In this document: piece after piece, positions 1 through 64,000 of the stretch | How the letters are laid out: each line of letters opens with the position of its first letter | How positions within the stretch are numbered: position 1 is the first letter of the stretch | IMG/VR virus record: IMGVR_UViG_3300025423_000009 | Coordinates: 32,001-96,000 of that record | Origin: a virus | Length of the DNA stretch: 64,000 nucleotides | Strand: one strand, 5' to 3' | Notes under the pieces: generated by a model | Database searches by the model: none | Told to the model about the DNA's origin: nothing | Seen by the model: the letters and a program-made list of their open reading frames with translations, nothing else | Translations under genes and position numbers: made by a program

Positions 1-26
1 GCCTGAGTAATTTTGTCTTTGATCAT
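1..26 (-). CDS. 5' end of a late gene running off the left edge (MIKDKITQ...)
   Basis: ATG at 26 lies just downstream of TATAAATA (49-56); only 8 codons are visible. Confidence 0.4.
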
Positions 27-48
27 GGAATTGAAAGGTTGTGTTTTC

Positions 49-56
49 TATTTATA
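49..56 (-). promoter_or_regulatory. T4-type late promoter TATAAATA
   Basis: Exact gp55 consensus. Further exact copies at 3692-3699, 11666-11673, 36150-36157, 38676-38683, 53600-53607, 58406-58413, 60196-60203 and 60909-60916; CATAAATA variants at 1415-1422, 51379-51386 and 54099-54106. All lie just upstream of minus-strand starts. Confidence 0.8.
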
Positions 57-62
57 GGTTTT

Positions 63-395
63 TTACTTTGCAATCGGTGCATGTTGCCACACATTTGTGA
101 ACCAGACCAGAAAGCCAGCGGCTAATATGGAAGATACAAAGATCCAAAAGAACTTACGAAGGCCCTGAAGAGTATTTCCATCTTTGGCCTGATCGATGCG
201 AATGTCATTGATCGACTTTTCGTTTCGTGTGGTTCGTTCCTCGATCGAGATGAGCTGTTTCATCAGTACACCGTTTGTCTGCTCGAGGTTCGAGATCTTC
301 TCTTCGACTCGCGCGAGAGCCACGATGGCTTCCGACAACTTATCAATCTTCTCTTCCATGCGCTCTAGGCGCGTGCTTGTTCCTTCTTGAGACAT
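63..395 (-). CDS. Coiled-coil protein with C-terminal transmembrane helix (XhlA/holin-like architecture)
   Basis: Heptad-rich N-terminus followed by hydrophobic FFWIFVSSILAAGFLVWF. Confidence 0.6.
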   Translation of the reverse strand: MSQEGTSTRLERMEEKIDKLSEAIVALARVEEKISNLEQTNGVLMKQLISIEERTTRNEKSINDIRIDQAKDGNTLQGLRKFFWIFVSSILAAGFLVWFTNVWQHAPIAK

Positions 396-396
396 A

Positions 397-723
397 TCAT
401 TTTACTATTTTTGAGACTGGCGTACTGGTCCATGTGCGGCAACTCCAGTAGTTCGCTTTCCATTTAGGCCCCGGATCCTCGCAGTGATGACGAGCTCGGT
501 AGTTACGACGACGTGCCGGATCGTCCCGCTTAATCTCCATGTTCGGATCTCCGAATCCGAGCTTGATGACGTTGCCCTTCTCGTTCTTCACGTACACAGC
601 GAACTTCTTGGGACCGCCGGGAGTACGAAAAGGCTTATTCAGCTCGACCTTGCGGCCATCATATTCGGCTTCCTGAATGTCCAGGAACTCGCAAAACGTC
701 GAAACTGGAAGGAAATCGTTCAT
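397..723 (-). CDS. Conserved T4-like phage protein (DUF6321-like)
   Basis: LNKPFRTPGGPKKFAVYVKN...FGDPNM...RHHC...YWSC pattern recognised from aquatic T4-like phages. Confidence 0.7.
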   Translation of the reverse strand: MNDFLPVSTFCEFLDIQEAEYDGRKVELNKPFRTPGGPKKFAVYVKNEKGNVIKLGFGDPNMEIKRDDPARRRNYRARHHCEDPGPKWKANYWSCRTWTSTPVSKIVK

Positions 724-729
724 GGAAAG

Positions 730-1407
730 TTACATCTTGGCCGGAGGAACCGGCAGCTCCGTAGGCACCGGATTGACAGGAGAAGCTACGGCGATACGAA
801 TCGCATCGGGTTCCGTGCCGGAATCACACGCATAGGCGGCTTCCTGACGTTCCGTGGACTTACGACGATAGTAGTCGTAGATTCCGTGAATCGAGGCGTG
901 AATGCCGGCGATCTTGTGTTGAATCCAGGCCGGACACTCATCGAAGTTTGGAAGCACATTGAAGAGGTCATCGGCCATGTCGGCGATCTCGTCGAGCTCA
1001 TTACGCGTCATCGAGATCTCCTCGGCTTCGTGTCCACCATCCAGATGACTCTCCTGGACTGGCTTCTTGCCCGTGGCCTTCTGCGCGGCTCCAAAGTCCG
1101 ACAGCGCCATCTTGATTCGAGATGACTTATCCATTCCCTTGAATCGAGGATCCGTCGACTTGGTGTAGTCGGTGATCCATTTTTCAACCGGATCCTTCTC
1201 GGCATTTAAGGATTCTGGAATACGAATCGTTTTAATGGATTTTTCGACTTCATATTCATCCGTGGCCAGATCATGTGCCTGTTCATTGGAACCACGATCG
1301 GCCGAAATAGAAGACTGTGCCTTAGTCGGAGCCACGAAGTGAGCTTCCGTGTCTTCATGTGACGCCGCCTCGACAAGAGCCGTACGAATCTGTTTCAGTG
1401 ATTTCAT
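730..1407 (-). CDS. Putative internal head protein
   Basis: Late promoter upstream; N-terminal MKSLKQI...LVE; ...PAWIQHKI... module. Confidence 0.55.
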   Translation of the reverse strand: MKSLKQIRTALVEAASHEDTEAHFVAPTKAQSSISADRGSNEQAHDLATDEYEVEKSIKTIRIPESLNAEKDPVEKWITDYTKSTDPRFKGMDKSSRIKMALSDFGAAQKATGKKPVQESHLDGGHEAEEISMTRNELDEIADMADDLFNVLPNFDECPAWIQHKIAGIHASIHGIYDYYRRKSTERQEAAYACDSGTEPDAIRIAVASPVNPVPTELPVPPAKM

Positions 1408-1413
1408 GTTTTC

Positions 1414-2616
1414 TTATTTATGAGAGTGAAGCTTCTTGAAACGTTTGAAGTCCGCACGAATGGCCGAAAGTTCCGTTTCGCGACCAATGATGGTGTTCTC
1501 GGCCAGAAACTTCTCGATCAGAGTGCGATTCGATTCCTCAGCGATGAGTTGAATCATTCGCACGTGCTTCTCAGAAACCTGTGTGGACTCAGTCTTCATC
1601 AGCTCGTCCGTGTAGTATCCAGTGATCTCCTCGGGTGACCACTCATTGGCCTGAGACTGACGACCCTTGAACCAGGTGATCAGCTTTCCTTCAGGAGTCA
1701 CGGACTTCGGCCAGTCCTGAGACTCATCCGGATCCGTCATCTCGAACGGACGATCATTGACCAAAACGGAACCGTACTTGACCGTAAGCTTATCGGAAGG
1801 CTTCAGCGTGACCATTGTGGCCAGAGTATTGACATCCATGCCTGATTGGCCGATAGCTTCTGGCACACAATTCGGAACCGTCTTGCCATCCTTCTCCTTG
1901 GTGCCGATGGCCTTATAGCCTTTCCAGCAGGCTTTCTCGAGACTCTCTTTCTTGATTAGATCCTTGATCGGAATGAGCTGTTCGTTCGTCTGTCCCGGCG
2001 TGACTTCTTTGTTCTGCTGAGTCAGCGTCTTGGTGCCCCAGTCACGATCATGGGAGAGCTCCTCGTTCTCACCATTTGCATGGCTCTGAGCGATCTGCTT
2101 GGCTTTCGCGATCGCGTTCGAAGATTGAGCATTGACCTTTCCGATCTGCTTAGCGACGCCGCGCTCCTTTCCCTTTGGAGAGAAGTTGACATGCCAGAAC
2201 AATCCATGCTGAAACAGGATGTAGCGGCCTTGATCCGTGCTAGCCTCTTCCTGACCAGGAATAGCATCGACGGGTTTCCATTCTAGAACCGTCTTAGCAC
2301 CCTCTTCGACTTCGCTTTCCGACTCATTGGCCGACGATTGATTCGGATTCTTGCCTTGAGCATCGATGAAGTTCTCGGCGGCCTGCTTGGCCTTCATGAA
2401 AGCCAGAGGCTGACCGGTCGGAGTCTTGAAGATCTGATTGCCCTTGGTGCCACCGGACGGAACAAACGACACGATCAGATTGCCGGCCACGTTCTTCAGT
2501 GTAAACTTAGATCCGTCCTGAAGCTTTGCTTCCTGTGCTCCGGTATCCTCGCTCGAGGTCTCCCACTTGAGAGTACCCTCGATCATTACGTTTTTGATGG
2601 ATTCTGTTAGATTCAT
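1414..2616 (-). CDS. Modular late protein with an internal duplicated domain and a CWKGYK...VPNCVP motif
   Basis: Two related ~70-aa units (L[K/E]W...AKQ[A/I]A) plus a motif common in T4-like head proteins. Confidence 0.6.
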   Translation of the reverse strand: MNLTESIKNVMIEGTLKWETSSEDTGAQEAKLQDGSKFTLKNVAGNLIVSFVPSGGTKGNQIFKTPTGQPLAFMKAKQAAENFIDAQGKNPNQSSANESESEVEEGAKTVLEWKPVDAIPGQEEASTDQGRYILFQHGLFWHVNFSPKGKERGVAKQIGKVNAQSSNAIAKAKQIAQSHANGENEELSHDRDWGTKTLTQQNKEVTPGQTNEQLIPIKDLIKKESLEKACWKGYKAIGTKEKDGKTVPNCVPEAIGQSGMDVNTLATMVTLKPSDKLTVKYGSVLVNDRPFEMTDPDESQDWPKSVTPEGKLITWFKGRQSQANEWSPEEITGYYTDELMKTESTQVSEKHVRMIQLIAEESNRTLIEKFLAENTIIGRETELSAIRADFKRFKKLHSHK

Positions 2617-2629
2617 TGAAGTAAAATCT

Positions 2630-3451
2630 TTATTTATTCATTGGCTCGACGTCCGAGAGCCAGTGTTTCTTGTTTCCTTCCGTGACCAGAAAGTTAGGAC
2701 CACGCTTGACGATCTGAACGACTTCTCCGCCTTTCAGACGAATCGAGTCGCCAACATTGAAGACCTCGCCACGAACATATGATTCGCGAATCGTGGACAG
2801 CGGACTGAACTGAACGTCTTCGCGAAAAGTGGCAGATTCCTTCAGGCCCATGCGCTTACGAAGAAGATTGAAGAGTCCGATCGCATCCTCGAATCCGTGT
2901 GGCAAACCCTTGGAGAATGAGCGAAGGTCGTTGTCACGAACCGCCTGACGCATCTTGGAGGCCGACATGCCTTCCACTTCATCATCGGAATCCGGATCAC
3001 GATGACCGGCCGAGACCACCTCAATGCCGCCTGGAAAGTCGTAGTATCCATCATTCTTGAGTTTCTGGCCCTCGTACTTCTGCAGAAGCTTCGAGAATTC
3101 CGTGACTCGATCCTGACCAACCACCAAAACAAAGCGAGTGAAGCCATCCTGATAAGCCTTGCAAGCCACATCGAAGAATGTCTTGATAGACTTATCTTCA
3201 ATGATATTTCGAGCATGCTTGGGAAACATCTGCCGCATCACCTTGACCTTCTCGGAGTAGTGAAGAGGATTCTTTGTTGGATCTGTAGATTGAGAAGCGT
3301 AGATCTTATAGGTTCCACCAGCCGCTTCAGAAGCCACCGCGTCAATTAGCTTTTCATGACCTACAGTTGGAGGATTGAAACGTCCAAACGTGACCGTGAT
3401 CTCCTTGACCGTGGCCTCGACAAACTGTCGAAATGATTTTAAGTTTCCCAT
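2630..3451 (-). CDS. Cytidylyltransferase / NMN-adenylyltransferase-like (HxGH) nucleotidyltransferase
   Basis: TFGRFNPPTVGH, VVGQDRV and GMSASKMR motifs. Confidence 0.85.
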   Translation of the reverse strand: MGNLKSFRQFVEATVKEITVTFGRFNPPTVGHEKLIDAVASEAAGGTYKIYASQSTDPTKNPLHYSEKVKVMRQMFPKHARNIIEDKSIKTFFDVACKAYQDGFTRFVLVVGQDRVTEFSKLLQKYEGQKLKNDGYYDFPGGIEVVSAGHRDPDSDDEVEGMSASKMRQAVRDNDLRSFSKGLPHGFEDAIGLFNLLRKRMGLKESATFREDVQFSPLSTIRESYVRGEVFNVGDSIRLKGGEVVQIVKRGPNFLVTEGNKKHWLSDVEPMNK

Positions 3452-3464
3452 GATGTAGTAAGAT

Positions 3465-3680
3465 TTACGATAGCTTCAGATAGGGCCGTCGAGCTCGTCT
3501 CTCGGCACGCTCAACGAGGCGTCGCGAGTTGGCCCGTCGATACGGCAGGCCTTGCTCACGAAGTCCACGCCGACGCTTGACGTACTGATAGTTCAAGAGG
3601 CCGTCATCGTTCAGATACTCACCTGTGTAGTCTACCGATGTGAGATCCTTGAAGTTGACTTTGGATGAGTCTTGAGCCAT
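3465..3680 (-). CDS. Small basic hypothetical late protein
   Basis: ORF directly after late promoter 3692-3699. Confidence 0.55.
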   Translation of the reverse strand: MAQDSSKVNFKDLTSVDYTGEYLNDDGLLNYQYVKRRRGLREQGLPYRRANSRRLVERAERRARRPYLKLS

Positions 3681-3704
3681 GTCTATTTCGTTATTTATAC
3701 GAAT

Positions 3705-4918
3705 TCAACGTTGCCAGCCTTTAACCACGTCTGGACTGAAGTTAGCTTTGGAGAACTCCAGTCGATCGACCAGCTTGACGGTTCCGGCCTTGGTTCCGAC
3801 CACGTAGCCTTCCTGTCCGGTTCGTTCGTATCCATCCTTGGTCTTCAGAAACGTCGAGATTCCTCCAAGACGATTTAGCTGAGCAATCAATTCCTTCTTG
3901 GCTCCCACCAGTTGAGCCTGAAGCTTGAATGCCTTGACGATGTTTGACAGATTCTCTCTGGAGAAGAAGTCGAACGTGATCTGACGTCGTGCATTGACGG
4001 CCTGCTTACCCTTCTCGGTCTTCTTCGAAGCCACTTCCCGATCGAAGCGAGCGTTCATCCAGGCCACGAGCTCCGTGGCATGCTTCTGTGGATCATCGAT
4101 CTCTCGGCCCGCACGAACCTTCGAATTAGCAAAGGTCTCGATGGTCTGAGCCAGATCAGGATTGGATTGCAAGGCTTTTAGAATCGAGGACGGAATGGAC
4201 TTGAGAGTGGCCTCGGCTTCCTTGAGAGTCGCATCGACTTTACCGAGGTCTGCGGTGGATGATACCTTCTCCGTGCCGATACCCTTGAGATCCGCCGTGC
4301 GCCACCAGATCGAAGGAATTCGCTTAAACGATTTGGTGTCTACTCCCGGAGAAGCATGGAGTGCACTCAGCTTACCGGTATATGACGTATGAAACACCAC
4401 GCCGATCTTGGCGGCCATGATAGCCTTGGCTTCCGATGAATCGAGTGGAACCGCGTAAACGATCGTGTTTGGATGAAAGGTGACGTAGTCTCGACCTTGA
4501 ATCTTCTGACGCTTCAGAGTGTCGGACGTGAAGAGCAAATCTCCTTGAATGATTCCTCGAATGCCAAGCTTGGAGAACTCGATCAGAGCGACCTTCATCT
4601 TGTTATTGAGATCTCCGGCCTCGATGTGATCGTCGATGTCCTGTGGAGTCTTATACACCTCTGGAACTTTATTGAAGATCGACTTCTTGGCCACGAAGAA
4701 CTTACCATCGGCTGGATCGGTACCACAGAAAATTGCCGGCGCGCCATCCCACTTGACCGTGACGGAAGCCGTGGCTCCTTTTCCGGTCAGAGAGTCACGA
4801 ACCGCACGAAGAGCCTGAATGGCCGACTTGGCGCCCTCGATACCACCATAGAGGACCTGATCCTCCACATGAGTTAGATGTCCAGAACCTTCGAGAATGA
4901 ATTGCTTGAAAGTCATCA
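3705..4918 (-). CDS. ATP-dependent ligase/capping-fold nucleotidyltransferase (DUF6267-like)
   Basis: Motif I KWDG, III QGDLLF, IV EGYVV, V KLVD. Start approximate (MMTFKQFILE). Confidence 0.7.
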
Positions 4919-4923
4919 TATCA

Positions 4924-5826
4924 TCATTCGGCTGAGTCAGAAGCTTCAATCTTTACTAGCGGCTTGATAGTCTTGGAAGTGTATCGCTCGATCGAGACGT
5001 CCGTGGCCTTCACGGATTTAACGGCCACGATCGTTCCCATCTTCGGATAGTTTTCAACGTTGTGAAGGAACACGACCTCGTGATTCTTGAAGTAATGATC
5101 GTAAGCGATCTTTCCAAACTTCTCCTCGATCTTCTGAAACTCTTTGGGAAACTTAGCTTTCAGCTCAGCGATGATTGATCCAGGAATCTCGGAAGTGACT
5201 TCGAATCCACCACGATTGGCCAGATCGATCAATGCGCGCTCGACTTCGATGGTCGAGAAAGTACCTCCGAGCTTAAAGTCATAAGCGTGTCCGGACTTCT
5301 TAACCTTCACGGCCTTGAGTTCATACTCGGCTTCCGGAAGCATGATGTCTTTTCCACCCGAAGATCCGCCACCTAAAGTCGCGTAGTCATACATGAAGTA
5401 GAACAAGACTTCACCGGGACCGATTCCTTTGACTCCATAGTTGTATAGTCTTGCAAATGATTTGCCGCTTTCGAGCTCGGAGTTTTTCAGTTCAGCCAAT
5501 GCGTGATTGAACTCTTCCTTCTTAATCGTCTTGCTCTTTAAAGTCTTAGATATATGGAACTTTGGAAAGTAGTACTTGCAGAAGAGGTATTGAATCTCAC
5601 GCTTGTTCTTCAGAGTCTGAAAGTCCGTGCCGGTTAGATTGAGTTGAGTCACGTGTTCGGCGCGATTGAGGAATTCTTTATCTAGTTTGTCGACGTCAGA
5701 CTTCTCAGAAGTGGCCTCGTTGATGATGACCTCCGCACGATTGATGAATGCTATGTCAAGCCCATACGTTTCAGGATCGATCGATTTGAGGCAATGGCCG
5801 CGAAATTCATTGAGCGTCTTCTTCAT
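4924..5826 (-). CDS. PD-(D/E)xK nuclease-like protein
   Basis: GPGEVLF...GKDI...EYELKAVK matches the E...D...ExK arrangement. Confidence 0.55.
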   Translation of the reverse strand: MKKTLNEFRGHCLKSIDPETYGLDIAFINRAEVIINEATSEKSDVDKLDKEFLNRAEHVTQLNLTGTDFQTLKNKREIQYLFCKYYFPKFHISKTLKSKTIKKEEFNHALAELKNSELESGKSFARLYNYGVKGIGPGEVLFYFMYDYATLGGGSSGGKDIMLPEAEYELKAVKVKKSGHAYDFKLGGTFSTIEVERALIDLANRGGFEVTSEIPGSIIAELKAKFPKEFQKIEEKFGKIAYDHYFKNHEVVFLHNVENYPKMGTIVAVKSVKATDVSIERYTSKTIKPLVKIEASDSAE

Positions 5827-5839
5827 GTCCTTCTATTTA

Positions 5840-6688
5840 TTAGATTCCTTGTTTCTCGATCGAAGCCGGAAGTTCCGTGGCCTTGGAATTCATGGCCGCT
5901 CGAGGCTTCAGAGTCACTCGAACTCCCTTATACTCCTTACCATCCACCTTGAATCGAGCCGAAGGCATCGCTTCCGCCGATAGAACCACACGCCTCTGTT
6001 GATCATTCAGGTACATATTCAGATCTCGATCATTAAGCCTGAATCCCACGGAAGCTCGAAGAGTGTAAGACTCTCCGGTCTTAGACAGTCGAAACACCTT
6101 TCCCTCACTTCGAAACTCAATATTGTCCTTGCTCTTCTTCGTATCCCTCTTGTACAATGGACCAAATACGGCTCGTCCGGCTAGCTTGCGATCCTTTACA
6201 GGTAGAAAGAAGCTCTTCTGACCTTCCGTGATGTCGATTAAACGACTGGCCACTTGGCGCAGAAATGCCGCGACCTCTGAATCCTTGGAGATGTTGCCGA
6301 TCCGTCCTCCATCGGCATGGAATGACAGGCCCGAGTAGAAGTCGATCTGAGAGGGATTTGTCACCCAATCCAGACAGAAGTAGCACGTCTCCTGAAACTT
6401 GCCATTGATCAGAGAAACGAAGGCCAGATCCGCCTTCGATCGAGTCTGGCGATCAAGATCTATGAGAGGATGATTGAAGACTCGATTGACGCCATAGATG
6501 TCCTTGAGCTTAATTGGTGTGTTGGCGATGGTTAGCGTGATCGGCTCACCGATGCGAAAGAGCTCAGAATTAAAGTAAGTCATGAACGCCGTGATGCCGC
6601 GTTCCATGGAAGACGGATCGTTGAGCTTGTATGACTTGTCGAGTGAGGCCTGCTGAAAGAGCAGGCCATGAGTCTTCGCGGATGGCAT
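5840..6688 (-). CDS. Hypothetical protein, possible degenerate restriction-like fold
   Basis: SKADLAFV motif present but no clear ExK/SxK; long ORF with genome-typical codon use. Confidence 0.5.
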   Translation of the reverse strand: MPSAKTHGLLFQQASLDKSYKLNDPSSMERGITAFMTYFNSELFRIGEPITLTIANTPIKLKDIYGVNRVFNHPLIDLDRQTRSKADLAFVSLINGKFQETCYFCLDWVTNPSQIDFYSGLSFHADGGRIGNISKDSEVAAFLRQVASRLIDITEGQKSFFLPVKDRKLAGRAVFGPLYKRDTKKSKDNIEFRSEGKVFRLSKTGESYTLRASVGFRLNDRDLNMYLNDQQRRVVLSAEAMPSARFKVDGKEYKGVRVTLKPRAAMNSKATELPASIEKQGI

Positions 6689-6692
6689 GTCC

Positions 6693-7034
6693 TTATTTAC
6701 AAGGGGCAGATGAAGGATGTGACGGTGATTGATAATTCTCGATGCGACGAATCACGTCCTGACGATCGCAGCAGGTGGATATCGAGATCATATTTGGAAT
6801 AGTCTCATGAGCCTCATCGAGCGTATTTTCTGAATCTATACCCTTGAGCTTCTTAATGATTGGAGCCTTACTCTTGGCCAGACACCGTGCTACGGCGCGA
6901 GAAGCAGATACGGATTCAACGACATATTCCCGCTTGGCATAGTTAAACACGTCTCCGATTCGACGGCGAATCTGTCCCGGAGGAATGTCGGTCTGATCGA
7001 GCTCGATGTCATTATATGATATGTTATTTTTCAT
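6693..7034 (-). CDS. Hypothetical protein
   Basis: 113-aa ORF tightly packed between neighbours. Confidence 0.55.
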   Translation of the reverse strand: MKNNISYNDIELDQTDIPPGQIRRRIGDVFNYAKREYVVESVSASRAVARCLAKSKAPIIKKLKGIDSENTLDEAHETIPNMISISTCCDRQDVIRRIENYQSPSHPSSAPCK

Positions 7035-7037
7035 AGA

Positions 7038-7181
7038 TTAGTCTGATTGATGATTATCCTGTGGTTCATTTCGAGTCGTATATGTGATGATCTTCCAGGC
7101 CATGAAAGCGAGTGGAAACCAAACGATCGCGATGATCGAAATCATGATACAGGCCAGAATGAATCGTACAAGTGCCTTCAT
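7038..7181 (-). CDS. Small membrane protein (47 aa, MKALVRFILACIMISIIAIVWFPLAF...)
   Basis: Read by hand; ATGA overlap with the exonuclease stop; one TM helix. Confidence 0.5.
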   Translation of the reverse strand: MKALVRFILACIMISIIAIVWFPLAFMAWKIITYTTRNEPQDNHQSD

Positions 7182-7777
7182 GCAATCGGAATCAAGTCTC
7201 GAAGGTATCGATACAGTTCGACGGTCTTACGAATGTCGTACGAGGCATCATGTGCCTGAGAGTCGTCCCATCCAAGTTCCGCGCACTTGCATACCGTATT
7301 CAGCTTAAAATTGGGCAGCGCCCCGCGAATCGACTGAACATACCATGCCGCGGCTTGCATGACACAGAGAGCCGGAACCCAGAACCACGAGCCAAAGAAC
7401 TCGTCGTTGTTCTTGCGAAAGAACTCGCGAACGAAGTCCGCATCGAACTGTGCGTTATATCCGACAAAGTGCATCTTATCGGCCTTGTCGAACTTATCAC
7501 AGTGACGACTCAGGAACTCGACGAATAGGCCATAAGCCTGCGTGGCCGACATCGGCCTGGCCATGAGTTCATCGAGAGTAACCTTGCCGAGCTTCAGGGC
7601 TTCTGGATCGGAGGCTAAGACAATGAACGGACAGAACTTCAGATCGATCTTCTCGAGCTCATTGAGATTCGAGTCCGTGATGATGGCGGACAGTTGATGG
7701 ATGTTGTGTGTCTTTCGATCGATGCCATTGGTCTCGACGTCGATGAAGCAGTATTTGTATTGAGGGCGATCTTTCAT
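7178..7777 (-). CDS. DEDDh 3'-5' exonuclease (DnaQ-like)
   Basis: FIDVETNG, GYNAQFD and HDASYDI motifs. Start moved to 7777 because the 7792 start overlaps the tRNA. Confidence 0.9.
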   Translation of the reverse strand: MKDRPQYKYCFIDVETNGIDRKTHNIHQLSAIITDSNLNELEKIDLKFCPFIVLASDPEALKLGKVTLDELMARPMSATQAYGLFVEFLSRHCDKFDKADKMHFVGYNAQFDADFVREFFRKNNDEFFGSWFWVPALCVMQAAAWYVQSIRGALPNFKLNTVCKCAELGWDDSQAHDASYDIRKTVELYRYLRDLIPIA

Positions 7778-7784
7778 TGTAAAT

Positions 7785-7860
7785 TGGAGCATCGGATGGG
7801 ATTCGAACCCACGACCAGCACATTGGAAGTGTGCGACTCTACCAACTGAGTTACCGATGC
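7785..7860 (-). tRNA. tRNA-Gly(TCC)
   Basis: 76-nt cloverleaf: GCATCGG/CCGATGC acceptor, loop CTTCCAA, GTTCGAAT T-loop, U73, encoded CCA. Confidence 0.95.
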
Positions 7861-7861
7861 G

Positions 7862-8209
7862 TTAGCGGCCAACATTGATTAGTTGAGGATTCTGCAAAAA
7901 GAACGAGCTTTCTGGCGTGACGATGGTGCATGACCTTTGAACCAGAGCATGCATCAGATCTTTGGCCAACTTCTCGGCCTCGCTGTCGATGTCCGCTGAA
8001 GTCTTTGGAAATCGCGGATAGTTGATCAGGCCAATGATGGCTCCGGCTTCTCGACCTCCGGTATAGACGTACTCGGTCGGCGTGACCGTGACACATGCAC
8101 CCTCAGCGCAATGATGCTGACAGAAGTGCTTGATCATAGTGATGTCTCCGGCGATGTAGATCTTAACCTCATAGCTCGCGGCCTCGGACGTAATTGAATT
8201 CGAATTCAT
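7862..8209 (-). CDS. Conserved phage hypothetical protein
   Basis: CVTVTPTEYVYTGGRE...GLINYPRFP pattern. Confidence 0.65.
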   Translation of the reverse strand: MNSNSITSEAASYEVKIYIAGDITMIKHFCQHHCAEGACVTVTPTEYVYTGGREAGAIIGLINYPRFPKTSADIDSEAEKLAKDLMHALVQRSCTIVTPESSFFLQNPQLINVGR

Positions 8210-8415
8210 ACCTTGATTTCCTTTCCATCATGAACGTTCATAAGACACATGCGCTCATCGAGCATCGCGTCGATGCGTTCGGTCCATCGCTTCTTCAGTT
8301 CCGGAGTCTTGGCTTCGTCTCGTCCTTCCTTGAACATCGCGAGTATCTTGTCGACCTGCTCGATCATGTCGAGAATCTGCTTCTTGTCTTCAGGAGTGAG
8401 TTTGTATTTCATCAT
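8206..8415 (-). CDS. Small helical hypothetical protein
   Basis: Start reassigned to MMKYKL at 8415 to avoid overlap with the upstream gene. Confidence 0.55.
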   Translation of the reverse strand: MMKYKLTPEDKKQILDMIEQVDKILAMFKEGRDEAKTPELKKRWTERIDAMLDERMCLMNVHDGKEIKV

Positions 8416-8419
8416 ATAA

Positions 8420-8896
8420 TTAAGAATTGAATAGTCCCTGAGCCCAGGACTTCTTGGTATGTCCATTTGCGGCGGCCCAACGAACAAACAGCCCGAGCTC
8501 TCGTCCATAGGCTTCGATCTCGAGCGGATCGTCCCAGTAGTTTTCCGCAGGATCTTGATTTCGCATGTGTTCTCCAATCACAAACTGCTTGATGTGAACC
8601 GTCTCATGAGCAATTGATAATAGACTCAGCCTTGTATCAACGGATGGATCCACTCGAATCGTATACTCACCATGACCGACCAAATTGTCTGGAGTCACAT
8701 CCGCACATAGGCCTTCGCGCTTCATCAGACCTCGTTCGGCGATCACATTGATGATCGTCCTATGAGTCTGATCGGATGCCAGGTGATTCAGTGTATATTG
8801 AATCAAGGATGCGATCAGTTCAGCTTTCTGCTCTGAGAATGGCTGCTCAAAATATATTCGTGCCATAGTATTACTTATCGCTTGGATATGCGGCAA
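8420..8896 (-). CDS. Zincin-like metallopeptidase (HExxH)
   Basis: AHETVHIKQ...PLEIEAY motifs. Confidence 0.75.
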   Translation of the reverse strand: MPHIQAISNTMARIYFEQPFSEQKAELIASLIQYTLNHLASDQTHRTIINVIAERGLMKREGLCADVTPDNLVGHGEYTIRVDPSVDTRLSLLSIAHETVHIKQFVIGEHMRNQDPAENYWDDPLEIEAYGRELGLFVRWAAANGHTKKSWAQGLFNS

Positions 8897-9137
8897 TCAG
8901 CTTGCGAGCCTGAATCAAAACCTGCTCAAGCTCATCGAGGTCAAAGCTCAACTTTCCCTCGGAGTCTTCGAAACACTGAGTCAGAACGATGAACGGTCCG
9001 CCTGCCTCATCCTGAATACGAATCTTTGTCACGGAATGACCAAAGATCGGATTCTCACCGACACGATGTATCGAGACCTCGATCGGAGTGGTGACGAGGT
9101 ATTTCACGGATGGAATGTCTTTATTTTCAGTGCTCAT
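8871..9137 (-). CDS. Hypothetical protein
   Basis: First ORF downstream of promoter 9183-9210. Confidence 0.6.
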   Translation of the reverse strand: MSTENKDIPSVKYLVTTPIEVSIHRVGENPIFGHSVTKIRIQDEAGGPFIVLTQCFEDSEGKLSFDLDELEQVLIQARKLIAAYPSDK

Positions 9138-9182
9138 TGGTGTGAATTTTGAATTTGTTAAGGTTGTTTTTATTCTGAGATA

Positions 9183-9220
9183 ATTCTATCATGAAGACCT
9201 GAATTGTAAACAAAAAAGTG
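9183..9220 (-). promoter_or_regulatory. Sigma70-type early promoter TTTACA-N16-TAGAAT with T-tract UP element
   Basis: Same architecture recurs at 17588-17615, 44905-44932 and 47258-47285. Confidence 0.75.
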
Positions 9221-9375
9221 CAGGAGAATCTCTACTTGTATGAGTTTACGATCTAATTGTGTGAAAATAATCATTTTTGCGTTCTAATTGTGTCAAAGAT
9301 GTCTTTTCAAGGGCTTGGAGAGATCTAATTGAATGAAACGGATCGATCCTGCAAATCATTTGAAATTGAGATTTG

Positions 9376-9422
9376 CATAAATAAAAGATGCTGGCCACGG
9401 TATGCAACTACCTGCCAGCTCT
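9376..9422 (+). promoter_or_regulatory. Late promoter CATAAATA plus GCTGG-N20-CCAGC hairpin leader of the homing endonuclease
   Basis: Same arrangement at 63063-63108. Confidence 0.65.
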
Positions 9423-9453
9423 GCAGTTTAACAATTAACATAGCAACCACAGC

Positions 9454-10116
9454 ATGCATATTTATCGATATCCCTCCCGTGAACTTTTATGTTCACTTCC
9501 CAAACTCCCATTCTTTTATGTCATTCAACATCGCGTATCAGGCAAACTTTATGCCGGTTATAAAGGCAAAAAGCCTGATCTTGGAACGTTTATGACGAAT
9601 GATGGATATATGACCTCATCTGGATCAATCAAATACATTCTTAAAACAGAAGGAATTGACAGTTTTATTATTCGACGAATTCGACTATTTGATACTTATC
9701 AAGATGCATTTAATCATGAAATATCTTTTCTAAGTCGCATTGATGCCATGCATAATCTATCATTCTTTAATAAAACAAATGGCCATCCTGAATATACACA
9801 GACCGGCAGAATCACCTCTCTTCAGGCTCGAAATAAACTTTCAAAGGCCGCTAAAGGCAAAAAACAATCTCCTGAATGGATTGAGAAAAGAACGAAAAAG
9901 ATTCGCGGTATTAAGAGAACGCCTGAGCAAAATGAAAAGAATCGGCAGGCTAAATTGGGAACATTACATTCAGATGAAACCAAGCGTAAGATGTCGGAAT
10001 CACATAGAGGCGTTAAACGAGCTCCCCTCACTGAGGCTCATAGAAAAGCCATCAGTGAAGGGAATCGTAAGCGACAGGCTAATAAAATAAAAACTGCAGG
10101 GCAGCCAAGCCAATAA
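9454..10116 (+). mobile_element. Free-standing GIY-YIG (Seg-like) homing endonuclease with NUMOD3 repeats
   Basis: FFYVIQH...LYAGY, YMTSS, NKTNG and repeated HSDETKRKMSE-type units; AT-rich; opposite strand to its neighbours. Confidence 0.85.
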
Positions 10117-11653
10117 AGAATGTCCAAGCGGCGTAAGTCGAAATAAGACGTACTAGTTCATCATCTTTCAGATTAGCACCGCCTGCAGAATACATATTCA
10201 ATCCACGCTGAAGCTTACGAAGGTTGGCCGTCTGCTTAGACTTACCTTCTTTAAGCACCTTGATCACTCTGAGACGTTCTTCATGAGACAATGAAAGACC
10301 GGACTGAAGCGGAATTTTATTACAGATCTGTTCCATGAACTCGAAAACCTCTTCATCACTGGGATTGATATCCACCAAAAAAGCTCTTGTTCTGATTGCT
10401 CCGTCTGGATCGAGCTTGTCCATGTTCAGGTTCGAGATGAAGATGACCTTGCCCGTGAACTCGAAGTATCGAGGAATCTCACCGGCATCCAGAATCTCTT
10501 CGTCCGAACGGTCGTCGTCCGGATCGACAACATTTGATCCGCGTTTATTCCACACCAGCTTACGAATCTTCTTGGTATCAGTCGCCGCCTTCAGAATGTT
10601 ACGCGCTTCCTGATCCTTCAGCGCGTCATCGGAATCATCGAAGAGAATCACGCCATCCTTGTAGCGAAAGAGCAGAGTGTACAGACCGGCAGGAGAAGCC
10701 GTACCCGTGTTCTTGAAATAACCGTCGCCGTCCTTGAGGCCGAGTTCATGCAGCACTTCCTCGACCGTATGAGTCTTACCAACGCCACCGCGACCGGCAA
10801 TGAAGAGAGCATTCGACGAACCTCCGATCGTCATTTTGATCAAATGGCGCAGATCGGAAAGCTGAGTCTTATATGGTAAGCGCTCGATCAGCTTCTCGGT
10901 CTTGGAATCCGTGGAGTATTGCTCATCGGAAGATCCTCGCGATACGGAGGCACCGGTGCATCCGATTCCGGCCAAGACTTTGGACTTGGCAATGATCAAT
11001 TCACGCACGTCTTCGGCCGTTCCTGCCCATGCAAATGACTGCCCCTTCTTGACGATCAGATTGGGAAATTCCTTGATCAAAGCCGCAAAGATAAGCTCAC
11101 CGGTCTTACGATACTGATCGTAGATCGATCCGGGACCATACTTCTTCAAGTTATTGTCCTTGATCATGGCCACGATGCCGTCATAGGCCGTCTCGGGATG
11201 AACGGACTCGAGGATCAGGCCAGAAGCGACTTTCATGTCCAGCGACTCGTTCAGATCCACCTTGGTCGGAGGAGTGAGAAAGTGACCGGACTTGGTGTCA
11301 CCGGTCAGCACGTCGGCGATGATCGGAAGAGTCTGTGCCAAAGAAAGATTCGAGTCGAACTTGATGTGATACGGCGTCTTGGAATCCAACCAGACGTCCG
11401 CGGACTCGACTCCGGTCAGGCCGATCGAGTTGGCCGCCGACCAATTGATGCGGATCGAGCGATTGCCATCCGGAATGAAGAAACGAATGCCATATCCATG
11501 ACCAGCCACTTCGCTCTTAAACTCTTCTGCTTCAGGAAAATGAAAGAGCTCGGCCTCGAGCTTGCGATGCAGGTACGACTTGATCAGCACGGCCGCCTTG
11601 TGTAGGCCAGCCGGTGAGATGCCTTCAGAGAGGTAGTTTTTGAATGATTTCAT
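10079..11653 (-). CDS. AAA+ ATPase with N-terminal extension, late, probably capsid-targeted
   Basis: Walker A GRGGVGKT, Walker B ILFDDSD, LKAATD, AIRTR; N-terminus MKSFKNYLSE. Confidence 0.85.
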   Translation of the reverse strand: MKSFKNYLSEGISPAGLHKAAVLIKSYLHRKLEAELFHFPEAEEFKSEVAGHGYGIRFFIPDGNRSIRINWSAANSIGLTGVESADVWLDSKTPYHIKFDSNLSLAQTLPIIADVLTGDTKSGHFLTPPTKVDLNESLDMKVASGLILESVHPETAYDGIVAMIKDNNLKKYGPGSIYDQYRKTGELIFAALIKEFPNLIVKKGQSFAWAGTAEDVRELIIAKSKVLAGIGCTGASVSRGSSDEQYSTDSKTEKLIERLPYKTQLSDLRHLIKMTIGGSSNALFIAGRGGVGKTHTVEEVLHELGLKDGDGYFKNTGTASPAGLYTLLFRYKDGVILFDDSDDALKDQEARNILKAATDTKKIRKLVWNKRGSNVVDPDDDRSDEEILDAGEIPRYFEFTGKVIFISNLNMDKLDPDGAIRTRAFLVDINPSDEEVFEFMEQICNKIPLQSGLSLSHEERLRVIKVLKEGKSKQTANLRKLQRGLNMYSAGGANLKDDELVRLISTYAAWTFFIGLAALQFLFY

Positions 11654-11684
11654 GTGTGCTGGCTGTATTTATACGACGTTCGGA

Positions 11685-11801
11685 TTATATCCAGCGCCTG
11701 GCCTGCTCACGATCTTCTTCCGTAGTTTGCATGGCAATAAACAGATCGTCAAGCGTCATGTCCGTAACAATGATCTCGGTCATGTTTAATACGCTACCCA
11801 T
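11685..11801 (-). CDS. Possible 38-aa ORF
   Basis: Read by hand; fills the gap between genes. Confidence 0.3.
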   Translation of the reverse strand: MGSVLNMTEIIVTDMTLDDLFIAMQTTEEDREQARRWI

Positions 11802-12088
11802 ATACGAACGAAACGAGGTTCAAAGTGACCAGAATATTGATCGTCTATGACCCATACTTCCTGTCGTTCAGTTGCCCAATATCCAGTGCAGACTGGAGTT
11901 ACAACTATAGGAGCATATTGATAATATGGTCGAGAACAATATGGTCTCGGATAGCAATCGCTATTATAGCCTCCGCCGACATAGACTGGTGCCGGTGATG
12001 CTACGATGCCGATTGAGAAGTTAAAATGACTATGGGCTGAAGCCGATAGAGCCATTAAAAGAGAAGTTAAAATAAAGTACTTTTTCAT
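11786..12088 (-). CDS. Secreted Pro/Tyr-rich protein (PXPV/YXWGXW-like)
   Basis: Signal peptide MKKYFILTSLLMALSASA, then FSIGIVASPAPVYV and a C-terminal GYW...GHF...W pattern. Confidence 0.6.
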   Translation of the reverse strand: MKKYFILTSLLMALSASAHSHFNFSIGIVASPAPVYVGGGYNSDCYPRPYCSRPYYQYAPIVVTPVCTGYWATERQEVWVIDDQYSGHFEPRFVRIWVAY

Positions 12089-12107
12089 ATTCATATTCAT
12101 ATTTATA

Positions 12108-12299
12108 TCAATCCCAAATTTCCACTCTTTCGAGAGCCGCGGCCGGATAGATTTGAACGGATCCATGTTCGGTCGAGGATTCGACGGCATATCCTTCCGG
12201 AGTCAGCGATGTTGAATAGGTTCCGACGACGATGCCTTTCCAGCATGATCCCTTGATTTTACGAACTGAATCGCCGAGTTTGAATTTTGGTTCTTGCAT
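12108..12299 (-). CDS. dfrB: Type II (R67/DfrB-like) dihydrofolate reductase, 63 aa
   Basis: FKLGDSVRK...[17 protein letters not shown]...[12 protein letters not shown] aligns without gaps to the R67 sequence as recalled; VQIY, K32 and W38 retained. Confidence 0.85.
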
Positions 12300-12303
12300 A
12301 GTT

Positions 12304-13698
12304 TTATACTTTGATGTTCGAGATTGATATGGCCTTGCGTCCCTTGTCCCAGGGCTTTGTTGTTTGAGATGTTGGACCGTCCGGCGTCGAGGATCCGATG
12401 ATGGTCTGACCCGAGTTGTTGACGTCATACAGTCGCATCTTGGATTTATCTACTCCGACAATGAAGCGCTTATTATTGGCCTTGTTATTGTATCGATTCT
12501 TGAGTTGCTTGATCAAGTATTGACCAAGCTTCTCGAGCTGCTCAGTCTCAGTCAACGAGAGCATGAAGTCCGCCGTGCCGGTCAGAGCGAATGAGTCCGC
12601 GATATCCGTCATCTCGGGATCAGATGAGTTCATGCCCATACGATTGACCTGCGTGGCCGTCCACAGAGGAACATTGAACTCGATGGCCAGACCACGAAGC
12701 TCCTCGGACACGGCCTTCACGAATGAATTTGTGTTCACGGCCGTCGACAGTCCCTTCACACGAGCCGACGAGCAGATGCCGATGTAGTCAACGAATATGA
12801 CTTCTGGAATGAAGTTTCTCTTCAATTTAAGCTCATTGAGGAGAGCTCGAAAGTGACCGGAATGTGCGGCCGCCGTAGGATACTCCTTGATGATCAGCTT
12901 GCCATGAGTCTTGGCCGCGATCTTTTTGACCTTGGACTCGAAGACATCGCGTGGTAACTCTTCTACCTGTTCCAGAGGAACGTCGAAAAGATTGGCATCG
13001 ATGCGTTCGGCGATGCGTTCTTCCGACATCTCGAGCGTGATGTAGAGCACATTCTTGCCCTGTGAGAGATATGATGCGGCCAGATGACAGAGTACCAAAC
13101 TTTTGCCCACATTCACACCAGCCATAACGATGTTCAGCGTCTTCTTGGGAACACCACCACGAGTGATCGCATTCAGCATCTCGATGTCGAATGGCATACG
13201 AGATTCCTTTTTGTGATAGTACTCGTATCGCTGAGGAGCATTCTCGACGTAGTCATGACCGACGTTGGTATCGAACGTGACCGACAATGCCTTCTGCAGA
13301 ATGTTGGGAATCATTCCCGGAGCCGTGTCCTTGCGTTTACCATCGATGATCGCGATCGATTCCATGACGGCCAGAAAGACCGCACGTTCCTGACACCACT
13401 TCTCGGTCTGATGAATCAGCCAATCGTGATCAACCTTCTCAGGTGTAATCAACTCTCGAATGACCTCGGCCGCATGATTTCGAGTCTCCAGCGATCCCTT
13501 GGTCGAAGATTCGAGCTCGATGGTCAATGCCGGAGAAGTCGGAATCTTGTTGTACTTGAGAATGAAGTCGAGGATGAGCTCGTAAGCCACTCGTTCTCCA
13601 CCCTCGAAGTACTCGGGCTTCACGTGAGGCATTGCCTTGCGACAGTATGCCTCATCGTTCACAAACGTCTTAAGAATCAGTCTCTGTAAGTTTTCCAT
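12304..13698 (-). CDS. 41: Replicative DNA helicase gp41
   Basis: MAGVNVGKS Walker [27 protein letters not shown]. Confidence 0.95.
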
Positions 13699-14041
13699 TA
13701 TATTCTTTCTTGCCAATCTTCGATCCGGGACTCAGCAGAATCTCTCTAAGAATGTCGCCGGCATGTTGATGAAACTTCAAATCATTCATGAACTTAGTGT
13801 TATGAAGGATCGTGTAGTTGAACGATAGCTTGGCCACTCCAAGCTCGGGATCTTCAGTGACTCGTACCCAGTCGTAACTGTACACGGTTCCCTTGAAGGG
13901 TCCGGTCAGTAATTCTATCACGGCATTGGTGTCTTGTACAGTCTGAAAGAAACCAATGCGATAGTCGACGTCCTCAATCGGATTCGTCTTCAGCCCCAGA
14001 GCTCTTGCGAGTAGCAAGCATCTCTTTGTGGCCCATTGCAT
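13670..14041 (-). CDS. 40: gp40-like head vertex assembly chaperone (start uncertain)
   Basis: Position between uvsX and 41; IELLTGPFKGTVYSY...LSFNY. Confidence 0.55.
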   Translation of the reverse strand: MQWATKRCLLLARALGLKTNPIEDVDYRIGFFQTVQDTNAVIELLTGPFKGTVYSYDWVRVTEDPELGVAKLSFNYTILHNTKFMNDLKFHQHAGDILREILLSPGSKIGKKEYNGKLTETDS

Positions 14042-15044
14042 AACGATTCTTAACATATTCTTTGAAGTCGGTCTTCTCGTAGATGGTGTTCCAAAATGAA
14101 TCATCGAAGGTCTGATCGGCACGAAGCTTCTTGCTCAGGTCCTTCTTGCTCTTTGGATCATGTGCGACATACCATCCAACTTGAGGCTTGAGCACGTATC
14201 CGCCGTCGACGGCAATATCAAGCAAACCGGAATTGCGTTCGATACCGCCTTCCCAAGACACGGAGATCGGAATCTTGGACTTCTCACGGACGAAGCGTGA
14301 CTTCTCGACGTTGATGTTGAAGTGATAGCCCTTCATCTCATCTCCGTCTTTGTCCTGAGAACGCCCGATGATCCATGCCGTATCGGCGGAATATACTATT
14401 CCAGTGCCACCCGATATGACAGGTTTCGAATACATCTCCTGTGTCATGTAGATGTGTGCGATTCCGATAAGAGGAATGTCTTTCAAAGATAGCATCGGAG
14501 TGACCATGCGGAACAAACCCTTGAGCGCCTTGGCTCGAGTCATGTCGGCTACGGACTTCTCATTGATCGCATCCTCGATTTCTTTCTTTGAGGCTAAATT
14601 GCCGATCGAGTCGATCATGATGATGACCTTGTCACCACGATTGATGTTTTGAAGCTGAGATACCAGATCGAACTTAAGCTCTTCGATATTCGTGATGGGA
14701 GTATGAAGAACACGCGAAGTGTCGATACCAAACGAGGTGAAGTAGGCCTGTGGAGATCCGAACTCGGAGTCATAGAACATGCACACGGCATCTGAATGCT
14801 GCTTCAAGTACGAAGCGACCATGAGCAGACCGAAGCTCGTCTTGAAGTGTTTGGATGGACCGGCCAGAACCGTGAGGCCAGAAGTGAGGCCTCCATCGAT
14901 AGAACCCGAAAGGGCCACGTTAATCATGGGCACTTCGGTTCGAGTGAACTCTTTCGTGCCGAATAGTTTCGAGTCGGCCATGACTTCGGCACCGTCGATC
15001 TTGGATGCTTTCTTGAGACGTTCGAGTAATGATGTTGATGACAT
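13974..15044 (-). CDS. uvsX: UvsX RecA-like recombinase
   Basis: AGPSKHFKT, FYDSEFG, IDSIGNLAS, SGGTG. Confidence 0.95.
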   Translation of the reverse strand: MSSTSLLERLKKASKIDGAEVMADSKLFGTKEFTRTEVPMINVALSGSIDGGLTSGLTVLAGPSKHFKTSFGLLMVASYLKQHSDAVCMFYDSEFGSPQAYFTSFGIDTSRVLHTPITNIEELKFDLVSQLQNINRGDKVIIMIDSIGNLASKKEIEDAINEKSVADMTRAKALKGLFRMVTPMLSLKDIPLIGIAHIYMTQEMYSKPVISGGTGIVYSADTAWIIGRSQDKDGDEMKGYHFNINVEKSRFVREKSKIPISVSWEGGIERNSGLLDIAVDGGYVLKPQVGWYVAHDPKSKKDLSKKLRADQTFDDSFWNTIYEKTDFKEYVKNRYAMGHKEMLATRKSSGAEDESD

Positions 15045-15047
15045 AAA

Positions 15048-15224
15048 TTATTTTTTCTTGGATGATGTGATGATTACTTCATGATTTTCTTCAAGCGTGT
15101 CGGACACTAAATTGATGACCAATTCCGGAGTTACGATAGAACACCAGTCATTCTCTTCATCTTCACAGAAGTCTGAAACTTTCTTCATGTAAAGCTCATA
15201 TAGTTTCTTTCGATCGATCTTCAT
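15048..15224 (-). CDS. Small hypothetical protein
   Basis: Follows promoter TGTACA-N17-TATATT at 15234-15262. Confidence 0.55.
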   Translation of the reverse strand: MKIDRKKLYELYMKKVSDFCEDEENDWCSIVTPELVINLVSDTLEENHEVIITSSKKK

Positions 15225-15266
15225 TGTTTGTTTAATATAAACCACTCCAATTTGTTTGTACAGCTA

Positions 15267-16466
15267 TTAAGAAAAGAATGTTTCCAGAGAAGAAGCGTTC
15301 TCGATGCGATCGTGATGATTATCCTGAATCACAAAGTCGGAATTGACGAAGTCAAGTTTACCCTCCAGATACTTTCGAACCATGCGAGCCGGATGACGAG
15401 CCGTAGTAACCGGAACGTTCTGACAGACATGATTAAGATTGCGCAGAGGATTCAGAAGCTGAAAGTCCAGAGGCATCTTCATGATGGAGAGGACTTCGCG
15501 GACATTGAGGAATCGATCCTCGCAATGATGAGTCAGATGCGTGGGCATGTGACCGACAAAGGCACCGATGACTCCACATGGAACCTCGATCTGCTTGCGC
15601 ATGATGTTGCCTCCCATGCCAAGCTTCAGATGCATGGTTTTGCATCTTTCGGCGTGCTTGGAGAAGCCATTACGAGCCATCCATTCGGAGACTTTCATGT
15701 AGTCGTGTCCGGATGATTCGATCGTTCGAAGGACATTGATCGTTCGTGTTAGCGACTCAGTATACTGACGATGTGACATGCCGCCGAGAATTTCCTCGAG
15801 CAGGTAACGGTAATAAGGATCTTGAGAAGGTACTTTTTCATTGGCTAAAATCTGAAACATCGGATCGTTTTTGGCGCAGCGTTTGGCCAGATCAATCGTC
15901 TCCTCGATACGTTCGGATTTAGCATTCTTGTCCGTGTACTCGAGGAGAGGAACACGATCCTTCTCCTTCCAGAAGAAGTAGAACGTGCGTTCGCGAACCT
16001 GAGAGAGTCCATGAAGGCGAGAGGCCGTACGAAAGATGGAGAACGTGTATCCGTTCTTGTGCCCAATCTTGCGAAGGCGATCAACGACCGGCTGACCAAG
16101 CTTGGACGACAATCGCGGCGCATTCTCACCCCACATAACACGAGGACGAACGTTCTCGAGCACGTACTCCGCCGAGCGGTACATCCACTCATTCATCTTG
16201 GAATTTGAAGCCGCGGATTGTGATAGAGAAGAGAGTCCGCTACATGGACAGACCGTGTTGACCACATCAACCGAGTGTGAATGCTTCTGACCCTGATCGA
16301 GTAGAAAGTATGGCACCTCGTTATTGTAGTAGTTGAGTAGATGAGCGTCATTGTCCTTGAATGGAGAGAACGAGAGGATGTAGTCCGGTCGAGTATTGTC
16401 GAACTCGAGTTGCTGAGCGATGGTCTCTCCGCCGATTAGAGGAACTATGGATGCGTGTTTAATCAT
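15267..16466 (-). CDS. C5-cytosine methyltransferase-fold protein with degenerate SAM-binding motif I
   Basis: Motif IV CPCSG, VI GENAP, VIII QVRERTF and X QNVP; motif I reads VPLIGG rather than FxGxG. Confidence 0.75.
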   Translation of the reverse strand: MIKHASIVPLIGGETIAQQLEFDNTRPDYILSFSPFKDNDAHLLNYYNNEVPYFLLDQGQKHSHSVDVVNTVCPCSGLSSLSQSAASNSKMNEWMYRSAEYVLENVRPRVMWGENAPRLSSKLGQPVVDRLRKIGHKNGYTFSIFRTASRLHGLSQVRERTFYFFWKEKDRVPLLEYTDKNAKSERIEETIDLAKRCAKNDPMFQILANEKVPSQDPYYRYLLEEILGGMSHRQYTESLTRTINVLRTIESSGHDYMKVSEWMARNGFSKHAERCKTMHLKLGMGGNIMRKQIEVPCGVIGAFVGHMPTHLTHHCEDRFLNVREVLSIMKMPLDFQLLNPLRNLNHVCQNVPVTTARHPARMVRKYLEGKLDFVNSDFVIQDNHHDRIENASSLETFFS

Positions 16467-17581
16467 GCAAAGAATTCTTCGAGGATAGTCGTGTGATTGT
16501 TCATATCTGATTTATTCATCTTCTTCAGAGACTTTTTCTTGTCCGGCACTGGAAATTCAGACGTACCATTCCAGTGAGGATAGAACTCTCGAGAGAGGTG
16601 AATCGAATGAGGTTTCTCCATGTATTTGAAATCGAGCTCTCCCTTGGAGTTTAGAAGGTAATCGGTCCAACGAATGAAGCGAATCCCTCTACCTTTACAA
16701 AGATTTTCAAGATCTCGATTAAATACTCTGCGAATATCATCTCTTTGTTGCCAAGAACCCCAGAAAGGTTTGCCTTTATAGTAACCAGTCTTAGGAAGCT
16801 TACGTGACTCATTTTCAATTGGAAGGAGTTCATAGACTGATTTGTTTTTAATAGATAATGCATCTACGGCTTGCACATATCTTTTGGCCAATGAAGTAGC
16901 ATTTTCAAAGGCATCACCCTCGATGCGGCACAGATGATGGCGCACGTCGATGTTGCCAAAGTAACACTCTATAGATGATACCCTATCAAGGCTCGTGAAT
17001 TCATCGATGAACGTATTCAGGCCAGTGTTCAGAGCGCCGTTCAGAGTCTTGAACGGCACGGAGTTCACGGTCCATCCCGGTCGATGCATGCAGATGGCAT
17101 GAGAGTCTCCAATGACGATCTTGTCCGTGACGTGTGGAAAGCGAACTCGAGTCGACTCGAGGCGCATGCGCTTGAGATTCGCCAGATCCGTCTCGAGCCA
17201 TTCGGGCTGAATCTCCTTGGAGTTCTTTCGAGCATTCTCGATGCGTTCGGCAATCATCTCATCGATGGCCGGAAAGTCAACGGCCAGAGAGTACACCTTC
17301 CCTCTGAACTTCGAGAAGTTACGAATGTTCCATGCATATGGAAAGGATTGAACTCCGCCAAAGAGGTTCAGTGTACCGGTCCAATCGGAACCCCAATACA
17401 CATACACAACATCATACTCATTATGATCTTCATGGGCATTACCGGCCCAATTGACGTCAACGCGATCATACTTGCCGGTCTGACGAATCTGATCCGCGTA
17501 GATGACGCCTTGTGCGGATCGATGGGATGCCAGACGAGGAACTATCGGAATGAAGGGTGCGGTTACAAGAGCTTTCATCAT
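16463..17581 (-). CDS. Fusion of a T4 beta-glucosyltransferase N-domain-like region and an SGNH hydrolase/acyltransferase domain
   Basis: NEYDVVYV...LNLFGG...KFRGKVYSLAVD resembles recalled BGT NDYDRLIV...INFFGG...KYKSKIYYLFTD; C-half carries GDSH, GNID and SIHLS. Confidence 0.6.
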   Translation of the reverse strand: MMKALVTAPFIPIVPRLASHRSAQGVIYADQIRQTGKYDRVDVNWAGNAHEDHNEYDVVYVYWGSDWTGTLNLFGGVQSFPYAWNIRNFSKFRGKVYSLAVDFPAIDEMIAERIENARKNSKEIQPEWLETDLANLKRMRLESTRVRFPHVTDKIVIGDSHAICMHRPGWTVNSVPFKTLNGALNTGLNTFIDEFTSLDRVSSIECYFGNIDVRHHLCRIEGDAFENATSLAKRYVQAVDALSIKNKSVYELLPIENESRKLPKTGYYKGKPFWGSWQQRDDIRRVFNRDLENLCKGRGIRFIRWTDYLLNSKGELDFKYMEKPHSIHLSREFYPHWNGTSEFPVPDKKKSLKKMNKSDMNNHTTILEEFFA

Positions 17582-17587
17582 GTAAGT

Positions 17588-17615
17588 ATTATATCGCACT
17601 TCAGACTTCTGTAAA
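17588..17615 (-). promoter_or_regulatory. Sigma70-type promoter TTTACA-N16-TATAAT, leaderless geometry
   Basis: ATG at 17581 begins 6 nt after the -10 box. Confidence 0.7.
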
Positions 17616-18662
17616 TTCCAAAGTAGCGCGATCGTAATTTTTATCCCAGAGACGACGCGTCGTGTGCCCATTCAGCACGACCTTGCCTTCCGGATGCTTG
17701 GCCAGATCGAAATCCATCGGAAAGATCCAATCATAAGGAATACGCTTCGTTGGATGTTTTACGCCATGATGGATAAAAATAGACTTTGCAAAAAAACATG
17801 ACTTATCCTCTACGTTCAGCATCTTCTGCGAAGTCATAGGATTGTCTGGATGCTCACAGAGGTAACTCATCTGAGAAAGCCACACGTTGGCCTGATGATT
17901 CTTTGGAACGAACTCGCCGTCCGCATCGATCTCATACTTCACCTTGCCGTTGACGTTCTCGAGGAAGATCTGATGCATGCCGTCGAAGTGTCCGGTGCCG
18001 CCGAAAAGGACAGACTCCGGATCGACGAGATGAGGATAGGCCATTGCGACGTATCGAGCCGTGTTCTTACACGGATAGAGCGGAGAACGAAAGTTTTGTT
18101 CCTTCTTGAAGTGAGCCTCGAGGATCTTGGCAAACTGCATCATCGTGTACCTCTTGCCGTTTGTAAGGTGATGATGCAGAGCATTCGCCGCTTTCAGCGG
18201 TCCAGTCAGGAGCCACTCCTTCACGTCCGTACCCTTGGGATAGTAGATCTGAAAGAGGTCCGAACGGGCATGGCGATTATGCTTGAAGTGTTCGCGAGTC
18301 TTATCGATGCCGTGGGTCATCAGATGAGTTAGAGTACCCCAATGCTCATTGGTAAACGAGAAGACGAGGGCGTACCAAAGACGATCACGAGAGTCTTTTA
18401 CTCCTGTCATGAGCTCCACGAAAGGATGTTCATGCCAATGAAGACGATGGGAGAAGATCTGATAGTCTTCTCGAAGGAGACGATCTTCTCGCTTATCAAA
18501 CTCTCGGCAGAATTCAAAGAACTTCTCGAGCCTCTCGTCTTGAGTCCACTCACGCATCCAAGAATCCGTAGGCTTACCGTCTTTCAATAGTACCTGCGTC
18601 GTATTTGGATACTCGATGTTGCGATAGGGAATGGATCCCTCGATGAAAGGCTCGAGACTCAT
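17601..18662 (-). CDS. aGPT-Pplase / 5-hmU-kinase-helical (HhH-like) DNA base-modification protein, paralogue A
   Basis: C-terminal GGTGHFDGMHQI...NVEDKSCFFAK matches the GPGA.RGL...DIEN.LCE.K pattern as recalled; located in the gp42 cluster. Confidence 0.55.
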   Translation of the reverse strand: MSLEPFIEGSIPYRNIEYPNTTQVLLKDGKPTDSWMREWTQDERLEKFFEFCREFDKREDRLLREDYQIFSHRLHWHEHPFVELMTGVKDSRDRLWYALVFSFTNEHWGTLTHLMTHGIDKTREHFKHNRHARSDLFQIYYPKGTDVKEWLLTGPLKAANALHHHLTNGKRYTMMQFAKILEAHFKKEQNFRSPLYPCKNTARYVAMAYPHLVDPESVLFGGTGHFDGMHQIFLENVNGKVKYEIDADGEFVPKNHQANVWLSQMSYLCEHPDNPMTSQKMLNVEDKSCFFAKSIFIHHGVKHPTKRIPYDWIFPMDFDLAKHPEGKVVLNGHTTRRLWDKNYDRATLEFTEV

Positions 18663-18663
18663 G

Positions 18664-18888
18664 TTATTCGCGTTCTTCGACTGAATCGGCGATCTCGAGG
18701 AGCGAATCAGCGATCAGACGAGCCGCGCGAGGCTCGAACGTAAACGTCGTTACGTCTTCCTCGTTCTCGATGTACTTCAGCGTAACAAACCCCGGGGCCT
18801 GTTGATCCTGCTCGACGAGCCAATGATAGTAGCCGTGACAGTCACTGATTTTTACCGTTTTTTCCCGTGTGTATGTTTTGTTGCTCAT
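18664..18888 (-). CDS. Hypothetical protein
   Basis: Clean 74-aa ORF abutting the downstream gene. Confidence 0.6.
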   Translation of the reverse strand: MSNKTYTREKTVKISDCHGYYHWLVEQDQQAPGFVTLKYIENEEDVTTFTFEPRAARLIADSLLEIADSVEERE

Positions 18889-18940
18889 ATTGTTTATTGT
18901 TTTTTTTATCTCGATCCGAATTATTACTTATCTAGATAAA

Positions 18941-19141
18941 TTATAGGGTCTCATTTTTGAACAGAGATTTCAATCTTTTCCAAAACGACTTAAACCAAAA
19001 ATTTCTAATATGGCTACAAACAGGACAATACTCCAATTGATATTCAGCGGTATTAGTCCAGTGAAAGTGACGTTTTGAATGGTCACACGCGATTGATTGG
19101 GCTTCCATTGTTTTGTTAATATTTGTGTCTTTATCGTTCAT
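18941..19141 (-). CDS. Small hypothetical protein with C...H / CPVC motif
   Basis: AT-rich island; ATGA overlap with the YopX gene. Confidence 0.5.
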   Translation of the reverse strand: MNDKDTNINKTMEAQSIACDHSKRHFHWTNTAEYQLEYCPVCSHIRNFWFKSFWKRLKSLFKNETL

Positions 19142-19554
19142 TTTAGTAAATCCTTATTTTCAAATATGTTGCCAACCACCTCGAAATCGCACAAAACATC
19201 CACCATCGAATACCACCATGTATAATCTGCAGATTTGTATTTTCCAAAAGCAAACGCACAATCTTCAGATGAATACCACACCTCAGCATTTTTTACATTT
19301 TCGGCTTCAGGCCCATGAGTCATTCCATATTCAGTGAAATTTACAATATCACCTTCATATATCTCTTTACCATTTTTATCTTTGAGTCCTGTGTATTGTT
19401 GAATCACATAATCGCCATCATCAATATTGGATATTGTTATTTGATTGCCTGTGTGATGCCATAGTAATTGTCCACCACTACAGGAATAAAATGGAATATC
19501 CGTAAAATGTTTGGTGGTATTGCACCAGACTCTAAACTTAATTTCTCTATTCAT
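19138..19554 (-). CDS. YopX family protein
   Basis: MNREIKFRVW...QYTGLKDKNGKEIYEGDIV...FEVVGNIFENKDLL. Confidence 0.9.
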   Translation of the reverse strand: MNREIKFRVWCNTTKHFTDIPFYSCSGGQLLWHHTGNQITISNIDDGDYVIQQYTGLKDKNGKEIYEGDIVNFTEYGMTHGPEAENVKNAEVWYSSEDCAFAFGKYKSADYTWWYSMVDVLCDFEVVGNIFENKDLLK

Positions 19555-19562
19555 ATTTTATA

Positions 19563-20504
19563 TTATTCATTCCACATGCGACTGCGGTCCAGATCACCGA
19601 AGTCTTTCCACTTGCGCTGAGAGTTGATGCGCTTCACGTCAACCTTCGAGAGGTTGCGATTGATGTGAGCGTCCGAGCCGACATTGATGAATATCGCACC
19701 TGGCTTTCCGTCTTTGACGAATCCCTCCCATGCCTTGGCATCGTATGCGGCCGTGGACGGGAACGGCATAGTCTTGGCACACTTATGAGGAGTCAAAAAT
19801 GGCATCGTGGCCGAAACCACCTTGGCATCGCCGATCTCTCCCTTATGAATGTTTCGAGCCACGGCGACTCCATATGCTTGAGCCGTCGGCCATCCGATCT
19901 GCAATGCACGGACCATCGTGCCAGTAGAAACCGCACACCAGATTTCCGTGGGCTCATCGCCGATGATTTTTGTAATCGTATTGGCCATGTTGGCCAAGCC
20001 AGCCGTGACCATGGGGTTTCCGGTCAGACCAAATGGAAGGTATTGAGCATTGTTGGCCTCGGCCCACTTACGTGCATATGAGTTGAGAACCGGCATCGCG
20101 GCGATCTTGAAGAATCGAAGGTCTACATGTGAATACGCGGCCAGAGATCCTTGATGATTGGAAACTTCCGAGGATGCCGGACAGAAGAAGACGCACTTCT
20201 TACCATACATCTCCGCGAGCATCGCAATAGCATCCGGAGCATGACCCTGGCGAGGGGCGCAGTACACGAGCGTATCCTTATTCGTCTCGGCGATCACTCG
20301 CTCTCCGCCAAAGGCTTTTAGTCCACCTGGTGCCAGATCCGCGCGCAAAATGTACTTATCTCTAAAGCGTTCAACGATCGGCTCGGCGATCTTGGACTTA
20401 AACGTCCCCCAGATCTCCGCATAGTATTGTTTGGCCTCAGATCGAGACATGCCCATCGGAATATCCTTGTTGCTTCCATCCGTAACTATCGTATATGGTT
20501 TCAT
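19563..20504 (-). CDS. PLP-dependent enzyme, fold type II (PALP)
   Basis: RADLAPGGLKAFG (PLP lysine), WCAVSTGTM phosphate loop, IFINVG. Confidence 0.8.
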   Translation of the reverse strand: MKPYTIVTDGSNKDIPMGMSRSEAKQYYAEIWGTFKSKIAEPIVERFRDKYILRADLAPGGLKAFGGERVIAETNKDTLVYCAPRQGHAPDAIAMLAEMYGKKCVFFCPASSEVSNHQGSLAAYSHVDLRFFKIAAMPVLNSYARKWAEANNAQYLPFGLTGNPMVTAGLANMANTITKIIGDEPTEIWCAVSTGTMVRALQIGWPTAQAYGVAVARNIHKGEIGDAKVVSATMPFLTPHKCAKTMPFPSTAAYDAKAWEGFVKDGKPGAIFINVGSDAHINRNLSKVDVKRINSQRKWKDFGDLDRSRMWNE

Positions 20505-20511
20505 GGTAAAA

Positions 20512-21720
20512 TTATTTAGTGGGGAACTTATCAGGCACTCCGATCCAGTCCTTGAAGTCAGAATGGGATTGAACAAGCTTGATGTAGGCCTGTGGAGTCA
20601 GATTGTTCGCCTTCAGCACCTCGTCGTAATAGAAGTTCTGTGTTGAATCGTTGAACGTCTTCACGAGGCCGAGCTTAAGCATAGGAAGCTGACGACCGTA
20701 CGGATGAATGATCTTCGTGGAACTGAATACTCGATCTCGATCGATCGTATTGTAGGCTTCTCCCAGGCGAACATACGATGTCACCCAACGAATGTAGTCA
20801 CAGCAAACATCTTCGCAATCGTAAGGCACACTGCCGGTATCTTTGCATGCCATCTCCATGACCGAGTCTAGAAAGTCTTCGGTCTTCATCTTCTTGAGGG
20901 GACGAGCCAGGTACGAGATACATTCGATCGCATTGGAACCATAGAAGAACATCGAGTCGCGAACGACGTATTGAGGATACCAGTCGGCGATGTCGGCCAC
21001 GATCGCCGCGTACTGAAAGTGATACTGTCTCAGGCCATTTCGCACGTTCCAGTCAAGCATGAAGCTTCCGATCTCTCGAAGAGTCTTCTTCTGACCCTTC
21101 ACGAGCCAATCGGCCAGATCTCGTGCCAGTCGTGGAGCATACTCACAAAGGAAGTAGTCTCCTCCACGTTTGTACTTCGATGAAGGCTTGGGAAACGCCG
21201 GAAACTGATAACCCACGGATGTGTAGAATGAGTTCGACTCATGACGGACCATCTCGCACATATCCTCGATCGTCTTGGCTCGATGAAGCTTGAAGAGGAG
21301 AGTGTTATGGTACCCCGAAGGTTTCTGAGCATAGTTGATGCCAGAACCACACACTCGATGAAGGATGAAGATGTAGAGCCATTCGGCCAGAGAGAAGTCA
21401 TCATGCTTTCCAATCCAGTCATGAGCCACTTGACTCCTCTGCTCGGTGATCATTCCGGCTTGCATCTTCTTCCAGTACGGATGACGATCGGTCCATCCAT
21501 AGAAGACGTCATTGACGATCTGAGAGAATCCGGCATACTTACGCTCGACGACGTCGTACAGTTCGACGTGTTCCATGAGATCATCACCCATCTTCGATTC
21601 TCGATGAGTCATCATTCCATATGGAGGCAGAGAGGAGACATTGCACTTGGTCTGTTGCTCTCGAGCCAGATCGTAATACCGCAGAAAGTCCTGATAGTAT
21701 GGAGTCGCTTCAATTTTCAT
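20512..21720 (-). CDS. aGPT-Pplase / 5-hmU-kinase-helical (HhH-like) DNA base-modification protein, paralogue B
   Basis: LYDVVER, FILHRVCGS, YGSNAIECISYL and DCEDVCCDYIRW. Confidence 0.6.
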   Translation of the reverse strand: MKIEATPYYQDFLRYYDLAREQQTKCNVSSLPPYGMMTHRESKMGDDLMEHVELYDVVERKYAGFSQIVNDVFYGWTDRHPYWKKMQAGMITEQRSQVAHDWIGKHDDFSLAEWLYIFILHRVCGSGINYAQKPSGYHNTLLFKLHRAKTIEDMCEMVRHESNSFYTSVGYQFPAFPKPSSKYKRGGDYFLCEYAPRLARDLADWLVKGQKKTLREIGSFMLDWNVRNGLRQYHFQYAAIVADIADWYPQYVVRDSMFFYGSNAIECISYLARPLKKMKTEDFLDSVMEMACKDTGSVPYDCEDVCCDYIRWVTSYVRLGEAYNTIDRDRVFSSTKIIHPYGRQLPMLKLGLVKTFNDSTQNFYYDEVLKANNLTPQAYIKLVQSHSDFKDWIGVPDKFPTK

Positions 21721-22168
21721 AATATTGAATCCAATCGTATTCAATTCCGGCTTCCGCAAAGAGTTCTTTAGTAAAGTCACATGACTTAATCCATTGCTCG
21801 GCCACGATCTGTCGTGGAACGACCACGCGTTTAATACCAACCTGAATGATTCCCTTGGCACATTCAGAGCAAATTGGTAAGCCAGTGGCATAGAGAGTTG
21901 CTCCTTTCAGAGAAACACCATGTTCGACCGCGTTGTAGATCGCATTCATCTCGCCATGAACAATATACTTGTATTTGACTTCACGAACATTTAGACGATC
22001 TGGATTATCCTCAATTCCACTAGGAAAGCCATTGTAGCCAGTAGACAAAATCTTTCGATCTCGAACAACAACCGCTCCAATACGAGTCGATGGATCTTTG
22101 GACCATGATGCGACTTGTCGAGCCATGTCCAAAAATCTTATGTCCCATTTGTCGACTTCAGTTTGCAT
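21710..22168 (-). CDS. cd: dCMP deaminase
   Basis: SKDPSTRIGA, TGYNG, HGEMNA, PICSECAK. Confidence 0.92.
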   Translation of the reverse strand: MQTEVDKWDIRFLDMARQVASWSKDPSTRIGAVVVRDRKILSTGYNGFPSGIEDNPDRLNVREVKYKYIVHGEMNAIYNAVEHGVSLKGATLYATGLPICSECAKGIIQVGIKRVVVPRQIVAEQWIKSCDFTKELFAEAGIEYDWIQYYEN

Positions 22169-22904
22169 AGGGGCGTACTTTAGGATAGAACTTACGATAT
22201 TCTTCCTTACTTATCGAGTGCTGTCCAGTCAGATCGAAATGATCGATCAGATAGAACTGACTCGAATAGACATGTAAATTTCCAACGTTCCAGACGATGT
22301 GACCCAGATCGACGTTGGATTCCGTCAAACGATTGTAGTCATTCAGAAGCTTCTTCAATACATGAAGCTGCCAGGCGTAGTCGTTACGATATCCAGCCCA
22401 GGCATCGTTGCTTCGCATCGAGACGATGGCATGCATGGAATTCTCACGAATGAAGTACTGAACCGTGTTCGTGCAGATGAAATCCGACATGCCGTCCTTA
22501 CAGAAGTCTTCATGCATGGAAGGACGCGTGTAGATCATGATCGCACGACGTGAATTCTTATTGCAGATGAGTTCTCTCAGGCATCCGTCATATTGACTAC
22601 CATTCTCCTTCGACCAGATGCACCATCCATAGTTCGAGTTGATCAATCCATTGGGCGTCGCGATCTTCTTCCAGATCTCTGGAACCTTGGCGGGAATGTC
22701 ATTCACGTTTAGTGACTTTGACTCATACCATTGAAGCTCACGCTTCACGTAGTCGTCATTCACGGAGCCAAAGATCGTCGGCTCATCGGCCATGAATTGA
22801 ACTCCGATGATCTCGACGGTCAGAGCTCCGGTCTTGTCGATCGTGAAGTTCTCGTTCCTCAAAAGATCCGAGAACTCTTTGCGAATGTCATTGATGTTCC
22901 GCAT
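22158..22904 (-). CDS. 42: dCMP hydroxymethylase (T4 gp42 orthologue)
   Basis: DKTG..T.EIIG, RELQWY, INSNYGW, SRRAIMIYTRPSM, DFICTN, MRSND and RNDYAW; carries the Asp at the T4 D179 position that specifies dCMP. Confidence 0.92.
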   Translation of the reverse strand: MRNINDIRKEFSDLLRNENFTIDKTGALTVEIIGVQFMADEPTIFGSVNDDYVKRELQWYESKSLNVNDIPAKVPEIWKKIATPNGLINSNYGWCIWSKENGSQYDGCLRELICNKNSRRAIMIYTRPSMHEDFCKDGMSDFICTNTVQYFIRENSMHAIVSMRSNDAWAGYRNDYAWQLHVLKKLLNDYNRLTESNVDLGHIVWNVGNLHVYSSQFYLIDHFDLTGQHSISKEEYRKFYPKVRPYAN

Positions 22905-23269
22905 TATCCCTTGACCTCCTTCTTGGGACGATTAAAAATGTCATGATTTGCTTTTTGACCATCCATCTTGCCTCGACAGTATGAGACGATGAACGAGCAA
23001 TAGTTAGCCATGTCCTTGGCCGAGTCCTCGATCGATTCGAAGTTGGGTTGATAGTTTGGATCGTTTAGCATGGCTGAAACCACGGATTCCAAACGAAGCT
23101 TCTTGGCATGGACGATGTCCATCAGAGTCAAGATGCCATTTGGATAGTAATCGGCTTGCTTGATTCGAGACACGGCATTTTGATAGTCCACGCCTTTACG
23201 AGTCTGCAATTCAATGCATTCTTGTAAGACGCGAATCGATTCACGAGATGTTGATAGAATAGGTGACAT
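22904..23269 (-). CDS. Nucleotide-modification-associated domain protein (Nmad1/DUF1599-like)
   Basis: RKGVDYQN...ADYYP.G...K.LRL...FESIEDSAKDMANY. Confidence 0.7.
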   Translation of the reverse strand: MSPILSTSRESIRVLQECIELQTRKGVDYQNAVSRIKQADYYPNGILTLMDIVHAKKLRLESVVSAMLNDPNYQPNFESIEDSAKDMANYCSFIVSYCRGKMDGQKANHDIFNRPKKEVKG

Positions 23270-23282
23270 AAAATGAAGAGAC

Positions 23283-23311
23283 ATCATACGGCATTGAGCC
23301 GCTGAAGTACA
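23283..23311 (-). promoter_or_regulatory. Sigma70-type promoter TGTACT-N17-TATGAT at the head of the modification operon
   Basis: Same family at 15234-15262, 25369-25396, 31935-31963, 35467-35495 and 50763-50790. Confidence 0.65.
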
Positions 23312-23348
23312 GTAAATTGTTTCTCAGAGATAGTCCGGCTTCAGATGT

Positions 23349-23645
23349 TCATTTGTAGTAGTTTGGGTTGGTGCAGCAGCCGCAGCAGCCGTGCGTCGAG
23401 TCTTTTTGGGCGCGTTGGCAGTCGGGGTCGGGGTGGCCGACTCCGCAGCGGCAGATTCGTTCGGTGATGCCTCGGTCGGTGCGGTAGTTCAGCGGCCAGT
23501 AGCGCATCGTGTGGTTGCTCGGGTTGTGGACGGGGCAGTGGTTACCAGCGCAGGCGTCTGGGTCGTGGGTGACGAATGCCGACCAGTATTCCCGTTCGTG
23601 CGGCAATAGTTCGCCTGATCGTCCAAGCTTTTCTTTATTTGTCAT
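23349..23645 (-). CDS. Cys/His-rich metal-binding phage protein
   Basis: C...HCPVHNPSNH.M..W...R.C.CGVGHPDPD...HGCCGCC; GC-rich relative to its flanks. Confidence 0.65.
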   Translation of the reverse strand: MTNKEKLGRSGELLPHEREYWSAFVTHDPDACAGNHCPVHNPSNHTMRYWPLNYRTDRGITERICRCGVGHPDPDCQRAQKDSTHGCCGCCTNPNYYK

Positions 23646-23749
23646 GGGCGTTTTTGATGGTCGATGAAGTCCTTGATCAGGTATACGATCACGACTAAGT
23701 CGATGATGATTCCATTGATCGTGTAGATGTGTTGCATTGTATGTTGCAT
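23642..23749 (-). CDS. Small membrane protein (35 aa)
   Basis: Read by hand: MQHTMQHIYTINGIIIDLVVIVYLIKDF...; starts 6 nt after the tRNA-Glu CCA. Confidence 0.45.
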   Translation of the reverse strand: MQHTMQHIYTINGIIIDLVVIVYLIKDFIDHQKRP

Positions 23750-23755
23750 TGTAAA

Positions 23756-23830
23756 TGGCGACCCTACCGGGAATCGAACCCGGGCTACCTCCGTGAAAGG
23801 GAGGTGTCCTAACCGCTAGACCATAGGGTC
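23756..23830 (-). tRNA. tRNA-Glu(TTC)
   Basis: GACCCTA/TAGGGTC acceptor, CCTCC-CTTTCAC-GGAGG anticodon arm, GTTCGATT T-loop, CCA. Confidence 0.95.
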
Positions 23831-23836
23831 GATGGA

Positions 23837-24484
23837 TTAGTTATAGTTCTGAGTCTCGTCGTCTCGACACTCACGACAACGCAGAGCGATCCAGTGATTG
23901 GACCTCGACTTCACATCATGATTTGATCCACAGGCCTCGCATGTTCGTGCGGACCAGGACTCGGCCATGGAGATCAAGCCATCCACATATTCGTCCGAGA
24001 CATTCTTGTAGATACGCAGAGTTCCGAACTTCTCCTTGACCTGTTCAAAGGTAACTTGAGGATGAACCTTTCGACCAGAGAGCTCTTGGTAAAATATCCA
24101 TCTGGCGTCCCATCTGTCTTGAAAAGCCACCAGTTTCTTCCATTGACCGTCATATCGAGCATATTCAGGAGAACCATCTACCGGAAAGCTTTGTGGAACT
24201 CCGGCCTTCGTGATGAAGTGCCGATAAGCCCAACGTTCGATGAATCGATTGTAGAAGCGATGCCACTCACGAAATACCCAGTAAGTGATCGGACTATACT
24301 TAGGAACATATTCATCACGATCACAGTGATGTTGAATTTGTGCACAGAGTGTGTCGAGGATGTCATACCATCCGTCGTCACATTCGATTCCCCAGCACAT
24401 ACACGTCTCCGTCATTGGCTTCGACGCGGAGGCAAAGATCTTTGGATACTTGTCGTAAAGGGATTTTTGTTTTTTAGGTGTCAT
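23837..24484 (-). CDS. Conserved phage protein with C-terminal zinc ribbon
   Basis: ECDDGWYDIL...QVKEKFGTLRIY...TCEACG...C..C. Confidence 0.75.
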   Translation of the reverse strand: MTPKKQKSLYDKYPKIFASASKPMTETCMCWGIECDDGWYDILDTLCAQIQHHCDRDEYVPKYSPITYWVFREWHRFYNRFIERWAYRHFITKAGVPQSFPVDGSPEYARYDGQWKKLVAFQDRWDARWIFYQELSGRKVHPQVTFEQVKEKFGTLRIYKNVSDEYVDGLISMAESWSARTCEACGSNHDVKSRSNHWIALRCRECRDDETQNYN

Positions 24485-24498
24485 AATAAAAAAATCGA

Positions 24499-24577
24499 GC
24501 CGAATCGGAGTAAGCCGTTGTCGAGTGACTAGTATCTTACCGGACGGGGCATGGAGCCCCTTGTCCTCCGATTCGGC
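24499..24577 (-). ncRNA. Structured RNA closed by a perfect 12-bp stem, inside the tRNA cluster
   Basis: GCCGAATCGGAG/CTCCGATTCGGC with an internal GGGGC-TCCAT-GCCCC hairpin. Confidence 0.55.
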
Positions 24578-24581
24578 AAAT

Positions 24582-24656
24582 TGGGAGCAGGGGACGGAAT
24601 CGAACCGCCGACCTGGTGGTTATGAGCCACCCGATCTACCACTGATCTACCCTGCA
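24582..24656 (-). tRNA. tRNA-Met(CAT), initiator-like
   Basis: T1xT72 mismatch and A11-T24 pair; loop CTCATAA; CCA. Lacks three consecutive G-C pairs in the anticodon stem and has C73. Confidence 0.85.
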
Positions 24657-24663
24657 GTTAAAA

Positions 24664-24690
24664 TTTATTCTGAGATAATTCTATCATGAA
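24664..24690. repeat. 27-bp exact repeat TTTATTCTGAGATAATTCTATCATGAA, second copy at 9169-9195
   Basis: Direct comparison; contains the TAGAAT -10 box, but this copy has no -35 box. Confidence 0.8.
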
Positions 24691-24746
24691 AGGCCGCATC
24701 TCAGTCATTCGGCCACTTACTCACTTCCGCTACCGCTCTAAACATA

Positions 24747-24823
24747 TGGCGCGAGTGACGGGGCTCGAACCCGTAACCTCTGCCGTGACAGGGCAGCGCT
24801 CTAACCAATTGAGCTACACCCGC
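24747..24823 (-). tRNA. tRNA-Asp(GTC)
   Basis: 77-nt cloverleaf, CTGCC-CTGTCAC-GGCAG anticodon arm, G73, CCA. Confidence 0.95.
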
Positions 24824-24832
24824 TAAATTAAA

Positions 24833-24954
24833 TATCCCGCTGCAAGTGTCCACCGGAATTTTCAGCAGTATTTGCCCACTTGCACTTCGTTCGAGCTTTC
24901 CTCAGCGTATCGCCTAGTATATTCCCGAATCTCGTCCGGCAAAGGAACGGGATA
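24833..24954 (-). ncRNA. ~122-nt multibranched RNA between tRNA-Asp and the tRNA-like RNA
   Basis: Ends pair (ATCCCGTT/AGCGGGAT), stacked on GCAAGTG/CACTTGC, with several internal hairpins; no plausible ORF. Confidence 0.5.
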
Positions 24955-24957
24955 AAT

Positions 24958-25028
24958 TGGAGCGTCGCGGGCGGTTTCCCTGATCGATCAGAGAGGACGT
25001 CCTGTCCAATCGACTTGACCCGCAACGC
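24958..25028 (-). ncRNA. 71-nt tRNA-like RNA with Gly-type acceptor and encoded CCA
   Basis: GCGTTGCGGG/CCCGCGACGC 10-bp stem, then T and CCA; three short internal hairpins; no canonical D, anticodon or T loops. Confidence 0.65.
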
Positions 25029-25036
25029 ATTAAGAT

Positions 25037-25207
25037 TTAGGCCGGACGAGGACGATGGCCACAGATGTATGACTGCTCGAGCAAACTCGGACCCGGCTTG
25101 CCATATCGACTTGCCGACGCGGCCACCTTGGGCTTCTTGGACTTTCGCTTGGCACCGATGTCGACTTCGAGGATCGCAGGTTTATTACGTTTGGAGTTGT
25201 TGTTCAT
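25037..25207 (-). CDS. Small basic protein (56 aa)
   Basis: Read by hand: MNNNSKRNKPAILEVDIGAKRKSKKPK... Confidence 0.5.
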   Translation of the reverse strand: MNNNSKRNKPAILEVDIGAKRKSKKPKVAASASRYGKPGPSLLEQSYICGHRPRPA

Positions 25208-25359
25208 GTATGTTGTGATTTATCTATGACGATGGATTCAGACATGCATCGATCACAGTAGCAGTTGCCGTACTCATCTACACGCATCTGAAAGACGTCG
25301 TGTAGGTCGTGACAGCACTGGCACTCGATCAGTCCGTATGTCTGATCATCTTCGTCCAT
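25204..25359 (-). CDS. Small zinc-finger protein (51 aa)
   Basis: Read by hand: ECQCCH...CYCDRC; follows promoter 25369-25396; ATGA overlap. Confidence 0.55.
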   Translation of the reverse strand: MDEDDQTYGLIECQCCHDLHDVFQMRVDEYGNCYCDRCMSESIVIDKSQHT

Positions 25360-25404
25360 TGCCAGATCATATTACCATGAAAGGTTCAGAAGTACACGGC
25401 GAAA

Positions 25405-26397
25405 TTACGACAGAATTCGATCGACTCGAATCATCACTTGCTTGACGGCCATCCACATGTCGAGGTAAGTATAGGTTGCCAATCGTCCCAGGAAGATTGT
25501 CTTCCTCTCCGCATCAGCCAGCTTCTTGTATTCCATATAGACCTTCAGGCCTTCTCCGAATGGGATTGGATAGAACGGAACGTCTTCATTTCCGCAAGTC
25601 TGAGGATACTCCTCGGTGATGACAGTCAATCCTTCATGATTTGCAGTGAAGTAACCGTGATCGTACTTTCGAGTGTAGTCGTTCGTTCTATTGTTCTCGT
25701 TCTGAATGCAAAACGGCATGCGCTCACTCGTTACTTTATGAACGAATCTGAGAGAACGATAAGGAAGGACACCGAATCGAAAGTTGAAGTACTCGTCGAC
25801 CTTTCCAGTGTAGACGATCAGGTCTGTCGAGTGCTTCTTCCATTCGTCTGAGGCGCATCCGAGCTCTACAGGAATGCCTTCGAGCATGGCTTCGAACATT
25901 TTCGTGTATCCGTTTCGGGGAATGCACTGATACTTCTGGCCTTCGAACCAGGTGGGATCGTCACAATCCTTGGTCTTCGGGATGCGATTCGTGATGCTTG
26001 CTGGGATTTGATCGAACGGAACTCCCCATTGCTTTTCGGAGTACTCGCGAAACATATACTCAATGATCTCTTCCTGAGACAGCTCGCGACCAATCTCGGC
26101 GACGGTCTTTCGAGAATATGGAAGCGATACTAGCCCAAGGCGAGTGTTTCCCTTCGGCTGAAGCTTAAATGGAGTCCACTCTGTGAAACGGGATAGGAAT
26201 TCAAACACTCGCTCATCGTCCGTGTGAAAGACGTGAGGGCCATAGTTGTGAACCGTCACTCCACATACATTGGAATCATAGCAGTTACCGCCGATGTGCT
26301 TGCGCGAGTCGAAAATGCGGCACTCATGTCCAGCATCGGTCAGGAGTCGTGCGGCCGTGATACCAGAGAGGCCGCATCCGACGACGTTAACTTTCAT
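25405..26397 (-). CDS. glf: UDP-galactopyranose mutase
   Basis: GCGLSG FAD motif, HIGGNCYD, YGPHVFH, YQCIP..GY, PYRSL, PFYPI, LGRLATYTYLDM. Confidence 0.92.
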   Translation of the reverse strand: MKVNVVGCGLSGITAARLLTDAGHECRIFDSRKHIGGNCYDSNVCGVTVHNYGPHVFHTDDERVFEFLSRFTEWTPFKLQPKGNTRLGLVSLPYSRKTVAEIGRELSQEEIIEYMFREYSEKQWGVPFDQIPASITNRIPKTKDCDDPTWFEGQKYQCIPRNGYTKMFEAMLEGIPVELGCASDEWKKHSTDLIVYTGKVDEYFNFRFGVLPYRSLRFVHKVTSERMPFCIQNENNRTNDYTRKYDHGYFTANHEGLTVITEEYPQTCGNEDVPFYPIPFGEGLKVYMEYKKLADAERKTIFLGRLATYTYLDMWMAVKQVMIRVDRILS

Positions 26398-27047
26398 AGC
26401 TTTTCAAATTCAGGCAGACGTATGGTCTTCGACAGGATGTCGAGGAGATGGTTTCGTTTCTCAAATGTAGCCCGCCAATCTTTGAAGTTCTGCTGAGGAG
26501 AAAATTGCTTTTTCACTTGCACGAACGTCATTCCCCATGATTCCGGATAATGTTTCGACTCGACAAATTCAGTCTTTTGATCCAGACTCGAGATGCCGAA
26601 GAACGCTTTGACCGCTTCTTCTGGCCTTTCCCAGACTATGCCTCCGTACATATCGTGCTTGTCTTTCGGCCATGCGGTGTCATGGAATACGACATAGCCA
26701 CCTTCCCTGATGTGAGGGAACCAGAAGAATAGCTCACAAAGAACCTGCTCTTTGATGTGGCACGTGTCAATGAAGAGCAGGTCGATGGATCCTTTGTTCC
26801 AGTGTTTGCCGATCGTAACTGAGTCTCCGAGTATGAATGCATATCGTTCATGATTCGTCAGATAAGATGGAACCTGAGCAGAGTCAATGTCGACTCCGTG
26901 CACTCTATTATTTCGAGCAGAAGCATCGCGAATCATCATCATCGACGACTCTCCGCTTCTAACGCCTAGATCCACAAACATTCTGTCGGATCCAAGCGAA
27001 TCGACGGTTTGTGCTAGAATCTCTTGATTTGGTCCTAGATCGTTCAT
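26394..27047 (-). CDS. Class I SAM-dependent methyltransferase (Methyltransf_24-like)
   Basis: VDLGVRSGES, GVDID, GDS, LLFIDTCH, GGYVVFHD. Confidence 0.85.
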   Translation of the reverse strand: MNDLGPNQEILAQTVDSLGSDRMFVDLGVRSGESSMMMIRDASARNNRVHGVDIDSAQVPSYLTNHERYAFILGDSVTIGKHWNKGSIDLLFIDTCHIKEQVLCELFFWFPHIREGGYVVFHDTAWPKDKHDMYGGIVWERPEEAVKAFFGISSLDQKTEFVESKHYPESWGMTFVQVKKQFSPQQNFKDWRATFEKRNHLLDILSKTIRLPEFEKL

Positions 27048-27928
27048 AATAAGTATTCCTTGATTTGCATGTCCAAGTCAGAACATTGATGTTTAAGAAT
27101 GTTTTTACTATTAGCAAATTCGTCTATAATCGTCTCATATGAAGTCAGACATCGTCGAATCACTTCACCTATCATTCGGTGATCGCCGAGTTTATACATG
27201 TCTGGAACCGTTACGTCTTCACTAAAAGCCGCTGAACCTTTACGATTTGTGATAACACAGTTACCGAAAAGCAAAGCTTCACGAGGGATTCGATCCTTTC
27301 CAGGATGATTCCCAAAGTCTATATAAATCTTGCTCTTGCACAGGAGATCGATGACCTGTTCTCGATTCAGTCCTGAGATCGGTCTGAAGTCGATGTTCGG
27401 ATTCTCCGTCATGATCTGCATCGTCACTTCGTACCCCTTGGCCGGATTATAGCATACGAAGTCTTGCTTCTCTGATAGAGGAATGTCTTGAATCGTATTG
27501 GCACCAAAGATGTAATCGTTCAGCATGTGAACATTCTTAGCTCCATTGCGAGTGACGTAGTCGTAAGCGTACCGCGACTGACAGAAGTGAGTAATTGAGG
27601 TGTCGTGAAAGTCCTGAAACTTAGAATGATTGTTGTCAACGCTTAGCCACCAGATAGCCCGTGATATCGATTTGAATGAAGGAAGCATCGCGGTCCACAC
27701 TTCAGGAACGATTAGTAGACTTTCAGCTTCGTCTGGAACAGAGAATCCATACTCTGAAAACTTGTAGTGAGCATAGATGTTTAGGACCGGATTCGAGCAA
27801 TGACGATCAAAGATCGGTATAGCTTTACCTCCAAGTCGATTGATGCCGTCGATCAACTGATACAATGATTCGATCCCTCCGGCCTGATACTGAGCCGGAG
27901 TCATCACATAAATTGCTTTGAATCTCAT
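27044..27928 (-). CDS. GT-B fold glycosyltransferase
   Basis: GGIESLYQL, YNPAKG, KIYIDFG.HPGKDRIPREA. Confidence 0.7.
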   Translation of the reverse strand: MRFKAIYVMTPAQYQAGGIESLYQLIDGINRLGGKAIPIFDRHCSNPVLNIYAHYKFSEYGFSVPDEAESLLIVPEVWTAMLPSFKSISRAIWWLSVDNNHSKFQDFHDTSITHFCQSRYAYDYVTRNGAKNVHMLNDYIFGANTIQDIPLSEKQDFVCYNPAKGYEVTMQIMTENPNIDFRPISGLNREQVIDLLCKSKIYIDFGNHPGKDRIPREALLFGNCVITNRKGSAAFSEDVTVPDMYKLGDHRMIGEVIRRCLTSYETIIDEFANSKNILKHQCSDLDMQIKEYLL

Positions 27929-28626
27929 GTGCGCACGTACTTTCTTCTTACATATTCAAGTTCAGATTGCTTCTTCGCATCGCTAACCAAAGACGAGCTT
28001 ATCTGATTCGAATGCTCGCGATTTGCCACCGTGATCTGATTGCAGATCGCTGGAAGCCCATGCTTATCATACAGCTGCTTATAGTAGTCGACATCCATCA
28101 GCCATATCAAATTCTCATCGAATCGCAGGACGTTTTCATTCTTGAACATAATGACACTCGGCGAGCTGATAGTATTTGTGCCATATTGAATCTCATCATG
28201 ATAGAATGGAAAGTTCGGTCGTTCCAGCCTGACACCGTCCGGAGACTGGCATGAAGCCGTTGCCAACCAGTAGTTTTGACTTCCCGCGAAATAGAACATC
28301 ATTGCTTCAAGACTTCGATCGGAAGTTAGGAAGTCATCTTGAAAGAGTGGCTTTATCACCTTTCCACATGCGTGATGAATCGCATTGTTGGTATTGTGAG
28401 AAGAGTTACCTCGATTCATCGCTTTAACATATCGAATGAGTAAACGATCATTCCATCGTTCGCATAGTCGATTGATCCCATCGTCGATGCTCTGATCGGA
28501 CACGATCACTTCGAAAGACTTGAATGTCTGACGAGTTAGTATTGAAAATGAATGTTCAAGGTAAGCGACGCCTTGACCGGCCATTTCATAAGTTGGAATG
28601 CATATCGATACGATCGGATCGTTCAT
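27925..28626 (-). CDS. GT2 family glycosyltransferase
   Basis: SICIPTY, EVIVSDQS, NTNNAI, LFQDD. Confidence 0.88.
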   Translation of the reverse strand: MNDPIVSICIPTYEMAGQGVAYLEHSFSILTRQTFKSFEVIVSDQSIDDGINRLCERWNDRLLIRYVKAMNRGNSSHNTNNAIHHACGKVIKPLFQDDFLTSDRSLEAMMFYFAGSQNYWLATASCQSPDGVRLERPNFPFYHDEIQYGTNTISSPSVIMFKNENVLRFDENLIWLMDVDYYKQLYDKHGLPAICNQITVANREHSNQISSSLVSDAKKQSELEYVRRKYVRT

Positions 28627-29519
28627 AGCTTGGGTAGATTTAGATTCTCAAGTATTTCACTCAGACGATAGAAATAGTCACCCCAGTAGAGAGCCCTCCG
28701 GCAGTTATCTTCGATTGCCTGACTCCTCTTATGATAGTCTTCTTCCGTTAGACCATTGACGATTTGAATGAGTTCGTTCTCGTCATTGAACGTGATGTAC
28801 CCATCTGGATTGAAGAAGTCTGATAGATTTGGACATCCCCAGTATATGGGAACGGTCTTGGTCAGGAAGCTGTCAATCACTTTCTCCGTAAAGTAGTTCT
28901 TATTCCTCGAGTTTTCGACCGCGATATGGAACATGCTTTTCCAGCATACTACTTTGTCTTGAGGTTCGCATTGAAAGATCCAGCTGTTTGGAGTTGTCAC
29001 TGAAGATCGAGAGTTGAAGATGCTGTGTCTAAGCCGATGACCCTCGATGGCATTCTTGACACCGCAAAGAAATGAAGTTTCAAACTTCTTTTCTTTGATG
29101 CTGATATTCTGATATGTCCGCTTGTTGTCCCAGATGAAAGACGTACCAAAGGGAAACATCATGGAGTTTGGACACTTTGACAGTATTGAATCTCCCCAAG
29201 TCAAAATCAAATTAAAAGCTCGATGATTTGTGATCGCCCAGTCGTGTAGACCAAACAATTGATTCGGTTCCTGTATGACGAGTATGTTACATGCGCTAAG
29301 TTTCAGCTGATCTGTATTCGGAATAAAGTCGGTGAATACGGTAACGTTCCTATCGGAGAAGTCGACTTTTTTGCTCGGAAGAATGAAGTCTTCTCCAGTC
29401 AGAAGAGTCTTCTCATAAAGAGAAGGTGGTATGAAGGTCGAGAAGAATTTCATATAATGATCCAGTTTTTCTGATACAGGTCGCTGATATTTGCCTCCGC
29501 CAGGTGCTGACGAAACCAC
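28623..29519 (-). CDS. GT10-like (fucosyltransferase-like) glycosyltransferase
   Basis: FHIAVENS...YFTEKVIDSF..KTVPIYWG. Confidence 0.75.
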   Translation of the reverse strand: MVSSAPGGGKYQRPVSEKLDHYMKFFSTFIPPSLYEKTLLTGEDFILPSKKVDFSDRNVTVFTDFIPNTDQLKLSACNILVIQEPNQLFGLHDWAITNHRAFNLILTWGDSILSKCPNSMMFPFGTSFIWDNKRTYQNISIKEKKFETSFLCGVKNAIEGHRLRHSIFNSRSSVTTPNSWIFQCEPQDKVVCWKSMFHIAVENSRNKNYFTEKVIDSFLTKTVPIYWGCPNLSDFFNPDGYITFNDENELIQIVNGLTEEDYHKRSQAIEDNCRRALYWGDYFYRLSEILENLNLPKL

Positions 29520-30265
29520 ACAGACGGAGCTATAACTTTCTTATTTGGATTAGAGTTTAGCCAACTTCCCCACCATGAGAACGTTGAGTTTGCGATGATA
29601 TTGTGCTGGCACAGGGACATCAGGCATAGCTCGACGAACTGATTGTTAGCCGTGCAAAGACGGACCGAATCGCTCGGACGAATCTTTTGCCCCAGGAATG
29701 CCGGATCGTCCGTGATGTAGATGAAGTCATATGGCTTATCCAAAAAGTTCTCTTCAATGGCCCTACGGTAATATGTTTCATCGCATAAGCCATGCCATGT
29801 ATTTTGCACATAGTCACCTCGCCGAACATGAATCGATACCGTCTCATGATCAGGACGAAGATATTTCTTGGCTTCTTCGATGATCTCGGGTTTGAAAGTG
29901 AATTCACGTCGTACCCGATCTTCAATGTGTTCAAAGTATCGATGAGTTTGAAAGTATCCACGTAGACATACATTATCACCTGTATGAAAGAATTTCTCTT
30001 GAAAATGAAATTCATTTGGACTATTCTCAATGGCAAACTTATACTCGCCAGGAACACAATCCTTACACGACAGATTAAATGCCTTATCAACCGTCATGGC
30101 GTGAAAGGTATTATCAATCGGAAATTCTTTCCACGTAAGAGAATTTCCATATCGTCGATCGATTCCCCAATCGAGATTCTGTTTAGTCGCGATGCCCATC
30201 AGAGCCGCATATTGAAACATTTGATTGCCCAACCTCCCATTAGGTCCTATGAGTGCCGTAATCAT
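29450..30265 (-). CDS. GT11 alpha-1,2-fucosyltransferase-like protein
   Basis: GRLGNQMFQYA, GYFQT..YF, SIHVRRGDY, IIANSTFSWW. Confidence 0.9.
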   Translation of the reverse strand: MITALIGPNGRLGNQMFQYAALMGIATKQNLDWGIDRRYGNSLTWKEFPIDNTFHAMTVDKAFNLSCKDCVPGEYKFAIENSPNEFHFQEKFFHTGDNVCLRGYFQTHRYFEHIEDRVRREFTFKPEIIEEAKKYLRPDHETVSIHVRRGDYVQNTWHGLCDETYYRRAIEENFLDKPYDFIYITDDPAFLGQKIRPSDSVRLCTANNQFVELCLMSLCQHNIIANSTFSWWGSWLNSNPNKKVIAPSVWFRQHLAEANISDLYQKNWIII

Positions 30266-30269
30266 AATA

Positions 30270-30965
30270 TCATTTATAGTATTTTTCCGCACGAGGTAGT
30301 CCATCTGCTCCATTGACGAAGACGATGGCCTCAGGTGGAGGAACTTTGCCGTGACCGGTATAATGAACGGCAAACTTAGTCGTATAGTTTACCGTAGGCT
30401 TGAAAGATCTCGCCACATGTTGCTTAGGCAAATGATGCCAGAAGATACGATCTCCGATAATACCGAGTTTCTTCTCCTTAAATGTCCAGAATCCGATGAG
30501 ATTGAAAGCCGATCGAGCGATCAGATAGCAATTCGTATCACAAAAGTTAACGCCGTCGGATTCGAGGCACGTGGCAATGACTTCACCTTGCAGATCTCGC
30601 AAAGTCCTTCCAGTCGTAACGATCGGAGTCTGATCCGTAACTTTAGATATAGCCTCGGCTACGTGATCGGATTCATACCAACAGTCCGCATCGAGGAAGC
30701 ACACGGCGTCGAATCCTTGATTACAGGCAATGGCCGCACCAATCGCTCGTGGAGTGTCACCATAGTCTCCGCAGTTTGGAATCGAAAAATGACGATTCTT
30801 GCCGAATTTCACGCTCGGTAAATCATCGATCCAGGCTTGAGGATGACCATCCGCAACAATGAAGTGAGACACATATGGGTGAGTCTGACTCGTCACGGAA
30901 CGCATGCATCTGACCAGAGTATCGGGATCTTCCTTATAGTAGGGAGTAATGACGGCGACATTCAT
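30270..30965 (-). CDS. GT2 family glycosyltransferase
   Basis: AVITPYY, IVADG, GDTPR..G, CFLDADCW. Confidence 0.85.
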   Translation of the reverse strand: MNVAVITPYYKEDPDTLVRCMRSVTSQTHPYVSHFIVADGHPQAWIDDLPSVKFGKNRHFSIPNCGDYGDTPRAIGAAIACNQGFDAVCFLDADCWYESDHVAEAISKVTDQTPIVTTGRTLRDLQGEVIATCLESDGVNFCDTNCYLIARSAFNLIGFWTFKEKKLGIIGDRIFWHHLPKQHVARSFKPTVNYTTKFAVHYTGHGKVPPPEAIVFVNGADGLPRAEKYYK

Positions 30966-30969
30966 AAAA

Positions 30970-31920
30970 TTATCTAGACGCTCCACGAAGTGCAAAGGAA
31001 ATGGCTCGCGCGGCCTCGGTCTCCATGCCTCGATTCTTATACCACGATCCGGTATCTCGATCGAGCTCACGACATAGATCGGCGATCTCTCTTGCCGTGA
31101 TTGGATATCCGCGACGAATCGCCGTGGCGGCAATCGAGGACATGACCTGATACATCTTCAAGTACCAGCCGGTCGACGAGATCGATCGATACTGATTGAT
31201 GAGCTCGCGCTTTACGAACGGACAGTTACGGTATGATGTCCACGAATACTTATGACCATTGGTCAATTGACTTCTCTGATGCTTCTCGATGGCCTTCTGC
31301 ACGTGTTCTGGCAGATTGTCGAGGATTCCAGTGGAATGCTTCTCGACATATGGCCATCGGCTCATGAGTTCATATGGATTCAAAGCCGGACCCTTATTCG
31401 AGAAGATGAAGTTGTACGCGTTTGGATACTGAGCCGGAACATAGTACATGCGACTGAGATCCTTGGTCTGCGGATCGGCCAGGGACTTAAACTCCTTGTT
31501 CAGCGCATACCAGAAGTGCCTGATCTTATCGGCCGAAATCGCACAAGTTAACTCGAGGACGACTCGAAACTTCGGATGCTCCTTCTTCGAAGAGGCCGAC
31601 GAGTAGATCACGGAGCGATAGAGCGAAAACGCTTTCACGGCATCGTCATAGCCACCGACTGGATACTCATCGACGTCGATGGCCGCCCATTTGGCCCAGC
31701 AGTCGACGTTGGCGTTAGATCTAGTGGTACCTGGCTTGAAGATCGCCGGAGTGATCAGAGGAGACGCATCCTTGCAGAATCTTTCTTCCTTCTTGGGCTT
31801 GTATCCGGGGACTCTGGACAGCTCATATAAAAGCGACTCAAGCTCGTCAAAGGAATCGAATTCCATTCGACGATGAGTCTTGTTATCGAAGATCGACTTG
31901 AATATAGTCAAAGCTATCAT
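30970..31920 (-). CDS. Archaeo-eukaryotic primase (prim-pol) superfamily protein
   Basis: AAIDVD, YSSASS...PKFRVV, D.SRMYYVP and a helical C-terminal domain. Confidence 0.65.
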   Translation of the reverse strand: MIALTIFKSIFDNKTHRRMEFDSFDELESLLYELSRVPGYKPKKEERFCKDASPLITPAIFKPGTTRSNANVDCWAKWAAIDVDEYPVGGYDDAVKAFSLYRSVIYSSASSKKEHPKFRVVLELTCAISADKIRHFWYALNKEFKSLADPQTKDLSRMYYVPAQYPNAYNFIFSNKGPALNPYELMSRWPYVEKHSTGILDNLPEHVQKAIEKHQRSQLTNGHKYSWTSYRNCPFVKRELINQYRSISSTGWYLKMYQVMSSIAATAIRRGYPITAREIADLCRELDRDTGSWYKNRGMETEAARAISFALRGASR

Positions 31921-31966
31921 GATGAAGTATGAGCATCATACCATGAAGCTCGGCAAACGTAAACGT

Positions 31967-32380
31967 TTATTTTTCGTATGCCTTCGAAATGATTCCATGA
32001 TTGTTGGAATGATCAGGCGCTTTCCATCCCGGCTCTTTTATCAAATCCGGAAGTCCCCAAGGATTCGGACGAGACGCCTTAATGCCAACCTTCTTGTTCA
32101 TGTTGGCGCGCAGAACTTCTTCCCAAGCTTCCTGAGCGTCGACGTCGTATGCATCCAGAGTGCCGATGGCTACGACGCAGAGATCGATCAGCGCATCAAC
32201 GATTTCTTCGGCATCACCGGCCTCAACGGCCTTCATTCCCTCATTGAGTTCCTCTTGCAAAAAGCGAAAGCGAAAGCTGAGGTACTCGCGCAGATGTTCC
32301 TTCGATAGCGTGAGAGTCTTGGTCTTCACGCCGTAATGCTTATGCATATCCTTGATGTCTTGATTCCAGTTTAAGCTCAT
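31967..32380 (-). CDS. MazG-like / PRA-PH dNTP pyrophosphatase
   Basis: LQEELNE...EIVDALIDL...ANM.K...DLIKEPGW..P. Confidence 0.85.
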   Translation of the reverse strand: MSLNWNQDIKDMHKHYGVKTKTLTLSKEHLREYLSFRFRFLQEELNEGMKAVEAGDAEEIVDALIDLCVVAIGTLDAYDVDAQEAWEEVLRANMNKKVGIKASRPNPWGLPDLIKEPGWKAPDHSNNHGIISKAYEK

Positions 32381-32385
32381 AATGA

Positions 32386-32601
32386 TTATTGATTGATGAT
32401 TAAGTTTCGAGAATTTAGAATGTTGTGAAGTTCCGTGCGAATCGCATTGACTTCATCATAGTTGGAAAGTTTCTCATACTTGAGTCGACGCCGTAGGTAT
32501 TCATCAAGCTCCTGAATCGCGAACTTGTACTGTGTACCATTGATGGCATCAGCGTGTTGTTCCTCTTCTTCGGGCAGATTGAATTCTAGTATTGCTTTCA
32601 T
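32386..32601 (-). CDS. Conserved small phage protein
   Basis: MKAILEFNLPEE...H..AING. Confidence 0.65.
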   Translation of the reverse strand: MKAILEFNLPEEEEQHADAINGTQYKFAIQELDEYLRRRLKYEKLSNYDEVNAIRTELHNILNSRNLIINQ

Positions 32602-32825
32602 GCTATGTCCTTGAAGATATGTTCGGCCCATTCGGAAATATGTCGGCACGACCATCCTTGCTCGATGAGTACCTCGGAGATCGCCGCGCTCAGATTTGAA
32701 AACACTCCAATCGATCGATTGTTGAATGCCACGACGAATGTCTCATTTGCGGTCGTCGATGACCTGTGAATGGTGTATTGACCGATGTACCAGTATTGAC
32801 CGTTGTTATCTGTTGCTTTCGTCAT
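32598..32825 (-). CDS. Hypothetical protein
   Basis: Starts 4 nt after the gp43B stop; ATGA overlap downstream. Confidence 0.5.
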   Translation of the reverse strand: MTKATDNNGQYWYIGQYTIHRSSTTANETFVVAFNNRSIGVFSNLSAAISEVLIEQGWSCRHISEWAEHIFKDIA

Positions 32826-32829
32826 AATC

Positions 32830-33903
32830 TTAAAAGAAGCTTTCAAGGCTACCGACATCTTCGGACGTCCAGTCGATCGACTTTAGAATCAGATCGAGAG
32901 GTTCCAAGAACGTCTTCTCGAATTGAGTGTCATAGTCGACAGAATTATGTAGGCCGAGTTCCTTCGGCAGATCTCCTGCGGCCGGAAAGGCGATCACGTT
33001 CTCCTGAATCTCATTTGGAATCTTCAGATACACGAAGCGAATCTTGTCGCCAGACTGAATGCCTCGATAGGTGGATGTCAGGCCCTTGGCCTCGATCCAG
33101 TGATTGTACAGAAGTGCTCCACGAACGTGAATCGGTGTTCCCTTCTGATAGATGGTTCCATTACTCTGCCAACCATCAACATCTGAAGTTCCTCGAGGAA
33201 AGGCGACTTCTCGAGGACTCATGGAAGAAAACTGCTTGCGAAATTCCGCGATGGCTTCCTGAGTAGCCGCCTTATTGCCAGTCATAATGATCTTGAACAT
33301 GCGCTTCATGGCCGAACGACAGACGGCCGGAGTCGACGACTTGATCGCTTCAATCCCCATGATCTTTAGCTTAGGTTCCGTGTACCGCACTCCCTCATTG
33401 TCCAGAACGTTTAGAATGTAACGCTTCTTGGCCGTCCATACGGCACGATCCGCGATGGCCTCACGCTTCATGATCATGCGATTCACATAAGCATTGGTAG
33501 CCTTGGCGAACTTATTGAATGCGACCTCGAGTTCCAGACCAATACCCTTCTCATAGAACTCATCGAGAAACTTGATAGGATCTTTTGGCTTGAACTTGTC
33601 GATCACGTCCTTCAGAGTCACATACACGGAGTCGGTATCGACGGCCAACACTCGATCCTTCTCGATGCCAATCATCTTAGACACGTAACGATTCACGGTA
33701 GCTTCGGCCAAACGAATGGCCGTCTGACCGGACAGAGTCACGGCCTCGGCCACCTTAATGTTGAAGTAGCGGAAAAAACGATTTCCGAGTGCTCCGTACA
33801 AACTATTGAGAAGCACCTTCAGTGACTGTTGTTCGATTTCCAAGTTAGAAATCTGGGTATCGAGTTCTTTCAATTCCTTTTGCAATAATAAAAATTCACT
33901 CAT
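32830..33903 (-). CDS. 43B: DNA polymerase gp43, C-terminal half (43B)
   Basis: KVLLNSLYGALG, AVDTDS, KKRY, KIMGIEA.KSSTP. Confidence 0.95.
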   Translation of the reverse strand: MSEFLLLQKELKELDTQISNLEIEQQSLKVLLNSLYGALGNRFFRYFNIKVAEAVTLSGQTAIRLAEATVNRYVSKMIGIEKDRVLAVDTDSVYVTLKDVIDKFKPKDPIKFLDEFYEKGIGLELEVAFNKFAKATNAYVNRMIMKREAIADRAVWTAKKRYILNVLDNEGVRYTEPKLKIMGIEAIKSSTPAVCRSAMKRMFKIIMTGNKAATQEAIAEFRKQFSSMSPREVAFPRGTSDVDGWQSNGTIYQKGTPIHVRGALLYNHWIEAKGLTSTYRGIQSGDKIRFVYLKIPNEIQENVIAFPAAGDLPKELGLHNSVDYDTQFEKTFLEPLDLILKSIDWTSEDVGSLESFF

Positions 33904-33924
33904 AAATTCACATCATTTATACTC

Positions 33925-35457
33925 TCAAAGCACTCCATTTTGCTTCAATTGTTCAATCTTTTTTACAATAATTTCACGTTTTCTTTTTAATGAAAGGGTT
34001 TCATTTTTTGCGAGTTTTCTTTTAGTATACAGCTCCTCAACCAGAGTCGGAATGATGCCCTTCACGTCCTTTCGAAAGCACGCTCCGTTGGCCGCAACAC
34101 AGACTCCAGGATCCTCGTCGAAGAGCGGCTTACCGGTCAACACGGCATCGATGATCTGATTCGGATCGACCTTCATCGTCACGTGCGAGATGTAGGTTTC
34201 CGGAGACATGTTGTACTGCACGATGAGATTGGGATACTCCGAGTTGATGTCACATGAGAGCACCCACTCATGCATTCCTTGCTGAACGTCCTTGACGTAT
34301 CCACCAGCAAACTGAGGCACATGAGATGGAGGCTCGGATTGAAAGGGAACGACGACATTCCTATTGGCCAGCTTTCGAAAGATGATGGAATCCCAGATCG
34401 CCGTGGTTCCCAAAGTGTCCGCGTAATTCACACCACCCATGTATGACATCATCATCACAAGTTGAATCAGACCGAGCTTCTCTTCGAGGCGATCTACGAG
34501 CTCCACGTCTTTTATGTTGTACTCCAAAAATTTTTGATGATCCGCATGATAGAGGTCATCGAGAGTGCCTTCATATTCCAACTTGCTTTCGTCAAGAACA
34601 ACCTTGGCGATGTGATCGAGCGTGTATTGTTCCTGAGCACCATACGTGTAGCCAAACTTCTGAAAGAGATCCATGTAGTCAAGCTGTTGAATGCCGACGA
34701 GCTCATACATCAGCTGCATGCGACCTTTGAGCTTTACTTCCTTGGATTCAATGATGTTCCAGGGACTTAGCATCTTCGAAGCCTCTTCTCCACCAAGCTT
34801 GGAGATTCGAGTGGCCAGATACGGCACGTCGAATGCACGGGTGTTCCATCCGGTGATGATGTCTGGCGAGTTATCCGGATGAATCCACCAGCGAAGAAAG
34901 TCCTCGAGCATCTGACCCTCGGTTTGAAACTGACGATAGTCGATCATATATCGAGACGTCTTGCAGAGTGAAGGATCAAAGGCCTTGAGTCCCCAAGTGT
35001 GGCACGTATTATCCGTCGAACACTTGACCGTGATCGCGACGATGGGATTCTTGGCTTCCGATGCCTCCGAGTAACCCCAAGCTTCCTTACCAACCTCGAT
35101 GTCCAACGTGCACGTACGAATCAGCGACTGCTGATAATGAATGCTCAGAGGAAACTGAGCTTGAATAAATGCCGGAACGTGACGATCATTGCCATAGATC
35201 TTGAAGGATGGCACGTGCTTATACGTCTCCACGAACTTACGGCATTCCGACATAGAGTCAAATTGCATAGGTTCGACTGGAGTTCCGTCGAGTCCTTTGA
35301 ATTTCGTCTTTGATGGATCCTTGGCTTCAAGGTACATGGTCGGACGAAAACGAACCTTCTCCTGAACTCTCTGACCGTTACGATCATACCCACGAATCAG
35401 GAGCGAGTTTATAGAACGGGCGATCGATGTGTAGAATGCGAGGTCTAGTTTGGCCAT
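33925..35457 (-). CDS. 43A: DNA polymerase gp43, N-terminal half (43A)
   Basis: LDIEV (Exo I), GWNTRAFD, YNIKD, CDINSEYP (motif A). Confidence 0.95.
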   Translation of the reverse strand: MAKLDLAFYTSIARSINSLLIRGYDRNGQRVQEKVRFRPTMYLEAKDPSKTKFKGLDGTPVEPMQFDSMSECRKFVETYKHVPSFKIYGNDRHVPAFIQAQFPLSIHYQQSLIRTCTLDIEVGKEAWGYSEASEAKNPIVAITVKCSTDNTCHTWGLKAFDPSLCKTSRYMIDYRQFQTEGQMLEDFLRWWIHPDNSPDIITGWNTRAFDVPYLATRISKLGGEEASKMLSPWNIIESKEVKLKGRMQLMYELVGIQQLDYMDLFQKFGYTYGAQEQYTLDHIAKVVLDESKLEYEGTLDDLYHADHQKFLEYNIKDVELVDRLEEKLGLIQLVMMMSYMGGVNYADTLGTTAIWDSIIFRKLANRNVVVPFQSEPPSHVPQFAGGYVKDVQQGMHEWVLSCDINSEYPNLIVQYNMSPETYISHVTMKVDPNQIIDAVLTGKPLFDEDPGVCVAANGACFRKDVKGIIPTLVEELYTKRKLAKNETLSLKRKREIIVKKIEQLKQNGVL

Positions 35458-35612
35458 TGAACGGATATCTTAACGCAAGACGGGGACGAAGTACACATAA
35501 AAGTTTCCTTCGTCCCCGTTTGATTTACGATTCAAGAAGCTTTCGTTTTAGGAAAACCGTTCGTTTTAATGGCTCACTAAAACATAGGCTTTTCCTAAAA
35601 TCAAGGTTTCCT

Positions 35613-36041
35613 TCAACCCTTCAGACACTGTTTATCAGCATTGATGGAGATCTTCTTGGGCTTGAGTTCATCCGGAATATTATGAATCAGCGTGATCGAC
35701 AAGACACCGTCAATGAAGTCCGCGGACTTGACCTCCACGTGTTCGGCCAGCGTGAACTTCTTCGTAAAGTCTCGACGAGAGATTCCCTGATGAAGAGTCG
35801 CGGACTTGAGAGAGCTTTCGTTGAGGCCCTTGGTGCCGGAGATCGATAGTTCTCCATTATGAACTTCAATTGAGATCTCTTTCTGCTTCCATCCGGCCAA
35901 AGCCAGATCAACACGATACTCATGATCCGAGATCTTCAGCACGTCGTGTGGAGGATAGGTTTGAATGTTGGACCAGTTTTCCGTCTCGAGGAGATCGAAG
36001 AGACGATTGAACCCGATGAAGTAATGACGAGGATACTGCAT
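35613..36041 (-). CDS. Small heat-shock protein Hsp20
   Basis: YPPHDV, LALAGW, HQGISRRDF...F.L, A...DGVL.I.L; downstream of late promoter 36150. Confidence 0.9.
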   Translation of the reverse strand: MQYPRHYFIGFNRLFDLLETENWSNIQTYPPHDVLKISDHEYRVDLALAGWKQKEISIEVHNGELSISGTKGLNESSLKSATLHQGISRRDFTKKFTLAEHVEVKSADFIDGVLSITLIHNIPDELKPKKISINADKQCLKG

Positions 36042-36163
36042 AATGACTTTCCTTTCCCGCTTCCAATTAAGCGAAGCGATTGTTGTTGTGTTTCTCGACC
36101 ATCCGATAGGCATGATCGAAGATCGTCCAACCTTGGACCGATCAGAGTTTATTTATATACGAA

Positions 36164-38668
36164 CTAGGCGGCCCGTGAAACTTTTGTCTGAGCGTACTGC
36201 TGCGCATAGGTCGAGAAGGCATCCGCATTGTCTTGCATGCGCTTCTTCACACCTGAAAGTCCGCTTCGAAAGTCCTTTGAATTCAGGTACTCATTGGCCA
36301 CATGAGACCAGTTTCCAGAGGTGATCAGTGCCCAGGTCTTTGGCGTCGCCCTCGGTCCCAGATCTCCACGATACCAAGCCGAGAGGATCGCGTTCTTCAC
36401 GTACTGAGGAAGCGTGTCATAACTCGGTAGATTCATGCGAATCGAGGCTTCACGAATCGCGATATCCTTCTTCAGAAGATTCAGCGCCTCAGAGTCCGTG
36501 AGTCCTGCTGAGAAGTCTTCATCGGGTTGAATCTTGTGACCGTAAGCGATCGTGTCGGATCCGCCTTCCAGACTTCGCGCGGGAAACCACTTTCCGGAAG
36601 CTTTGTCATATCCGCCGTTAGGATTGTCTTTGGAGTTCTCGTAGCCCATCAGGAGCTGTTCTGGAGTGGTGGCCGTCAGAGGTGTCATCTTATTGGAAAT
36701 CGTATGAGTGATGTGTGCCTTGTTATGAGGCACGGAATGATGCTTGGCCGATGCGCCATGAGCTCCGGTCAGAGAAGCCGCACCGATCAATCCAGCCGCG
36801 GCCAGCGATCTCCAGTCCTCTTCCAGCGCATCGGGATCATCGGACCATGATAGCAAGTGGTCCTTGAGCTCCGCGATCGTCTGAGTGGCATTCCGATGAA
36901 GGATGCCGATGCCTCCTCGAGATCTCCAGGCGCGAATGTTTTCTTCCAGATCATCGATGAGAATGTGATTCGGCGCGGCCCAATACTTCTTATCCTTTCC
37001 ATGATCGGCCACAATGACTTCAAAGGAATTACCTAATTCTCGTGCGCACCAGATCTTCTTTCCTCTCTCAGCACGATCTCCAGTCATAGAAGTCGCACCG
37101 GCCGTAAGAATGATGGGATTCTTATCCTTGATGAAGTTCCAGAGCTGATGGCCGTCCTGTGCCCAGGAAAGGTCGCTCCACCACTCCACACCGCCAGCAT
37201 TGATTCGACGCCAGAGTTCCTCGAGACCATATTCCTTGACCGCGTCATTCCACAGAAGGCCTCCGGTAAGCTTCTTTAGAGGCGTGTCGAAGTCGATCAG
37301 AACACCATCCATGTCGCAGTAGATCTGAAGCTTCTTGAAGTTCTTCTGATCGGTGCCTTCATCCATTCCGGGTTGCCACAGCACGCGATATTTCGAGTTG
37401 ACATCGTCGATCAGTATAAGTTGATTCTCGATAGCCAAGTTCTTGAGCTCACGAATCTGAGACGGACTGGCCTTCCATGAAAACACCAGGCTTTCACCGT
37501 CACAGATCACTCGCACCCATCCAGCCTCGGCCAACTGAGCGCTCCAACGATCCATCCATGAATCGTCCGAATCGTACTTACCACCAAGGATCTCGGCCGC
37601 AGCGGGTTCATGATCCTGCACGGAGATGAGTCGAAGATCCGGAGTCATGAAGAACTTGCCTTCCTGAAACGGATCCTTCAGAGTGCCTTTATCAACTTTT
37701 CTAAAAAGCTTGCCAGAAGCGGAGACGGAAGAGGCATTCAGACTCTCATACATCTTGAGAAGGGATCGATCCGAGATGATCTCGAAGAAAGTCTTGGCCT
37801 TCTCGCCGCCATTAAGCTTATGATAGTCGAATTCGATCGAGGAATGAATCGGACGATAGTGAAGAGTACGATCTCCCGAGACGATCAGGATCTGTCCCGT
37901 AGTAACCATCTCACCCTTGGCCGGATCGCCTTTGCGAATCGGATTCATGAACTGATCGTCCTTGTTCGGACACCGAGCCAGAGCCGTCATGAGATCTCGT
38001 GGATTCACGGCATCTGGAACGCTTTCCGCGGCGATGGCCAAGCGTGACTCGGAAGACTTACGAGCGCGAATGAACTTCTCGTCCGTGGCCGTGGACGAGT
38101 AGCCTAGTGTAGGAACGTTGATGCCGTGATTGGTACGAGCCGACCATCCAACCTCCTTGGAGATCTCCGTGACCGTGGAAGTGTATTTACGAGGATTGTC
38201 TTTGGTCTCCTCTTCTTTGGAAACGTTCCATCCGCCCTCGAGAAGGTAGCAGTGTTCCGTGTCGAAGGCATAGGTAGCACCGGCCAGTTCCTCTTCTTGA
38301 AGGAGCATGATGGCGTCCTTGGCCGTCGTCTGTAGAAGAGCCTTGCGAATCTTCTTGCCGTCTGGTGAGTAGTAGTCCGTAGACTTCTTGTACTTGTCGC
38401 CGGGTTTGGGCATCCCCTTACTTTTGCCTTTACTTGCCAGTTCTCCCTCTTTCTCATCTCGCTTGACGGAGAATGAGGCCGAGATGATTCCAACGCCGAA
38501 CTCATTGACTCCCTCGGTCCATCGTGAAAGAGTGTCGTCGATGTAGATGCGTTGAATGCCGTCTTTATTGGACTGAACGATCTCGATCTTGGTTGGATAC
38601 CCACGATCGCGATTTTTTGCTCCTACCCACCCGTATTTTTCGAAGTATTTGACAGCGCAAGTACACAT
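36164..38668 (-). CDS. Four-module late protein: Ntn-hydrolase, unknown domain, HAD 5'(3')-deoxyribonucleotidase and lysozyme-like domain
   Basis: N-terminal MCT...KNRD...EGVNE.G; CDMDGVLIDF...LIDD; TIAYGHKI...W..VANEYLNS...RM. Confidence 0.75.
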   Translation of the reverse strand: MCTCAVKYFEKYGWVGAKNRDRGYPTKIEIVQSNKDGIQRIYIDDTLSRWTEGVNEFGVGIISASFSVKRDEKEGELASKGKSKGMPKPGDKYKKSTDYYSPDGKKIRKALLQTTAKDAIMLLQEEELAGATYAFDTEHCYLLEGGWNVSKEEETKDNPRKYTSTVTEISKEVGWSARTNHGINVPTLGYSSTATDEKFIRARKSSESRLAIAAESVPDAVNPRDLMTALARCPNKDDQFMNPIRKGDPAKGEMVTTGQILIVSGDRTLHYRPIHSSIEFDYHKLNGGEKAKTFFEIISDRSLLKMYESLNASSVSASGKLFRKVDKGTLKDPFQEGKFFMTPDLRLISVQDHEPAAAEILGGKYDSDDSWMDRWSAQLAEAGWVRVICDGESLVFSWKASPSQIRELKNLAIENQLILIDDVNSKYRVLWQPGMDEGTDQKNFKKLQIYCDMDGVLIDFDTPLKKLTGGLLWNDAVKEYGLEELWRRINAGGVEWWSDLSWAQDGHQLWNFIKDKNPIILTAGATSMTGDRAERGKKIWCARELGNSFEVIVADHGKDKKYWAAPNHILIDDLEENIRAWRSRGGIGILHRNATQTIAELKDHLLSWSDDPDALEEDWRSLAAAGLIGAASLTGAHGASAKHHSVPHNKAHITHTISNKMTPLTATTPEQLLMGYENSKDNPNGGYDKASGKWFPARSLEGGSDTIAYGHKIQPDEDFSAGLTDSEALNLLKKDIAIREASIRMNLPSYDTLPQYVKNAILSAWYRGDLGPRATPKTWALITSGNWSHVANEYLNSKDFRSGLSGVKKRMQDNADAFSTYAQQYAQTKVSRAA

Positions 38669-38690
38669 TTGTTCCTATTTATATCGAAAT

Positions 38691-39134
38691 CTACTTCGTT
38701 TTCTTAACGTTGCCGATCTGATACTTGGCTACCAGATTCCAAGTTGGCTTGTCTTTGAACGGAATGATCTTGATCTGCTTGAGATCCAACTTCTGTGGCT
38801 GTGCTTTTTCGGAGTGTCGAATCTTCACCAGACCCCAGTCGTCCAGAAGCTGAGCGATCGTGTTTCGACGAGATAGATCATCGATTGAGAAGTCCGATGG
38901 CTTTCCGTCTAGCATGAAGAGCTCCTTGAAGTGAACTATGAAGTAGTATCCGCGCTTATGGAGCAGATGACAAGACTGATAGAGCGTGTTGACTTCCTTC
39001 TTGGAAGCGATGCCGATTCGAGTCAGCGTTTCACGTACCTTGAGAAAGTCGTCGGGCTCGTTGAGAGTTACCTCGAGCATCTCCTGAGGAGACCAAGGAG
39101 CAAGTGTGTCTTGAGATTCTTGTTGTGGAGTCAT
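38691..39134 (-). CDS. regA: RegA translational repressor
   Basis: PDDFLKVRETLTRIGIAS...LYQSCHLLHKRG.Y.IVHFKELF.LDG. Confidence 0.95.
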   Translation of the reverse strand: MTPQQESQDTLAPWSPQEMLEVTLNEPDDFLKVRETLTRIGIASKKEVNTLYQSCHLLHKRGYYFIVHFKELFMLDGKPSDFSIDDLSRRNTIAQLLDDWGLVKIRHSEKAQPQKLDLKQIKIIPFKDKPTWNLVAKYQIGNVKKTK

Positions 39135-39172
39135 AGCAAAATTCGATCACTATGACTCTATTTATTCGAAAG

Positions 39173-39586
39173 CTACTTTCCACCTGTATCGAGTGAACGA
39201 GCGATAGCTTTGAGCTGATCATCGGAGAGAAGATCAGCGACCTGACGAGCCTTCTCAGAAGAGTATCCATAAGCTTTCTTGATTAGATCTATGGAATCGG
39301 ACGGCTCGTTCTTGAGCCACTTGGAGAAGCGTTTACGAGGACGAATCGAGTTGCGTAGGAATTCATACTGAGCTCGAGTCGGAATCGTTGGTCGTTGATT
39401 CATCTCATTGGCAAGCAGAATCGTATCAGAGAACCATGAGAGGCTGCGATTACACATGAAGGGAACATATGCCTTCTCCTCCGTCGTCGGATCGGCAAAG
39501 AGATCCTTTCCGCGGCTTCCTTCATTGATCGAGTTGAGGAAGTCGAAGAATGATAGTTTTTTGGATTTGGATTCAGTCACATTCAT
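39173..39586 (-). CDS. 62: Clamp loader small subunit gp62
   Basis: FDFLNSIN, Y.PFMCNRSLS, ANEMN, RKRFSKW. Confidence 0.92.
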   Translation of the reverse strand: MNVTESKSKKLSFFDFLNSINEGSRGKDLFADPTTEEKAYVPFMCNRSLSWFSDTILLANEMNQRPTIPTRAQYEFLRNSIRPRKRFSKWLKNEPSDSIDLIKKAYGYSSEKARQVADLLSDDQLKAIARSLDTGGK

Positions 39587-39735
39587 CCGATCAACATTTG
39601 ATCATTATTCCAGTATTTCATCATGTTTCGAATCAGAAGGTAAAGGGTATCACCCGTATACATGTAGCAACCATGAAAGCATATCCAAATTGCCTTCTCG
39701 GATATTACTCCGGCTTTTTCTCGATATATTTTCAT
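39583..39735 (-). CDS. Small hypothetical protein between 44 and 62
   Basis: ATGA-coupled to the gp44 stop. Confidence 0.5.
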   Translation of the reverse strand: MKIYREKAGVISEKAIWICFHGCYMYTGDTLYLLIRNMMKYWNNDQMLIG

Positions 39736-40685
39736 TTCCATTGAACGTTGGCCATGAGTTCGGTCAGGCACGCGACCGTGTTTAGCTCTTTATCGGCCAC
39801 AAAGACGTTTTTATATTGATAGTCTGCCAAGATGATGACGGCCTGTGGAACCGCCGTGGGTTCCGCCGTGTCCGTGATGGAGTCGTAGATCGAACGATAC
39901 ACCTGTGCTGAATCGACGTCGTTGTTGGCGACGACCCAGGCTCGCATGGTACGAAAGTCTTTTTCCTTCAGAGACTTGATGAGTTCCTGAATGCTCGAGT
40001 TCGAGAGTCCAACGATCGCATTAGCCGCAATCTCACCAGAGGCCGCATGGCGCTGGCACTCATTGAGAACTCGACGCCAGTCCGGAGCGTGCTTGATGAT
40101 GAGCTCGGCCAGCACGGCATCCGTAGCCTTGATTTTCTCGAGCTCGAGGATCTTCTTCAATCGCGTCATGAACTGACCGGCCAGACCGGCCAACTCCTTC
40201 TTGGTCGTGTTGAATTCAATGACGGCCAATCGTGAATGGAGAGGCTCAATGATACGATTCTTGAAGTTACAGGTCAGAATGAATCGACAGTTGGCCGAGA
40301 ATTCCTCGATGAAGGCACGAAGTGCTGGCTGTGTCGACTGAGCATTCAGATAGTCCGCTTCGTCGAGAATGACGACCTTGGGCCGATTCGAGCCGCCCAG
40401 AGAAAAGGTGGAAGCAAAATGCTTGATCTTGTTACGAAGCACATCGATGCCTGACTCTTCGGATCCGTTGATGAGAATGTAGTCACAGCCAAGTGCGTTA
40501 CAGAGAGCTCGAGCCACCGTGGTCTTACCTAGGCCGGCCGTGCCGGTCAGCAGCATATTCTGAAGTTGACCGCTCTTGACGATCTCATTGAACGTCTTTT
40601 TCAGTGAGGTCGGCAGGATGCATTCGTCGATCGTGCGTGGTCGATACTTTTCGACGAAGAGGAATTCATTTGAATTAGATGTCAT
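39732..40685 (-). CDS. 44: Clamp loader large subunit gp44
   Basis: VEKYRP, GTAGLGKT, ILDEAD, SRL, PDWRR. Confidence 0.95.
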   Translation of the reverse strand: MTSNSNEFLFVEKYRPRTIDECILPTSLKKTFNEIVKSGQLQNMLLTGTAGLGKTTVARALCNALGCDYILINGSEESGIDVLRNKIKHFASTFSLGGSNRPKVVILDEADYLNAQSTQPALRAFIEEFSANCRFILTCNFKNRIIEPLHSRLAVIEFNTTKKELAGLAGQFMTRLKKILELEKIKATDAVLAELIIKHAPDWRRVLNECQRHAASGEIAANAIVGLSNSSIQELIKSLKEKDFRTMRAWVVANNDVDSAQVYRSIYDSITDTAEPTAVPQAVIILADYQYKNVFVADKELNTVACLTELMANVQWK

Positions 40686-40692
40686 ATAAAAT

Positions 40693-40811
40693 TGGTCGAG
40701 ATGGCCGGCTTCACACCGGCGTTGAATCGAATTCGTCAAACTCGACGTTCCTAAGAATTCTCATCATCAGGCGTTCCTTCCCGCAGTCGCTTTCTACGAC
40801 GATGCATCTCG
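40693..40811 (-). ncRNA. 119-nt tRNA-like RNA with Pro-type acceptor and encoded CCA
   Basis: CGAGATG/CATCTCG + A + CCA; GCCGG-TGTGAAG-CCGGC T-like arm directly stacked; GTCG-TAGAAAG-CGAC D-like arm; enlarged centre. Confidence 0.7.
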
Positions 40812-40918
40812 ATAGAAAGCAAGGGTTTATTGATTCTACTTTAGGAGTTCTGCGCGCCTTGCAATCACGCTTTCCATAGGTACGCTCTTGATACGGTGGC
40901 AACCTACACCGTCGATTG

Positions 40919-41161
40919 TTATGCCGTATACACGGCCAAGATGGACTCGATTGGAACACGATAGGTGTCTTTGGAGACCTCAATCTGCTTGCCTCCGGCC
41001 ACCTGCACACGATCACCAACCTTGATCGGCTCTTCGACTTTTGAACCTACTGACTGAACGATCCACTTCCATTCAGGCTCGATCGTCACGAGTAAGTTAC
41101 TCTGCTGTGAAGCATAAGACGCCTCACGCTTGACGATGACATTCTTTCCGATAGCTTTCAT
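40919..41161 (-). CDS. groES: GroES-like co-chaperonin
   Basis: MKAIGKNVIVK...VQSVGSKV...IKVGDRV...ESILAV. Confidence 0.75.
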   Translation of the reverse strand: MKAIGKNVIVKREASYASQQSNLLVTIEPEWKWIVQSVGSKVEEPIKVGDRVQVAGGKQIEVSKDTYRVPIESILAVYTA

Positions 41162-41172
41162 GATATTATGTA

Positions 41173-41844
41173 TCAGATCGTTGAGGTCTTCTCGAGTGCC
41201 ACGAAGTATTCGAGCTTGAAGTCCTGATGAGTCCACTTGGAGATCAATTTGGACGAGACTTCAACGGAGTAGTCGCCACTCATCACCTTGAGATTGTCGA
41301 TCAGGAACTCCAGAGAGAACTCCTTGCCCAGCTGATGTTTCTCGATCAGCTCGATCGAGAACGTGTTGGCCGATGTGTCCTTGGGATCCAGAACGACCAG
41401 GCTCAACGAGCCGGATACTGTACCCTTCAGAGCGACGATGGAATGCCCAAGGACCGATGCGGCGCGGCGAATCTTGGAGAGCAGAGCATTCGTGACTTTC
41501 ACTTGAATGTCGGCCACTGGCATCTTGATCTCCTTCTGAGGAGTCGTGAGGACCGATGGATTGGCAAATCGATACTTCAAAGTCGTCACGTCTTTGGAAA
41601 GGATCGCGGAGTCTTCTTGCAGATCGATTGTCGGATCATCGATCAGATTTAATGCGGAGATGAACTCATTTAGATCGTAGACTCCAAAGGAACGATCGAA
41701 CGTTTCCGGAACCGTGACCGTGGCCATGATGTTCTTGGCCTCCGCGATCGTCGAGAAGGTATTGCCCTCCTTGATTACGAGATTGGGATTGATGGATGCG
41801 AAGTTCTTTAGAACGTCGAGTGTGAACTTGGATAGTTTAAGCAT
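41173..41844 (-). CDS. 45: Sliding clamp gp45
   Basis: MLKLSK.TL.VLKNFASIN, FGVYDLNEF, YFVALE. Confidence 0.95.
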   Translation of the reverse strand: MLKLSKFTLDVLKNFASINPNLVIKEGNTFSTIAEAKNIMATVTVPETFDRSFGVYDLNEFISALNLIDDPTIDLQEDSAILSKDVTTLKYRFANPSVLTTPQKEIKMPVADIQVKVTNALLSKIRRAASVLGHSIVALKGTVSGSLSLVVLDPKDTSANTFSIELIEKHQLGKEFSLEFLIDNLKVMSGDYSVEVSSKLISKWTHQDFKLEYFVALEKTSTI

Positions 41845-42172
41845 GTGATTTATTATTATTTGATTGCGGTTGTTGATCTTTTTCGGCAAATTGAAGATAA
41901 GCTCGTGCGTCGACGTAGTTGTCGGCATGAAACACACGTGCGGCACGTTGAACCTTGAAGGACACCATCATGAGCTCGACGAGCCATGATGGCATCGCAT
42001 GATCCAGGCGAATCTGATAGTGCTGCTGAATCAGAGCGGTCCATGCCAGACCGATGTTCTCGTGGGACAGAGTCGCGTCGCCATATACCTTGCCGCGTTC
42101 GGCAATGGTCGCTTGAACGACGTCATTCGTGGATTGGGTGTCTTTCATCGCTGAGTATGGGATCTTGGACAT
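41837..42172 (-). CDS. DUF6378-like protein (nucleotide-modification-associated helical fold)
   Basis: ERGKVYG...IGLAW...MMVSFKVQR...DNYVD...Y. Confidence 0.7.
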   Translation of the reverse strand: MSKIPYSAMKDTQSTNDVVQATIAERGKVYGDATLSHENIGLAWTALIQQHYQIRLDHAMPSWLVELMMVSFKVQRAARVFHADNYVDARAYLQFAEKDQQPQSNNNKSHA

Positions 42173-42253
42173 AAAATTCATTGATCGATCTGAAGATAAG
42201 CGGCCGACCTGGGATCGAACATCCAGATCGGCCGCCATTGATCATTCGAGCGA

Positions 42254-42553
42254 TTAGTTGCTCAAACGATAACGATTCTCGATGCCGGCCGGAGTGCGAC
42301 CATAGTTGCACGCGTGTGGACGACGCCCGGTGGCGGACTTGCCAGTCTTCGCGTTGTGGGGATTCGAGTAGATGATGAAGCCATCATCGCGAAGCTTGGT
42401 CACGACGGAAGTCGGATTGGTGATGCCGGCCGCACGAGCTTCAGCGTTCGTGAACGGCATACCTTGAGAGAGGGTTTCGAGGATCGCACCCTTCTGTGTG
42501 CCGGTGGCTTTGTAGTTCTTGATGAGCTGTTTGATTGCAGTCTTATTGTTCAT
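42254..42553 (-). CDS. Winged helix-turn-helix DNA-binding protein
   Basis: ILETLSQG...T...A...GI.NP...V..LR..G..IY. Confidence 0.65.
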   Translation of the reverse strand: MNNKTAIKQLIKNYKATGTQKGAILETLSQGMPFTNAEARAAGITNPTSVVTKLRDDGFIIYSNPHNAKTGKSATGRRPHACNYGRTPAGIENRYRLSN

Positions 42554-42670
42554 GTTATGTTGTTTTCAATTGCCGATTTATTGTTTTCTCAGTGGTACTC
42601 GGCTAACATACCGTTGAGAGATCATAATAAACTGAGTGAGTCGACTTGTACAGCCAATTGTTTCCCAGCG

Positions 42671-43636
42671 TCACGCCTCAATGAGCTTATACTTCTTGCC
42701 ATCAATCTCGATAAGCTTGCCAACACATGAGGATTCAGGCTTCGATTCTTTCTTTGGAGCGGGAACGATGACAAGCTTACCGTAACCCACATCACCAATA
42801 AATGTAGCGCATTGAATCTCATACTTGTCGATCGCGCATTTTTCATATACGTTAATTCCAGCGAAAACCGTCAGGCCAGCATTGATGCCCTCGCCAGCCT
42901 TGATGCCCTCGCCAGCATTGATGCCACAGCCAGCCTCGATGCCCGTGCCAGCCTTGATGCCCCAGCCAGCCTTGATGCCACAGCCAGCCTCGATGCCACA
43001 GCCAACATCGATGCCCCAGCCAGCCTCGATGCCACAGCCAACATCGATGCCCCAGCCAGCATTGATGCCCGTGCCAGCCTTGATGCCCCAGCCAGCATTG
43101 ATGCCACAGCCAGCCTTGATGCCATAGCCAGCCTTGATGCCCCCGCCAGCATTGATGCCCCAGCCAGCATTGATGCCCTCGCCAGCCTCGATGCCCCAGC
43201 CAGCCGTGATGCCCTCGCCGGCATTGATGCCATGGCCAGCATTGATGCCCTCGCCAGCCTTGATGCCCCCGCCAGCATTGATGCCCTCGCCAGCCTTGAT
43301 GCCCTCGCCAGCATTGATGCCATGGCCAGCATTGATGCCCTCGCCAGCCTTGATGCCCCCGCCAGCATTGATGCCCCAGCCAGCATTGATGCCCTCGCCA
43401 GCCTCGATGCCACAGCCAGCCTTGATGCCACAGCCAGCATTGATGCCCCAGCCAGCATTGATGCCACAGCCAGCGCCAAAAACTATGCTTCCGGTACAGC
43501 TTATGCCTTTATGGAAACGAATGACTCCTAGATCATCATCAGACGTAATATGCCCATCGAAGTTTTCAAGATTCTGAGCACCGACATAGAAGTTGTTCTC
43601 GTCAAGGTGACTTTTAGCAATAGCGAATGTTTTCAT
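42671..43636 (-). CDS. Hexapeptide-repeat (GxGIxA)33 beta-solenoid protein
   Basis: 33 tandem repeats; C-terminal GKLIEIDGKKYKL. Confidence 0.8.
   Translation of the reverse strand: MKTFAIAKSHLDENNFYVGAQNLENFDGHITSDDDLGVIRFHKGISCTGSIVFGAGCGINAGWGINAGCGIKAGCGIEAGEGINAGWGINAGGGIKAGEGINAGHGINAGEGIKAGEGINAGGGIKAGEGINAGHGINAGEGITAGWGIEAGEGINAGWGINAGGGIKAGYGIKAGCGINAGWGIKAGTGINAGWGIDVGCGIEAGWGIDVGCGIEAGCGIKAGWGIKAGTGIEAGCGINAGEGIKAGEGINAGLTVFAGINVYEKCAIDKYEIQCATFIGDVGYGKLVIVPAPKKESKPESSCVGKLIEIDGKKYKLIEA
42878..43471 (-). repeat. Tandem array of 33 x 18-bp units (594 bp)
   Basis: Consensus GGC-NNN-GGC-ATC-NAN-GCT; keeps several reading frames open. Confidence 0.92.
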
Positions 43637-43686
43637 AATTAGTTGGTGATTGAATTGGTTGTGATTAGAATGACACGTTTGCTAAA

Positions 43687-44898
43687 TCACCGCTCAGCGT
43701 TCGATTCAGTGACTGGTGGTGGAACGGGCGTGGACGAAGGAATGATCGACGGATCGATCTTCGTGTAGAGATCCATGAAAGCCGCCTTGGTGTCAGAGTC
43801 GAATCGTGAGATGCACAGCTGAATCGATTCCATGCGCTCACCAAAGATCGCAAACGACTTGACGATGTGACAAAGACGGCGAGTCGAAATGACTTCTTCG
43901 ATGGCGTCCTGCTCGAAAGTCTTGCGAATGACTTCCGACCAGTCACAGAGCTTGGTGGCGAAATCCTCGTCGATGCGACCGAACTTCTCCATGTGCTTGA
44001 GAACGATCTTCTTCTCCGTATACTTCGGAGCGTATGGCTGCTCGATTGTGGCCACGAAGCGTTCGAGGAAAGCCTCATCGATGATCGTTGCGGCCGCGAA
44101 TCGGCCGTCGTCGGAGCCGCGACCCTTGGTGTTGGCCGTCGCGATGACGTTGAAACCTTTGGCCGGATGAATCACCTGACCGGTCTTCTTGATGAGCACC
44201 GGATTGCCTTCGAGGACGCCTTGCAGGCACATAATTTTGTTCGAACCACGATCGATCTCGTCGATGAGCAGAAGGCATCCACGTTCCATGGCCTTGATGA
44301 CCGGACCTTTGCAGAAGACGGTCTCACCGTTGAGAAGACGAAAACCGCCGATCAGATCGTCCTCGTCCGTCTCAGGCGAGATCTGCACGCGAATATATTC
44401 GCGCTTGAGCTTGGCACAGCATTGCTCGACCATCTTGGTCTTGCCATTGCCGGACAGGCCGGAGATGAAGAGCGGAAAGAAGAGCTCCGAAGCGACCGCA
44501 CGAAGCACCGTGTCGTAAGCGCCCCAGCGCACGTAGGTTGGATCGATCTCGGGCACATATGCGTCCGCGGACATAATTGATTGAACTCCGGCCGACATTT
44601 GAAAGGCGAGTGACGGCACCGTGGGAGCCATCGGAGCGGGCGACGAAGTGGCCGCTGCCGGAGCCGGTGAGTGAGTTGGAGGGATCACGGTGCCGTCAAG
44701 ACGAGCGAAGAGCTGAGCAAGATCATACTTGCCACGGCCGATGTTGAACTCGGACCGCATGAGCACTTCGTAAATTTGATTCCAAGTGAAGCCGTTGGCT
44801 CGCGCCACCTGCTTGATGTGTTCGGAGGTGTGAATTGTGCCGGCGCTCGAGCCCTTGAGCTGAGCCAGCGTTTGATTGATTTTAGCTTGTTCGATCAT
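43687..44898 (-). CDS. MoxR/CobS-like AAA+ ATPase
   Basis: GLSGNGKT, LLIDEID, ATANTKG, DEAFLERF. Confidence 0.9.
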   Translation of the reverse strand: MIEQAKINQTLAQLKGSSAGTIHTSEHIKQVARANGFTWNQIYEVLMRSEFNIGRGKYDLAQLFARLDGTVIPPTHSPAPAAATSSPAPMAPTVPSLAFQMSAGVQSIMSADAYVPEIDPTYVRWGAYDTVLRAVASELFFPLFISGLSGNGKTKMVEQCCAKLKREYIRVQISPETDEDDLIGGFRLLNGETVFCKGPVIKAMERGCLLLIDEIDRGSNKIMCLQGVLEGNPVLIKKTGQVIHPAKGFNVIATANTKGRGSDDGRFAAATIIDEAFLERFVATIEQPYAPKYTEKKIVLKHMEKFGRIDEDFATKLCDWSEVIRKTFEQDAIEEVISTRRLCHIVKSFAIFGERMESIQLCISRFDSDTKAAFMDLYTKIDPSIIPSSTPVPPPVTESNAER

Positions 44899-44904
44899 GA
44901 TATA

Positions 44905-44977
44905 ATTCTATCAAGTATTGTCGGTTTGTAAATAAAAAAGTGATGGAGTATTTGATTGCAAATCAGCTACTTGCACA
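44905..44977 (-). promoter_or_regulatory. Leaderless sigma70-type promoter with upstream TGCAA-N9-TTGCA palindromic site
   Basis: -10 at 44905-44910, -35 at 44927-44932, 22-bp site at 44956-44977. Confidence 0.75.
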
Positions 44978-44980
44978 AGC

Positions 44981-47251
44981 TTAGGCAATTTGAGCCGCGA
45001 ACTTGTTGAGGAGAATGCGAGAATTGCGCTTGTCGGAATTGAATTTCGTGAAGGCTCGTGACATTTTGGACGTCGTCATCTTGGCATCAGAATCGGATTC
45101 CGGATCGAATGATTCATCGTCCGTGATGACGAGGTCGCTCGGAGTGCCGAGGACGTAGTAGGCATCGAAGCCAAAGCCACCACGAATCTCGACGAAATGT
45201 TGCTTGCGATAGGCTTTCTTGAGATTCTCCAGAAGTTCCTGTGTCTCGGAGCTCGAGTTGCGTTTGAGACCACGCAAAGCACCATTCACTTTCGTCATGG
45301 CCAGTTTCTCACTTCCAGGAACGAAGAAGCAAGTGACCGTGCAGTTGCAGGTCTCACGAAGAGATTCGATGAGCTTATCGTAGTTGCCGGAAAAGCCATA
45401 AGTCAGATCGATTCGACGGCCATTGATGATTCCGGTATATTTGCTATTGATGGACGGCTTCTGACCAAGCTTTTCGGCAACATCGGAGTTGTAAACGTAA
45501 TTGAGGCCACTGCCGTCACCGTCCGTAAGAAAGAGCACACTGACCTTCTGAACCGGATTGACCTGACGAAACTGACGAACCAGAACGTGAGCCGCAACGA
45601 TCGCCTCGAGGAGAGGAGTGCCACTAAGCTCTTCAAGCTTACTCGTAACCGGACAATTGTAGTTGCTCAATGGATTGTATACAATCGCGTCGACGCGGTA
45701 GCCTTTACGCCAGGCCACATGTGTCAGAGTCTCGGAGACGGCCAATTCGAACTCGGCCTTGCTCATCTTGCTCGAGAAGATCTCGATCATTTGAAGGTCT
45801 TCGATTCGAATCTCATCGTGAGCCTGAGCGGCGAGAATGGCCGGCTTGGAGACACTTGGATTCGTGAAGCCAAGGACTCGAAAGGGAATGTTTAGAGAGC
45901 GGCAGAACATCACCAGATTGACCGTGTGTTCGAGGACCGTGCCGAGCACAGTATTCATTGAAGATGAGTAGTCGACAAAGAACACCATGCCATGATTCTT
46001 GGCATCGGCCAAGCGTGTCGCGGACTTGAATATATCGTCCGCATACTTGTAGCTGTGCAAACGATTGACATTGATGATGCCGGTCGAGGACACCGTAGCA
46101 CGAGAATATTGATAAGCCGCCTTGCGCATGTTGAACTCGGTGGCCAGAGTGGCCACGTACTTCTTGGCCTTGGCACGGAGTTTAGTCACCTCGGTCTGCA
46201 CACCAGCATCGGCCATGTAGCACGCATAGCCCGGGCACTTGGCACGTTCGGCCATCACTTCGGAGAATGGAATGATCAGGCTCTCGATCGTCTTTGTCGA
46301 AGGCATCGAGAAGTGACGATTGCCGTCGTTAACCGCCATGTCTTTGACGGCCTGCTGAAGCGCTTGCTCGGTCTGAGAAGTGAGCTCGGAGATGAGATCA
46401 CTATAGTCCTGCTGATCGTCACTTTGACTGGACGTTGAATTGTTGCCGTCGACTTCTTCGGATTGATCGCTTTCGGTCTGAGCGGATGAGGTGGTGCGTT
46501 TTGCCTCGGCTTCGTCACCAGAATCGGCTTCGTCGGCCTTGTCGTCGGATGAATCGGCTTCGTCACCAGAATCGGCTTCGTCACCAGAATCGGCTTCGGA
46601 AGGCTGATCGGCCGTAGGATGCTGAGGAGCATCGGCATCCGGCTTACTGGAAGGTGTCGGCTGCTTGGATTGTTGAGATTGCTTGCCGACGAGTTCGGCC
46701 AGTTCCTTGCAGACGGACAGGACGTCGTCAAAAGTCTGAGCGGCCATTGCCTTGTCGTAAATCACCAACTCCGAAGCCGTCAGAGGAACCTGAACGGCGC
46801 CGCGAGTCTTGGCATGGATGTTGAGGCGATCGGCCACGTTGAGGGACGCCAGATCTTTGCCTTTGATGCCAAAGAAGTCATCGGCCACGAACTGAGCGTA
46901 TGCGGCACGAAAGGTGGAAGACAAGCCAGGATATGTGTCTTGAATCATTCGCTCGATGCGAATGTCCTCGACGATGTTGCAGATCGAGAACGGAACGCCG
47001 GGAAGGGCATCATGAAAGCGAGTGTGACCATTGGCCGGCGTATAGAGAGCATGGCCGACTTCGTGGCCACAAAGCAAATCATATACGTTCTTGCCTTTAT
47101 TCTGCCAGAGGGGAAGGCCAAGCACACGATGCTTGACATCGAAATATGCCGTCGTGTAGTTGCCGTGCTGAATCCGGACGTTTTCCTTGGCCAGCAGCTT
47201 GGCGAGCATGCCTTGCTGTTCCAGATTTACGGCTTGATGTTGTTCGATCAT
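44981..47251 (-). CDS. CobT-like protein: HExxH N-domain, acidic linker and VWA domain
   Basis: CGHEVGH, FVDYSSSM (MIDAS), TPL, LTDGDG; SGDEAD repeats in the linker. Confidence 0.85.
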   Translation of the reverse strand: MIEQHQAVNLEQQGMLAKLLAKENVRIQHGNYTTAYFDVKHRVLGLPLWQNKGKNVYDLLCGHEVGHALYTPANGHTRFHDALPGVPFSICNIVEDIRIERMIQDTYPGLSSTFRAAYAQFVADDFFGIKGKDLASLNVADRLNIHAKTRGAVQVPLTASELVIYDKAMAAQTFDDVLSVCKELAELVGKQSQQSKQPTPSSKPDADAPQHPTADQPSEADSGDEADSGDEADSSDDKADEADSGDEAEAKRTTSSAQTESDQSEEVDGNNSTSSQSDDQQDYSDLISELTSQTEQALQQAVKDMAVNDGNRHFSMPSTKTIESLIIPFSEVMAERAKCPGYACYMADAGVQTEVTKLRAKAKKYVATLATEFNMRKAAYQYSRATVSSTGIINVNRLHSYKYADDIFKSATRLADAKNHGMVFFVDYSSSMNTVLGTVLEHTVNLVMFCRSLNIPFRVLGFTNPSVSKPAILAAQAHDEIRIEDLQMIEIFSSKMSKAEFELAVSETLTHVAWRKGYRVDAIVYNPLSNYNCPVTSKLEELSGTPLLEAIVAAHVLVRQFRQVNPVQKVSVLFLTDGDGSGLNYVYNSDVAEKLGQKPSINSKYTGIINGRRIDLTYGFSGNYDKLIESLRETCNCTVTCFFVPGSEKLAMTKVNGALRGLKRNSSSETQELLENLKKAYRKQHFVEIRGGFGFDAYYVLGTPSDLVITDDESFDPESDSDAKMTTSKMSRAFTKFNSDKRNSRILLNKFAAQIA

Positions 47252-47257
47252 GTATAC

Positions 47258-47330
47258 ATTCTACAGCAGAATGCCGGAATGTAAACAAAAAAGTGCTAAA
47301 ATATCTCGTTGCAAATCAGCTACTTGCACA
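47258..47330 (-). promoter_or_regulatory. Leaderless sigma70-type promoter with the same 22-bp palindromic site
   Basis: -10 at 47258-47263, -35 at 47280-47285, site at 47309-47330 with identical spacing. Confidence 0.75.
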
Positions 47331-47337
47331 CGGACCG

Positions 47338-49050
47338 TCACTTGAGCTGAGAAAACAGCCCATTCTTCTCAAATTCGAGCTTTCCAACCATTCGATCGGC
47401 CATCGCATCCGGTTTATGAGTGATGACGAAAACGTTGGTGGCCGTCATCGTATTCAGGATCTTCAGAAGGCAATCCACACCATCGGAGTCCAGAGATGAA
47501 TCGAAAGTCTCATCAAGGATCAGCAGATTGGTCGAATTGTGATTCTTGAGCTTGGCGATCTGACGCCACGTGAAAAGAATCGCCAAATTGATTCGGGACT
47601 TTTCTCCTTCCGAGAATGAAGCATACGAAAAGTCGTCTCGATGCCGAGAGCGAATCGTTTCCTCAAACGATTCATTGAGAGTGAACGAAACAAAGAAGTC
47701 GAGGATCTGCAGGTACTGATTGATGCACTTGTTCATCAGAGGCACGTATTGCTTAATGACTTTGGTCTTGATTCCGGTGTCACGGAGCATCTCCTGCGCA
47801 ACGTCTTGATACGTCCTCTCTTCATTCAGATCTCCCTTTCGAACGATCAGAGCTTCCCGTTCCGAGCGAGAAGCCTCAAGCTCCTGAACGATCGGCGTCG
47901 TATCGGCCTTAATTGCCGATGATTTGATTTTGTTTCGAAGATCCTCGAGACGGCGTTCGAGTCCGCGAAGTGAAGCCAGTGTCGTCATCGAGGCGATGTG
48001 AACCTTTTTGAGACGCGACCATTCTTCCTGAGTGGTCATCAGAATCAGATGATGATTCTCACGATGCTCGTCAAGGTGCTTCAGGCCATCGATCAGTTCC
48101 TGCAGTTTCTTCTTTCCAGCCTGAAGCTTCTCTTGACGAAACTCCTCGGCGATGTACTGATCACAGGTCTGGCAGTGACGATTCTTCTCGTAGTAGTCGA
48201 CTTCCTTTTGCTGACGATCTTGATTGTTGGAGATCTGAGAGCGAAAGCCGTCAAAGCGGCTCATCTTGATTCGAGCATTCTCGACTTCTTCGTCGACTCG
48301 CTTCTGATTAGCCTCATATTCATCATCGAGTTTTTTTAGTTCGGCCTTCTTCTCATTGATCTGAGATTCCAGTGTCTGGCATTCGGATGCAAGCTCGAGC
48401 TTACTCTGAGCGTTCAGATCGTGGAGTTCATGAAGGTGCTTCTCCTGAAGCTTGATTCGCTCATTGATCATCGTGATCTTCTCGGTCACGTCACGAATCT
48501 CTTCCTTCAATTTGGCCATTCGTTCCTTCAGGCCGTCGTTCATCTGCGAGAAGATCGCAATGTCCAAAAGATCCTCGATCATATCTCGACGATCCCAGAT
48601 CGGCATCTGCATGAACGGAACAAAGTTGCCAGCACCAAGGACAACGATCTGATCAAATGAACGTTTGTTCATCTTCAGAATGTTGTTCTCGAGAAGTTTC
48701 TGATAGTCGCGAGAGTGTGACTCCTGATTCAACATCTGACCATTCTTCCAGATCTCGAAGATCGAGGGCTTGTATCCACGAATGACACGATAGGTATCGG
48801 ATCCGATCGAAAACTCAATCTGAACCTCGCAGTTCTTTCCATTCACGGAGTTGATCAGCTGTGGATTCTTGATGTCGCGATGTGGCTTGCCAAACAGAGC
48901 GAAAGACAAAGCATCGATCATCGTCGACTTTCCAGCACCGTTGGTTCCCACGACCAGAGTCGTTGAATGTCGATTCAGCTGAATTCGAACCGGATTGTCT
49001 CCAGACGAAAGGAAGTTCTTGTACTGTAGTGATTGAAACGTGATGGCCAT
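47338..49050 (-). CDS. 46: Recombination endonuclease subunit gp46 (SbcC/Rad50-like)
   Basis: GTNGAGKS, CQTC hook, FSEGE signature, LILDE. Confidence 0.95.
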   Translation of the reverse strand: MAITFQSLQYKNFLSSGDNPVRIQLNRHSTTLVVGTNGAGKSTMIDALSFALFGKPHRDIKNPQLINSVNGKNCEVQIEFSIGSDTYRVIRGYKPSIFEIWKNGQMLNQESHSRDYQKLLENNILKMNKRSFDQIVVLGAGNFVPFMQMPIWDRRDMIEDLLDIAIFSQMNDGLKERMAKLKEEIRDVTEKITMINERIKLQEKHLHELHDLNAQSKLELASECQTLESQINEKKAELKKLDDEYEANQKRVDEEVENARIKMSRFDGFRSQISNNQDRQQKEVDYYEKNRHCQTCDQYIAEEFRQEKLQAGKKKLQELIDGLKHLDEHRENHHLILMTTQEEWSRLKKVHIASMTTLASLRGLERRLEDLRNKIKSSAIKADTTPIVQELEASRSEREALIVRKGDLNEERTYQDVAQEMLRDTGIKTKVIKQYVPLMNKCINQYLQILDFFVSFTLNESFEETIRSRHRDDFSYASFSEGEKSRINLAILFTWRQIAKLKNHNSTNLLILDETFDSSLDSDGVDCLLKILNTMTATNVFVITHKPDAMADRMVGKLEFEKNGLFSQLK

Positions 49051-49053
49051 GAT

Positions 49054-50124
49054 CTATTGAGTTTCTCCGGACTGTGCCTCAACGTAGAGCTCGCGAATCA
49101 TGGACTTCATGCGTTCCTTGTCCAGATCGGTCTCCACGGAATCTATGTAGGTGTTCAGGAGCTTGGATGTATCCTCCAAGTCAATCGCATCATCTTCGAC
49201 CTGAGTTCCAGCAAACTCATCGAAGGATTCAACGATCTTGGGTTGCTCCAGTGGTCCCATGTCCTGAATTCGCTGAATGAACTTCTCGAACTGTTTGATG
49301 TTGGATCGCTTGACGACCACGACCTTGACGAACTTGTCACGAACCATTTCCGTGTCCAGTGTTTCATTTGGATCAGACTTCGAGTCATCATAGATCAATC
49401 GACTGTACAAAGTCAGAGGATTTCTGATCTGTGAAAGCTCGCGAGTGGCCGTGTCGAGGACATGAAAATACTTAGGATCATTGCAGTCGGCCCAGGTTTG
49501 TTCCACCTGTGTACCCAAGTAGTAGATGTTGCCACGAGTCGACTTGGTGTGATAGTGACCAGAGAGGACCATCTCAAATCGCTTAAAAAGATCCGGATTC
49601 ATGCCATGTGAGGCACCAGATTGACCTTTGGCCATCTCGAATCCAGCAAGCTCCAGATGTGACATTAGAATCGGAGCCGTGCACTTGGAAAGGAATTCGA
49701 GAAACTCATCACAATTGGATTCGGAGATCCATGGAAGGAAAGCAATGGGAAGGCCGTCAAATTCTTGAATTGTCGGCTTCTCGATGATCTTCACGTTCTC
49801 GATGTAATAGCCAAACATCTCACGAAGGGAGGATACGGCATTCGAGTTCTTGTAGTAAACATCATGATTGCCTGGAATGATCGTCATCGTCATTCCTCGC
49901 TCGGTCAATGGTTCAAGAAAACTCTTACGTGCATTATGCAAAGCCCGTATATTGATGCCACGGCGATTGTCGAAGTAGTCACCCAGATGAATCACGTGCT
50001 TGATTCCATGCCGATCACAGAATGGAAAGAATACTTTCGAAAAGAATTGATTCAGATGATCCATGTACGGCTCAGAGCCGTTACGCAGATCGACGTGAGT
50101 GTCATTGATGATGGCGATTCGCAT
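49054..50124 (-). CDS. 47: Recombination endonuclease subunit gp47 (SbcD/Mre11-like)
   Basis: INDTH, LGDYFD, PGNHD, SGHYH. Confidence 0.95.
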   Translation of the reverse strand: MRIAIINDTHVDLRNGSEPYMDHLNQFFSKVFFPFCDRHGIKHVIHLGDYFDNRRGINIRALHNARKSFLEPLTERGMTMTIIPGNHDVYYKNSNAVSSLREMFGYYIENVKIIEKPTIQEFDGLPIAFLPWISESNCDEFLEFLSKCTAPILMSHLELAGFEMAKGQSGASHGMNPDLFKRFEMVLSGHYHTKSTRGNIYYLGTQVEQTWADCNDPKYFHVLDTATRELSQIRNPLTLYSRLIYDDSKSDPNETLDTEMVRDKFVKVVVVKRSNIKQFEKFIQRIQDMGPLEQPKIVESFDEFAGTQVEDDAIDLEDTSKLLNTYIDSVETDLDKERMKSMIRELYVEAQSGETQ

Positions 50125-50134
50125 GATCTCAAAC

Positions 50135-50755
50135 TTAATGTTTTGCAAGAAACATTTCGAGGGAGGACTTATCTTTCACGGCTTTCTTCTTGGCATTCTT
50201 CACCTTCTTGCTAAAGTCCTTGATTACCTTGTCACGAACATGTATCTGTTCGGCTCTATTGCGAATCCTTTCCACGATGCCTTCGCCGACCGCAGGACTT
50301 CCAGAGTCTCCATCACCCCAGTCGGCAAAGTTCTCGATTCCTGCATGTTCCATGTAGAGAGCCTTGATGTCCTGAACTCGCTTCTCCTTCTGAATGCGAC
50401 GAATGAAAGCAAAGTAGCAGATCTGTGTGAAGTAGGCAAAAGCGTTGGGTAAGCCGGTACGAGTTCCGATGCTGACGTCGAAGTTGTTGATCGCACGAAT
50501 ACAGTTCTCGACCGCATCCATGACCATGTCTTCACGGTACGTGTATCGAATGAAATTGGGTTTATGTGAGAGCCCCTCGGAGATCTTCAGTAAGCACGAT
50601 CCGATGTATTCCGTGATCGTAGGTTCCGGCTTACCGGCCTTCTTGGCTTTTGTGACCGACACGACGTAATCGACCACGGCCTTGGAAAACTCCGCGTTGT
50701 TGACGTAATGTGGTTTCTCTGAAGGCTTAAGCTTTCGAGGTGCGATATCGTTCAT
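50135..50755 (-). CDS. 55: Late sigma factor gp55
   Basis: HYVNNAEF, PNFIRYTYREDMVMDAVENC, AFAYFTQI. Confidence 0.95.
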   Translation of the reverse strand: MNDIAPRKLKPSEKPHYVNNAEFSKAVVDYVVSVTKAKKAGKPEPTITEYIGSCLLKISEGLSHKPNFIRYTYREDMVMDAVENCIRAINNFDVSIGTRTGLPNAFAYFTQICYFAFIRRIQKEKRVQDIKALYMEHAGIENFADWGDGDSGSPAVGEGIVERIRNRAEQIHVRDKVIKDFSKKVKNAKKKAVKDKSSLEMFLAKH

Positions 50756-50935
50756 GTGAGATAATGTATCATACCACTTTCATAAGTACACAAAACTTTT
50801 ACAATCAGCCATTGTAACTTAGAGTGACTCCGTCGTAACTATGTTGTGTACACACCAGTGTGGTACATGTACAATTGATCCAGACCTCAGCAGCAGTCAG
50901 GGAATAATCAAGGCAAGCTGGAACAGACTAAGGCT

Positions 50936-51373
50936 TCAGTTGAGATCAAATCTCTTCTGCTTGTTTAACTGATGCTTGAGCGAGGGACTGAGCGAAGGCA
51001 TCTGTTGATTATTCGTGGAAGAGGAATCCTTGATGGCCTCCTGAAGCTCAGAGGGACTCAGATACTTCTGCAGATGAGTAAGAAGAAAGTACCGTGAGTA
51101 AGCGAACTTCTGATCAAATGTAGAATCAGACTCCGCAATGATGGAATCCAGATTGACCTTAATCTGAGTTTGACTTCCAGGAATCCAGGGAACATACACG
51201 GTCTTCAGGCTCGATTCTACGACCATCTGACAGATCTGCAATGGTCTATGGAGTATCACGTACGACTCAACCGAGTCTCGATGATTCTCCTCGGCCAGAA
51301 TGACGGATCCATCGATCATGCGATAGACCTGAACGTTCAGGGAATCGATGTACTGCTTAAGGTCCGCGGTCAT
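50936..51373 (-). CDS. Conserved Sm-like-fold phage protein
   Basis: YRMIDGSVILAE...RPLQI...PWIP; late promoter variant at 51379. Confidence 0.55.
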   Translation of the reverse strand: MTADLKQYIDSLNVQVYRMIDGSVILAEENHRDSVESYVILHRPLQICQMVVESSLKTVYVPWIPGSQTQIKVNLDSIIAESDSTFDQKFAYSRYFLLTHLQKYLSPSELQEAIKDSSSTNNQQMPSLSPSLKHQLNKQKRFDLN

Positions 51374-51381
51374 GAAAGTAT

Positions 51382-52302
51382 TTATGAGATCGGCACTTCA
51401 TGCACCTCAAAGTCAAATTTCTCTTTCGTATAGATCTTGGCGCGCTCGATGCCGTGAGTCAGCGTGTAGTTCTTCTGGCCCTTTCTCGAGAGATCGTCGG
51501 CGATGTCGTATACGGTCGTTGAACGTTCATCCTTGGTCTTTCTGAGACCACGGCCGATCGACTGAAGGACTCGCACCTGTGACTTGGTCGGAGAAGCAAA
51601 GACGATGTTGTGCAAATTCTTGATGTTGATTCCGGTCGAGAATGTACCAAACGAGGCGATGATGACGGAGCCTTCCTCCTTCTCCACCAGGCCGCGGATC
51701 CGTTCACGCTCGTCGGCATCTACCTCTCCGGAGACGAAGTAGACTTTTCGCTTGGTGTCCTTCAGCTTCTTCTTGACGGCCTCGAAGAGAGGCTCTCCAT
51801 GCTTCTCGACAAACTGATACAGAATCAGACTATTGCCCTTGAGATCCGCGACCAGGTTCGTGATGAAGCGATTGCGTGGCTCATATGACGTCAGAAAGTC
51901 GAGCTCGTCCTGATAATCGAGGGAATCGTGCTCCTTGCGAATTGCCTCGGGATACTTCAGCACGAGCATGTGAATCTTCAACTGAGCCAGAACATCCGCG
52001 TCGATGAGCTCATGTGTTGTCGTCACCTGATAGGTCGGACCGAAGCATCCTTCGAGCACCAGCTTATTGACCTTGGCATCCTCACCTCCCGGAAGCGTAC
52101 CGGTCGTTCCGATGCGGAACCAAGCGTTCTTGAGCCAGCTCATGATCTTGGTCAGTGAAACGGCCTTGAACAGATGTGCCTCATCGCCAAAGACACCACC
52201 GAACTGCTCGAACCACTTGGGCCCCATGGTAACGGCCGACTGCCAGGTCGTGATGATCACCGGTGGATCTACTTCTACTTTTTCAATCTTTCGAATTTTC
52301 AT
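51382..52302 (-). CDS. uvsW: UvsW helicase, C-terminal half
   Basis: ITTWQS, DEAH, GTTGT, GTFSTGINI, QSIGRGLR. Confidence 0.9.
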   Translation of the reverse strand: MKIRKIEKVEVDPPVIITTWQSAVTMGPKWFEQFGGVFGDEAHLFKAVSLTKIMSWLKNAWFRIGTTGTLPGGEDAKVNKLVLEGCFGPTYQVTTTHELIDADVLAQLKIHMLVLKYPEAIRKEHDSLDYQDELDFLTSYEPRNRFITNLVADLKGNSLILYQFVEKHGEPLFEAVKKKLKDTKRKVYFVSGEVDADERERIRGLVEKEEGSVIIASFGTFSTGINIKNLHNIVFASPTKSQVRVLQSIGRGLRKTKDERSTTVYDIADDLSRKGQKNYTLTHGIERAKIYTKEKFDFEVHEVPIS

Positions 52303-52365
52303 AGAATACTCTACCTAATTTCCAGATCGAAACATCAATTGTTTCAGGTTTCATAAGTTTTGAAA

Positions 52366-53124
52366 TTATATCAAATCATCTTTTAACGTAAGGTCTTTCG
52401 CTTTCTTCTCACCAAAACGTGTTGATACTATATCATTCGGTGATAGTATTCTAATTGAACCATCTTCCAAAAAAACCTTTACTTTTTCTTTTTTAGGATC
52501 TTTATCTTCTCCACCCATCAAAATGCTTATTGAAGAGTCAGCGTCGAAAGATGCATCTTCAGATGAATAATTTGAAAAATCATTTTGCATTTGAAGAACT
52601 AAACTTCGGGTAGGAACGATGACGATTGCCTTCTTCGAAGAACCTTTGAGATGATTCAGATACCATCGTAGAAGCTGATAGATGATCAGAGACTTACCAG
52701 AACCGGTCGGGGAAACCAGAAGGATCTTCTGAAGCTTGATCGCACGATCTATGGCATCTTTCTGGTAATCCCTTAGCTCGAGCGGCTTATCGTCCGCCCC
52801 GGTGGCCGCATAAAGGCCTTCAGACGCTTCGGATTCAGCTTCTGAGAGGTCGGGAAGCCACAGCCCTGGTGCCAGTTCAAGTTCGTGTTTCCGTGAGTCC
52901 GCGTACTTCTGAAGGTGATGGAGCAGACCGGCCGGAAGAGTCTGATTACGAAGATTGAACAAATGTATACGCCCATCCCATTGCCGACGCTTGAAGGCCG
53001 GAGAGAACTGATATCCGGCCGCAAAGAACGAGAAGAACTCAGATAGCTCCTGAAGGACTCCGGAATCCTCACAGGTCACGCGAAGGTGTGCCTGATCGAT
53101 CGAATTGACGTGTATGATGGCCAT
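52366..53124 (-). CDS. uvsW: UvsW helicase, N-terminal half ending in a Hint-like fragment
   Basis: YQFSPAFK...WDG.I.LF, LRDYQ, SPTGSGKS, IVPT. Confidence 0.9.
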   Translation of the reverse strand: MAIIHVNSIDQAHLRVTCEDSGVLQELSEFFSFFAAGYQFSPAFKRRQWDGRIHLFNLRNQTLPAGLLHHLQKYADSRKHELELAPGLWLPDLSEAESEASEGLYAATGADDKPLELRDYQKDAIDRAIKLQKILLVSPTGSGKSLIIYQLLRWYLNHLKGSSKKAIVIVPTRSLVLQMQNDFSNYSSEDASFDADSSISILMGGEDKDPKKEKVKVFLEDGSIRILSPNDIVSTRFGEKKAKDLTLKDDLI

Positions 53125-53134
53125 GTAGTATTTA

Positions 53135-53584
53135 TTAGCACCCGGCCGTAAACTTTCGAAAGTCCAGAACGTTCTTGATGTGCTGATGCCTCCAGCGAAG
53201 TGTATCGAGAATCTCCGTCAGAACGTCCACGCCGGTCTGAAAGTATGTTTTCTTGTCGAGCGCCACACGTAAATCCGAATCCGCGTCGACGTAGGTTTCC
53301 AGATCCGAGCGAAGAGGCTTCGAGGCACCTTTGAATGGATCGTACGGCCACTTGCGCTCGTCCATCTCCTCCTGTGTCATCTTGCCGGTGTAGTATAGCC
53401 ACTTGGCATGACGAAGCTCGGACAGCTTGGATTCTGTGGTACGAAGCTTGAGCTTAAACTCCGTGAGGTATGCCAGGTACTTGGCATGAATCTTGGCGAA
53501 CTTGAGGGTCGAGTCGTCCAATGCCAGAGAGTCAAGTTGACAATCGGATTCCCATTCCTTGATGATGTCTTCAACGGTAATCAT
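53135..53584 (-). CDS. uvsY: UvsY recombination mediator
   Basis: IHAKYL, KWLYYTGK, IKNVLDFRKF.AG. Confidence 0.9.
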   Translation of the reverse strand: MITVEDIIKEWESDCQLDSLALDDSTLKFAKIHAKYLAYLTEFKLKLRTTESKLSELRHAKWLYYTGKMTQEEMDERKWPYDPFKGASKPLRSDLETYVDADSDLRVALDKKTYFQTGVDVLTEILDTLRWRHQHIKNVLDFRKFTAGC

Positions 53585-53620
53585 AATGTAATCTGAAATT
53601 ATTTATACCTGTACAGGGTG

Positions 53621-54091
53621 CTACACGAGCACATTGAAGTAGTTGAATCGCAGAGTCAGATCACAGGGCAGATATTGAATCGTCTGTGCCTGTGTGTCAA
53701 ACTGAAGCTCACCGATCGTGGTCGGAAAGGCGTCATGAAACTGAAACTGGCGATTTATCGTATTCTTCGAAGAAAGAACCGACAGAATCACATCCGTACG
53801 AAGAGGCTGACCAGATGTGGTCGCATTTGTTTGAAGCCAATTGAGCGCTTCCACATAATTGCTCATGTTCTCATCGACCATGAACTTTACACGAAGAGTC
53901 TCATATGTGATTGTTTCTCCAGGAAAATAAGCCGATTGATTGTGATAGTTTTCCTTGACTTCTCCCATGCTCAATGAAGGAATATTCACGGATGTGCAAA
54001 AATACTCAATGTTTGTAAATTTGGGATTCTGAATTGTCAGCTTAAAGTTAACCTGCTGCAGGAAATTCAGATTGGTCGTCAGCGAATTCAT
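53621..54091 (-). CDS. 3: Tail completion protein gp3
   Basis: NFL...F.L...YFC..VNIP...PG..ITYE.L.V.FMVDE.M.NY. Confidence 0.85.
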   Translation of the reverse strand: MNSLTTNLNFLQQVNFKLTIQNPKFTNIEYFCTSVNIPSLSMGEVKENYHNQSAYFPGETITYETLRVKFMVDENMSNYVEALNWLQTNATTSGQPLRTDVILSVLSSKNTINRQFQFHDAFPTTIGELQFDTQAQTIQYLPCDLTLRFNYFNVLV

Positions 54092-54167
54092 TGATGTTTA
54101 TTTATGGACAAGAAAAAACCGCAGTCCCCTTTCGAGGACTGCGGTCATGATAGCGAAGCTAATCAGC

Positions 54168-55763
54168 TTAGCTTGTAGCAGCCTGAACGCCGCGGAGACT
54201 GATATTACGCACATTAAATGTTCTGTAATAAAAGTTGCCACGATCGTTGCCGTTCTGAGCACCAGCCGCCGCCGGATTGATCTGCTGAACGAACGGATTC
54301 GCGACCACGCCGTAACGCGTTTTGAAGGCGATACGAGGTTGGAAGGAAGCCGGATCGATCGCGCGGACCATGGTGAGCGGAACGTAAGGCGCATAGAAGA
54401 TACCAGCGTCGTACGGATTCGTGCCACGATAGCCGACCGTGATGTAGTCCGTGAAGGTATACGGATCGATGTACACCTTGATGCGACCATTCAACACACC
54501 AGCAAAGGTGTTACCCGTGTCGTCGACTTCGAGCTTCGAGCTCAGAGCCGGCGCGTAGTCCAGAGAGCCAGCCGCGGCCAGAGCCGAGGCTACGTTGGAC
54601 GAGCAGAGGATGAAGTTACCCTTGCCACGGCGAGTTTCCTTGGCGATCTGATTCGCTTCGAGCTCAATCGCCATGTGAAGGCTCTTGTACCGTTCCGCGG
54701 CCCAGCGACCATCCGCGTCCGTGCGGACGTCGTAAACACCAGGCGTGGTGTAGTTGAAGCGAGCGCCGAGGACGGCTTTCGCATTGATCGTTTCAATGAT
54801 TTCACGATTGATTTCGAACAGGATCTCCGAGGAGAGGATGTTCGCCAGCTCGGATTCCGCATCGAGACCATGAACGGCCTTGAGATCCTGAGCGAGTTCC
54901 ATCGTGTAGCTCGCCTTGAGCGCGCGAGTATTCGCGGTCACGACGGTCTTTTCGATGTCAAAGCCCATCGTAGCGAAGTCTTGATTACCGCTGGTACCAA
55001 GCAATTCGCCGGTCGCCGTAGGCAAAGCCTGACCGACCTGATACGGAGCCGTACCAGCATAGGCTTGATTACCCGAGAACGCCGAGGTGATCGGAGCCAG
55101 GTTCGCAAACAACACGGTTGAAGCCGAACTCAAGGTCGAGACCAATGCCGTGTCAATCGTAACCACACCAGAGTTAGTGGTAACGGATGCAACACGAGTG
55201 CCAGGAACGACGCCCTGAGCGATCACCAAATCGCCGACCGCAAGGCCCGCGAGAGGAGTCGCCGTCAACGTGATGGTCGTAGAACCGGCCGTTGAGGTCG
55301 CATTGCTGATCGTACCATTGTAGTACGAGGACTGAGAGGCCGTCGAAGAGCCAGCCACGGAAGGCTGATTCGAAGTCGTGCCTTGAACGCCGCCATAGAG
55401 CGAGTCGTCACCGGCCGCAACGGTCTGACCGGAGGTCGTGCTCAACGCGGAGGTGTATTTCGGCTTGAGCGCGAAGATCAGACCGGTAGGTCCGCTCATC
55501 GGCTGAACGCCGGCGATATCGTAGGCGATCAAGTTCGGCATCGCGCGGCGCACGAGGGAGATCAAGATCGGATCGAAGTTTTGAATCGCACCGGTGCCCA
55601 TGTCGGCTTCGGCGAGCATCGAGCGCTCTTCTTTGAGAGCCTTCTGCTGGTTTTCGAGCAATGCGGCCGTGACGGACCGGCGATAGTTATCCTTAAATGC
55701 AGGAGCTTCCGCGTGATCCAACACCGCTGCCCATTTTTGTTCGGACTGTTCGGTATTAAACAT
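54168..55763 (-). CDS. 23: Major capsid protein gp23 with an inserted beta-rich module
   Basis: LVRRAMPNLIAYDI.GVQPMSGPTGLIFA, RALKA.YTMELAQDLKAVHGLDAE, FKTRYG. Confidence 0.97.
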   Translation of the reverse strand: MFNTEQSEQKWAAVLDHAEAPAFKDNYRRSVTAALLENQQKALKEERSMLAEADMGTGAIQNFDPILISLVRRAMPNLIAYDIAGVQPMSGPTGLIFALKPKYTSALSTTSGQTVAAGDDSLYGGVQGTTSNQPSVAGSSTASQSSYYNGTISNATSTAGSTTITLTATPLAGLAVGDLVIAQGVVPGTRVASVTTNSGVVTIDTALVSTLSSASTVLFANLAPITSAFSGNQAYAGTAPYQVGQALPTATGELLGTSGNQDFATMGFDIEKTVVTANTRALKASYTMELAQDLKAVHGLDAESELANILSSEILFEINREIIETINAKAVLGARFNYTTPGVYDVRTDADGRWAAERYKSLHMAIELEANQIAKETRRGKGNFILCSSNVASALAAAGSLDYAPALSSKLEVDDTGNTFAGVLNGRIKVYIDPYTFTDYITVGYRGTNPYDAGIFYAPYVPLTMVRAIDPASFQPRIAFKTRYGVVANPFVQQINPAAAGAQNGNDRGNFYYRTFNVRNISLRGVQAATS

Positions 55764-55796
55764 ACTTTCTTTTTGTTATGGTTGGGGGTTATTCTC

Positions 55797-56912
55797 TCAC
55801 CGACGATTCGGATTATTGCGTTCAGCACGAGAGATAGCACTGACGTAACGTTTCATGTCATCTGGCAATGTAGCCATGGAATCTTCTTGACCCTCGATGA
55901 TTATCGTACCCGAATTAACTACTTTCTGTGGTTTCACGTTCGCCTTCACGATGGAAGACGGCGCTGACTGAGGAGCCTTGCCAGAGAAGTACGACTCCTT
56001 GATCGTGGTCACCTTCTTCGAGAAGGCTTCCGCGGATTCAAAGATGACGTCCTTGGTGAGCTCCGTTAAACGAGAGGCCTGAGTGGTCGCCAATCCCTTC
56101 GACGCTTCCGCGAGAATGGACTTGCGCATCAACTTCTCGTTCTGAACTTTCACGGATTCAACGAGCTGATCATTCTGCTTCACTTGCTCCTGAAGCTCGA
56201 CAATGCGAGAGTTCAATGATTCCACCAAGTCCTTGTCGGCCTTGGGAACCTCGATGTAGCTCTCGGCAAACACGTTCTTCAGAGAGGTGATGAAGCCTTC
56301 GGCGATCTCCGTGCGAAGGGTCGAGTCGACGGCGACTTGATTCTCCTTCATCCAGGATTCGACGACGTACATGAGGTACGAGTCGACCTGTTCGGTGACC
56401 GTGTTCATGATCTGCTCGGCTTTCTCGGACAACTTGATCTGATATCCTTCATGGAGCTGCTTACGAGCCAAGCGAACTTTGCTCTTAACGGCCGCTTCGA
56501 AGATCGTCTTGGCCTTGGACTTGAAACCTTCCGTGAGGTTGGCTTCACCGTTCATCAGTGCCGTGACGTCCTCTTCCATGTCGACTTGATCCACGTCGAC
56601 TTCAGCTTCTTCAGCTTCGTCTCCCTCTTCATGCTCTTCCGTGCTTCCACAGGTGCATTCGCCGTCACAGGTACAGGTACATTCTTTGTCCTCTTCTCCG
56701 TGAGTTTCCGAGTTGGAATCACCGTTCTCGTCATCGAGCTTCTCAGCTTCGTCTTTCGAGACGGGTTCCTCTTCCGTGATTGGACCAGGAGCGTGTGCGA
56801 TCGGAGCTTTAGCATGCGGCGCGGCCGCAATTGCCTTCTCCATATCTTTAACGCTCTGATCCATGCTCTCGATCGATTCCTCGATCTTCTTTTGGTTTTT
56901 CTTCGTGGCCAT
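55797..56912 (-). CDS. 22: Prohead core scaffold gp22
   Basis: FKSKAKTIFEAAV, YLMYVVESW, LKNVFAESYIEVP, MKRYVSAI. Confidence 0.92.
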   Translation of the reverse strand: MATKKNQKKIEESIESMDQSVKDMEKAIAAAPHAKAPIAHAPGPITEEEPVSKDEAEKLDDENGDSNSETHGEEDKECTCTCDGECTCGSTEEHEEGDEAEEAEVDVDQVDMEEDVTALMNGEANLTEGFKSKAKTIFEAAVKSKVRLARKQLHEGYQIKLSEKAEQIMNTVTEQVDSYLMYVVESWMKENQVAVDSTLRTEIAEGFITSLKNVFAESYIEVPKADKDLVESLNSRIVELQEQVKQNDQLVESVKVQNEKLMRKSILAEASKGLATTQASRLTELTKDVIFESAEAFSKKVTTIKESYFSGKAPQSAPSSIVKANVKPQKVVNSGTIIIEGQEDSMATLPDDMKRYVSAISRAERNNPNRR

Positions 56913-57043
56913 CTTCTTCAATGTTTGTTGGAGAGGAAGCCCCGAAGGGACCTCAGTCTCATACTATTCAATCTCGATCGAGCAAACAGGCTCGCTTCGA
57001 GTACCCATACCAATAACTCCCTGACGTATCAGGAGAGATTCTG

Positions 57044-57706
57044 TTAGCTGATATCCCGAAGGAATTGCTCAAATGATTTGATCTGAGCTTCAGCGTAAAA
57101 TTCTTTGCTTCGTGTCTGACGGATTTTCTTCAACGACTCGTTCATTCGATCGACTTTGTTGGCAACGTACTGTTTTCCATCAAACACCCAGTCAACCGAT
57201 TCCATGATTCCCTCGACGAAGGCCGAGGGAGCCGAGGGATCCTGAACAATGTCGACCGTGGCCAGACTATAATCTGGCTTCACGTAGGTCTTACCTGCGC
57301 GGGATTCAACTGAACCCATGCCGCGAGAGGACACTCCAAGTTTCACTCCACCATCCAATAGGCCCTTGACGATCTGTCCCATCGGAGTGTTGAGAATCAG
57401 TGCCTTGCCATACACATCATCTCCGTTCCAGTTCAATTCCGTGATGCGATGTGACACTTTATCCAGATTGATCGTGGGACCGTCCGGGTGATTTAGTTCA
57501 CCTACCGCACGGCCAGTCGACACCTGCTCGGCGACGAAACGACTGACGGCCTCACGGAGTACGGAACGAGGATAGATTCGATTATTTCGATTCTGCTTCT
57601 CGGCCTGCATGAAAACGCCTTCCAAGAAGTACTTCTTCTCGGTGCCGGCACTTTCAATGAGAGGCTTGATGCCGTTCTCGTTATACTCCGTGATGAGTAA
57701 AGCCAT
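57044..57706 (-). CDS. 21: Prohead protease gp21
   Basis: NRNNRIYP, GELNHP, GVSSRGMGS, DIVQDPSAP. Confidence 0.95.
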   Translation of the reverse strand: MALLITEYNENGIKPLIESAGTEKKYFLEGVFMQAEKQNRNNRIYPRSVLREAVSRFVAEQVSTGRAVGELNHPDGPTINLDKVSHRITELNWNGDDVYGKALILNTPMGQIVKGLLDGGVKLGVSSRGMGSVESRAGKTYVKPDYSLATVDIVQDPSAPSAFVEGIMESVDWVFDGKQYVANKVDRMNESLKKIRQTRSKEFYAEAQIKSFEQFLRDIS

Positions 57707-57712
57707 AATTTC

Positions 57713-58222
57713 TTATTCCAATTTCCGCTGTTTTCTCTTTTCCCAGGCCAATCGCATTTTTGCTCTAGACTCTTCTGATCTTTTAGATCCAATATGTGCG
57801 ACTCTCGTTTTCTCTATAGACTCAGGAGAAAGTTTATAACGTTGTCGAGCCATGCTCATTTTAGCTCTAGTTTCTCGTGAATGCTTTCTTCCAATTGCTT
57901 TAGCCCTAATTTTTTCTTTAGTTTTAGCAGAATGAGTATAATTCCATCCTCGGGCTCCTGCATTATTATTATGCTGATTATAAAAATCCATACTGCCAGC
58001 AGCATCAACTGCTAATAAAATTTTAGTCTCAAGAGCAGCCATTTTTTCTTTACTGCCTGTGGCAATTATGTATCTTTCGAAATTATCAGGATTATTATAA
58101 TAATCTTTCAAAAAAACTTTGCTTGAACAAATATATCCATCATTTAATGCCCCAGTATGATACCCCACGTATAGTCTATTATCTATTTTATTCCTCCAAG
58201 AATAGACGAAAGATTGGTTCAT
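57713..58222 (-). mobile_element. Free-standing GIY-YIG (Seg-like) homing endonuclease with NUMOD3 repeats
   Basis: FVYSW.N...LYVG.H, Y.CSS, FYN and HSRETRAKMS repeats; AT-rich. Confidence 0.85.
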
Positions 58223-58224
58223 TG

Positions 58225-58395
58225 TTACTTAGATTCGACCGTAGGGTTATTGAAAACCTGATCGACCAGAGCCAGCTTGCGAACTTCCAACGCCGCGATT
58301 GCCTTCTCGGCCAATCCACGTTGAAAAGCTTGCTCGGCCTGTTCGGTATTGCCGGCAATGACCGCATGAACAAAAGTTTCGGCGTGTTTATTCAT
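58225..58395 (-). CDS. 67: Prohead core protein gp67
   Basis: Read by hand (56 aa): FVHAVIAGN...F...LAEKAIAALEVRK; position between 20 and 21. Confidence 0.75.
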   Translation of the reverse strand: MNKHAETFVHAVIAGNTEQAEQAFQRGLAEKAIAALEVRKLALVDQVFNNPTVESK

Positions 58396-58426
58396 CTTAA
58401 AGGTTTATTTATACGATTTGTGATTT

Positions 58427-60187
58427 TCAAGCCACCGGAGTCTCTTCGGGTGCAGGTATCTCTTCAGTAGGAACTTCTTCAGCAGGAGCTTCAGCTTCGA
58501 TTGGGGCTTCCGGAGCGCCTAATCCTTCAGCACCGGCTGGCATACCACCCATGGCTTCTTCTCCGCCTGGAATTCCTTCTGCTGGAGTTCCACCCTGTGG
58601 AACGTTCTCTCCGGCGTCCGGAGCGATATCTCCCTTGGCTTTTTCCTCGGCAATCTCGAGATCCATCTTCTCGATGTCATCATCGGACTGACGAAGAACA
58701 TTACGCCGCACCCACTTCTCGGAGTAGTATCGACCAATGAATTCGCCAACCTTACCAAGCATATCCATGCGAGCCGAAAGGACTTCGAAGTCCTTGAGTT
58801 CCGCGAAGTAGTTGTCTCGCTTGAAATCGATCGAGATCTTCTCCTTGATCAGTCTCCAGTCATCCTCGACGATGATACCTTTGAGAAGGAGCTGAGTCTT
58901 CAGAAGATTGAGGAACAGAGAAGAGAAGCGTCTCCGCAGACGATCCACGAAGCGTTGAAAGGCTACTTCCTCGCGATTGATCTCCGTGGACTTTCCGGCC
59001 GTCCAGAGTGATTCCTTGGCCTCGAAGCGAGACAAAGGAACATTCATGCAACGGTACAGATTCTTCTTGAAGAAGACGATGTCGTCGATCTGTCCCAGAT
59101 TCTGTCCACCAGCCAAAGTCGAGATCTCGGTTCCGCGACCACCTTCACGACGAGGAAGCCAGTAGTCCTCGAGCATCGACATGTGTCGACGATCATCTCG
59201 CATGGCACCTGTATTGGCGTCATACACCATCTTATTGCGATACTTCGACATCAACTCCTGCATGTACTGTTCGGCCTTGGCCTTGGGCAGATTGCCAACG
59301 TCGACATAGAAGATGCGTCGTTCCGGAGCACGAGAGATGCGATAGATGACCAGAGAGTCCTCCATCATACGCAGCTGATTCACCGGCTTCAGAGCCTTAT
59401 GAATGTGAGAGACGATGCGCTTATGAGTTGAGTCAAGAAGACCAGAGGGAATGTAGCAGATTGCCGAGGGATCGATTCGAAGGCCCGTAACGGAGTCACC
59501 GGTATTGACCGTCTGAACCAGCTGACCAGCGATCTGATTCTCGTTGTATACGAAATACTCAGCCTTGGTCGTGATGAGCTTGACACCGGTCTCCGCATCG
59601 ATTCGTGTGTCGACCTCACGGATCTTACGAATCTTGATGGAGTCGATGAATCGAAGTTCCTGAATGCCCTTCGATGGATCGTGATCATCGACGATGATGT
59701 GATAGTATAGGCGGCCGTCGACGTACCAACGACGAAAGATGTCCGAGCATTGGCGAGAGAAGTCGAGCAGGCGAAGCACCTCATCAAATTCTTTTTGAAT
59801 CGCGTCCTTCACGTCGTCACCATATTCAAGGTCATTCATGACCAGCGAGACCGGTGCACCGTCTTCGCCAGAGACAATGGCCTCGTCCATGATGTAGTTC
59901 ACGGCCATGTCACACTCGGGCTGCTCGGCCGCGTTGCGATACTTGAGAATCAGATCCTGATCTGAAGCTACGGTCGTACCGTCGATGTCGATATATTGAC
60001 CAAAGTATCCACCAGCCGAGATGACGGTCGAACCATCCTCGCCTTCTTTGGGAACAAAAGATTTTTTCTCCGCAGGTTGTTCGGACGCAATAGGCAAAAG
60101 GCCGCGATCGAATTCAGGAGCCGTTGGTTGCAGAAGCTCCTGATTCTTTTTAATCTCACGAGTGATATTCAGACCGAACAATTTCAT
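58427..60187 (-). CDS. 20: Portal protein gp20
   Basis: WYVDGR, NQLRMMEDSLVIYRISRAPERRIFYVDVGNLP, EDYWLPRREGGRGTEI. Confidence 0.97.
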   Translation of the reverse strand: MKLFGLNITREIKKNQELLQPTAPEFDRGLLPIASEQPAEKKSFVPKEGEDGSTVISAGGYFGQYIDIDGTTVASDQDLILKYRNAAEQPECDMAVNYIMDEAIVSGEDGAPVSLVMNDLEYGDDVKDAIQKEFDEVLRLLDFSRQCSDIFRRWYVDGRLYYHIIVDDHDPSKGIQELRFIDSIKIRKIREVDTRIDAETGVKLITTKAEYFVYNENQIAGQLVQTVNTGDSVTGLRIDPSAICYIPSGLLDSTHKRIVSHIHKALKPVNQLRMMEDSLVIYRISRAPERRIFYVDVGNLPKAKAEQYMQELMSKYRNKMVYDANTGAMRDDRRHMSMLEDYWLPRREGGRGTEISTLAGGQNLGQIDDIVFFKKNLYRCMNVPLSRFEAKESLWTAGKSTEINREEVAFQRFVDRLRRRFSSLFLNLLKTQLLLKGIIVEDDWRLIKEKISIDFKRDNYFAELKDFEVLSARMDMLGKVGEFIGRYYSEKWVRRNVLRQSDDDIEKMDLEIAEEKAKGDIAPDAGENVPQGGTPAEGIPGGEEAMGGMPAGAEGLGAPEAPIEAEAPAEEVPTEEIPAPEETPVA

Positions 60188-60268
60188 GGTGAATCTATTT
60201 ATACCGTTTCAAAAGCTAAAAAGGGCGGCTCGATGTTACTCGAACCGCCCATGAGTTGCTTCTGAAGA

Positions 60269-60892
60269 TTAGGTTCCGATACCACCGCTAATGGTTACAC
60301 CGCCCACGTTGACGGAAGCGGAGACACCGGCCGAGATACCAAAGCTTCCGCCAGATCCACCCGAGCTCGGAGTCGAGCTGGCTTCCCAGTATTGATACTG
60401 AACCGTCACGTCGAATTCCTCGATAGTATCATTGGAGTCATAGGCCAGATCGATAGCACCGACCGTCGAAGGAAATACACCGCGAAAGATGTAAGTCTTC
60501 ACAACGGCTCCAGACTTATCGAGCTGAGCAACGGACCAGTCGGTCATGTAGTCCTTGGGATTCGTGCGACCGATATTGGATTGATGCTGATTGATTCCGT
60601 TCATCCAACGCTCGAACGCGTCACGAAGCTTCATCGGCACGTCATTGATGACCTTAATGGTCCATTCGGGGAACGTGCGATCACCGGCGATCTTGAGCTT
60701 ACGACCACGGAATGGAACCTCGATGAGGCCCTGAGTTGAGGTTGGAAGACTCGCGCCCTTGATCATGAAGGAAGCGAGTTCCGAACTACCACCGGCAAAG
60801 CCGGGGAAGTTACACGTGACCTGAAACAGATTAGCGCGAGCACCTCCGCCGGTCAGCTTGGACTTGAATTGATCTACACCTAGAGTTGGCAT
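60269..60892 (-). CDS. 19: Tail tube protein gp19
   Basis: GGARANLF, PFRGR.LKIAGDRTF..W, FDVT..YQYW. Confidence 0.95.
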   Translation of the reverse strand: MPTLGVDQFKSKLTGGGARANLFQVTCNFPGFAGGSSELASFMIKGASLPTSTQGLIEVPFRGRKLKIAGDRTFPEWTIKVINDVPMKLRDAFERWMNGINQHQSNIGRTNPKDYMTDWSVAQLDKSGAVVKTYIFRGVFPSTVGAIDLAYDSNDTIEEFDVTVQYQYWEASSTPSSGGSGGSFGISAGVSASVNVGGVTISGGIGT

Positions 60893-60931
60893 AAGTTTTT
60901 CTTTCTTTTATTTATATGTCGGTTTCCAGGT

Positions 60932-62959
60932 TTACGCGTTCGAGGCGCCAGCGATCTCCGAGAAGGAGACACCTGTACGAGTGGCAATGAAGTTCAGAGT
61001 GATGAAGTTAATCGATCGCGCAGGCTTGATGTAGATGTCCGCCACGAACTGATTGGCATCTACCACTCCCGGAGTGTTATTGGTCGAGTCGCACACCACA
61101 AGGAAGTCCGTGATGCCACGACGACCTTGAATGTCCCGCAAGAACGGTTCCGTCATGTTACGGAACATTGCCTGTGTGAACTGATCGTTGAGCTCGAAAA
61201 GCTGATACTTAGCGGCCGTCGAGATCGCTTTCTCGAGGATGATGAAGAGGCGACGAACGTTGATGCGATCGAAGGCACTCGGCTTGGACTGAGCGGTCTT
61301 GTCACCAAAGAGCAGAATGCCCTGACCGGGGAACGAGACGATCGGATTGATCGAGGCCTGATAGAGAGCGTCACGACCGGCCTGATCGGCGTTGTAGGCC
61401 AGCTTGGTCACACCCTTCAGATTGCCGCGATTGTAACCGGCCGGAGAGAACCAGGCATCAGCAACCGTATCGGTATTGGCACAGAGACCAGCCATGTGAC
61501 CACACGCCGGAATCCAGACGTAGTTGTCTTGATACTTATTATAGACGTACAGCGGAGTCGAGTCGAACACGGAGTATGAATCGTGCGTGGCCGTCTGATC
61601 ATTGAACTTGGCCAGAATGGCCGCTTGCTTGGCCGAATTGGAGGTCTGCTGCCAAATGTTCAATGGAGCCGAGATGAAACCAACGACATCCTTACGAGTG
61701 TTTGCGATCAATTGAACGGTTTGCTCCGCAAAACTGAGACCGGTCAAACCAGTAGTGTCGCCACTGAAGAGCAGATTGATGTCGATCGTTGCCGCGTCGA
61801 GGAACACGGTATTCAATGCATTACCGATGTCACCAGAAGCACCGATCACGGAACCGTCCGAACCATTACCACCAAGAGTACCAGTGATTCCCAATGTGTT
61901 GAGGTTGCCAAGCACGTGCGCCAGTGCCGTCGTGGTGATCGGCAGATTGATGAATGCCGTGTTGTTCAAAGATATGTCCGCATTGGGAATCTCGGCGACG
62001 AGAGTGTTGCCATAGATCCACGAGGAATTACGATTGATGTAATCACGATAGTAATTGTTCGTGCCATCCGGACGCTTACCATCCGTGTAGAGTGACAAAT
62101 TCTGCCACTTCTCGATCAAAGTGCCAGGAGTACCGGAGATACCACCATCAATATCAACCACGGCCACGTGAACTTCATCGGGTTCGAAGAACGTCAACTT
62201 GGCCGACGTCGTTGAGGTGATGAAGGAACTCGACAGCGTGATGAGATAGTTTGAACCGGTCGTGGAGATCGATTGCACACGAGCCGCGGAACCAGTGGAG
62301 ATTCCGGTGCCGATGACGTACATTGAGGTAGAGATGCCGGTGTTCACAAAGGAAGCACTGGAAACCAGAACCGTGCTCTGAGAAGCCGTGATAGTATTGC
62401 TAGACACAGTGACGACCGTCGTATTGTTCGAGTTGTAGGTCGGCACGTAGTCGAACAGCTTGCCATATGAGTCCGTCGGGCTCGTAGCCGCCGTGACGAC
62501 GTAGACGCCCAGAGAGTTGCCCGTAGTGCCAGGATATCGAGCGATGAAAGTGTACGATGAGGATCCAACCGGAGAAGCCGCGGAGCTCGAGAGGTTGTTG
62601 AACTGATCGATGTTACCGATCAAAACGCTCGTCGAAGCAGAAACATACGATCCGGAACCGGAGTTCGTGATGTAGGTCGCGATCGCATTTGCCGCGGAAG
62701 AATTGATCGAGCGGGAAACCTTGAGTGTGTTGCCGTACTTAAGAAAGCTTGCGGCGGTCAAGAACGGAACCGCATGAGCCGCATCGGGCTTACCGAAGTT
62801 GGTGACGAGGTCTACTTCCGAGGAGACCGTGACGGGAATGCCGATTGGACCCCACTTAAACGGACCGGCATAAGCGCCGATCGAAGTGGCGACGGCTGGT
62901 ACGACGTTTGACAGGTCTTTTTCTTGAACCTGAACGCCTGGAGAGACGAGGAATGCCAT
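60932..62959 (-). CDS. 18: Tail sheath protein gp18
   Basis: FLVSPGV.V.E.D, WFSPAG.NRG, INVRRLF, IKP.RSINFI.LNF.ATRTG. Confidence 0.97.
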   Translation of the reverse strand: MAFLVSPGVQVQEKDLSNVVPAVATSIGAYAGPFKWGPIGIPVTVSSEVDLVTNFGKPDAAHAVPFLTAASFLKYGNTLKVSRSINSSAANAIATYITNSGSGSYVSASTSVLIGNIDQFNNLSSSAASPVGSSSYTFIARYPGTTGNSLGVYVVTAATSPTDSYGKLFDYVPTYNSNNTTVVTVSSNTITASQSTVLVSSASFVNTGISTSMYVIGTGISTGSAARVQSISTTGSNYLITLSSSFITSTTSAKLTFFEPDEVHVAVVDIDGGISGTPGTLIEKWQNLSLYTDGKRPDGTNNYYRDYINRNSSWIYGNTLVAEIPNADISLNNTAFINLPITTTALAHVLGNLNTLGITGTLGGNGSDGSVIGASGDIGNALNTVFLDAATIDINLLFSGDTTGLTGLSFAEQTVQLIANTRKDVVGFISAPLNIWQQTSNSAKQAAILAKFNDQTATHDSYSVFDSTPLYVYNKYQDNYVWIPACGHMAGLCANTDTVADAWFSPAGYNRGNLKGVTKLAYNADQAGRDALYQASINPIVSFPGQGILLFGDKTAQSKPSAFDRINVRRLFIILEKAISTAAKYQLFELNDQFTQAMFRNMTEPFLRDIQGRRGITDFLVVCDSTNNTPGVVDANQFVADIYIKPARSINFITLNFIATRTGVSFSEIAGASNA

Positions 62960-63062
62960 ATTAGTTGTTACCTTTCAGTTATTGGTTTGATAAGTTGAAT
63001 GACAAGAGGATTAACTCACTTAACCGTATTTATTATATTTCACTTTTCAACTATTCATGATG

Positions 63063-63260
63063 CATAAATAGAAATGCTGGTCGCGATACGCCAATATCCA
63101 CCAGCTCTACAACAACCCGATTAAAGGAATTATGCAGCACAATCATATCTATCGCCCCTACAGGGATGGCCATCAGGTCGATCCTTCACGCTCTATTGCT
63201 ATACGTAAAGCAAAAGCGGAATTCAAAAATGAGAATCTTTTACAATATATTCAACTGTAG
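63063..63260 (+). pseudogene. Remnant of a Seg-like homing endonuclease cassette (late promoter, hairpin, 42-codon ORF at 63132-63260)
   Basis: Same CATAAATA / GCTGG-N20-CCAGC-TCT leader as 9376-9422; ORF begins MQHNHIYR versus MHIYR of the intact gene. Confidence 0.55.
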
Positions 63261-63268
63261 TTCGAGTT

Positions 63269-64000
63269 TCACAGAGAATCCCATGCGCGCTGCTGCTCGA
63301 GCATCTCGCTGTACACTTCCATTGATCGAGTCGCCTCTCCTTGAGTTGCTCCTCCCAGGAAACCAGCTGGCACCAGCTCGTCCTCCATCGCCTTCACGGA
63401 TTCCGCAAAGAGCATCTCCTTGAGCTCTCCGTCCTTTAGCTCCGCAAATGGAGTGGTCAGAAACCAAGCCAACATCACGAGGTTCATCACGAGGTCATCA
63501 TGATTGTTTCCCTCGGCCTGATAGCTGTCTCCATGAGCAGCAAACGTAGATAGTTCGAGTATCGCGTCGGAGTCATGAATCGTCAGCTTCTTTCCCTCGA
63601 TCAGATCTTTCAGGAACGAGCATCCAACCTTCTTGACTCTCTTGGTCATCGTAACGCCGATGCCTCCCTTGACTCCAGATCGTTCCACGAAGGTGTTCTC
63701 GTATTCCATGTCATAATATACTCCGTTGCAGACCACCTGTCCGACGTCATTGTTCTCAATGACGATCAGAGCCTCGTTGAATCGCTTGGCCACGCCAACA
63801 ATGAGATCCGGAAAGATTAGCGGAGAGATCAGATTGTCTCGAAAGGTAGCCACCTGCTCGAACGGACGAACCGAGAGATCCGTGACCGTCAGAGTGGAAT
63901 AGTCCTGTCCTCGTCCCTTACATACGTCGACCGTGACGACATATCGATGCCCTTCAATCGGCTTCTGATAGATCTTCACGTTGCGAATCGTCTCGATTGG
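63269..64000 (-). CDS. 17: Terminase large subunit gp17, C-terminal nuclease part (partial)
   Basis: VDVCKGRGQDYS, IENND.G, HDDLVM.L; frame stays open to the window edge. Confidence 0.95.
   Translation of the reverse strand, partial: PIETIRNVKIYQKPIEGHRYVVTVDVCKGRGQDYSTLTVTDLSVRPFEQVATFRDNLISPLIFPDLIVGVAKRFNEALIVIENNDVGQVVCNGVYYDMEYENTFVERSGVKGGIGVTMTKRVKKVGCSFLKDLIEGKKLTIHDSDAILELSTFAAHGDSYQAEGNNHDDLVMNLVMLAWFLTTPFAELKDGELKEMLFAESVKAMEDELVPAGFLGGATQGEATRSMEVYSEMLEQQRAWDSL

Follow-up and report, generated by a model that had tools for sequence, protein, structure and literature searches.

A DfrB-family gene and thyX as alternative occupants of one slot behind the gp41 helicase gene in freshwater T4-like phages

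INTRODUCTION

DfrB enzymes confer very high trimethoprim resistance, and both their origin and their natural role are debated. What, then, is a gene of this family doing in a T4-like phage? The window, that is, the whole 64,000-nt stretch of viral DNA analyzed here, carries such a gene on its minus strand immediately behind the gene for the replicative helicase. The original prediction saw in it a DfrB enzyme coupled to this helicase and used for folate recycling, and took it as support for phages being a non-clinical reservoir of the family.

Phage DfrBs have already been published, and the present gene is a further example. Four contigs of the Han River virome carry DfrB2-like ORFs (67% identity) whose function was left open (PMC7265639); homologues from a Pseudomonas phage (DfrB-H3) and a Vibrio phage (DfrB-H4) were characterized, the latter giving a trimethoprim MIC of about 600 µg/ml in E. 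coli (PMC9835603); and eight dfrB candidates were counted in lytic phages (PMC12466917). A further study describes 20 viral homologues, validates three of the four that belong to cluster II, and proposes that viruses with ThyA and without FolA use catalytic DfrBs to make dTMP (PMC12486381).

RESULTS

The ORF behind gp41 is a DfrB-family gene

The locus consists of the following features:

12108..12299, minus strand: DfrB (R67-type, type B) dihydrofolate reductase (DHFR) homologue, 63 aa (PF06442, R67 PDB chains, AF2/Foldseek)
12300..12303, minus strand: 4-nt spacer AACT from the gp41 TAA to the dfrB ATG (direct sequence read)
12304..13716, minus strand: gp41-like DnaB-family replicative helicase (PF03796, 70.6 bits; DNA match to T4-like primase-helicase genes)

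The stop codon of the gp41-like gene occupies 12304-12306 and the dfrB ATG lies at 12299. The 63-aa product matched the Pfam family DHFR_2 (PF06442) with 83.1 bits (E = 1.2e-23, cut-off 25) over profile positions 23-77 of 78, and the gene scored 82.1 bits in a six-frame search of the genome with the same profile. Using phmmer, R67 chains from the PDB (1vie, 2rk1, 6ny0) aligned without gaps to residues 4-59 (E = 5e-19), with 36 of the 55 core positions identical (65%, our own count from this alignment). The E-values of these family matches rule out a chance ORF. An AF2 monomer model built with 66 homologues as input (pLDDT 92.4) had the five strands of an SH3-like beta-barrel protomer, and Foldseek returned R67 structures at ranks 1 to 7 (TM 0.84-0.96, rmsd 0.5-1.4 Å; the best, 2gqv, 1vie and 2rk1, at TM 0.89-0.96) as the sole strong matches. 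According to these results, the ORF is a genuine DfrB-family gene in a T4-like phage.

Adding 18 to a residue number of the phage protein gives the R67 position. In these terms K14 (K32), W20 (W38), S47 (S65) and V48-Q49-I50-Y51 (V66-Y69) are all kept, and the pore-lining set K32, S65, V66, Q67, I68 and Y69 is complete in the gapless alignment, while T27 replaces W45, E44 replaces H62 and H45 replaces P63. W38 and H62 belong to the dimer-dimer interface of R67 and W45 to the monomer-monomer interface; of these, the phage protein retains W38 and has Glu for H62 and Thr for W45. Judged by its sequence, it belongs to the VQIY-motif group, which includes the clinical enzymes. The N-terminus of about 20 disordered residues present in R67/DfrB1 is missing; this segment is reported to be essential for obtaining well-folded DfrB1 on expression, although activity survives its removal (PMC9835603). 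The original prediction had read the position of the ORF 4 nt past the gp41 stop, the gapless alignment to R67 at about two-thirds identity (63.6% to DfrB1 by tblastn), the family, and the retained and exchanged residues, including a His shifted by one from position 62, and all of these readings were borne out.

Folate and thymidylate genes of the phage

The source record measures 117,947 bp. An exact 127-bp overlap between its two ends indicates a probably complete, circularly closed assembly. The genome is that of a T4-like phage, with Stenotrophomonas phage DLP6 and T4-like cyanophages as distant relatives at the DNA level. Whether it also holds frd or td, a question that came with the original prediction, was answered in the negative for the whole genome. 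A six-frame profile search for a FolA/Frd-type DHFR (PF00186) returned no candidate in the 117,947 bp, with 10 control genomes matching; the corresponding search for ThyX (PF02511) found none, tblastn with the ThyX of sister phages giving noise only; and no true ThyA gene was detected genome-wide, the only PF00303 match (47.9 bits in the genome search, 49 bits with the protein) being the gp42-like gene of a small nucleotide cluster:

22158..22904, minus strand: T4 gp42-type dCMP hydroxymethylase (PDB 1b5e/1b49, 307.9 bits; sole gene of the thymidylate synthase fold)
21710..22168, minus strand: dCMP deaminase (PF00383, 77 bits; phrog_174), adjoining the gp42 gene

A thymidylate synthase at 22158-22904 was ruled out, since the product scored at most 43 bits to true thymidylate synthases against 307.9 to gp42 structures; its RNDYAWQ motif carries the dCMP-specifying Asp. 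The product of dCMP deaminase, dUMP, is the substrate of thymidylate synthase. The gp42 enzyme uses CH2-THF and returns THF without dihydrofolate, and only ThyA oxidizes the cofactor to dihydrofolate (DHF). With gp42 and dCMP deaminase only, the phage thus makes dUMP and hm-dCMP, but no dTMP or dihydrofolate of its own. As dUMP and hm-dCMP are made in a phage with no thymidylate synthase or FolA, the DHFR would most likely recycle dihydrofolate from host ThyA. A point against this reading is that the phage itself generates no dihydrofolate, gp42 returning THF, so that a DHFR would be needed only in a host with ThyA rather than ThyX.

T4 pairs Frd, a FolA-type DHFR, with its own thymidylate synthase, Td. 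Its job is the one proposed here for DfrB: as an early phage enzyme, Frd regenerates THF for deoxynucleotide synthesis, and T4, too, forms hm-dCMP through gp42. The fold and sequence of Frd are unrelated to DfrB, however, and the present phage has neither Frd nor Td. Published phage DfrBs likewise lie in Caudoviricetes genomes without FolA and have the same proposed role, DHF reduction for dTMP. PMC12486381 stresses a link to phage ThyA, whereas the present, apparently complete genome lacks any thymidylate synthase.

One slot behind gp41 holds DfrB, ThyX or neither

Comparison with related contigs placed dfrB in a variable slot between conserved flanks:

11784..12303, minus strand: variable cassette slot from gp41 to the conserved AAA-ATPase module (homology break versus sister contigs)
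11786..12100, minus strand: small signal-peptide protein of about 100-104 aa, second gene of the slot (ORF; start at 12100, 12094 or 12088)
13974..15044, minus strand: UvsX recombinase, conserved upstream flank (PF00154, PF21134 T4_UVSX_C)
10079..11653, minus strand: AAA-ATPase-like protein, 524 aa, conserved downstream flank (PF13191, 28 bits, below cut-off; phrog_1250)

A 150-aa ORF lies between uvsX and gp41 on the same minus strand. In eight sister contigs with a 78-87% identical gp41, the same gene order is found: uvsX, this ORF, gp41, slot and AAA-ATPase, the last being 78-86% identical. DNA homology to them ends at the gp41 stop (12300-12303) and resumes at about 11770-11783. Four of them (L084, L085, L086 and L087) carry a ThyX of 219-221 aa in the slot, supported by 111-114 bits to PF02511 in three records and, in L086, by 99.8 bits to TIGR02170 (cut-off 87.9). 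The ThyX start follows the gp41 stop by 3-18 nt in L084, L086 and L087, a junction similar in tightness to that of gp41 and dfrB, and L085 has a 360-aa ORF between gp41 and ThyX. Three more contigs (L088, L089 and L090) hold neither cassette, only a 58-aa ORF. These slot contents come from seven contigs, as the eighth, L091, ends inside or just after gp41. We found no DfrB or FolA in the five sister records searched, and the gp42-like gene was kept in all four that were large enough. The nine gp41 sequences form one clade (100/100); its inner branching is not resolved and gives no direction for a DfrB/ThyX exchange.

The same slot is thus filled by DfrB in the present phage and by ThyX in some of its sisters, an alternation that was not found in the available parts of PMC9835603, PMC12486381 and PMC7265639. 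The sister ThyX sits in the same place and relieves a thymidylate/folate bottleneck as DfrB would, but it is a flavin-dependent thymidylate synthase, unrelated in sequence to DfrB, that makes dTMP itself; since ThyX yields THF, it needs no DHFR. We regard this alternation as specific, if circumstantial, evidence for a role of the phage DfrB in the thymidylate/folate cycle. The three contigs with neither cassette indicate that the function is dispensable.

The coupling to the replicative helicase put forward in the original prediction turned out to be positional only, because the same slot holds ThyX or nothing in sister phages. Among the best 80 of at least 175 DfrB-bearing IMG/VR loci, gp41 was next to DfrB only in a 9.4-kb contig from what is essentially the present phage, and on this ground we reject a functional coupling. 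In this second contig (L003), a block from about 14250 to 11250 was 96-100% identical to the present DNA, with flanks at 63-77%, which shows that the gp41-dfrB block travels between phage genotypes by recombination. A looser likeness was found in Sinorhizobium phage phiM9, of the T4 superfamily, where Sm_phiM9_002 encodes a 67-aa DfrB homologue (69% identical) on the same strand downstream of the gp41 primase/helicase, but four genes (about 2.3 kb) away from it, annotated as hypothetical and with F45.

dfrB is probably the last gene of the gp41 unit

Ten copies of TATAAATA, the late-promoter box of T4, were present on the minus strand of the window and none on the plus strand, where about one per strand is expected. 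Two of them stand in front of genes that follow dfrB:

12100..12107, minus strand: TATAAATA box (T4-type late promoter) that directly adjoins the stop codon of dfrB and heads the next gene, not dfrB
11666..11673, minus strand: second late promoter box TATAAATA, upstream of the AAA-ATPase gene

No late promoter box was found before dfrB, and one stands directly after it. Scanning from uvsX to the AAA gene for sigma-70 promoters and terminators gave no excess over shuffled sequences, and nothing between gp41 and dfrB. With no promoter of its own and a late box only after it, dfrB closes the gp41 transcription unit; going by T4, this would be an early/middle, replication-phase unit. For gp41, the N-termini of relatives, which begin with ME(A/S)NLQKL, make the ATG at 13698 the probable true start. 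There is no Shine-Dalgarno motif in the 30 nt upstream of the dfrB ATG, and this, together with an ATG 4 nt past the gp41 stop, suggests that dfrB is probably translated by re-initiation after termination at gp41.

The small signal-peptide protein behind the first late box had no Pfam or PHROG match. An overlapping 134-aa ORF from 12190 was rejected, and translation is taken to begin inside it, at 12100 or further downstream, past the box. In L086 and L087, ThyX is likewise followed by a look-alike small secreted protein of 111 aa with its own TATAAATA.

Viral DfrBs share residue states that differ from those of bacterial relatives

We recorded residue states in the best 80 of at least 175 IMG/VR matches to the phage query, a sample biased toward its look-alikes. 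Invariant in 80/80 of these viral DfrBs were K32, G35, W38, G40, G44, Y46, residues 50-52 and 54-59, and the GSVQIYP stretch (64-70) that includes S65 and V66-Y69; E53 was present in 78/80. Across 66 metagenome homologues, K32, W38, S65 and V66-Y69 were also invariant. Regarding the replaced positions, T45 and E62 were each found in 74/80 of the viral sample, and position 63 was Lys in 54, Arg in 8 and His in 4. The 76 relatives from bacterial species genomes (mostly Burkholderiales, Sphingomonadales and Rhizobiales) had instead W45 in 60, H62 in 59 and P63 in 61 cases, as in DfrB1, DfrB2 and DfrB4. The changes W45T and H62E, which the original prediction had noticed, are thus the majority state among the viral copies sampled; they characterize a viral subtype and are no oddity of this one gene.

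In R67, H62 causes the pH-dependent dissociation of the tetramer. That E62 removes this kind of dissociation is a fair hypothesis from the residue exchange. The replaced tryptophan, W45, tolerates substitution with structure and function intact, and active distant homologues do not conserve it, according to PMC9835603.

E62 together with a basic residue at 63 is common to the present protein and to those of phiM9 and Vibrio phage 1.030.O. The latter is 71% identical to the core of the present protein, with Y45, E62 and K63, and a DNA methylase gene lies about 2 kb from its gene, which fits the description of DfrB-H4 (PMC9835603); we infer that the two are the same protein. It is a multidomain protein of 218 aa, whereas the phage protein described here is a bare 63-aa domain.

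Conservation also bears on whether the protein is an enzyme at all. One could argue that it is a non-catalytic SH3-like DfrB domain, which binds nucleotides or proteins or promotes multimerization at the replisome and whose DHFR activity is absent or incidental: the phage encodes no dihydrofolate-producing enzyme, and dfrB stands in a replication module behind gp41. As stated in PMC12486381, homologues of clusters III-V showed neither a DfrB1-like tetramer nor resistance, six of them come from ThyX-bearing Streptomyces phages, and nucleotide binding is proposed as the ancestral role of the domain. On the other hand, the same source finds VQIY only in cluster I, to which the clinical DfrBs belong, and predicts with high confidence that members of both cluster I and cluster II form DfrB1-like tetramers. 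VQIY, K32, S65 and W38, all present here, did not vary in the viral sample, and the alternative cargo of the slot, a thymidylate synthase, points to folate/thymidylate metabolism rather than to the replisome. We consider a non-catalytic role unlikely.

DfrB in phage genomes and freshwater metagenomes

A 2-kb stretch with dfrB at its center was present in sequencing runs released from 2012 to 2025. Among the runs listed, every one is labelled a freshwater or aquatic metagenome, apart from one labelled simply 'metagenome', and 14 are not marked as possible sources of the present DNA. No RNA run was among them, which carries no weight for or against expression. Contigs from four independent freshwater runs bridged the gp41-dfrB junction, their dfrB differing by two synonymous variants and one R13C, so that the gene arrangement is real and recurrent and no assembly chimera. 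Outside this locus, DfrB homologues occurred in 26 GenBank phage records, several of them annotated as R67 DHFR, in at least 175 IMG/VR stretches and in at least 776 metagenome protein clusters, the closest metagenome homologues (P0003 and P0012) being 88-89% identical.

We then surveyed the gene content of 44 other DfrB-bearing viral records of at least 25 kb; as only DfrB-bearing records were included, the counts speak of co-occurrence and carry no claim of enrichment or depletion. FolA was found in none of them, ThyA in two and ThyX in two. The only PF00303 matches were the two true ThyA genes (above 350 bits), and a gp42-like match occurred in none. Among the eight records at least 90% complete, one had ThyA and none had ThyX or FolA, leaving seven without a thymidylate synthase. 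The survey is compatible with DfrB standing in for FolA, and most environmental phages with DfrB seem to lack a thymidylate synthase of their own. With ThyA in only 2 of the 44 records, the thymidylate link would be indirect in most of these phages.

The survey also speaks to a reading in which the protein reduces a different pterin or a folate-like compound, or has its place in DNA hypermodification and not in the thymidylate cycle. The DfrB pore is promiscuous (PMC9835603), and the phage does have a gp42-centered cluster. Nevertheless, about 10 kb separate dfrB from this cluster, sister phages with the gp42-like gene lack dfrB, and gp42 did not accompany DfrB in the other records surveyed. 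This makes such a function very improbable.

The phage gene is not a near relative of clinical alleles

By tblastn, the phage protein was 63.6% identical to DfrB1, 66.7% to DfrB4 and 70.4% to DfrB2, DfrB3 and DfrB10, so that the identities to DfrB1-4 and DfrB10 span 63.6-70.4%. R67/DfrB1 and the integron alleles DfrB2, B3, B4 and B10 (structures 1vie, 2rk1 and 2gqv) share with it the Pfam family and the SH3-like five-strand fold. In contrast to DfrB1, with W45, H62 and P63, the phage protein has T45, E62 and H63, and its gene, besides lacking the N-terminal extension, is phage-borne, with no integron or plasmid context in the stretches read. The NCBIfam rule for naming trimethoprim-resistant DfrBs (NF000331) gave 93.9 bits against a cut-off of 137, a shortfall explained by the identity of 64-70% and by the lack of residues to fill the first third, at the N-terminal side, of the profile with its 78 positions. 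Being below this cut-off, the gene should not be named a DfrB resistance allele, and the score and the identity together argue that it is no direct source of the clinical alleles. As far as its sequence tells, the phage copy is not a near relative of them. The idea of phages as a reservoir, part of the original prediction, was already in the literature, but the present copy is not an example of direct supply.

One plasmid gene came closer. Plasmid p1160-VIM of P. aeruginosa carries an unnamed 67-aa DfrB, 75.9% identical to the phage protein, which has the viral-type states E62, S47, T61 and A71 and adjoins aadA1 and an IS110-family element. Such a neighborhood for a viral-type DfrB would favor seeing the phage gene as an antifolate-resistance device, which would sustain phage replication where trimethoprim or natural antifolates inhibit host FolA, or as a resistance gene in transit to bacteria. 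However, the phage has a lytic T4-like gene set, with no integrase or integron context in the stretches read, the listed runs that hold the locus are freshwater or aquatic apart from the one 'metagenome', trimethoprim is a synthetic drug, the identity to clinical alleles is only 64-70%, and thyX, the alternative in the slot, is no resistance gene. Hence, we find a resistance function quite unlikely.

DISCUSSION

Taken as a whole, the original interpretation is partly supported: the family assignment stands, the link to the helicase does not, and folate recycling is the reading that best fits the data at the sequence level. We think it probable that the ORF encodes a functional, trimethoprim-insensitive DHFR of the DfrB family, which would regenerate THF from the dihydrofolate left by host ThyA. 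Within this scheme, from what is known of the family, four 63-residue SH3-like protomers would form a homotetramer with a single central pore, lined by K32, S65, V66, Q67, I68 and Y69, in which NADPH would reduce dihydrofolate to tetrahydrofolate, and the enzyme would be intrinsically insensitive to trimethoprim. Expressed early as the last gene of the gp41 unit, via re-initiation, it would most likely speed the recycling of DHF from host ThyA during phage DNA replication and keep the THF pool high for the synthesis of both dTMP and hm-dCMP. Sister phages would meet the same need with the ThyX cassette, obtaining dTMP without dihydrofolate. In this scheme we infer the formation of the tetramer, catalysis, translational coupling and the dependence on host ThyA.

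A broader proposal joins two ideas, namely that viral DfrBs are an interface subtype of their own (T45, E62 and a basic residue at 63) and that DfrB and ThyX are interchangeable cassettes at a hot spot behind gp41. We hold this joint proposal only tentatively, with the odds somewhat against it. If it were true, tetramer assembly would be independent of a titratable His62 and therefore of pH, and the interchangeability of the two genes would mean that a phage without a thymidylate synthase gains fitness by speeding the ThyA/DHFR cycle of its host. In river metagenomes, the flanks of freshwater dfrB genes could not be assigned (PMC10432401); were both ideas right, the large freshwater dfrB pool would be substantially phage-borne and selected for nucleotide supply, not for drug resistance.

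The slot offers a clean natural comparison, as one tight freshwater T4-like clade carries in it either a minimal DfrB or a ThyX. This swap supports a role in thymidylate/folate supply and speaks against drug selection, and, as this phage illustrates, the link to ThyA emphasized in the literature does not hold throughout. Finally, the T45/E62 signature separates most of the sampled viral copies from most bacterial ones and from DfrB1, DfrB2 and DfrB4, and it could help environmental resistome surveys to distinguish dfrB reads of phage origin from bacterial resistance genes.

Cargo of the position behind gp41

The position between the helicase gene gp41 and the AAA-ATPase gene is occupied by the R67-type DfrB gene (dfrB) in the window phage, whereas four sister-phage contigs sharing the uvsX-gp41-AAA synteny (L084 to L087) carry a ThyX gene there. 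In L084, L086 and L087, ThyX starts 3 to 18 nt past the gp41 stop, and some relatives hold additional cargo:

L084, 4411-5070: ThyX gene
L084, 5067-5792: 241-aa ORF after ThyX, with a GAGGGG motif
L085, 3321-4403: 360-aa ORF between gp41 and ThyX, with a CxxxCxxC motif
L085, 4400-5059: ThyX gene
L086, 4429-5094: ThyX gene
L087, 4429-5094: ThyX gene

Judged by eye from its motif, the 360-aa product appears radical-SAM-like, and the GAGGGG motif of the 241-aa product looks like that of GHMP kinases. In L086 and L087, the gene after ThyX encodes a signal-peptide protein of 111 aa and has a TATAAATA box (the T4 late-promoter box) of its own.

Variation and exchange around dfrB

Short contigs from two freshwater runs (X7 and X13) link the start of the AAA-ATPase gene to sequence from the end of dfrB, with about 10 other letters between them:

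11653 / 12095-12118: variant junction

A population variant without the small secreted-protein gene, but with dfrB, therefore seems to exist. Regarding L003, a second contig of essentially the same phage from another sample, the block at about 11250-14250 is 96-100% identical to the window and comprises the 150-aa ORF, gp41, dfrB, the secreted-protein gene and the start of the AAA-ATPase gene, while its flanks (uvsX and the distal AAA-ATPase gene) are only 63-77% identical. Such a pattern suggests that phage genotypes exchanged this block recently by recombination.

DfrB relatives in bacterial genomes and on a plasmid

Among GTDB species genomes, 113 stretches (handles L169 to L248 cover such stretches) encode DfrB relatives 63-77% identical to the window protein. 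The carriers are overwhelmingly Burkholderiales of freshwater and soil, including Polaromonas, Rhodoferax, Variovorax, Ramlibacter, Caldimonas and Polynucleobacter, together with Sphingomonadales and Rhizobiales. W45, H62 and P63 are the states in most copies. A few carry T45 or E62 instead, and these may represent prophages or phage contigs that were placed in MAG bins.

A relative also lies on a plasmid, where aadA1 and an element of the IS110 family are its neighbours:

NZ_MF144194.1 (P. aeruginosa plasmid p1160-VIM), 44515-44718: 67-aa DfrB-family gene

Its product shows the viral-type states K23, K25, S47, T61, E62, R63 and A71, with W45 kept, and is 68-73% identical to the viral set versus 57-58% to DfrB1, DfrB2 and DfrB4. 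It may connect the viral or environmental subtype with a clinical plasmid.

Other genes and late-promoter boxes in the window

9454-10116, plus strand: 220-aa homing-endonuclease-like ORF (NUMOD3 motif, phrog_314), just past the AAA-ATPase gene and on the opposite strand
20512-21891, minus strand: 459-aa ORF immediately downstream from the gene for dCMP deaminase, with no match in Pfam, PHROG or NCBIfam
56, 3699, 11673, 12107, 36157, 38683, 53607, 58413, 60203 and 60916, minus strand: TATAAATA boxes

The mechanical ORF call places the gp41 start at TTG 13716; because its relatives begin with ME(A/S)NLQKL, the true start is likely the ATG at 13698. Finally, all ten TATAAATA boxes lie on the minus strand and none on the plus strand, with about one expected per strand, and their positions can be used as a map of the late transcription units of the phage.

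Follow-up and report, generated by a model that had tools for sequence, protein, structure and literature searches.

A phage protein that joins a β-glucosyltransferase-type acceptor domain to an SGNH domain, possibly an O-acyltransferase for 5-hydroxymethylcytosine in DNA

To our knowledge, all known post-replicative hypermodifications of pyrimidines begin either with the transfer of a sugar or with phosphorylation of the hydroxymethyl group. The β-glucosyltransferase of phage T4 (BGT, gene b-gt; PF09198; structures 1qkj, 1c3j and 1j39) is a GT-B enzyme in which an N-terminal DNA/acceptor domain is followed by a UDP-glucose-binding C-terminal domain. Its gene lies in the order 41-40-uvsX-segA-b-gt-42. 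In thymidine hypermodification, a P-loop 5-hmdU DNA kinase has the activating role. The amino acid:DNA transferases (AADTs) need an activated 5-CH2-O-X group and use a cysteine that attacks C6 (PMC8989533, PMC11472151). Phage ViI encodes two AADT paralogues and a PLP enzyme. Acyl transfer to DNA is represented by Mom of phage Mu, a GNAT protein that acylates adenine in DNA in a Gly-tRNA-dependent reaction (PMC13219725).

We analyzed a window of 64,000 nucleotides (positions 32,001 to 96,000 of IMG/VR virus record IMGVR_UViG_3300025423_000009) from an uncultured T4-like phage with the gene order gp41-uvsX-MT-like-TGT-...-cd-42. The protein that we call TGT occupies the slot of b-gt in T4 (Table 1). 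All strings by which it was originally described (NEYDVVYV, LNLFGG, KFRGKVYSLAVD, GDSH, GNID and SIHLS) are present in its translation. A longer reading frame at this locus (16463–17671, minus strand) opens with an in-frame ATG at 17671 and would encode 402 residues. This version finds no support among homologues; since these begin at the MMKALV methionines, the 372-residue protein is the likely gene product. The TGT family is confined to viruses and comprises about 1070 protein clusters. We found no description of it in the literature, and a megablast search of the TGT region against phage records returned no match.

Table 1. Features of TGT and of neighboring genes in the window
Feature	Position	Strand	Remarks
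BGT-N/SGNH protein gene (TGT)	16463..17581	(-)	372 aa, whole gene
N-domain, residues 1–~147	17141..17581	(-)	homologous to T4 BGT N-terminal (DNA/acceptor) domain
S19-H20-R21, N-terminus of helix 1	17519..17527	(-)	invariant in close members; across the family, at least 90% conservation of S and H
LNLFGG, residues 71–76	17354..17371	(-)	N72, G75, G76 align with N70, G73, G74 (INFFGG), invariant in BGT family
C-domain, residues 151–338	16568..17131	(-)	SGNH hydrolase/acyltransferase fold
Block I, G158-D159-S160-H161	17099..17110	(-)	directly after strand 154–158; Ser160 predicted nucleophile
Block III-like, G209-N210-I211-D212, then R214-H215-H216	16946..16957	(-)	at least 90% conserved (GNID)
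His328 of candidate block V (S-I-H-L-S-R)	16598..16600	(-)	no Asp at -3
C-terminal tail ILEEFFA (LxxFF type)	16466..16486	(-)	after low-confidence linker
C5-cytosine-methyltransferase-fold protein (MT-like)	15267..16466	(-)	downstream, 4-nt overlap with TGT; PF00145, E 5e-9
Upstream partner, AADT/HMUDK_hel-like	17601..18662	(-)	353 aa; language-model neighbors; E-x3-C motif
Fold-type II PLP enzyme	19563..20576	(-)	PALP E 1e-5; phrog_7093 E 3e-73
Second AADT-like paralogue	20512..21891	(-)	459 aa; in six representative clusters, its family forms the C-terminal part of a fusion with TGT
dCMP deaminase	21710..22168	(-)	
gp42 orthologue, dCMP hydroxymethylase	22158..22904	(-)	E 5e-91 to T4 1b49; RSND...RND kept

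The original prediction assigned the N-terminal half of TGT to the acceptor-type domain of T4 BGT, and profile and structure comparisons bear this out. An alignment of 60 TGT-family members matched a 27-member BGT alignment in hhalign with a probability of 97.7% (E 1.4e-12); residues 1–115 of TGT pair with residues 1–118 of BGT, and the match stops at about residue 115. Against T4 BGT alone, hhalign gave an E value of 1.9e-5; BLASTP gave 0.002. The isolated N-domain is predicted to fold with a pLDDT of 96, and two structure aligners return T4 BGT as its best match. Foldseek found 1qkj (E 7.7e-3, rmsd 3.2 over 113 columns), and a VIA-align search of 48,161 chains found 1c3j_A (Z 7.3, rmsd 2.7 Å, 110 residues aligned over a span of BGT 1–164). 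This resemblance is well above chance, and the two domains are homologous. TGT scores below the Pfam gathering threshold and has no match in a Pfam search at E 0.1, and PF09198 was touched by only three of the 60 family members, with a best E value of 0.011. The catalytic pair T99-D100, invariant in the BGT alignment, is not conserved in the TGT family: BLASTP places Asp102 of TGT on Asp100 of BGT, a position where close homologues contain Pro, Glu or Gln, and hhalign sets the Thr-Asp pair against a gap. The Ser19-His20-Arg21 segment is a candidate phosphate- or substrate-binding loop.

The C-terminal half had been predicted to be an SGNH domain and not a UDP-sugar domain, and this is confirmed at the level of the fold. 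VIA-align superimposes residues 151–338 on dozens of SGNH esterases and acyltransferases (Z 12–13.9, 150–170 residues aligned); the best 50 rows are all of SGNH type, and Foldseek matches to SGNH structures reach E values of about 1e-5. The closest structures belong to esterases specific for acetyl groups (PAF-AH, sialate O-acetylesterase and acetyl-xylan esterases) and to O-acetyltransferases (OatA and PatB). The original prediction had set itself against two other outcomes, a complete GT-B fold lacking a Ser-His pair and the transfer of a sugar. A complete GT-B protein is rejected because residues 151–338 match only SGNH folds (Z 12–14), and Asp100 of BGT, as described above, is not conserved. 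The predicted Ser-His pair would be formed by Ser160 and His328. These residues, with the rest of the GDSH block, Gly182 (a candidate for the block II Gly) and the GNID segment, are at least 90% conserved in members down to about 20% identity. The GNID segment is one residue off the GxND register of block III. At position -3 from His328, homologues contain His, Gln or Arg instead of the Asp of the DxxH motif; Ser326 and Glu322 are conserved nearby. The GDS motif of TGT aligns with that of E. coli TesA in an hhalign match that covers this block only and is not significant by itself (probability 0.9%), so that it is by the order of the motifs and by the fold that individual residues are equated with those of a solved SGNH triad.

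Sequence searches of the PDB with TGT and two family profiles retrieved neither BGT nor any SGNH enzyme; their sole match was the OSK domain of Oskar (E 0.037), which also superimposes on TGT with a Z score of 11.1. The OSK domain binds nucleic acid with an SGNH fold that has lost its catalytic residues and is inactive. With this precedent, and with the fusions to AADT-like proteins described below, TGT could be seen as a noncatalytic DNA-binding or scaffold subunit of an AADT-like enzyme. We regard this as extremely unlikely, given that Ser160, Gly182, Asn210 and His328 are at least 90% conserved even among members with as little as 18–20% identity.

The premise that the DNA of this phage contains 5-hydroxymethylcytosine (hmC) is supported by the gp42 orthologue, which retains both Asp residues and is predicted to supply hmC. 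Orthologues of gp42 and members of the TGT family also occur together in Aeromonas phages 31, 25 and UP87, and gp42 was found in 50 of 80 TGT loci, most of which are truncated. The Asp at the position of gp42 D169 is the criterion that separates arabinosyl- or 5-hydroxycytosine-type chemistry (PMC13326640); since it is retained here, we reject such chemistry for this phage. Judged from its domains and its place in the genome, TGT is probably a post-replicative DNA-modifying enzyme that acts on hmC.

Could this enzyme still be a glycosyltransferase? TGT descends from BGT, many of its Arg and His residues are invariant in the homologue alignment, and a gene for UDP-galactopyranose mutase (Glf) is found near TGT both in this phage, at a distance of 8 kb, and in phage 25, where it is located two genes upstream. 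The interdomain cleft might bind an NDP-sugar such as UDP-galactofuranose, or another phosphorylated donor, with the SGNH domain as a binding module. However, the GT-B donor domain is absent, T99-D100 is lost and the Ser and His blocks are invariant. Sugar-nucleotide genes are missing from most loci, and phage 25 has its own, weakly supported, candidate BGT-like transferase beside Glf. Transfer of a sugar or of another phospho-activated group is thus very unlikely.

The neighbors of TGT suggest a different chemistry. The 353-residue upstream protein has its closest protein-language-model relatives in clusters named "amino acid:DNA transferase" that carry PF18723/PF18724. We call this protein and the 459-residue paralogue AADT-like on the grounds of such language-model neighbors, cross-hits via fusion proteins and the E-x3-C motif. 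Neither HMM nor hhalign comparisons linked the two significantly to the HMUDK_hel-type neighbors of other loci. At E 1, the genome of the window gave no match to PF18723, and a HMUDK_hel-type profile had no match in the PDB. The MT-like protein has PC, ENA and QxRxR as invariant segments and PLIGG as its motif I; it is encoded next to TGT in 71 of the 80 related loci. Tails of the LxxFF kind that ends TGT also end the neighboring MT-like and AADT-like proteins.

Across these 80 loci, which come from related phages and are mostly truncated, an AADT/HMUDK_hel-like gene is present in the upstream flank wherever at least 3 kb of upstream sequence is available (56 of 56). The median gap between TGT and a grpA-type gene is 5 nt (n = 68). 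Because the phages are related, shared descent accounts for part of this linkage. TGT and AADT-like proteins are also naturally fused in at least three kinds of arrangement: P0146 combines FkbM-MT, AADT-like and TGT parts; ORF233c of Aeromonas phage 31 consists of TGT and an AADT-like protein (E 8e-62); and six clusters contain TGT with a 459-type protein (E 1e-23 to 5e-54). The genes that would supply a moiety differ among loci, being MIPS-like in some and of the PLP/459 type in others, and TGT stays constant. A kinase is not apparent in the module. Across the 80 loci, no Walker-A reading frame is conserved between gp42 and uvsX, TGT itself contains no Walker A motif, none of the five Walker-A reading frames of this genome looks like a kinase, and the Pfam tallies include no kinase family. 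We found no gene for making an acyl donor linked to the TGT module.

The original prediction had included the idea that an ester leaving group replaces kinase activation. The context just described favors this idea. What the sequences show are domain homologies, conserved residues of the catalytic type, a source of hmC, and the synteny, linkage and fusions of TGT; from these we infer binding of DNA and hmC, acyl chemistry, a donor, an order of steps and a product. We tentatively propose, at slightly less than an even chance, that TGT acts as an O-acyltransferase on hmC in DNA and so equips the base with an ester as leaving group. The BGT-derived N-domain would bind DNA and hold the hydroxymethyl group of a flipped hmC in the interdomain cleft. 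Ser160 of the SGNH domain, assisted by His328, would be acylated by an ester or thioester from the cytoplasm, most simply acetyl-CoA or possibly an aminoacyl ester. Transfer of the acyl group to the 5-CH2OH group would give 5-acyloxymethylcytosine, and the ester would then act as leaving group for the adjoining AADT-like enzymes. The conserved Cys of these enzymes would attack C6, the carboxylate would be expelled via an exocyclic methylene intermediate, and a nucleophile, supplied or finished by the PLP enzyme, would be added. TGT would thereby stand in for the P-loop 5-hmdU DNA kinase of thymidine hypermodification. It is somewhat less likely than not that the TGT family represents the first O-acyltransferase of a DNA nucleobase, producing 5-acyloxymethylcytosine in duplex DNA, with carboxylate-ester activation in place of phosphorylation as the way into nucleobase hypermodification; the donor might even be an aminoacyl-RNA.

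The acyl group could also be the final mark. TGT would then be an O-acyl (acetyl or aminoacyl) transferase, and the AADT-like and MT-like neighbors would act at other positions or steps. Benzylic-type esters at C5 are labile and would make a poor permanent mark, and the presence of an AADT-like gene in all 56 informative loci, together with the repeated fusions, also argues against this reading. On the other hand, phage 25-type Aeromonas phages and Tenacibaculum phage PTm5 contain TGT-family members but no detectable AADT-like gene, so that priming cannot be the only role of TGT, and Mom provides a precedent for acyl transfer from Gly-tRNA to DNA (PMC13219725). On balance, an ester as the final mark seems unlikely.

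A second alternative follows from the SGNH fold. Enzymes of this fold are more often hydrolases than transferases; most characterized members, including the top structural matches of TGT, are hydrolases, and the catalytic-type residues of TGT suit either role. TGT may strip an ester-linked group from a DNA intermediate, or release a nucleophile for delivery by hydrolyzing the ester or thioester of a carrier, and would not acylate hmC at all. We consider such a function improbable. In BGT, the domain shared with TGT presents a free hydroxymethyl group, and the constancy of TGT beside varying moiety-supplying genes is in keeping with a step, such as activation, that does not depend on the moiety. 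Also, there is no kinase, so nothing else in the module could activate hmC.

If this widespread enzyme indeed marks or activates hmC through a Ser-His acyl-enzyme, its reaction would constitute a third entry route to pyrimidine hypermodification, and TGT would define a new class among the enzymes that modify DNA. It would explain how DNA is finished in hundreds of hmC-encoding phages without glucosyltransferases, among them three Aeromonas phages in culture: 31 and 44RR2.8t, with the TGT–AADT-like fusion, and 25. T4-like phages of Aeromonas and of the sea, which are abundant, would then be expected to hold a whole set of cytosine hypermodifications not yet described, with amino acids, inositol-type groups and others. 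Unknown cytosine modifications would bear on the evasion of restriction, CRISPR and type IV defenses, and the enzymes may become reagents for selective chemical derivatization of 5hmC.

Comparison with T4 BGT shows a clear domain replacement within a classic T4 gene slot. The two proteins share the N-terminal domain with its N..GG loop and the uvsX/gene 42 neighborhood, in phages that make hmC. In TGT, however, the UDP-glucose-binding domain is wholly replaced by the SGNH domain, the T99-D100 pair is unconserved, similarity falls under the Pfam threshold, and no sugar donor is implied. With SGNH/GDSL acetylesterases and O-acetyltransferases (PAF-AH Ib alpha 1wab, sialate O-acetylesterase 6njc/7pzg, OatA 5ufy, PatB 7tjb), TGT shares the fold (Z 10.5–13.9) and the GDS nucleophile block, and it has candidates for the block II Gly, the block III Asn and the block V His. 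It differs in lacking the acid residue and in the one-residue shift of block III. Unlike these enzymes, it is cytoplasmic, is fused to a DNA-enzyme domain, lacks an MBOAT/AT3 partner and would presumably use a base in DNA as acceptor. Mom is an earlier example of an enzyme that moves an acyl group from an ester to a base in duplex DNA, but its fold is unrelated, and it acylates N6 of adenine without a hydroxymethyl precursor or a partner transferase. The phage ViI thymidine pathway resembles the set in this window, which has two AADT-like paralogues, a PLP enzyme and TGT in the place of the kinase. Compared by function only, TGT resembles the P-loop 5-hmdU DNA kinase as the constant partner of AADT- and glycosylase-like enzymes, located beside a TS-family hydroxymethylase and sometimes fused to a HMUDK_hel-type domain. 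In contrast to the kinase, TGT has no P-loop and no homology to it, its fold being BGT-N plus SGNH; its base is cytosine instead of uracil, and its leaving group would be a carboxylate instead of a phosphate.

The gene of the target protein (TGT) occupies a single open reading frame, and since its homologues start from the paired methionines at 17581, 19 nt past the stop of the upstream gene, its product comprises 372 residues. The virus record that holds it, of which the window spans bases 32001-96000, is 117,947 bp long and has terminal repeats. No Pfam domain was matched by TGT or by any of the 1070 clusters (90% identity) of its family, and PHROGs distributes the protein over two families, both without assigned function. 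When 60 members were scanned singly, the commonest Pfam hits were Lipase_GDSL_2 (five members, best E 2e-4) and T4-Gluco-transf (three, best E 0.011). The family is large and viral, with 533 representatives at 50% identity and 582 IMG/VR stretches. At 25–33% identity, members are also carried by cultured phages: T4-like phages of Aeromonas (38 records) and Stenotrophomonas (2 records), and 3 Tenacibaculum phages. Full-text literature searches returned no description of this family or of a cytosine pathway of the kind discussed below.

Coordinates of the features discussed (window positions unless a locus handle, L0xx, or G000 is given)
Feature	Position	Strand	Remarks
TGT open frame	16463-17671	-	paired methionines at 17581
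C5-cytosine-methyltransferase-fold gene (MT-like)	15267-16466	-	4-nt overlap with TGT stop
353-aa AADT-like protein	17601-18662
PLP enzyme	19563-20576	-	longest ORF
459-aa AADT-like protein	20512-21891		longest ORF; cf. 21710-22168
dCMP hydroxymethylase (gp42)	22158-22904	-
71-nt element in tRNA cluster	24958-25028	-	11-bp terminal stem, 3' UCCA; tRNA-Asp, Met, Glu near
Glycan-building block	25405-31133	-	Glf; CmcI-type methyltransferase; GT2-, GT10-, GT11-type transferases
C-terminal tails (TGT; MT-like; 353 aa; 357 aa)	16466-16486; 15270-15290; 17604-17625; 32830-32850
Also listed with the tails	G000 4164-4877
TGT motif GDSH			after strand 1, as in SGNH blocks
TGT motif TLxG			after strand 2, as in SGNH blocks
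TGT motif YFGNIDxRHH			after strand 3, as in SGNH blocks
TGT motif S-x-H-L-S-R			near C-terminus, as in SGNH blocks
myo-Inositol-1-phosphate-synthase-like gene	L014 7219-8517; L042 5546-6838; L078 7216-8508
Glf, PHG25p227nc, TGT member (phage 25)	L003 3779-7050
Symporter (phage 31)	L002 4408-5931
Alternative oxidase, FkbM methyltransferase (marine)	L042 8975-9550
TS-family homologue (PTm5)	L092 1207-1884

The AlphaFold2 model of TGT (37 homologues, pLDDT 86) contains two domains. The original prediction had likened the N-terminal half to the N-terminal domain of T4 beta-glucosyltransferase (BGT). For this domain modelled alone (pLDDT 96), T4 BGT indeed came out first among solved structures with two independent tools, Foldseek (1qkj, E 7.7e-3, rmsd 3.2 Å) and VIA-align against 48,161 chains (1c3j_A, Z 7.3, rmsd 2.7 Å over 110 residues spanning BGT 1–164). 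A Z-score of 7.3 is insufficient by itself; kinship is established at the level of sequence, by profile–profile comparison of the two families (probability 97.7%, E 1.4e-12, starting at residue 1 in both), by the TGT family profile against T4 BGT alone (E 1.9e-5) and by BLASTP (0.002). Within the LNLFGG motif, N72, G75 and G76 match N70, G73 and G74, which are invariant among BGTs; Asn70 presumably touches DNA at the flipped base. In contrast, T99-D100 from the catalytic region of BGT is not conserved in the TGT family.

The profile match ends short of the BGT donor domain, and residues 151–338 align instead with SGNH hydrolases and acyltransferases (Z 12–13.9, 150–170 residues; Foldseek E ~1e-5), so that the predicted SGNH domain, and the predicted lack of a UDP-sugar domain in this half, both hold. 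The matches include PAF acetylhydrolase, sialate O-acetylesterase, acetyl-xylan esterases, OatA and PatB; a rival reading is that TGT is an esterase acting on an intermediate. Conservation of Ser160, Gly182, Asn210 and His328 is no lower than 90% across 60 aligned members whose identity falls to 18–20%. Unlike usual SGNH enzymes, TGT lacks the Asp of DxxH, and its block III is off by one residue. The incomplete catalytic triad weighs against acylation by TGT, and a non-catalytic scaffold is another rival.

By its gene content, the window phage is T4-like: it encodes gp32, gp59, gp41, UvsX, RegA, a clamp loader, a B-family polymerase, gp46/47, RNR, T4 baseplate proteins and a MazG-type pyrophosphatase. 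Its gp42 is closely orthologous to the dCMP hydroxymethylase of T4 (E 5e-91). Because this orthologue retains both Asp residues, the indicated product is hmC and not the 5-hydroxycytosine made by RB69-type phages (criterion of PMC13326640). The T4 order is 41, 40, uvsX, segA, b-gt, 42; the window reads gp41, uvsX, C5-methyltransferase-fold gene, TGT, variable block, cd, 42. TGT therefore occupies the b-gt slot. Outside the glycan-building block, the phage also has a cytidylyltransferase-like gene. The 71-nt element folds at -36.7 kcal/mol (z -4.3 versus shuffles) and received no ARAGORN call.

Among the partners of TGT are proteins resembling amino-acid:DNA-transferases (AADT). Among 80 related IMG/VR loci, mostly truncated, 50 contain gp42, and none has a conserved P-loop ORF between gp42 and uvsX. 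Every locus for which 3 kb or more upstream of TGT is available, 56 in all, has an AADT/HMUDK_hel-like gene. In 48 of these it encodes a ~355-aa protein with PF18723 (E 1e-9 to 1e-13) and without Walker A; the remaining eight have the 353- and/or 459-aa types of the window. The median gap between the upstream AADT-like (grpA-type) gene and the TGT start is 5 nt (68 loci). Since the phages of the sampled loci are related, fusions are more independent evidence than these counts. P0146 (981 aa) joins FkbM-methyltransferase, HMUDK_hel-type and TGT parts, ORF233c of Aeromonas phage 31 (795 aa) joins TGT with an HMUDK_hel-type part (E 8e-62), and six further representative clusters (560–790 aa) join TGT with a homologue of the 459-aa protein (E 1e-23 to 5e-54), one matching the 353-aa protein too. 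The nearest language-model clusters of the latter are named amino-acid:DNA transferase (score 0.98). All three partner types conserve a Glu four residues ahead of Cys, the spacing of Glu243/Cys247 in the solved AADT PaMx11 gp46 (PMC11472151). Taken at their longest, the ORFs of the 459-aa protein and the PLP enzyme run 64–180 nt into upstream genes; their true starts are probably internal, because homologues align only from about residue 45–60.

The MT-like gene adjoins TGT in 71 of the 80 loci and is missing from two (L031 and L034) that keep TGT. PC, (G)ENAP and QxRxR are invariant in 54 distinct homologues; where C5-methyltransferases have FxGxG as motif I, this protein reads PLIGG, and the motif II acid is missing. 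An (S/T)L(E/x)xFF-type tail forms the C-terminus of TGT and of the MT-like protein, of the 353-aa protein (as TLEF) and of a 357-aa protein from the replication region (as SLESFF), and also of most AADT-like proteins beside TGT at other loci; it resembles T4-type sliding-clamp-binding peptides. The phage's own 834-aa polymerase ORF does not end in such a tail.

The most economical reading, which we favour tentatively, is that TGT would acylate the hmC hydroxyl through Ser160, and that the ester would serve as a leaving group, the role otherwise played by a kinase-added phosphate. Against acylation weighs that no acyl-donor gene is linked to TGT. So does the fact that the phage 25-type Aeromonas phages and Tenacibaculum phage PTm5, with complete genomes, carry the TGT family without a detectable AADT-like gene; there TGT may work with another partner, or the ester may itself be the final mark, which is also a rival reading for TGT in general. 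Also weighing against acylation, Glf (UDP-galactopyranose mutase) lies near TGT in the window and in phage 25, and a further rival would make the donor a sugar or some other phosphorylated compound. In phage 25, Glf is followed by PHG25p227nc (358 aa) and the TGT-family member; PHG25p227nc shows weak similarity, at E 1.6e-3 to the N-domain of BGT/TGT and at E 7.7e-3 to the C-domain of BGT, and may be a divergent BGT-like glycosyltransferase using UDP-Galf.

Candidate moiety-supplying genes vary among the phages. In phage 31 the fusion is preceded by a sodium:solute symporter (E 7e-53); in most marine loci, the gene ahead of the AADT-like one is similar to myo-inositol-1-phosphate synthase (E 1e-7 to 1e-9). 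Taken as a whole, they hint at a nucleophile that is either imported or of inositol type. In one marine locus, the AADT-like gene and TGT are separated by genes for a PTOX-like alternative oxidase (E 1e-68) and for an FkbM methyltransferase. PTm5 has a full-length TGT-family member (ORF-050), and its sole TS-family homologue reads, by eye, RSNN...D, with Asn in place of D169 and Asp in place of N177, as has been reported of 5-hydroxy-dCMP synthases (PMC13326640). If this is correct, the TGT family may act on bases besides hmC.

Acylation by TGT would have a counterpart in thymidine hypermodification, where a P-loop kinase phosphorylates 5-hmdU, the AADT attacks C6 through Cys, the phosphate leaves via an exocyclic methylene, the amino acid is added and a PLP enzyme completes the product (PMC8989533). 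Thymidine-hypermodifying phages share just two genes without exception, for the kinase and the glycosylase-like AADT, and phage ViI has two AADT paralogues and a PLP enzyme (PMC5889632). With two AADT-like paralogues and a fold-II PLP enzyme, the window module is a ViI-like variant: it has the same gene set as the ViI-type thymidine pathway, but a cytosine precursor and TGT in the place of the kinase.

Follow-up and report, generated by a model that had tools for sequence, protein, structure and literature searches.

The 64,000-nt stretch that we analysed (hereafter the window) comes from a marine, T4-like phage. Positions 15267..16466 on its minus strand (stop codon included) form an ORF that is open over its full length, according to the ORF list and translation, and encodes a 399-residue protein with a predicted C5-cytosine-methyltransferase fold (hereafter P0001). 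Because its family spans 677 clusters at 50% identity (E<=1e-3), we regard P0001 as the product of a real gene; the family is thus large, is abundant in ocean viromes and is uncharacterised, and the MetaGPA paper makes no mention of it. Searching cultured-phage DNA with the gene gave no match, and at the protein level the only matches were to the S-TIM5 cyanophage group and to Pseudoalteromonas phage XG4 (27–28% identity).

The Pfam family PF00145 matches P0001 over residues 65-340 only (E 5e-9; 36.3 bits, passing the cut-off of 22), while NCBIfam TIGR00675 (dcm) gives 20.1 bits, far below its cut-off of 100.65. Nothing relevant was returned by a single-sequence search against PDB sequences, and a profile of the N-terminal 70 residues retrieved no methylase from the PDB even at E<=10. 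The AF2 model of P0001 (pLDDT 95) has both the Rossmann-type catalytic domain and the target-recognition domain of C5-methyltransferases (C5-MTases). Using VIA-align, we superposed it on M.HaeIII (1dct) with Z 25.4 (rmsd 3.2, 281 aligned residues, model 2-367 matching chain 1-324) and on M.HhaI entries with Z 25 (model 1-370 matching chain 11-325), and the modelled fold is that of a C5-cytosine methyltransferase. Motifs I-III were aligned by no profile used (HMMER, the N-terminal profile against the PDB, hhalign); since hhalign of the family against E. coli Dcm covers motifs IV-VIII alone, residues in motifs I-III were mapped by structural offset only.

To describe the motifs, we used 160 cluster representatives for motif strings and 68 diverse members, with identity down to 27%, for position frequencies. 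On the catalytic side, the translation and the family alignment place motif IV at P-C-S (codons 74-76; 16239..16247, minus strand; context VCPCSGLS), with Cys75 as the putative catalytic cysteine. Motif VI reads E-N-A in place of ENV (codons 114-116; 16119..16127, minus strand; context WGENAPRL) and provides the Glu expected to protonate cytosine N3, and motif VIII is QVRER (codons 156-160; 15987..16001, minus strand; context SQVRERTF), which fits QxRxR with Q156, R158 and R160. E114, R158 and R160 are found in 68/68 members and N115 in 67/68, and motif IX R..RE is kept in P0001. The covalent-catalysis set (Cys75, Glu114, Arg158, Arg160) is, as judged from these alignments, intact, in agreement with the preliminary description, which had listed PC, EN and QxRxR as preserved; these motifs are near-invariant in the 68 members.

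The cofactor side is different. The N-terminus of P0001 is MIKHASIVPLIGGETIA, which puts V8-P9-L10-I11-G12-G13 (codons 8-13; 16428..16445, minus strand) at the place of FxGxG; by the VIA-align offset, V8, L10, G12 and G13 correspond to F18, G20, G22 and G23 of M.HhaI. The reading of motif I as VPLIGG without FxGxG had been made earlier and is borne out by the translation and the offset. An alignment of motif I across homologues had also been proposed, and it gives PL[IV]GG in 132/160 representatives (the remainder being mostly fragments), with P9 in 67/68, L10 in 66/68, G12 in 68/68 and G13 in 66/68 diverse members; the F of FxGxG is replaced by I/V and its first G by L in 66/68. With such frequencies, the departure from FxGxG is best read as a conserved family signature, not decay. 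The place of the motif II acidic residue (the SAM ribose-binding Glu), assigned from secondary structure and offset rather than from residue-level superposition, is S/T32 in 66/68 members, and a conserved D/E40 lies two turns into the helix after strand 2. The residue after Pro-Cys is Ala in 59/68 members and Ser in P0001 (among the representatives, PCAGLS in 120/160, PCSGLS in 5/160 and PCQ in 0/160). Motif X, canonically GN(A/S)V, is QNVP (codons 349-352; 15411..15422, minus strand; context CQNVPV, 349-353), where HMMER aligns C348-Q349-N350 with G-N-A of M.HaeIII and Q349 is present in 66/68; ENAP and xQNVP are further strings seen among the representatives. Motifs I, II, IV (PCQ to PCA/S) and X (GN to xQN) thus appear rebuilt family-wide. 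In canonical enzymes, the Gln after Pro-Cys and the motif X Gly-Asn line the methyl group. All C5-MTases conserve the M.HhaI residues Q82 and N304; with smaller side chains at these two places, methylation drops and bulky groups are favoured, and Q82A enlarges the pocket and lowers methylation (PMC10666283). Some adenine-pocket features survive in the family, namely an aromatic residue (Y/F/W33) after strand 2 in 63/68 members, D/E57 after strand 3 in 52/68, the G12-G13 loop and N350; because the aromatic 33, the acidic 57 and the GG loop are retained, an adenosine-type ligand may still bind, which tempers the SAM independence that had been suggested.

P0001 ends with SLETFFS (codons 393-399; 15270..15290, minus strand), which resembles the extreme C-terminal S-L-(D/E)-x-F-(F/L/M) of the gp45-clamp clients of T4/RB69 (gp43 polymerase, gp55 late sigma, gp33). 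In T4, gp43 and gp55 are known sliding-clamp clients, and we know of no DNA-modifying enzyme among the clamp clients of T4. Comparable tails are present in the phage of the window, in gp43 (SLESFF), the gp55 homologue (SLEMFLAKH) and the protein p402 (ILEEFFA); the gp43 tail, our internal reference, belongs to a C-terminal piece of the polymerase (32830..33903, minus strand; PF00136) that ends in GSLESFF. A clamp-type tail occurs in only 6 of the 156 ORFs of the window, and in 33 + 27 of 134 family members versus 0.2% and 0.7% expected, an enrichment of about 100-fold. The presumed docking partner is a gp45-type sliding clamp at 41173..41946 (minus strand; phrog_223, DNA polymerase processivity factor, E 2.5e-64), and the tail of P0001 is probably a docking peptide for it.

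The gene of p402 (16463..17581, minus strand) lies upstream of the P0001 gene and encodes 372 residues from Met31, of which approximately 151-344 adopt an SGNH fold in which GDSH is invariant. Its stop codon TGA overlaps the ATG of the P0001 gene (ATGA), and P0001 is translationally coupled to p402. A structure search with p402 supported the SGNH fold (Z 11), and two peptidoglycan O-acetyltransferases, PatB and OatA, matched at Z 9. A T4 beta-glucosyltransferase-like N-domain was suggested by a weak Pfam match on a homologue only (E 0.04), the structure-search results being taken up by the SGNH domain. The p402 gene adjoins the P0001-family gene in most related loci and is absent from some.

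Further upstream lie genes of nucleotide metabolism. The product of 22158..22904 (minus strand) is a thymidylate synthase (TS) homologue that shares 60% identity with the gp42 homologue, a dCMP hydroxymethylase, of Salmonella phage S16-group phages. The diagnostic residues of such enzymes are Asp177 (for dCMP), Asp169 (against 5-hydroxy-dCMP) and an acidic residue at 143 (for a hydroxymethyl product) (PMC13326640). In the window's TS homologue, DFICT and RSNDAWAGYRND supply Asp143, Asp169 and Asp177, all three residues expected of a T4 gp42-type dCMP hydroxymethylase (5hmdCMP synthase). It is flanked by a dCMP deaminase (21710..22168, minus strand; PF00383 E 1e-21, phrog_174 E 4e-46) and by a small nucleotide pyrophosphohydrolase-like protein (22904..23287, minus strand). 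In Xp12-type phages, homologues of the latter are found next to the TS homologue under the annotation nucleotide pyrophosphohydrolase, and from this annotation and position it probably removes dCTP. We considered a thymidine (5hmU) hypermodification cluster as the primary reading, prompted by the dCMP deaminase and a PLP-type enzyme nearby, and gave it up in that role as the TS homologue is of gp42 type with Asp177; 5-hydroxycytosine of the RB69 type was ruled out by Asp, not Asn, at position 169. The source is therefore very probably an hmC phage, as had been supposed, presumably with full replacement of C by hmC.

The same partnership is seen across the family. A gp42-type enzyme with Asp143, Asp169 and Asp177 is encoded in 35/35 close loci that have at least 7 kb of upstream flank, and a gp42-type gene is present in 34/80 loci of a distant clade; of the 34 TS homologues encoded there, a single one has Ser at 143 and the other 33 carry the full Asp set. 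In 3/3 long records, a gp42-type gene is found elsewhere on the contig. Pseudoalteromonas phage XG4 has both a P0001-family member and a gp42-type enzyme with the diagnostic Asp, and in the S-TIM5 group, which carries a P0001-family member, the 'ThyA' of cyanophage S-TIM5 has Asp at the 177 position. Across these sets, the P0001-family gene appears to be obligately associated with a gp42-type dCMP hydroxymethylase.

Other genes of the neighbourhood are much less widely shared. A fold-II PLP-type enzyme (19563..20576, minus strand, start codon uncertain; phrog_7093 E 3e-73, PF00291 at 25 bits, below cut-off) and the orphans p459 (20512..21891, minus strand, probable start Met45) and p353 (17601..18662, minus strand) are confined to the small subclade of the window (loci L002 and L004-L007); p353 is conserved only there and has no Pfam, PHROG, NCBIfam or PDB sequence match. 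For p459, searches of Pfam, PHROG and PDB sequences gave no match either; a language-model lead places it nearest to Atlas clusters that carry PF18723 (11-36% of members) or PF18724 (12%), with a score of 0.97, and on this lead it is possibly of the HMUDK-helical or amino-acid:DNA-transferase type. We also considered p459 and p353 as aGPT-Pplase/AADT paralogues and set this aside (mutual BLAST E 0.08, with no sequence support from Pfam, PHROG, NCBIfam or PDB). The PLP enzyme was rejected as a homologue of ViI gp226 or M6 gp52, there being no BLAST link, and its phage matches are limited to a fusion protein from an Erythrobacter phage and a single Microcystis phage. Elsewhere, the P0001-family gene is retained beside very different cassettes, including sets of nucleotide-sugar and inositol-phosphate-synthase-like genes, and some of these cassettes look self-sufficient for glycosylation (e.g. 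locus L058). As the gene is retained beside such different cassettes, the reaction of the P0001 family cannot depend on one particular adduct. The preliminary description had the PLP enzyme trimming the product of the methylase-like protein, a link that finds no support given a PLP gene limited to this subclade; nor did anything in the evidence gathered speak for the addition of Cys, Ser or an amine, as had been suggested.

Compared with M.HaeIII, M.HhaI and E. coli Dcm (PF00145), P0001 shares the motif IV Pro-Cys, the motif VI Glu-Asn, QxRxR in motif VIII and R..RE in motif IX, and with the first two the whole two-domain fold (Z 25, approximately 280-300 aligned residues). It differs from them in PL[IV]GG, in Ser/Thr for the motif II Glu, in PCA/S and in xQNVP, as well as in N-terminal 70 residues that are unrecognisable by sequence, a clamp-type tail and a gp42-type (5hmdCMP-making) phage context. 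Another C5-MTase relative from a phage is CmoX of Synechococcus phage S-B43 (PDB 8yf3; Z 23.7), a Cx-SAM-dependent DNA cytosine C5-carboxymethyltransferase. CmoX initiates a hypermodification, and the part of its pocket that surrounds the transferred group is changed at the N304 position, where it has Arg; unlike the P0001 family, it keeps the SAM contacts Phe25, Glu47, Phe48 and Asp69 (PMC12783734). At the altered places the P0001 family has Val/Ile, Ser/Thr and Gln, with Gln349 and Asn350 at the N304 place. The substrate of CmoX is plain C and its partner is CmoA (Cx-SAM synthase) rather than gp42, and no CmoA-like gene was found in the 8-32 kb region of the window.

The small residue after Pro-Cys is shared with the engineered M.HhaI Q82A/N304A and with eM.SssI, which is reportedly the Q142A/N370A variant. 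In these engineered enzymes the SAM site is intact and the reactions are laboratory ones, whereas the changes in the P0001 family are natural, family-wide and extend to motifs I and II. Engineered C5-MTases couple thiols to 5hmC or exchange its hydroxymethyl group through a Cys-C6 adduct (PMC10666283, PMC7176277, PMC11347137). The literature on atypical C5-MTase chemistry on 5hmC from which the preliminary description had argued is as described, since eM.SssI couples cysteamine to 5hmCG (PMC7176277), and M.MpeI engages 5hmC in covalent complexes and strips off its hydroxymethyl group (PMC11347137). The aGPT-Pplase/AADT enzymes likewise work through Cys attack on C6; in clade 2, the amino-acid:DNA transferases M6 gp51 and ViI gp247 of thymidine hypermodification, a thiolate adds to C6 of a 5-(X-methyl)pyrimidine in DNA and the substituent of the 5-methylene carbon is thereby exchanged (PMC8989533). 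The likeness would be one of working principle only, and only if our preferred reading is right, as their fold (helix-hairpin-helix type) is unrelated to that of P0001 and they act on 5-phosphomethyl-uracil, the product of a DNA kinase.

The reading that we tentatively prefer, and which we consider quite possible but short of probable, is that P0001 is a working enzyme of a large phage-borne branch of the C5-MTase fold tied to hmC life, that it is tethered to the clamp, and that it acts on 5hmC in nascent DNA by a chemistry other than methylation. The tail would dock P0001 on the gp45 clamp, so that the protein would scan freshly replicated DNA, in which cytosine is already 5hmC. The base would be flipped out, Cys75 would add to C6 and Glu114 would protonate N3, as in methylases, while Ala/Ser instead of Gln after PC would leave room for CH2OH at C5. 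Because C5 already carries CH2OH and the pocket Gln is replaced by Ala/Ser, this activation would not be for methyl transfer; it might instead make the 5-CH2-O bond labile (through an exocyclic methylene intermediate), such that the oxygen substituent is exchanged for another nucleophile. The SGNH partner p402 may acylate the hydroxyl first. By analogy, the logic would be that of the Cys-dependent amino-acid:DNA transferases on 5-phosphomethyl-uracil. A more specific version, which we regard as unlikely when taken as a whole, has the C5-MTase fold turned into a SAM-independent 5hmC:nucleophile transferase, where p402 first esterifies the hydroxymethyl group and the clamp-docked enzyme then expels the ester by way of the Cys-C6 adduct and attaches another group to the 5-methylene carbon of each freshly copied cytosine. 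If true, it would be a cytosine counterpart, built from unrelated folds, of the kinase-plus-AADT hypermodification of thymidine. Loci in which the SGNH partner is missing count against the 5hmC reading, as does the retention of the gene beside very different cassettes.

P0001 could also be a true C5 alkyltransferase that depends on SAM (or a SAM analogue) with an unusual motif I, riding the clamp and mopping up stray unmodified cytosines in nascent DNA; with every C5 substituted, the phage DNA would escape both host restriction and the anti-cytosine nucleases of the phage itself. This is rather unlikely in our judgement, though several observations agree with it: the PF00145 cut-off is passed, the catalytic motifs, motif IX and the motif X Asn are all kept, and the gene's conservation beside variable cassettes suits a function that does not rely on them. 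The aromatic 33, the acidic 57 and the GG loop could hold adenosine, and the prospect that, together with N350, they bind a SAM or SAM-like donor counts against the 5hmC reading; so does I/V at position 8, a residue that class I methyltransferases outside the C5 group often have there. Fused zf-CXXC, or C2H2 fingers along with a weak Tet_JBP match, are seen in some family members, and such fusions favour SAM dependence and, fitting ordinary 5mC biology, likewise count against action on 5hmC. A precedent is CmoX, a phage C5-MTase relative that uses an altered SAM donor through a change at the N304 position (PMC12783734). Against SAM dependence, however, stand Leu for the first Gly of GxG and Ser/Thr for the ribose-binding Glu (each in 66/68), the TIGR00675 score of 20 bits against 100.65, motifs I-III that no profile aligns, and a gene cluster in which no Cx-SAM synthase-like gene was seen. 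PCQ is never present, and Q82A lowers methylation by M.HhaI (PMC10666283). Little substrate is expected either, as a putative dCTP-removing enzyme is present.

Cofactor-free (or folate-linked) hydroxymethyl chemistry, with stray C converted to 5hmC behind the fork or 5hmC dehydroxymethylated at chosen sites, would equally be independent of the downstream cassette. Formaldehyde is reportedly the donor when M.HhaI hydroxymethylates cytosine. That reaction, at C in GCGC in vitro, is described as 'atypical reactivity' (PMC7176277), and C5-MTases can free formaldehyde from the hydroxymethyl group of 5hmC (PMC11347137). We nevertheless hold this reading to be decidedly unlikely: removal would recreate the plain cytosine that, to judge from T4 biology, hmC phages avoid, there is no evident one-carbon donor site, hmC is already supplied by gp42 and the dCTP-removing enzyme, and the coupled SGNH partner would be left unexplained. 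The clamp tail, the tight coupling to the SGNH protein and the altered cofactor pocket would also suit a non-catalytic, clamp-associated factor that binds hmC-DNA or flips bases, e.g. to shield the DNA or recruit neighbouring enzymes, but Cys, Glu and both Arg show little or no variation down to 27% identity, the pattern of a maintained active site, which makes such a factor very improbable.

If 5hmC is the substrate of the family, this would be the first known case among natural enzymes of methyltransferase-type covalent catalysis on an already substituted cytosine; it would open an unexplored branch of phage DNA hypermodification, and might offer a tool for site-directed 5hmC chemistry, which today relies on engineered methylases. 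Even as an unusual SAM enzyme, its strict partnership with dCMP hydroxymethylase stays of interest. The polymerase-like clamp tail points to a possible physical coupling of phage DNA modification to the replication fork, analogous to that of DNMT1 to PCNA in eukaryotes.

On the minus strand, the methylase-like gene (15267-16466) runs as an uninterrupted frame of 399 codons, and its product (N-terminus ...ASIVPLIGGETIA) carries V8-P9-L10-I11-G12-G13 in the place of motif I. As the preliminary description had it, FxGxG is lost and all the motifs it named (PC, EN, QxRxR and VPLIGG) are found in the translation: motif IV is P74-C75 (within VCPCSGLS), motif VI is E114-N115-A116 (within WGENAPRL), and motif VIII is Q156-x-R158-x-R160 (QVRER). 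Motif IX (DRFLNVRE) was found too, and motif X is present as a variant (CQNVPV). The Pfam DNA_methylase model covers residues 65-340 only (36 bits, cut-off 22), and the NCBI dcm model scores 20 bits against a cut-off of 100.65.

We built an AlphaFold2 model of the protein from 68 diverse homologues (mean pLDDT 95), in which the strand-helix order of class I methyltransferases starts at residue 4. Using Foldseek and VIA-align, the model matched whole M.HaeIII (Z 25.4; model 2-367 to chain 1-324) and M.HhaI (Z 25; model 1-370 to chain 11-325), as well as DNMT1 and the phage carboxymethyltransferase CmoX (Z 23.7). With matches spanning the entire M.HaeIII and M.HhaI, the modelled protein has a C5-cytosine methyltransferase fold, N-terminal half included. 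By start offset, V8, L10, G12 and G13 are equivalent to F18, G20, G22 and G23 of M.HhaI. Q82 and N304 of M.HhaI are conserved throughout C5-MTases, and smaller residues there lower methylation and favour bulky groups (PMC10666283); both positions are naturally altered in the methylase-like family; in CmoX, the N304 position is an Arg that holds the carboxymethyl group, and CmoX retains the SAM residues Phe25, Glu47, Phe48 and Asp69, whereas the methylase-like family does not (PMC12783734).

Relatives number 677 among 50%-identity cluster representatives, 160 of them readable. Motif I is PL[IV]GG in 132 of the 160 (the remainder are mostly fragments), motif IV is PCAGLS in 120 and PCSGLS in 5, with PCQ absent throughout the 160, motif VI is ENAP in 141, motif VIII is QxRxR in 155, and the family form of motif X is xQNVP. 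The alignment of motif I across homologues, proposed in the preliminary description as a check, finds PL[IV]GG kept family-wide, and the odd motif I is a family signature rather than decay. In a 68-sequence alignment (identity down to 27%), P9, L10, G12 and G13 are each kept in 66-68 sequences and Q349 in 66; Pro-Cys is followed by Ala in 59 sequences and by Ser in 7. Strand 2 ends at position 32, as placed by secondary structure and offset, with Ser/Thr in 66/68, where canonical C5 enzymes have the ribose-binding Glu. The family profile aligns to solved methylases from motif III/IV on only, hhalign against E. coli Dcm covers motifs IV-VIII only, and a profile restricted to residues 1-70 retrieves no methylase among solved structures even at E<=10. 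FxGxG is lost, yet part of the cofactor side survives: an aromatic residue is kept after strand 2 (63/68 sequences) and an acidic one after strand 3 (52/68), and the family retains the GG pair of motif I and an Asn in motif X. SAM may therefore still be bound despite the loss of FxGxG. No publication on this family was found in the literature searched. Among the distant members, some (proteins P0216, P0252 and P0259) carry zf-CXXC or C2H2 zinc-finger fusions and look eukaryotic or giant-virus-like; in one of these, motif I reads YPNAGGG and Tet_JBP matches weakly (22.8 bits, under the cut-off).

The source record is a 118-kb T4-like phage contig with terminal repeats. The gene order is gp41-type helicase, UvsX, methylase-like gene, p402, p353, small ORFs with YopX, a fold-II PLP-type enzyme, p459, dCMP deaminase, a thymidylate-synthase (TS) homologue, a small pyrophosphohydrolase-like protein, a glycan cassette and then the split gp43 polymerase; in T4, the corresponding place, between uvsX and gene 42, is that of beta-glucosyltransferase. 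The TS homologue (22158-22904, minus strand) shares 60% identity with the gp42 homologue, a dCMP hydroxymethylase, of Salmonella phage S16-group phages and has Asp at 143, 169 and 177. According to Lee et al. 2026 (PMC13326640), Asp177 indicates a dCMP substrate, Asp143 a hydroxymethyl product, and Asp169 an enzyme not of the 5-hydroxy-dCMP type. Its 127-aa neighbour resembles the nucleotide pyrophosphohydrolase adjoining the dCMP-modifying enzyme in Xp12-type phages. Given the gp42-type residues and this neighbour, the phage very probably makes 5hmdCTP and removes dCTP; the hmC genome assumed earlier is thus very probable, and we infer total replacement of C by hmC. The glycan cassette (25405-31920, minus strand), a second modification-type cassette between gp42 and gp43, encodes UDP-galactopyranose mutase, a methyltransferase of the Methyltransf_24/CmcI type, glycosyltransferases (GT2, GT10-like and GT11-like) and two orphans; the glycan that these may make could be carried by the DNA or by the host surface.

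The gp42-type gene (with Asp143, Asp169 and Asp177) is found 1.3-6.8 kb upstream of the methylase-like gene in 35/35 close loci, counting those with at least 7 kb upstream among 80 viral loci of 54-100% identity. In the distant-clade set (30-53% identity, including contigs of 136-389 kb), it lies within 10 kb in 34/80 loci, 33 of the 34 with all three Asp and one with Ser at 143; all three long records lacking it in the flank have one elsewhere on the contig. Because the locus sets are phylogenetically clustered, the loci counted do not represent independent events. In Pseudoalteromonas phage XG4 (27% identity), a gp42-type gene with all three Asp lies 4.6 kb from the methylase-like gene. In the cultured cyanophage S-TIM5, the annotated ThyA (L001:5766-6602), 2.4 kb from the methylase-like gene, has Asp where the E. 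coli enzyme has Asn177 (ARSNDMATGVPLD); dCMP is its probable substrate, and the phage may therefore carry modified cytosine.

The PLP enzyme (19563-20576, minus strand), p459 and p353 are found only in the window's own small subclade (loci L002 and L004-L007). The same slot, from dCMP deaminase to the methylase-like gene, holds DUF6552, a cytidylyltransferase, an epimerase, an unknown protein and UDP-galactopyranose mutase in one related locus (L058:6338-10004), and DUF6552, a myo-inositol-phosphate-synthase-like protein, a small kinase-like protein and a 5-hmdU-DNA-kinase (HMUDK) helical-domain protein in another (L071:5940-10004). The slot looks like a swappable hypermodification cassette, beside which the methylase-like enzyme is constant. 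This argues against the chain proposed before, in which the enzyme forms an adduct that the PLP enzyme then trims. The PLP-type protein has its closest cultured-phage relatives as a domain within a large protein annotated 'DNA modification methylase', gp1 of Erythrobacter phage vB_EliS_R6L (L090), which has a PAPS-reductase-like gene nearby.

The TGA stop of p402 (16463-17581, minus strand; 372 aa from Met31), upstream of the methylase-like gene, overlaps the ATG of the latter, and the two genes are neighbours in most loci. In the p402 model (pLDDT 78), residues about 151-344 adopt an SGNH fold, with sialate O-acetylesterases and GDSL esterases as best structural matches (Foldseek E 2e-6, Z 11) and the peptidoglycan O-acetyltransferases PatB and OatA at Z 9; GDSH at 158-161 is invariant. 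The C-terminal ends of the two proteins are alike (SLETFFS and ILEEFFA). Six of the genome's 156 ORFs end in this motif, L-[ED/Q]-x-F-[FLM]: these two, the C-terminal piece of gp43 (32830-33903, GSLESFF), the gp55 late sigma homologue (50135-50755, SLEMFLAKH), a 524-aa AAA_16 protein (10079-11653, ending LQFLFY), all on the minus strand, and a sixth outside the window. T4 gp43 and gp55 bind the gp45 clamp via exactly such C-terminal peptides, and gp45, gp44 and gp62 are all encoded in the window. Across the family, 33 of 134 full-length representatives end in the motif and 27 more in [LIVM]F, an ending similar to the bacterial beta-clamp peptide (internal-window background 0.2% and 0.7%, respectively). 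From tail sequence, p402 and the AAA_16 protein would be new clamp clients.

The methylase-like enzyme is probably brought to newly replicated phage DNA, which should contain 5hmC in place of C and would then offer no substrate for ordinary C5 methylation. As judged from conservation, the residues attacking C6 and protonating cytosine N3 are under strong constraint; that the protein is a non-catalytic binder is very improbable. The predicted pocket around the C5 substituent appears widened at the motif IV Gln position (Q82 of M.HhaI), where engineered C5-MTases had Ala put in and this family differs naturally; the eM.SssI variant that derivatises 5hmC reportedly carries this change (Q142A). 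The preliminary description's literature basis is sound: in vitro, C5-MTases couple thiols to 5hmC (PMC7176277) and form covalent 5hmC complexes with loss of formaldehyde (PMC11347137). Hydroxymethyl addition or removal at the DNA level is a rather unlikely role. An in vivo precedent with another fold is provided by Cys-dependent amino-acid:DNA transferases acting on 5-phosphomethyl-uracil (PMC8989533).

We tentatively favour an enzyme that, tethered to the clamp, would reach nascent 5hmC DNA and use its Cys-C6 adduct to exchange or transfer a group on the 5-methylene carbon of 5hmC, with p402 possibly preparing an ester leaving group. The surviving adenine-pocket features, together with the CXXC/Tet-type fusions of distant members, would instead suit a SAM- or SAM-analogue-dependent alkyltransferase that mops up stray cytosines, a role we hold to be possible though doubtful.

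Several other arrangements were observed. One related locus (L085) has two tandem methylase-like paralogues (10010-11161 and 11212-12414; identity to the window protein 28% and 42%). A 795-aa protein of the T4-like Aeromonas phages 31, 44RR2.8t, 25 and phiAS4 is similar to p402 in its N-terminal half; in phage 31 (ORF233c, L082:6040-8427), PHROG 17781 ties the later part to the HMUDK-helical-type protein of L071, so the protein looks like a fusion of two cassette proteins. The family B polymerase gp43 is split over two minus-strand ORFs, 33925-35457 (exonuclease domain and start of the polymerase domain) and 32830-33903 (the remainder with the clamp tail). A NUMOD3 homing-endonuclease-type gene (phrog_314; 9454-10116) sits between the AAA_16 gene and the genes next to it, in the opposite (plus) orientation.

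Follow-up and report, generated by a model that had tools for sequence, protein, structure and literature searches.

A CCA-ended 71-nt element resembling a tRNA acceptor end occupies a variable slot in the tRNA array of a T4-like phage

What kind of RNA is encoded at the head of a phage tRNA array by a 71-nt sequence that has the acceptor end of a tRNA and neither an anticodon nor a T loop? The sequence lies in the window, the 64,000-nt stretch of DNA analysed here, which belongs to an IMG/VR virus record of 117,947 bp that has direct terminal repeats. The record is T4-like, with a UvsX that carries a T4-specific C-terminal domain, a gp42-type hydroxymethylase and a dCMP deaminase. The element begins with GCGUUGCGGG and ends with CCCGCGACGC-U-CCA, is intergenic and heads an Asp–Met–(ORF215)–Glu array on the strand of the tRNAs (Table 1). 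The initial annotation of this DNA had read it as an RNA with a glycine-type acceptor end that could be charged and act as a decoy or as a glycine donor, possibly for a DNA-modification operon nearby.

Folding of the 71 nt (RNAfold) yielded one dominant structure of −36.7 kcal/mol (z −4.3) that none of 200 shuffled sequences equalled in stability, and the element is the fifth most stable 75-nt window on both strands of the 118-kb genome. Its GC content of 0.62 is similar to that of the adjoining tRNAs, against 0.49 for the genome. The 10-bp terminal stem with one G–U pair described initially is present and gains an eleventh, U–G, pair, with pair probabilities of 1.0 for pairs 1–10 and 0.85 for U11–G57. 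The three short arms of the initial annotation gave way to a different interior: they reach −26.5 kcal/mol, compared with −36.7 kcal/mol for a single inner hairpin of 10 + 3 bp together with a GAAA hairpin. The inner hairpin comprises a 10-bp helix, a 1-nt bulge on each side, a further 3 bp and an ACGU loop; the small GAAA hairpin is a weak part of the predicted fold. Both self-palindromes that had been reported, AGGACGTCCT and CTGATCGATCAG, were found in the element and fall inside the inner hairpin. As a check for a role at the DNA level we counted the palindrome cores, and neither is over-represented in the window.

Table 1 Features of the element and its surroundings in the window
Feature	Position	Strand	Description
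ORF56	25037..25207	-	Small basic protein; 8 nt between its stop and the element; ATGA overlap of its start with the stop of ORF51
Outer 10-bp perfect inverted repeat, 5′ arm CTCGTCCGGC	25041..25050	-	Within the last ORF56 codons
A/U-rich leader	25029..25036	-	8 nt, from the ORF56 stop to G1; U at position −1
71-nt element	24958..25028	-	Y-shaped RNA; 11-bp terminal helix and single-stranded U-CCA tail
Terminal helix, 5′ strand	25018..25028	-	RNA positions 1–11; begins G1, C2, G3; partner 24962–24972
Inner hairpin	24983..25014	-	RNA positions 15–46; pair probabilities 0.85–1.0
2-bp hairpin with GAAA (GNRA-type) tetraloop	24973..24980	-	RNA positions 49–56; in the MFE structure
Terminal helix, 3′ strand	24962..24972	-	RNA positions 57–67
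Discriminator-like U, then CCA	24958..24961	-	Unpaired in the predicted fold
X122	24833..24957	-	Non-coding block of ~125 nt; first base directly after the CCA of the element
Outer inverted repeat, 3′ arm GCCGGACGAG	24931..24940	-	Within invariant X122
tRNA-Asp(GUC)	24747..24823	-	Next in the array; lacking in L245 and L248
tRNA-Met(CAU)	24582..24656	-	Array member
Y79	24499..24577	-	Second Y-shaped RNA; 12-bp terminal helix, no CCA, covariation in relatives

The resemblance to tRNA comprises an acceptor helix, an unpaired discriminator, an encoded CCA and a place in a tRNA gene array. Run with introns allowed, ARAGORN made no tRNA call on the element whatever the threshold, Rfam returned no family at E ≤ 10 whether 5 kb or 126 nt were searched, and a 7-nt loop is absent from every low-energy fold; a fold forced to contain a 7-bp acceptor and a pseudo-T arm reached −19.2 kcal/mol, compared with −36.7 kcal/mol. 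ARAGORN, Rfam and the fold thus agree with the original description of an acceptor end that lacks an anticodon and a T loop. Several other identities were considered and rejected. The open reading frames that overlap the element (38, 65 and 112 aa) all extend into X122. Across lineages with 50–80% protein identity, X122 is invariant irrespective of codon position, and this speaks against coding. An intrinsic terminator was discarded because CCAAUUUAUCCCG, which follows the element, has no U-tract and a terminator scan was negative there; the real terminators of the phage have U-tracts. An antisense RNA of the C4 type known from P1/P7 was discarded as well: Rfam gave no match, the longest complementarities in the genome (11–13 nt, GATC palindrome) are at about the chance level, and the genome yielded no antisense target above random expectation. 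A whole-genome search showed the element to be single-copy.

A stem followed by CCA is not by itself rare. The genome holds 195 stems of at least 10 bp, nine of which are followed by NCCA, seven of them within one tandem repeat. Among these cases in the genome scan, the element is the only one that is followed by NCCAATTT, is intergenic, and lies in the tRNA array on the tRNA strand. Many spurious stem-and-CCA matches come from an extended run of 18-nt periodic repeats with GCATTGATGCC-type units at about 43059–43450 (plus strand; genome 75059–75450), which is probably a repetitive coding region. A plain scan of all loci for a stem followed by NCCA was given up as a homologue finder, having produced 160 matches, mostly by chance.

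All five phage tRNAs have an encoded CCA followed by A/T-rich sequence, and CCAATTT is common to the element, tRNA-Gly and tRNA-Met. The reported 11-mer junction GCTCCAATTTA is indeed an exact match between the element and the tRNA-Gly at 7785. Reading the ATTTA behind the CCA as a tRNA-type junction is more equivocal: it matches tRNA-Gly exactly, but it is also the conserved 5′ end of X122. A related junction, CCA-(A)TTTAC(A/G)ATG, in which the ATG of the next open reading frame follows a tRNA 3′ end within 7–8 nt, recurs at 7775–7790 and 23746–23758 of the window and in relatives (L246:3119-3135, L247:2254-2270). Just upstream of a tRNA-Met in L246 and L247 stands TATAAATA, the T4 late-promoter consensus. 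No phage-encoded CCA-adding enzyme was found.

The array itself is variable. In L245 and L248, about 19 nt stand in place of tRNA-Asp (L245:2767-2786, L248:1849-1868), within flanking non-coding sequence that is 91–94% identical; on its 5′ side, tRNA-Asp has an ATTTA-ATTTA flank. Judged from such alignments, tRNA genes appear to be gained and lost as discrete cassettes. The tRNA-Glu gene (23759-23827) holds 13 of the roughly 125 differences between this genome and a 99%-identical relative, packed into 75 nt and including an anticodon change (UUC versus CUC); this cluster suggests that one tRNA gene was exchanged, as an allele or a cassette. Between tRNA-Met and tRNA-Glu lies ORF215 (23837-24484, minus strand), a Cys-rich protein of 215 aa that has no match in Pfam, PHROG, NCBIfam or PDB. 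It has relatives at L232–L235 and hundreds in freshwater metagenomes, several within tRNA arrays. SegB of T4 is likewise located inside a tRNA array, and ORF215 may be a homing-type or tRNA-related enzyme.

Homologue searches in related phages, one of the checks named in the initial annotation, detected the element in one lineage only. The sole other contig that carries it, IMGVR_UViG_3300020729_000109, has a 100% identical copy in a genome that is about 1% diverged. Although the two contigs show no differences over 860 nt here, SNP-free runs of 860–1800 nt are common in this pair, coding DNA included, so this identity is uninformative about constraint. Distant-mode blastn against GenBank phages matched only the flanking tRNAs, and an exact-stem pattern in IMG/VR recovered only the near-identical contig. 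A single-sequence covariance model (R1) found no homologue in about 2.6 Mb of loci, comprising IMG/VR relatives of Glf, ORF215 and the BGT/SGNH fusion and metagenome relatives of ORF215; on the whole genome and five whole relative records it returned only the element and its palindromic antisense. Loci reached through neighbours, ORF51 and ORF56 homologues (L329, L330 and L331), all lack the element. Overall, about 2.9 Mb of related DNA contained no homologue, and conservation across related phages was not observed.

The block directly downstream behaves quite differently. Relatives, found by the BGT/SGNH fusion protein and by a conserved 19-mer, showed X122 to be nearly invariant in six lineages (the window, L245, L248, L324, L325 and L331) whose proteins are 50–80% identical; it is 93% identical in L245 and L248. 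The copies outside the window are at L245:2641-2767, L248:1723-1849, L324:~11082-11207, L325:~2940-3066 (minus strand) and L331:2665-2795. X122 has no Rfam match. Because its conservation is far above that of the neighbouring genes, X122 is probably a functional RNA. The homology begins with (A/T)TTTAT, exactly after the CCA.

What lies immediately 5′ of X122 varies between lineages. The window has the 71-nt element there; L245 and L248 have a non-canonical tRNA that ends in GCCA and scores 39.2 and 32.2 bits with the Rfam tRNA model, above the gathering threshold. In L324, the same non-canonical tRNA, without CCA, is followed by an unrelated 63-nt Y-shaped hairpin that abuts X122, is not homologous to the element and has no NCCA. 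The slot holds the end of a protein gene in L325, and in L331 an ORF56 homologue (50% identity) whose stop lies 2 nt away from X122. An ORF56 homologue is present in L330 as well, but with neither the element nor X122; L329 has ORF51 and lacks ORF56, the element and X122. Because this position varies so between lineages, the element is, on comparative sequence evidence, an insertion peculiar to one lineage, in a slot open to tRNA-type cassettes. The occurrence of a tRNA-family gene at exactly this position in relatives bears out the reading of the element as a non-coding, tRNA-end-like RNA in a true tRNA slot. The CCA is more ambiguous. C-(C/T)-A directly precedes X122 in L324, L325 and L331 too, and is found where no tRNA-like gene lies upstream, and the L324 hairpin has no NCCA; the CCA of the element is therefore possibly incidental, and the alignments suggest that it may be shared with, or supplied by, the flank of X122.

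Other members of this RNA island can be traced through the relatives. The non-canonical tRNA family comprises L248:1644-1722, L245:2526-2640, L324:10936-11015 and a copy in the present genome outside the window (genome 16705-16814, minus strand; L335). Its members have a normal acceptor helix and T arm, and an anticodon loop of 8 nt or 6 nt; CCA is encoded in some copies only. L248 and L324 retain the 8-nt loop UAAAYAAU, their stems differing by compensatory changes, and the D loop of the L245 and genome copies is enlarged by a 45-nt insert of two hairpins whose helices covary. Copies of Y79 were found at L246:1618-1685, L247:~567-645 and L248:~2220-2300, and in L324 directly after X122. Its terminal helix, 12–13 bp long, covaries between lineages, encloses a conserved inner GGGGC-UYCAU-GCCCC hairpin and is followed by U/A-rich sequence. 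Because Y79 stands directly 3′ of X122 in L324, X122 and Y79 look like the ancestral core of the island when the loci are compared. Downstream of X122 in L325 are six tandem copies of the 12-nt unit CAAGTCACCGGA, then a second, partial X122 3′ end. ORF56 is a lysine- and arginine-rich protein of 56 aa whose homologues (93, 73 and 72% identity) conserve the N-terminus and a GPSLLEQ motif; ENA, Logan and JGI data contain five homologues at 90–93% identity and one at 72%. X122 comes next to ORF56 in two distant lineages, through the element in the window and directly in L331 (L331:2501-2662), and on this arrangement ORF56 may be a partner of X122.

The sequence, fold, position, strand, non-coding status and variable-slot context of the element are observed, whereas its transcription, two cleavages and whatever function the released RNA may have are inferred. 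The proposal, which we put forward tentatively and at somewhat less than even confidence, is that the element is an acceptor-helix mimic that is cut out by RNase P and RNase E and thereby separates the ORF56 mRNA from X122. In this scheme a non-decoding RNA would sit in the tRNA-cassette slot and copy only the acceptor end of a tRNA, namely a helix of about 11 bp and an unpaired U-CCA. The element has no promoter of its own, starts 8 nt past the ORF56 stop and follows two genes that overlap by ATGA, for which reasons we propose that it would be transcribed along with the ORF51–ORF56 message. Host RNase P would then cut between U−1 and G+1, and just past the CCA the A/U-rich linker would be the target of RNase E or of 3′ exonucleases. 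The upstream mRNA would thereby receive its 3′ end and X122 a free 5′ end, with a stable, CCA-ended 71-nt RNA as a by-product.

Bacterial RNase P, in which the P15 loop pairs with RCCA, is efficient at cutting hairpins that imitate the acceptor/T stack (PMC11143913); natural non-tRNA substrates of the enzyme include the phage P1/P7 C4 RNA, and RNase E normally cuts 1–3 nt past an encoded CCA, within A/U-rich linkers (PMC2190699). The element has the features described for RNase P minihelix substrates (PMC11143913), with an 11-bp helix against about 12 bp in that description, an unpaired U-CCA, G+1 and U−1. Excision is further supported by the stable, GC-rich, tRNA-like composition of the element on the tRNA strand inside the array, and, at the level of the aligned loci, by the recurrence of a structured RNA directly 5′ of X122 in L245, L248 and L324. 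Against it, the T-loop, a normal contact of the RNase P S-domain, is missing from the element. X122 also occurs in L331 and L325, where no counterpart precedes it, and hence does not require the element, and the L324 hairpin without NCCA again signals that the CCA of the element could be incidental.

A plainer, though unlikely, explanation is one in which the element is an ordinary intercistronic mRNA hairpin and its CCA a coincidence derived from the conserved C-(C/T)-A flank of X122. Such a hairpin might stabilise a 3′ end, shield the folding of X122 from ribosomes terminating on ORF56, or form an RNase III-type stalk together with the outer repeat. It would fit the start of the element 8 nt past the ORF56 stop, the near-chance rate genome-wide of stems followed by NCCA, the C-(C/T)-A in the three relatives and the L324 hairpin, which occupies the same place without CCA; it is because of this hairpin and the X122 flank that a structural spacer has to be considered. 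It would also fit the 132-nt region that includes the outer repeat and UAAAU/AUUUA pairing, which folds as one long nested rod of −54.9 kcal/mol (z −3.6). However, the pairing of the outer repeat is not conserved among relatives, and on that comparison the repeat may be lineage-specific or due to chance; nor does the rod offer a continuous helix of about 20 bp for RNase III. A tRNA-style end is likewise more than coincidence, given the exact 11-mer in common with tRNA-Gly and the tRNAs that fill this slot in L245 and L248. Alternatively, one may suppose that the element is the dead remnant of a tRNA cassette, of which the acceptor stem and CCA are left with no present function, as tRNA-family genes in the slot of relatives and the single lineage would allow; we regard this as improbable. 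In its favour there are also faint local resemblances, not significant (p 0.12–0.16), to tRNA-Asp at its D arm and 5′ end and to the 3′ strand of a T-loop/acceptor. Against it, local alignments show no significant similarity to the phage tRNAs or to the slot tRNA of relatives (z ≤ 1.3). As, in addition, an intact copy of that tRNA with covarying helices lies at 16.7 kb in the same genome, the element is not a ruined copy of it. Decay under neutrality would be expected to wear helices down and not to yield helices of 11 bp and 10 bp that rank fifth in stability. The decaying tRNA pseudogene that the initial annotation had allowed for is thus not what the element looks like; it combines an unusually stable non-tRNA fold with no residual tRNA similarity.

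The glycine part of the initial annotation fares less well. In a wider version of that proposal, the element would be a chargeable mimic of the top of a tRNA that GlyRS, and possibly ThrRS, aminoacylates, to serve as a ribosome-independent amino-acid donor for a phage transferase or as a decoy or sponge for host toxins directed at the acceptor end of tRNA. G1–C72, C2–G71, G3–C70, U73 and CCA are all present, and U73, G1–C72 and C2–G71 are bacterial glycine determinants, to which, however, the anticodon bases C35 and C36 also belong (PMC9976931). The element has no anticodon arm, so C35 and C36 are impossible, and the phage's own tRNA-Thr(CGU) carries all three acceptor marks as well. A glycyl-RNA donor is chemically plausible, because Mu Mom, the one known Gly-tRNA-dependent DNA modifier, takes glycine for DNA modification from Gly-tRNAGly and mainly reads the tRNA 3′ end and the amino acid (PMC13219725, Silva et al. 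2026). Glycine is, as stated initially, a substrate of phage amino-acid:DNA transferases; the known enzymes, however, use it as free glycine (PMC8989533). The suggested link to the modification operon found no backing. Mom, DruA and FemAB (PF25680, PF14236, PF02388) are absent from the genome at E ≤ 1 or E ≤ 0.1, at which a divergent enzyme is possible, and no GNAT domain is present in the modification-cassette open reading frames or in the neighbours of the element. Six relatives that have the same cassette (fusion protein 73–81% identical) all lack the element, and conservation stops at one lineage. The idea of a glycine donor is not supported, and we consider a chargeable mimic very unlikely. 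Its more specific form, a ribosome-invisible acceptor-end mimic charged by a host synthetase through its Gly/Thr marks, which would be a private donor for an unrecognised DNA or glycan transferase or else a toxin sponge, seems to us scarcely probable.

If the element is excised as proposed, a bare acceptor-helix mimic would act as phage punctuation between an mRNA and a conserved small RNA, a punctuation without a T arm or an anticodon arm. The CCA-ended non-tRNAs of phage tRNA clusters, a little-studied group whose oldest examples are T4 RnaC and RnaD, would gain a branched member of 71 nt. The larger value of the element is that it marks the edge of an RNA island with three conserved, undescribed RNAs: near-invariant X122, Y79 with its covarying terminal helix, and the non-canonical tRNA with its 8-nt anticodon loop or D-loop insert. 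These adjoining conserved RNAs are more promising than the element itself.

Among known systems, T4 RnaC and RnaD (species 1 and 2), the function of which is still unknown (PMC9697503), are like the element in being structured non-tRNA RNAs on the tRNA strand of a T4-type tRNA cluster. They, too, have tRNA-like ends, as the annotated rnaD end lies within the encoded GCGCACCA and rnaC has a T-arm-like hairpin. They differ in that they measure 119–139 nt and are conserved among T-even phages, whereas the element has 71 nt, no T arm and one lineage; R1 finds nothing in L163, the rnaC and rnaD locus, and the folds differ. The C4 RNA of P1/P7 offers a likeness in working, being a phage hairpin that is released by RNase P from a longer transcript and resembles the acceptor end of a pre-tRNA (PMC2190699); cleavage of the element by RNase P is, unlike that of C4, only predicted, and neither an Rfam match nor an antisense target beyond chance ties the two together. 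Synthetic minihelices are model substrates of RNase P, the CCA-adding enzyme and some synthetases. Built from the acceptor and T stems, they present a discriminator and CCA on an unbroken helix of about 12 bp (PMC11143913, PMC9976931), much like the 11 bp of the element, in which, however, a 45-nt two-hairpin insert replaces the 7-nt T-loop, and which is a natural gene and not a design. With Gly-tRNAGly, the donor for Mu Mom, and with the staphylococcal non-proteinogenic tRNA-Gly, the element has the glycine marks of the acceptor stem in common, but these donors are complete tRNAs whose anticodon is also read and which serve an identifiable transferase, and the element has neither an anticodon nor such an enzyme. 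While belonging to none of these families, the element resembles RnaC/RnaD, the RNase P hairpins and the minihelices in working.
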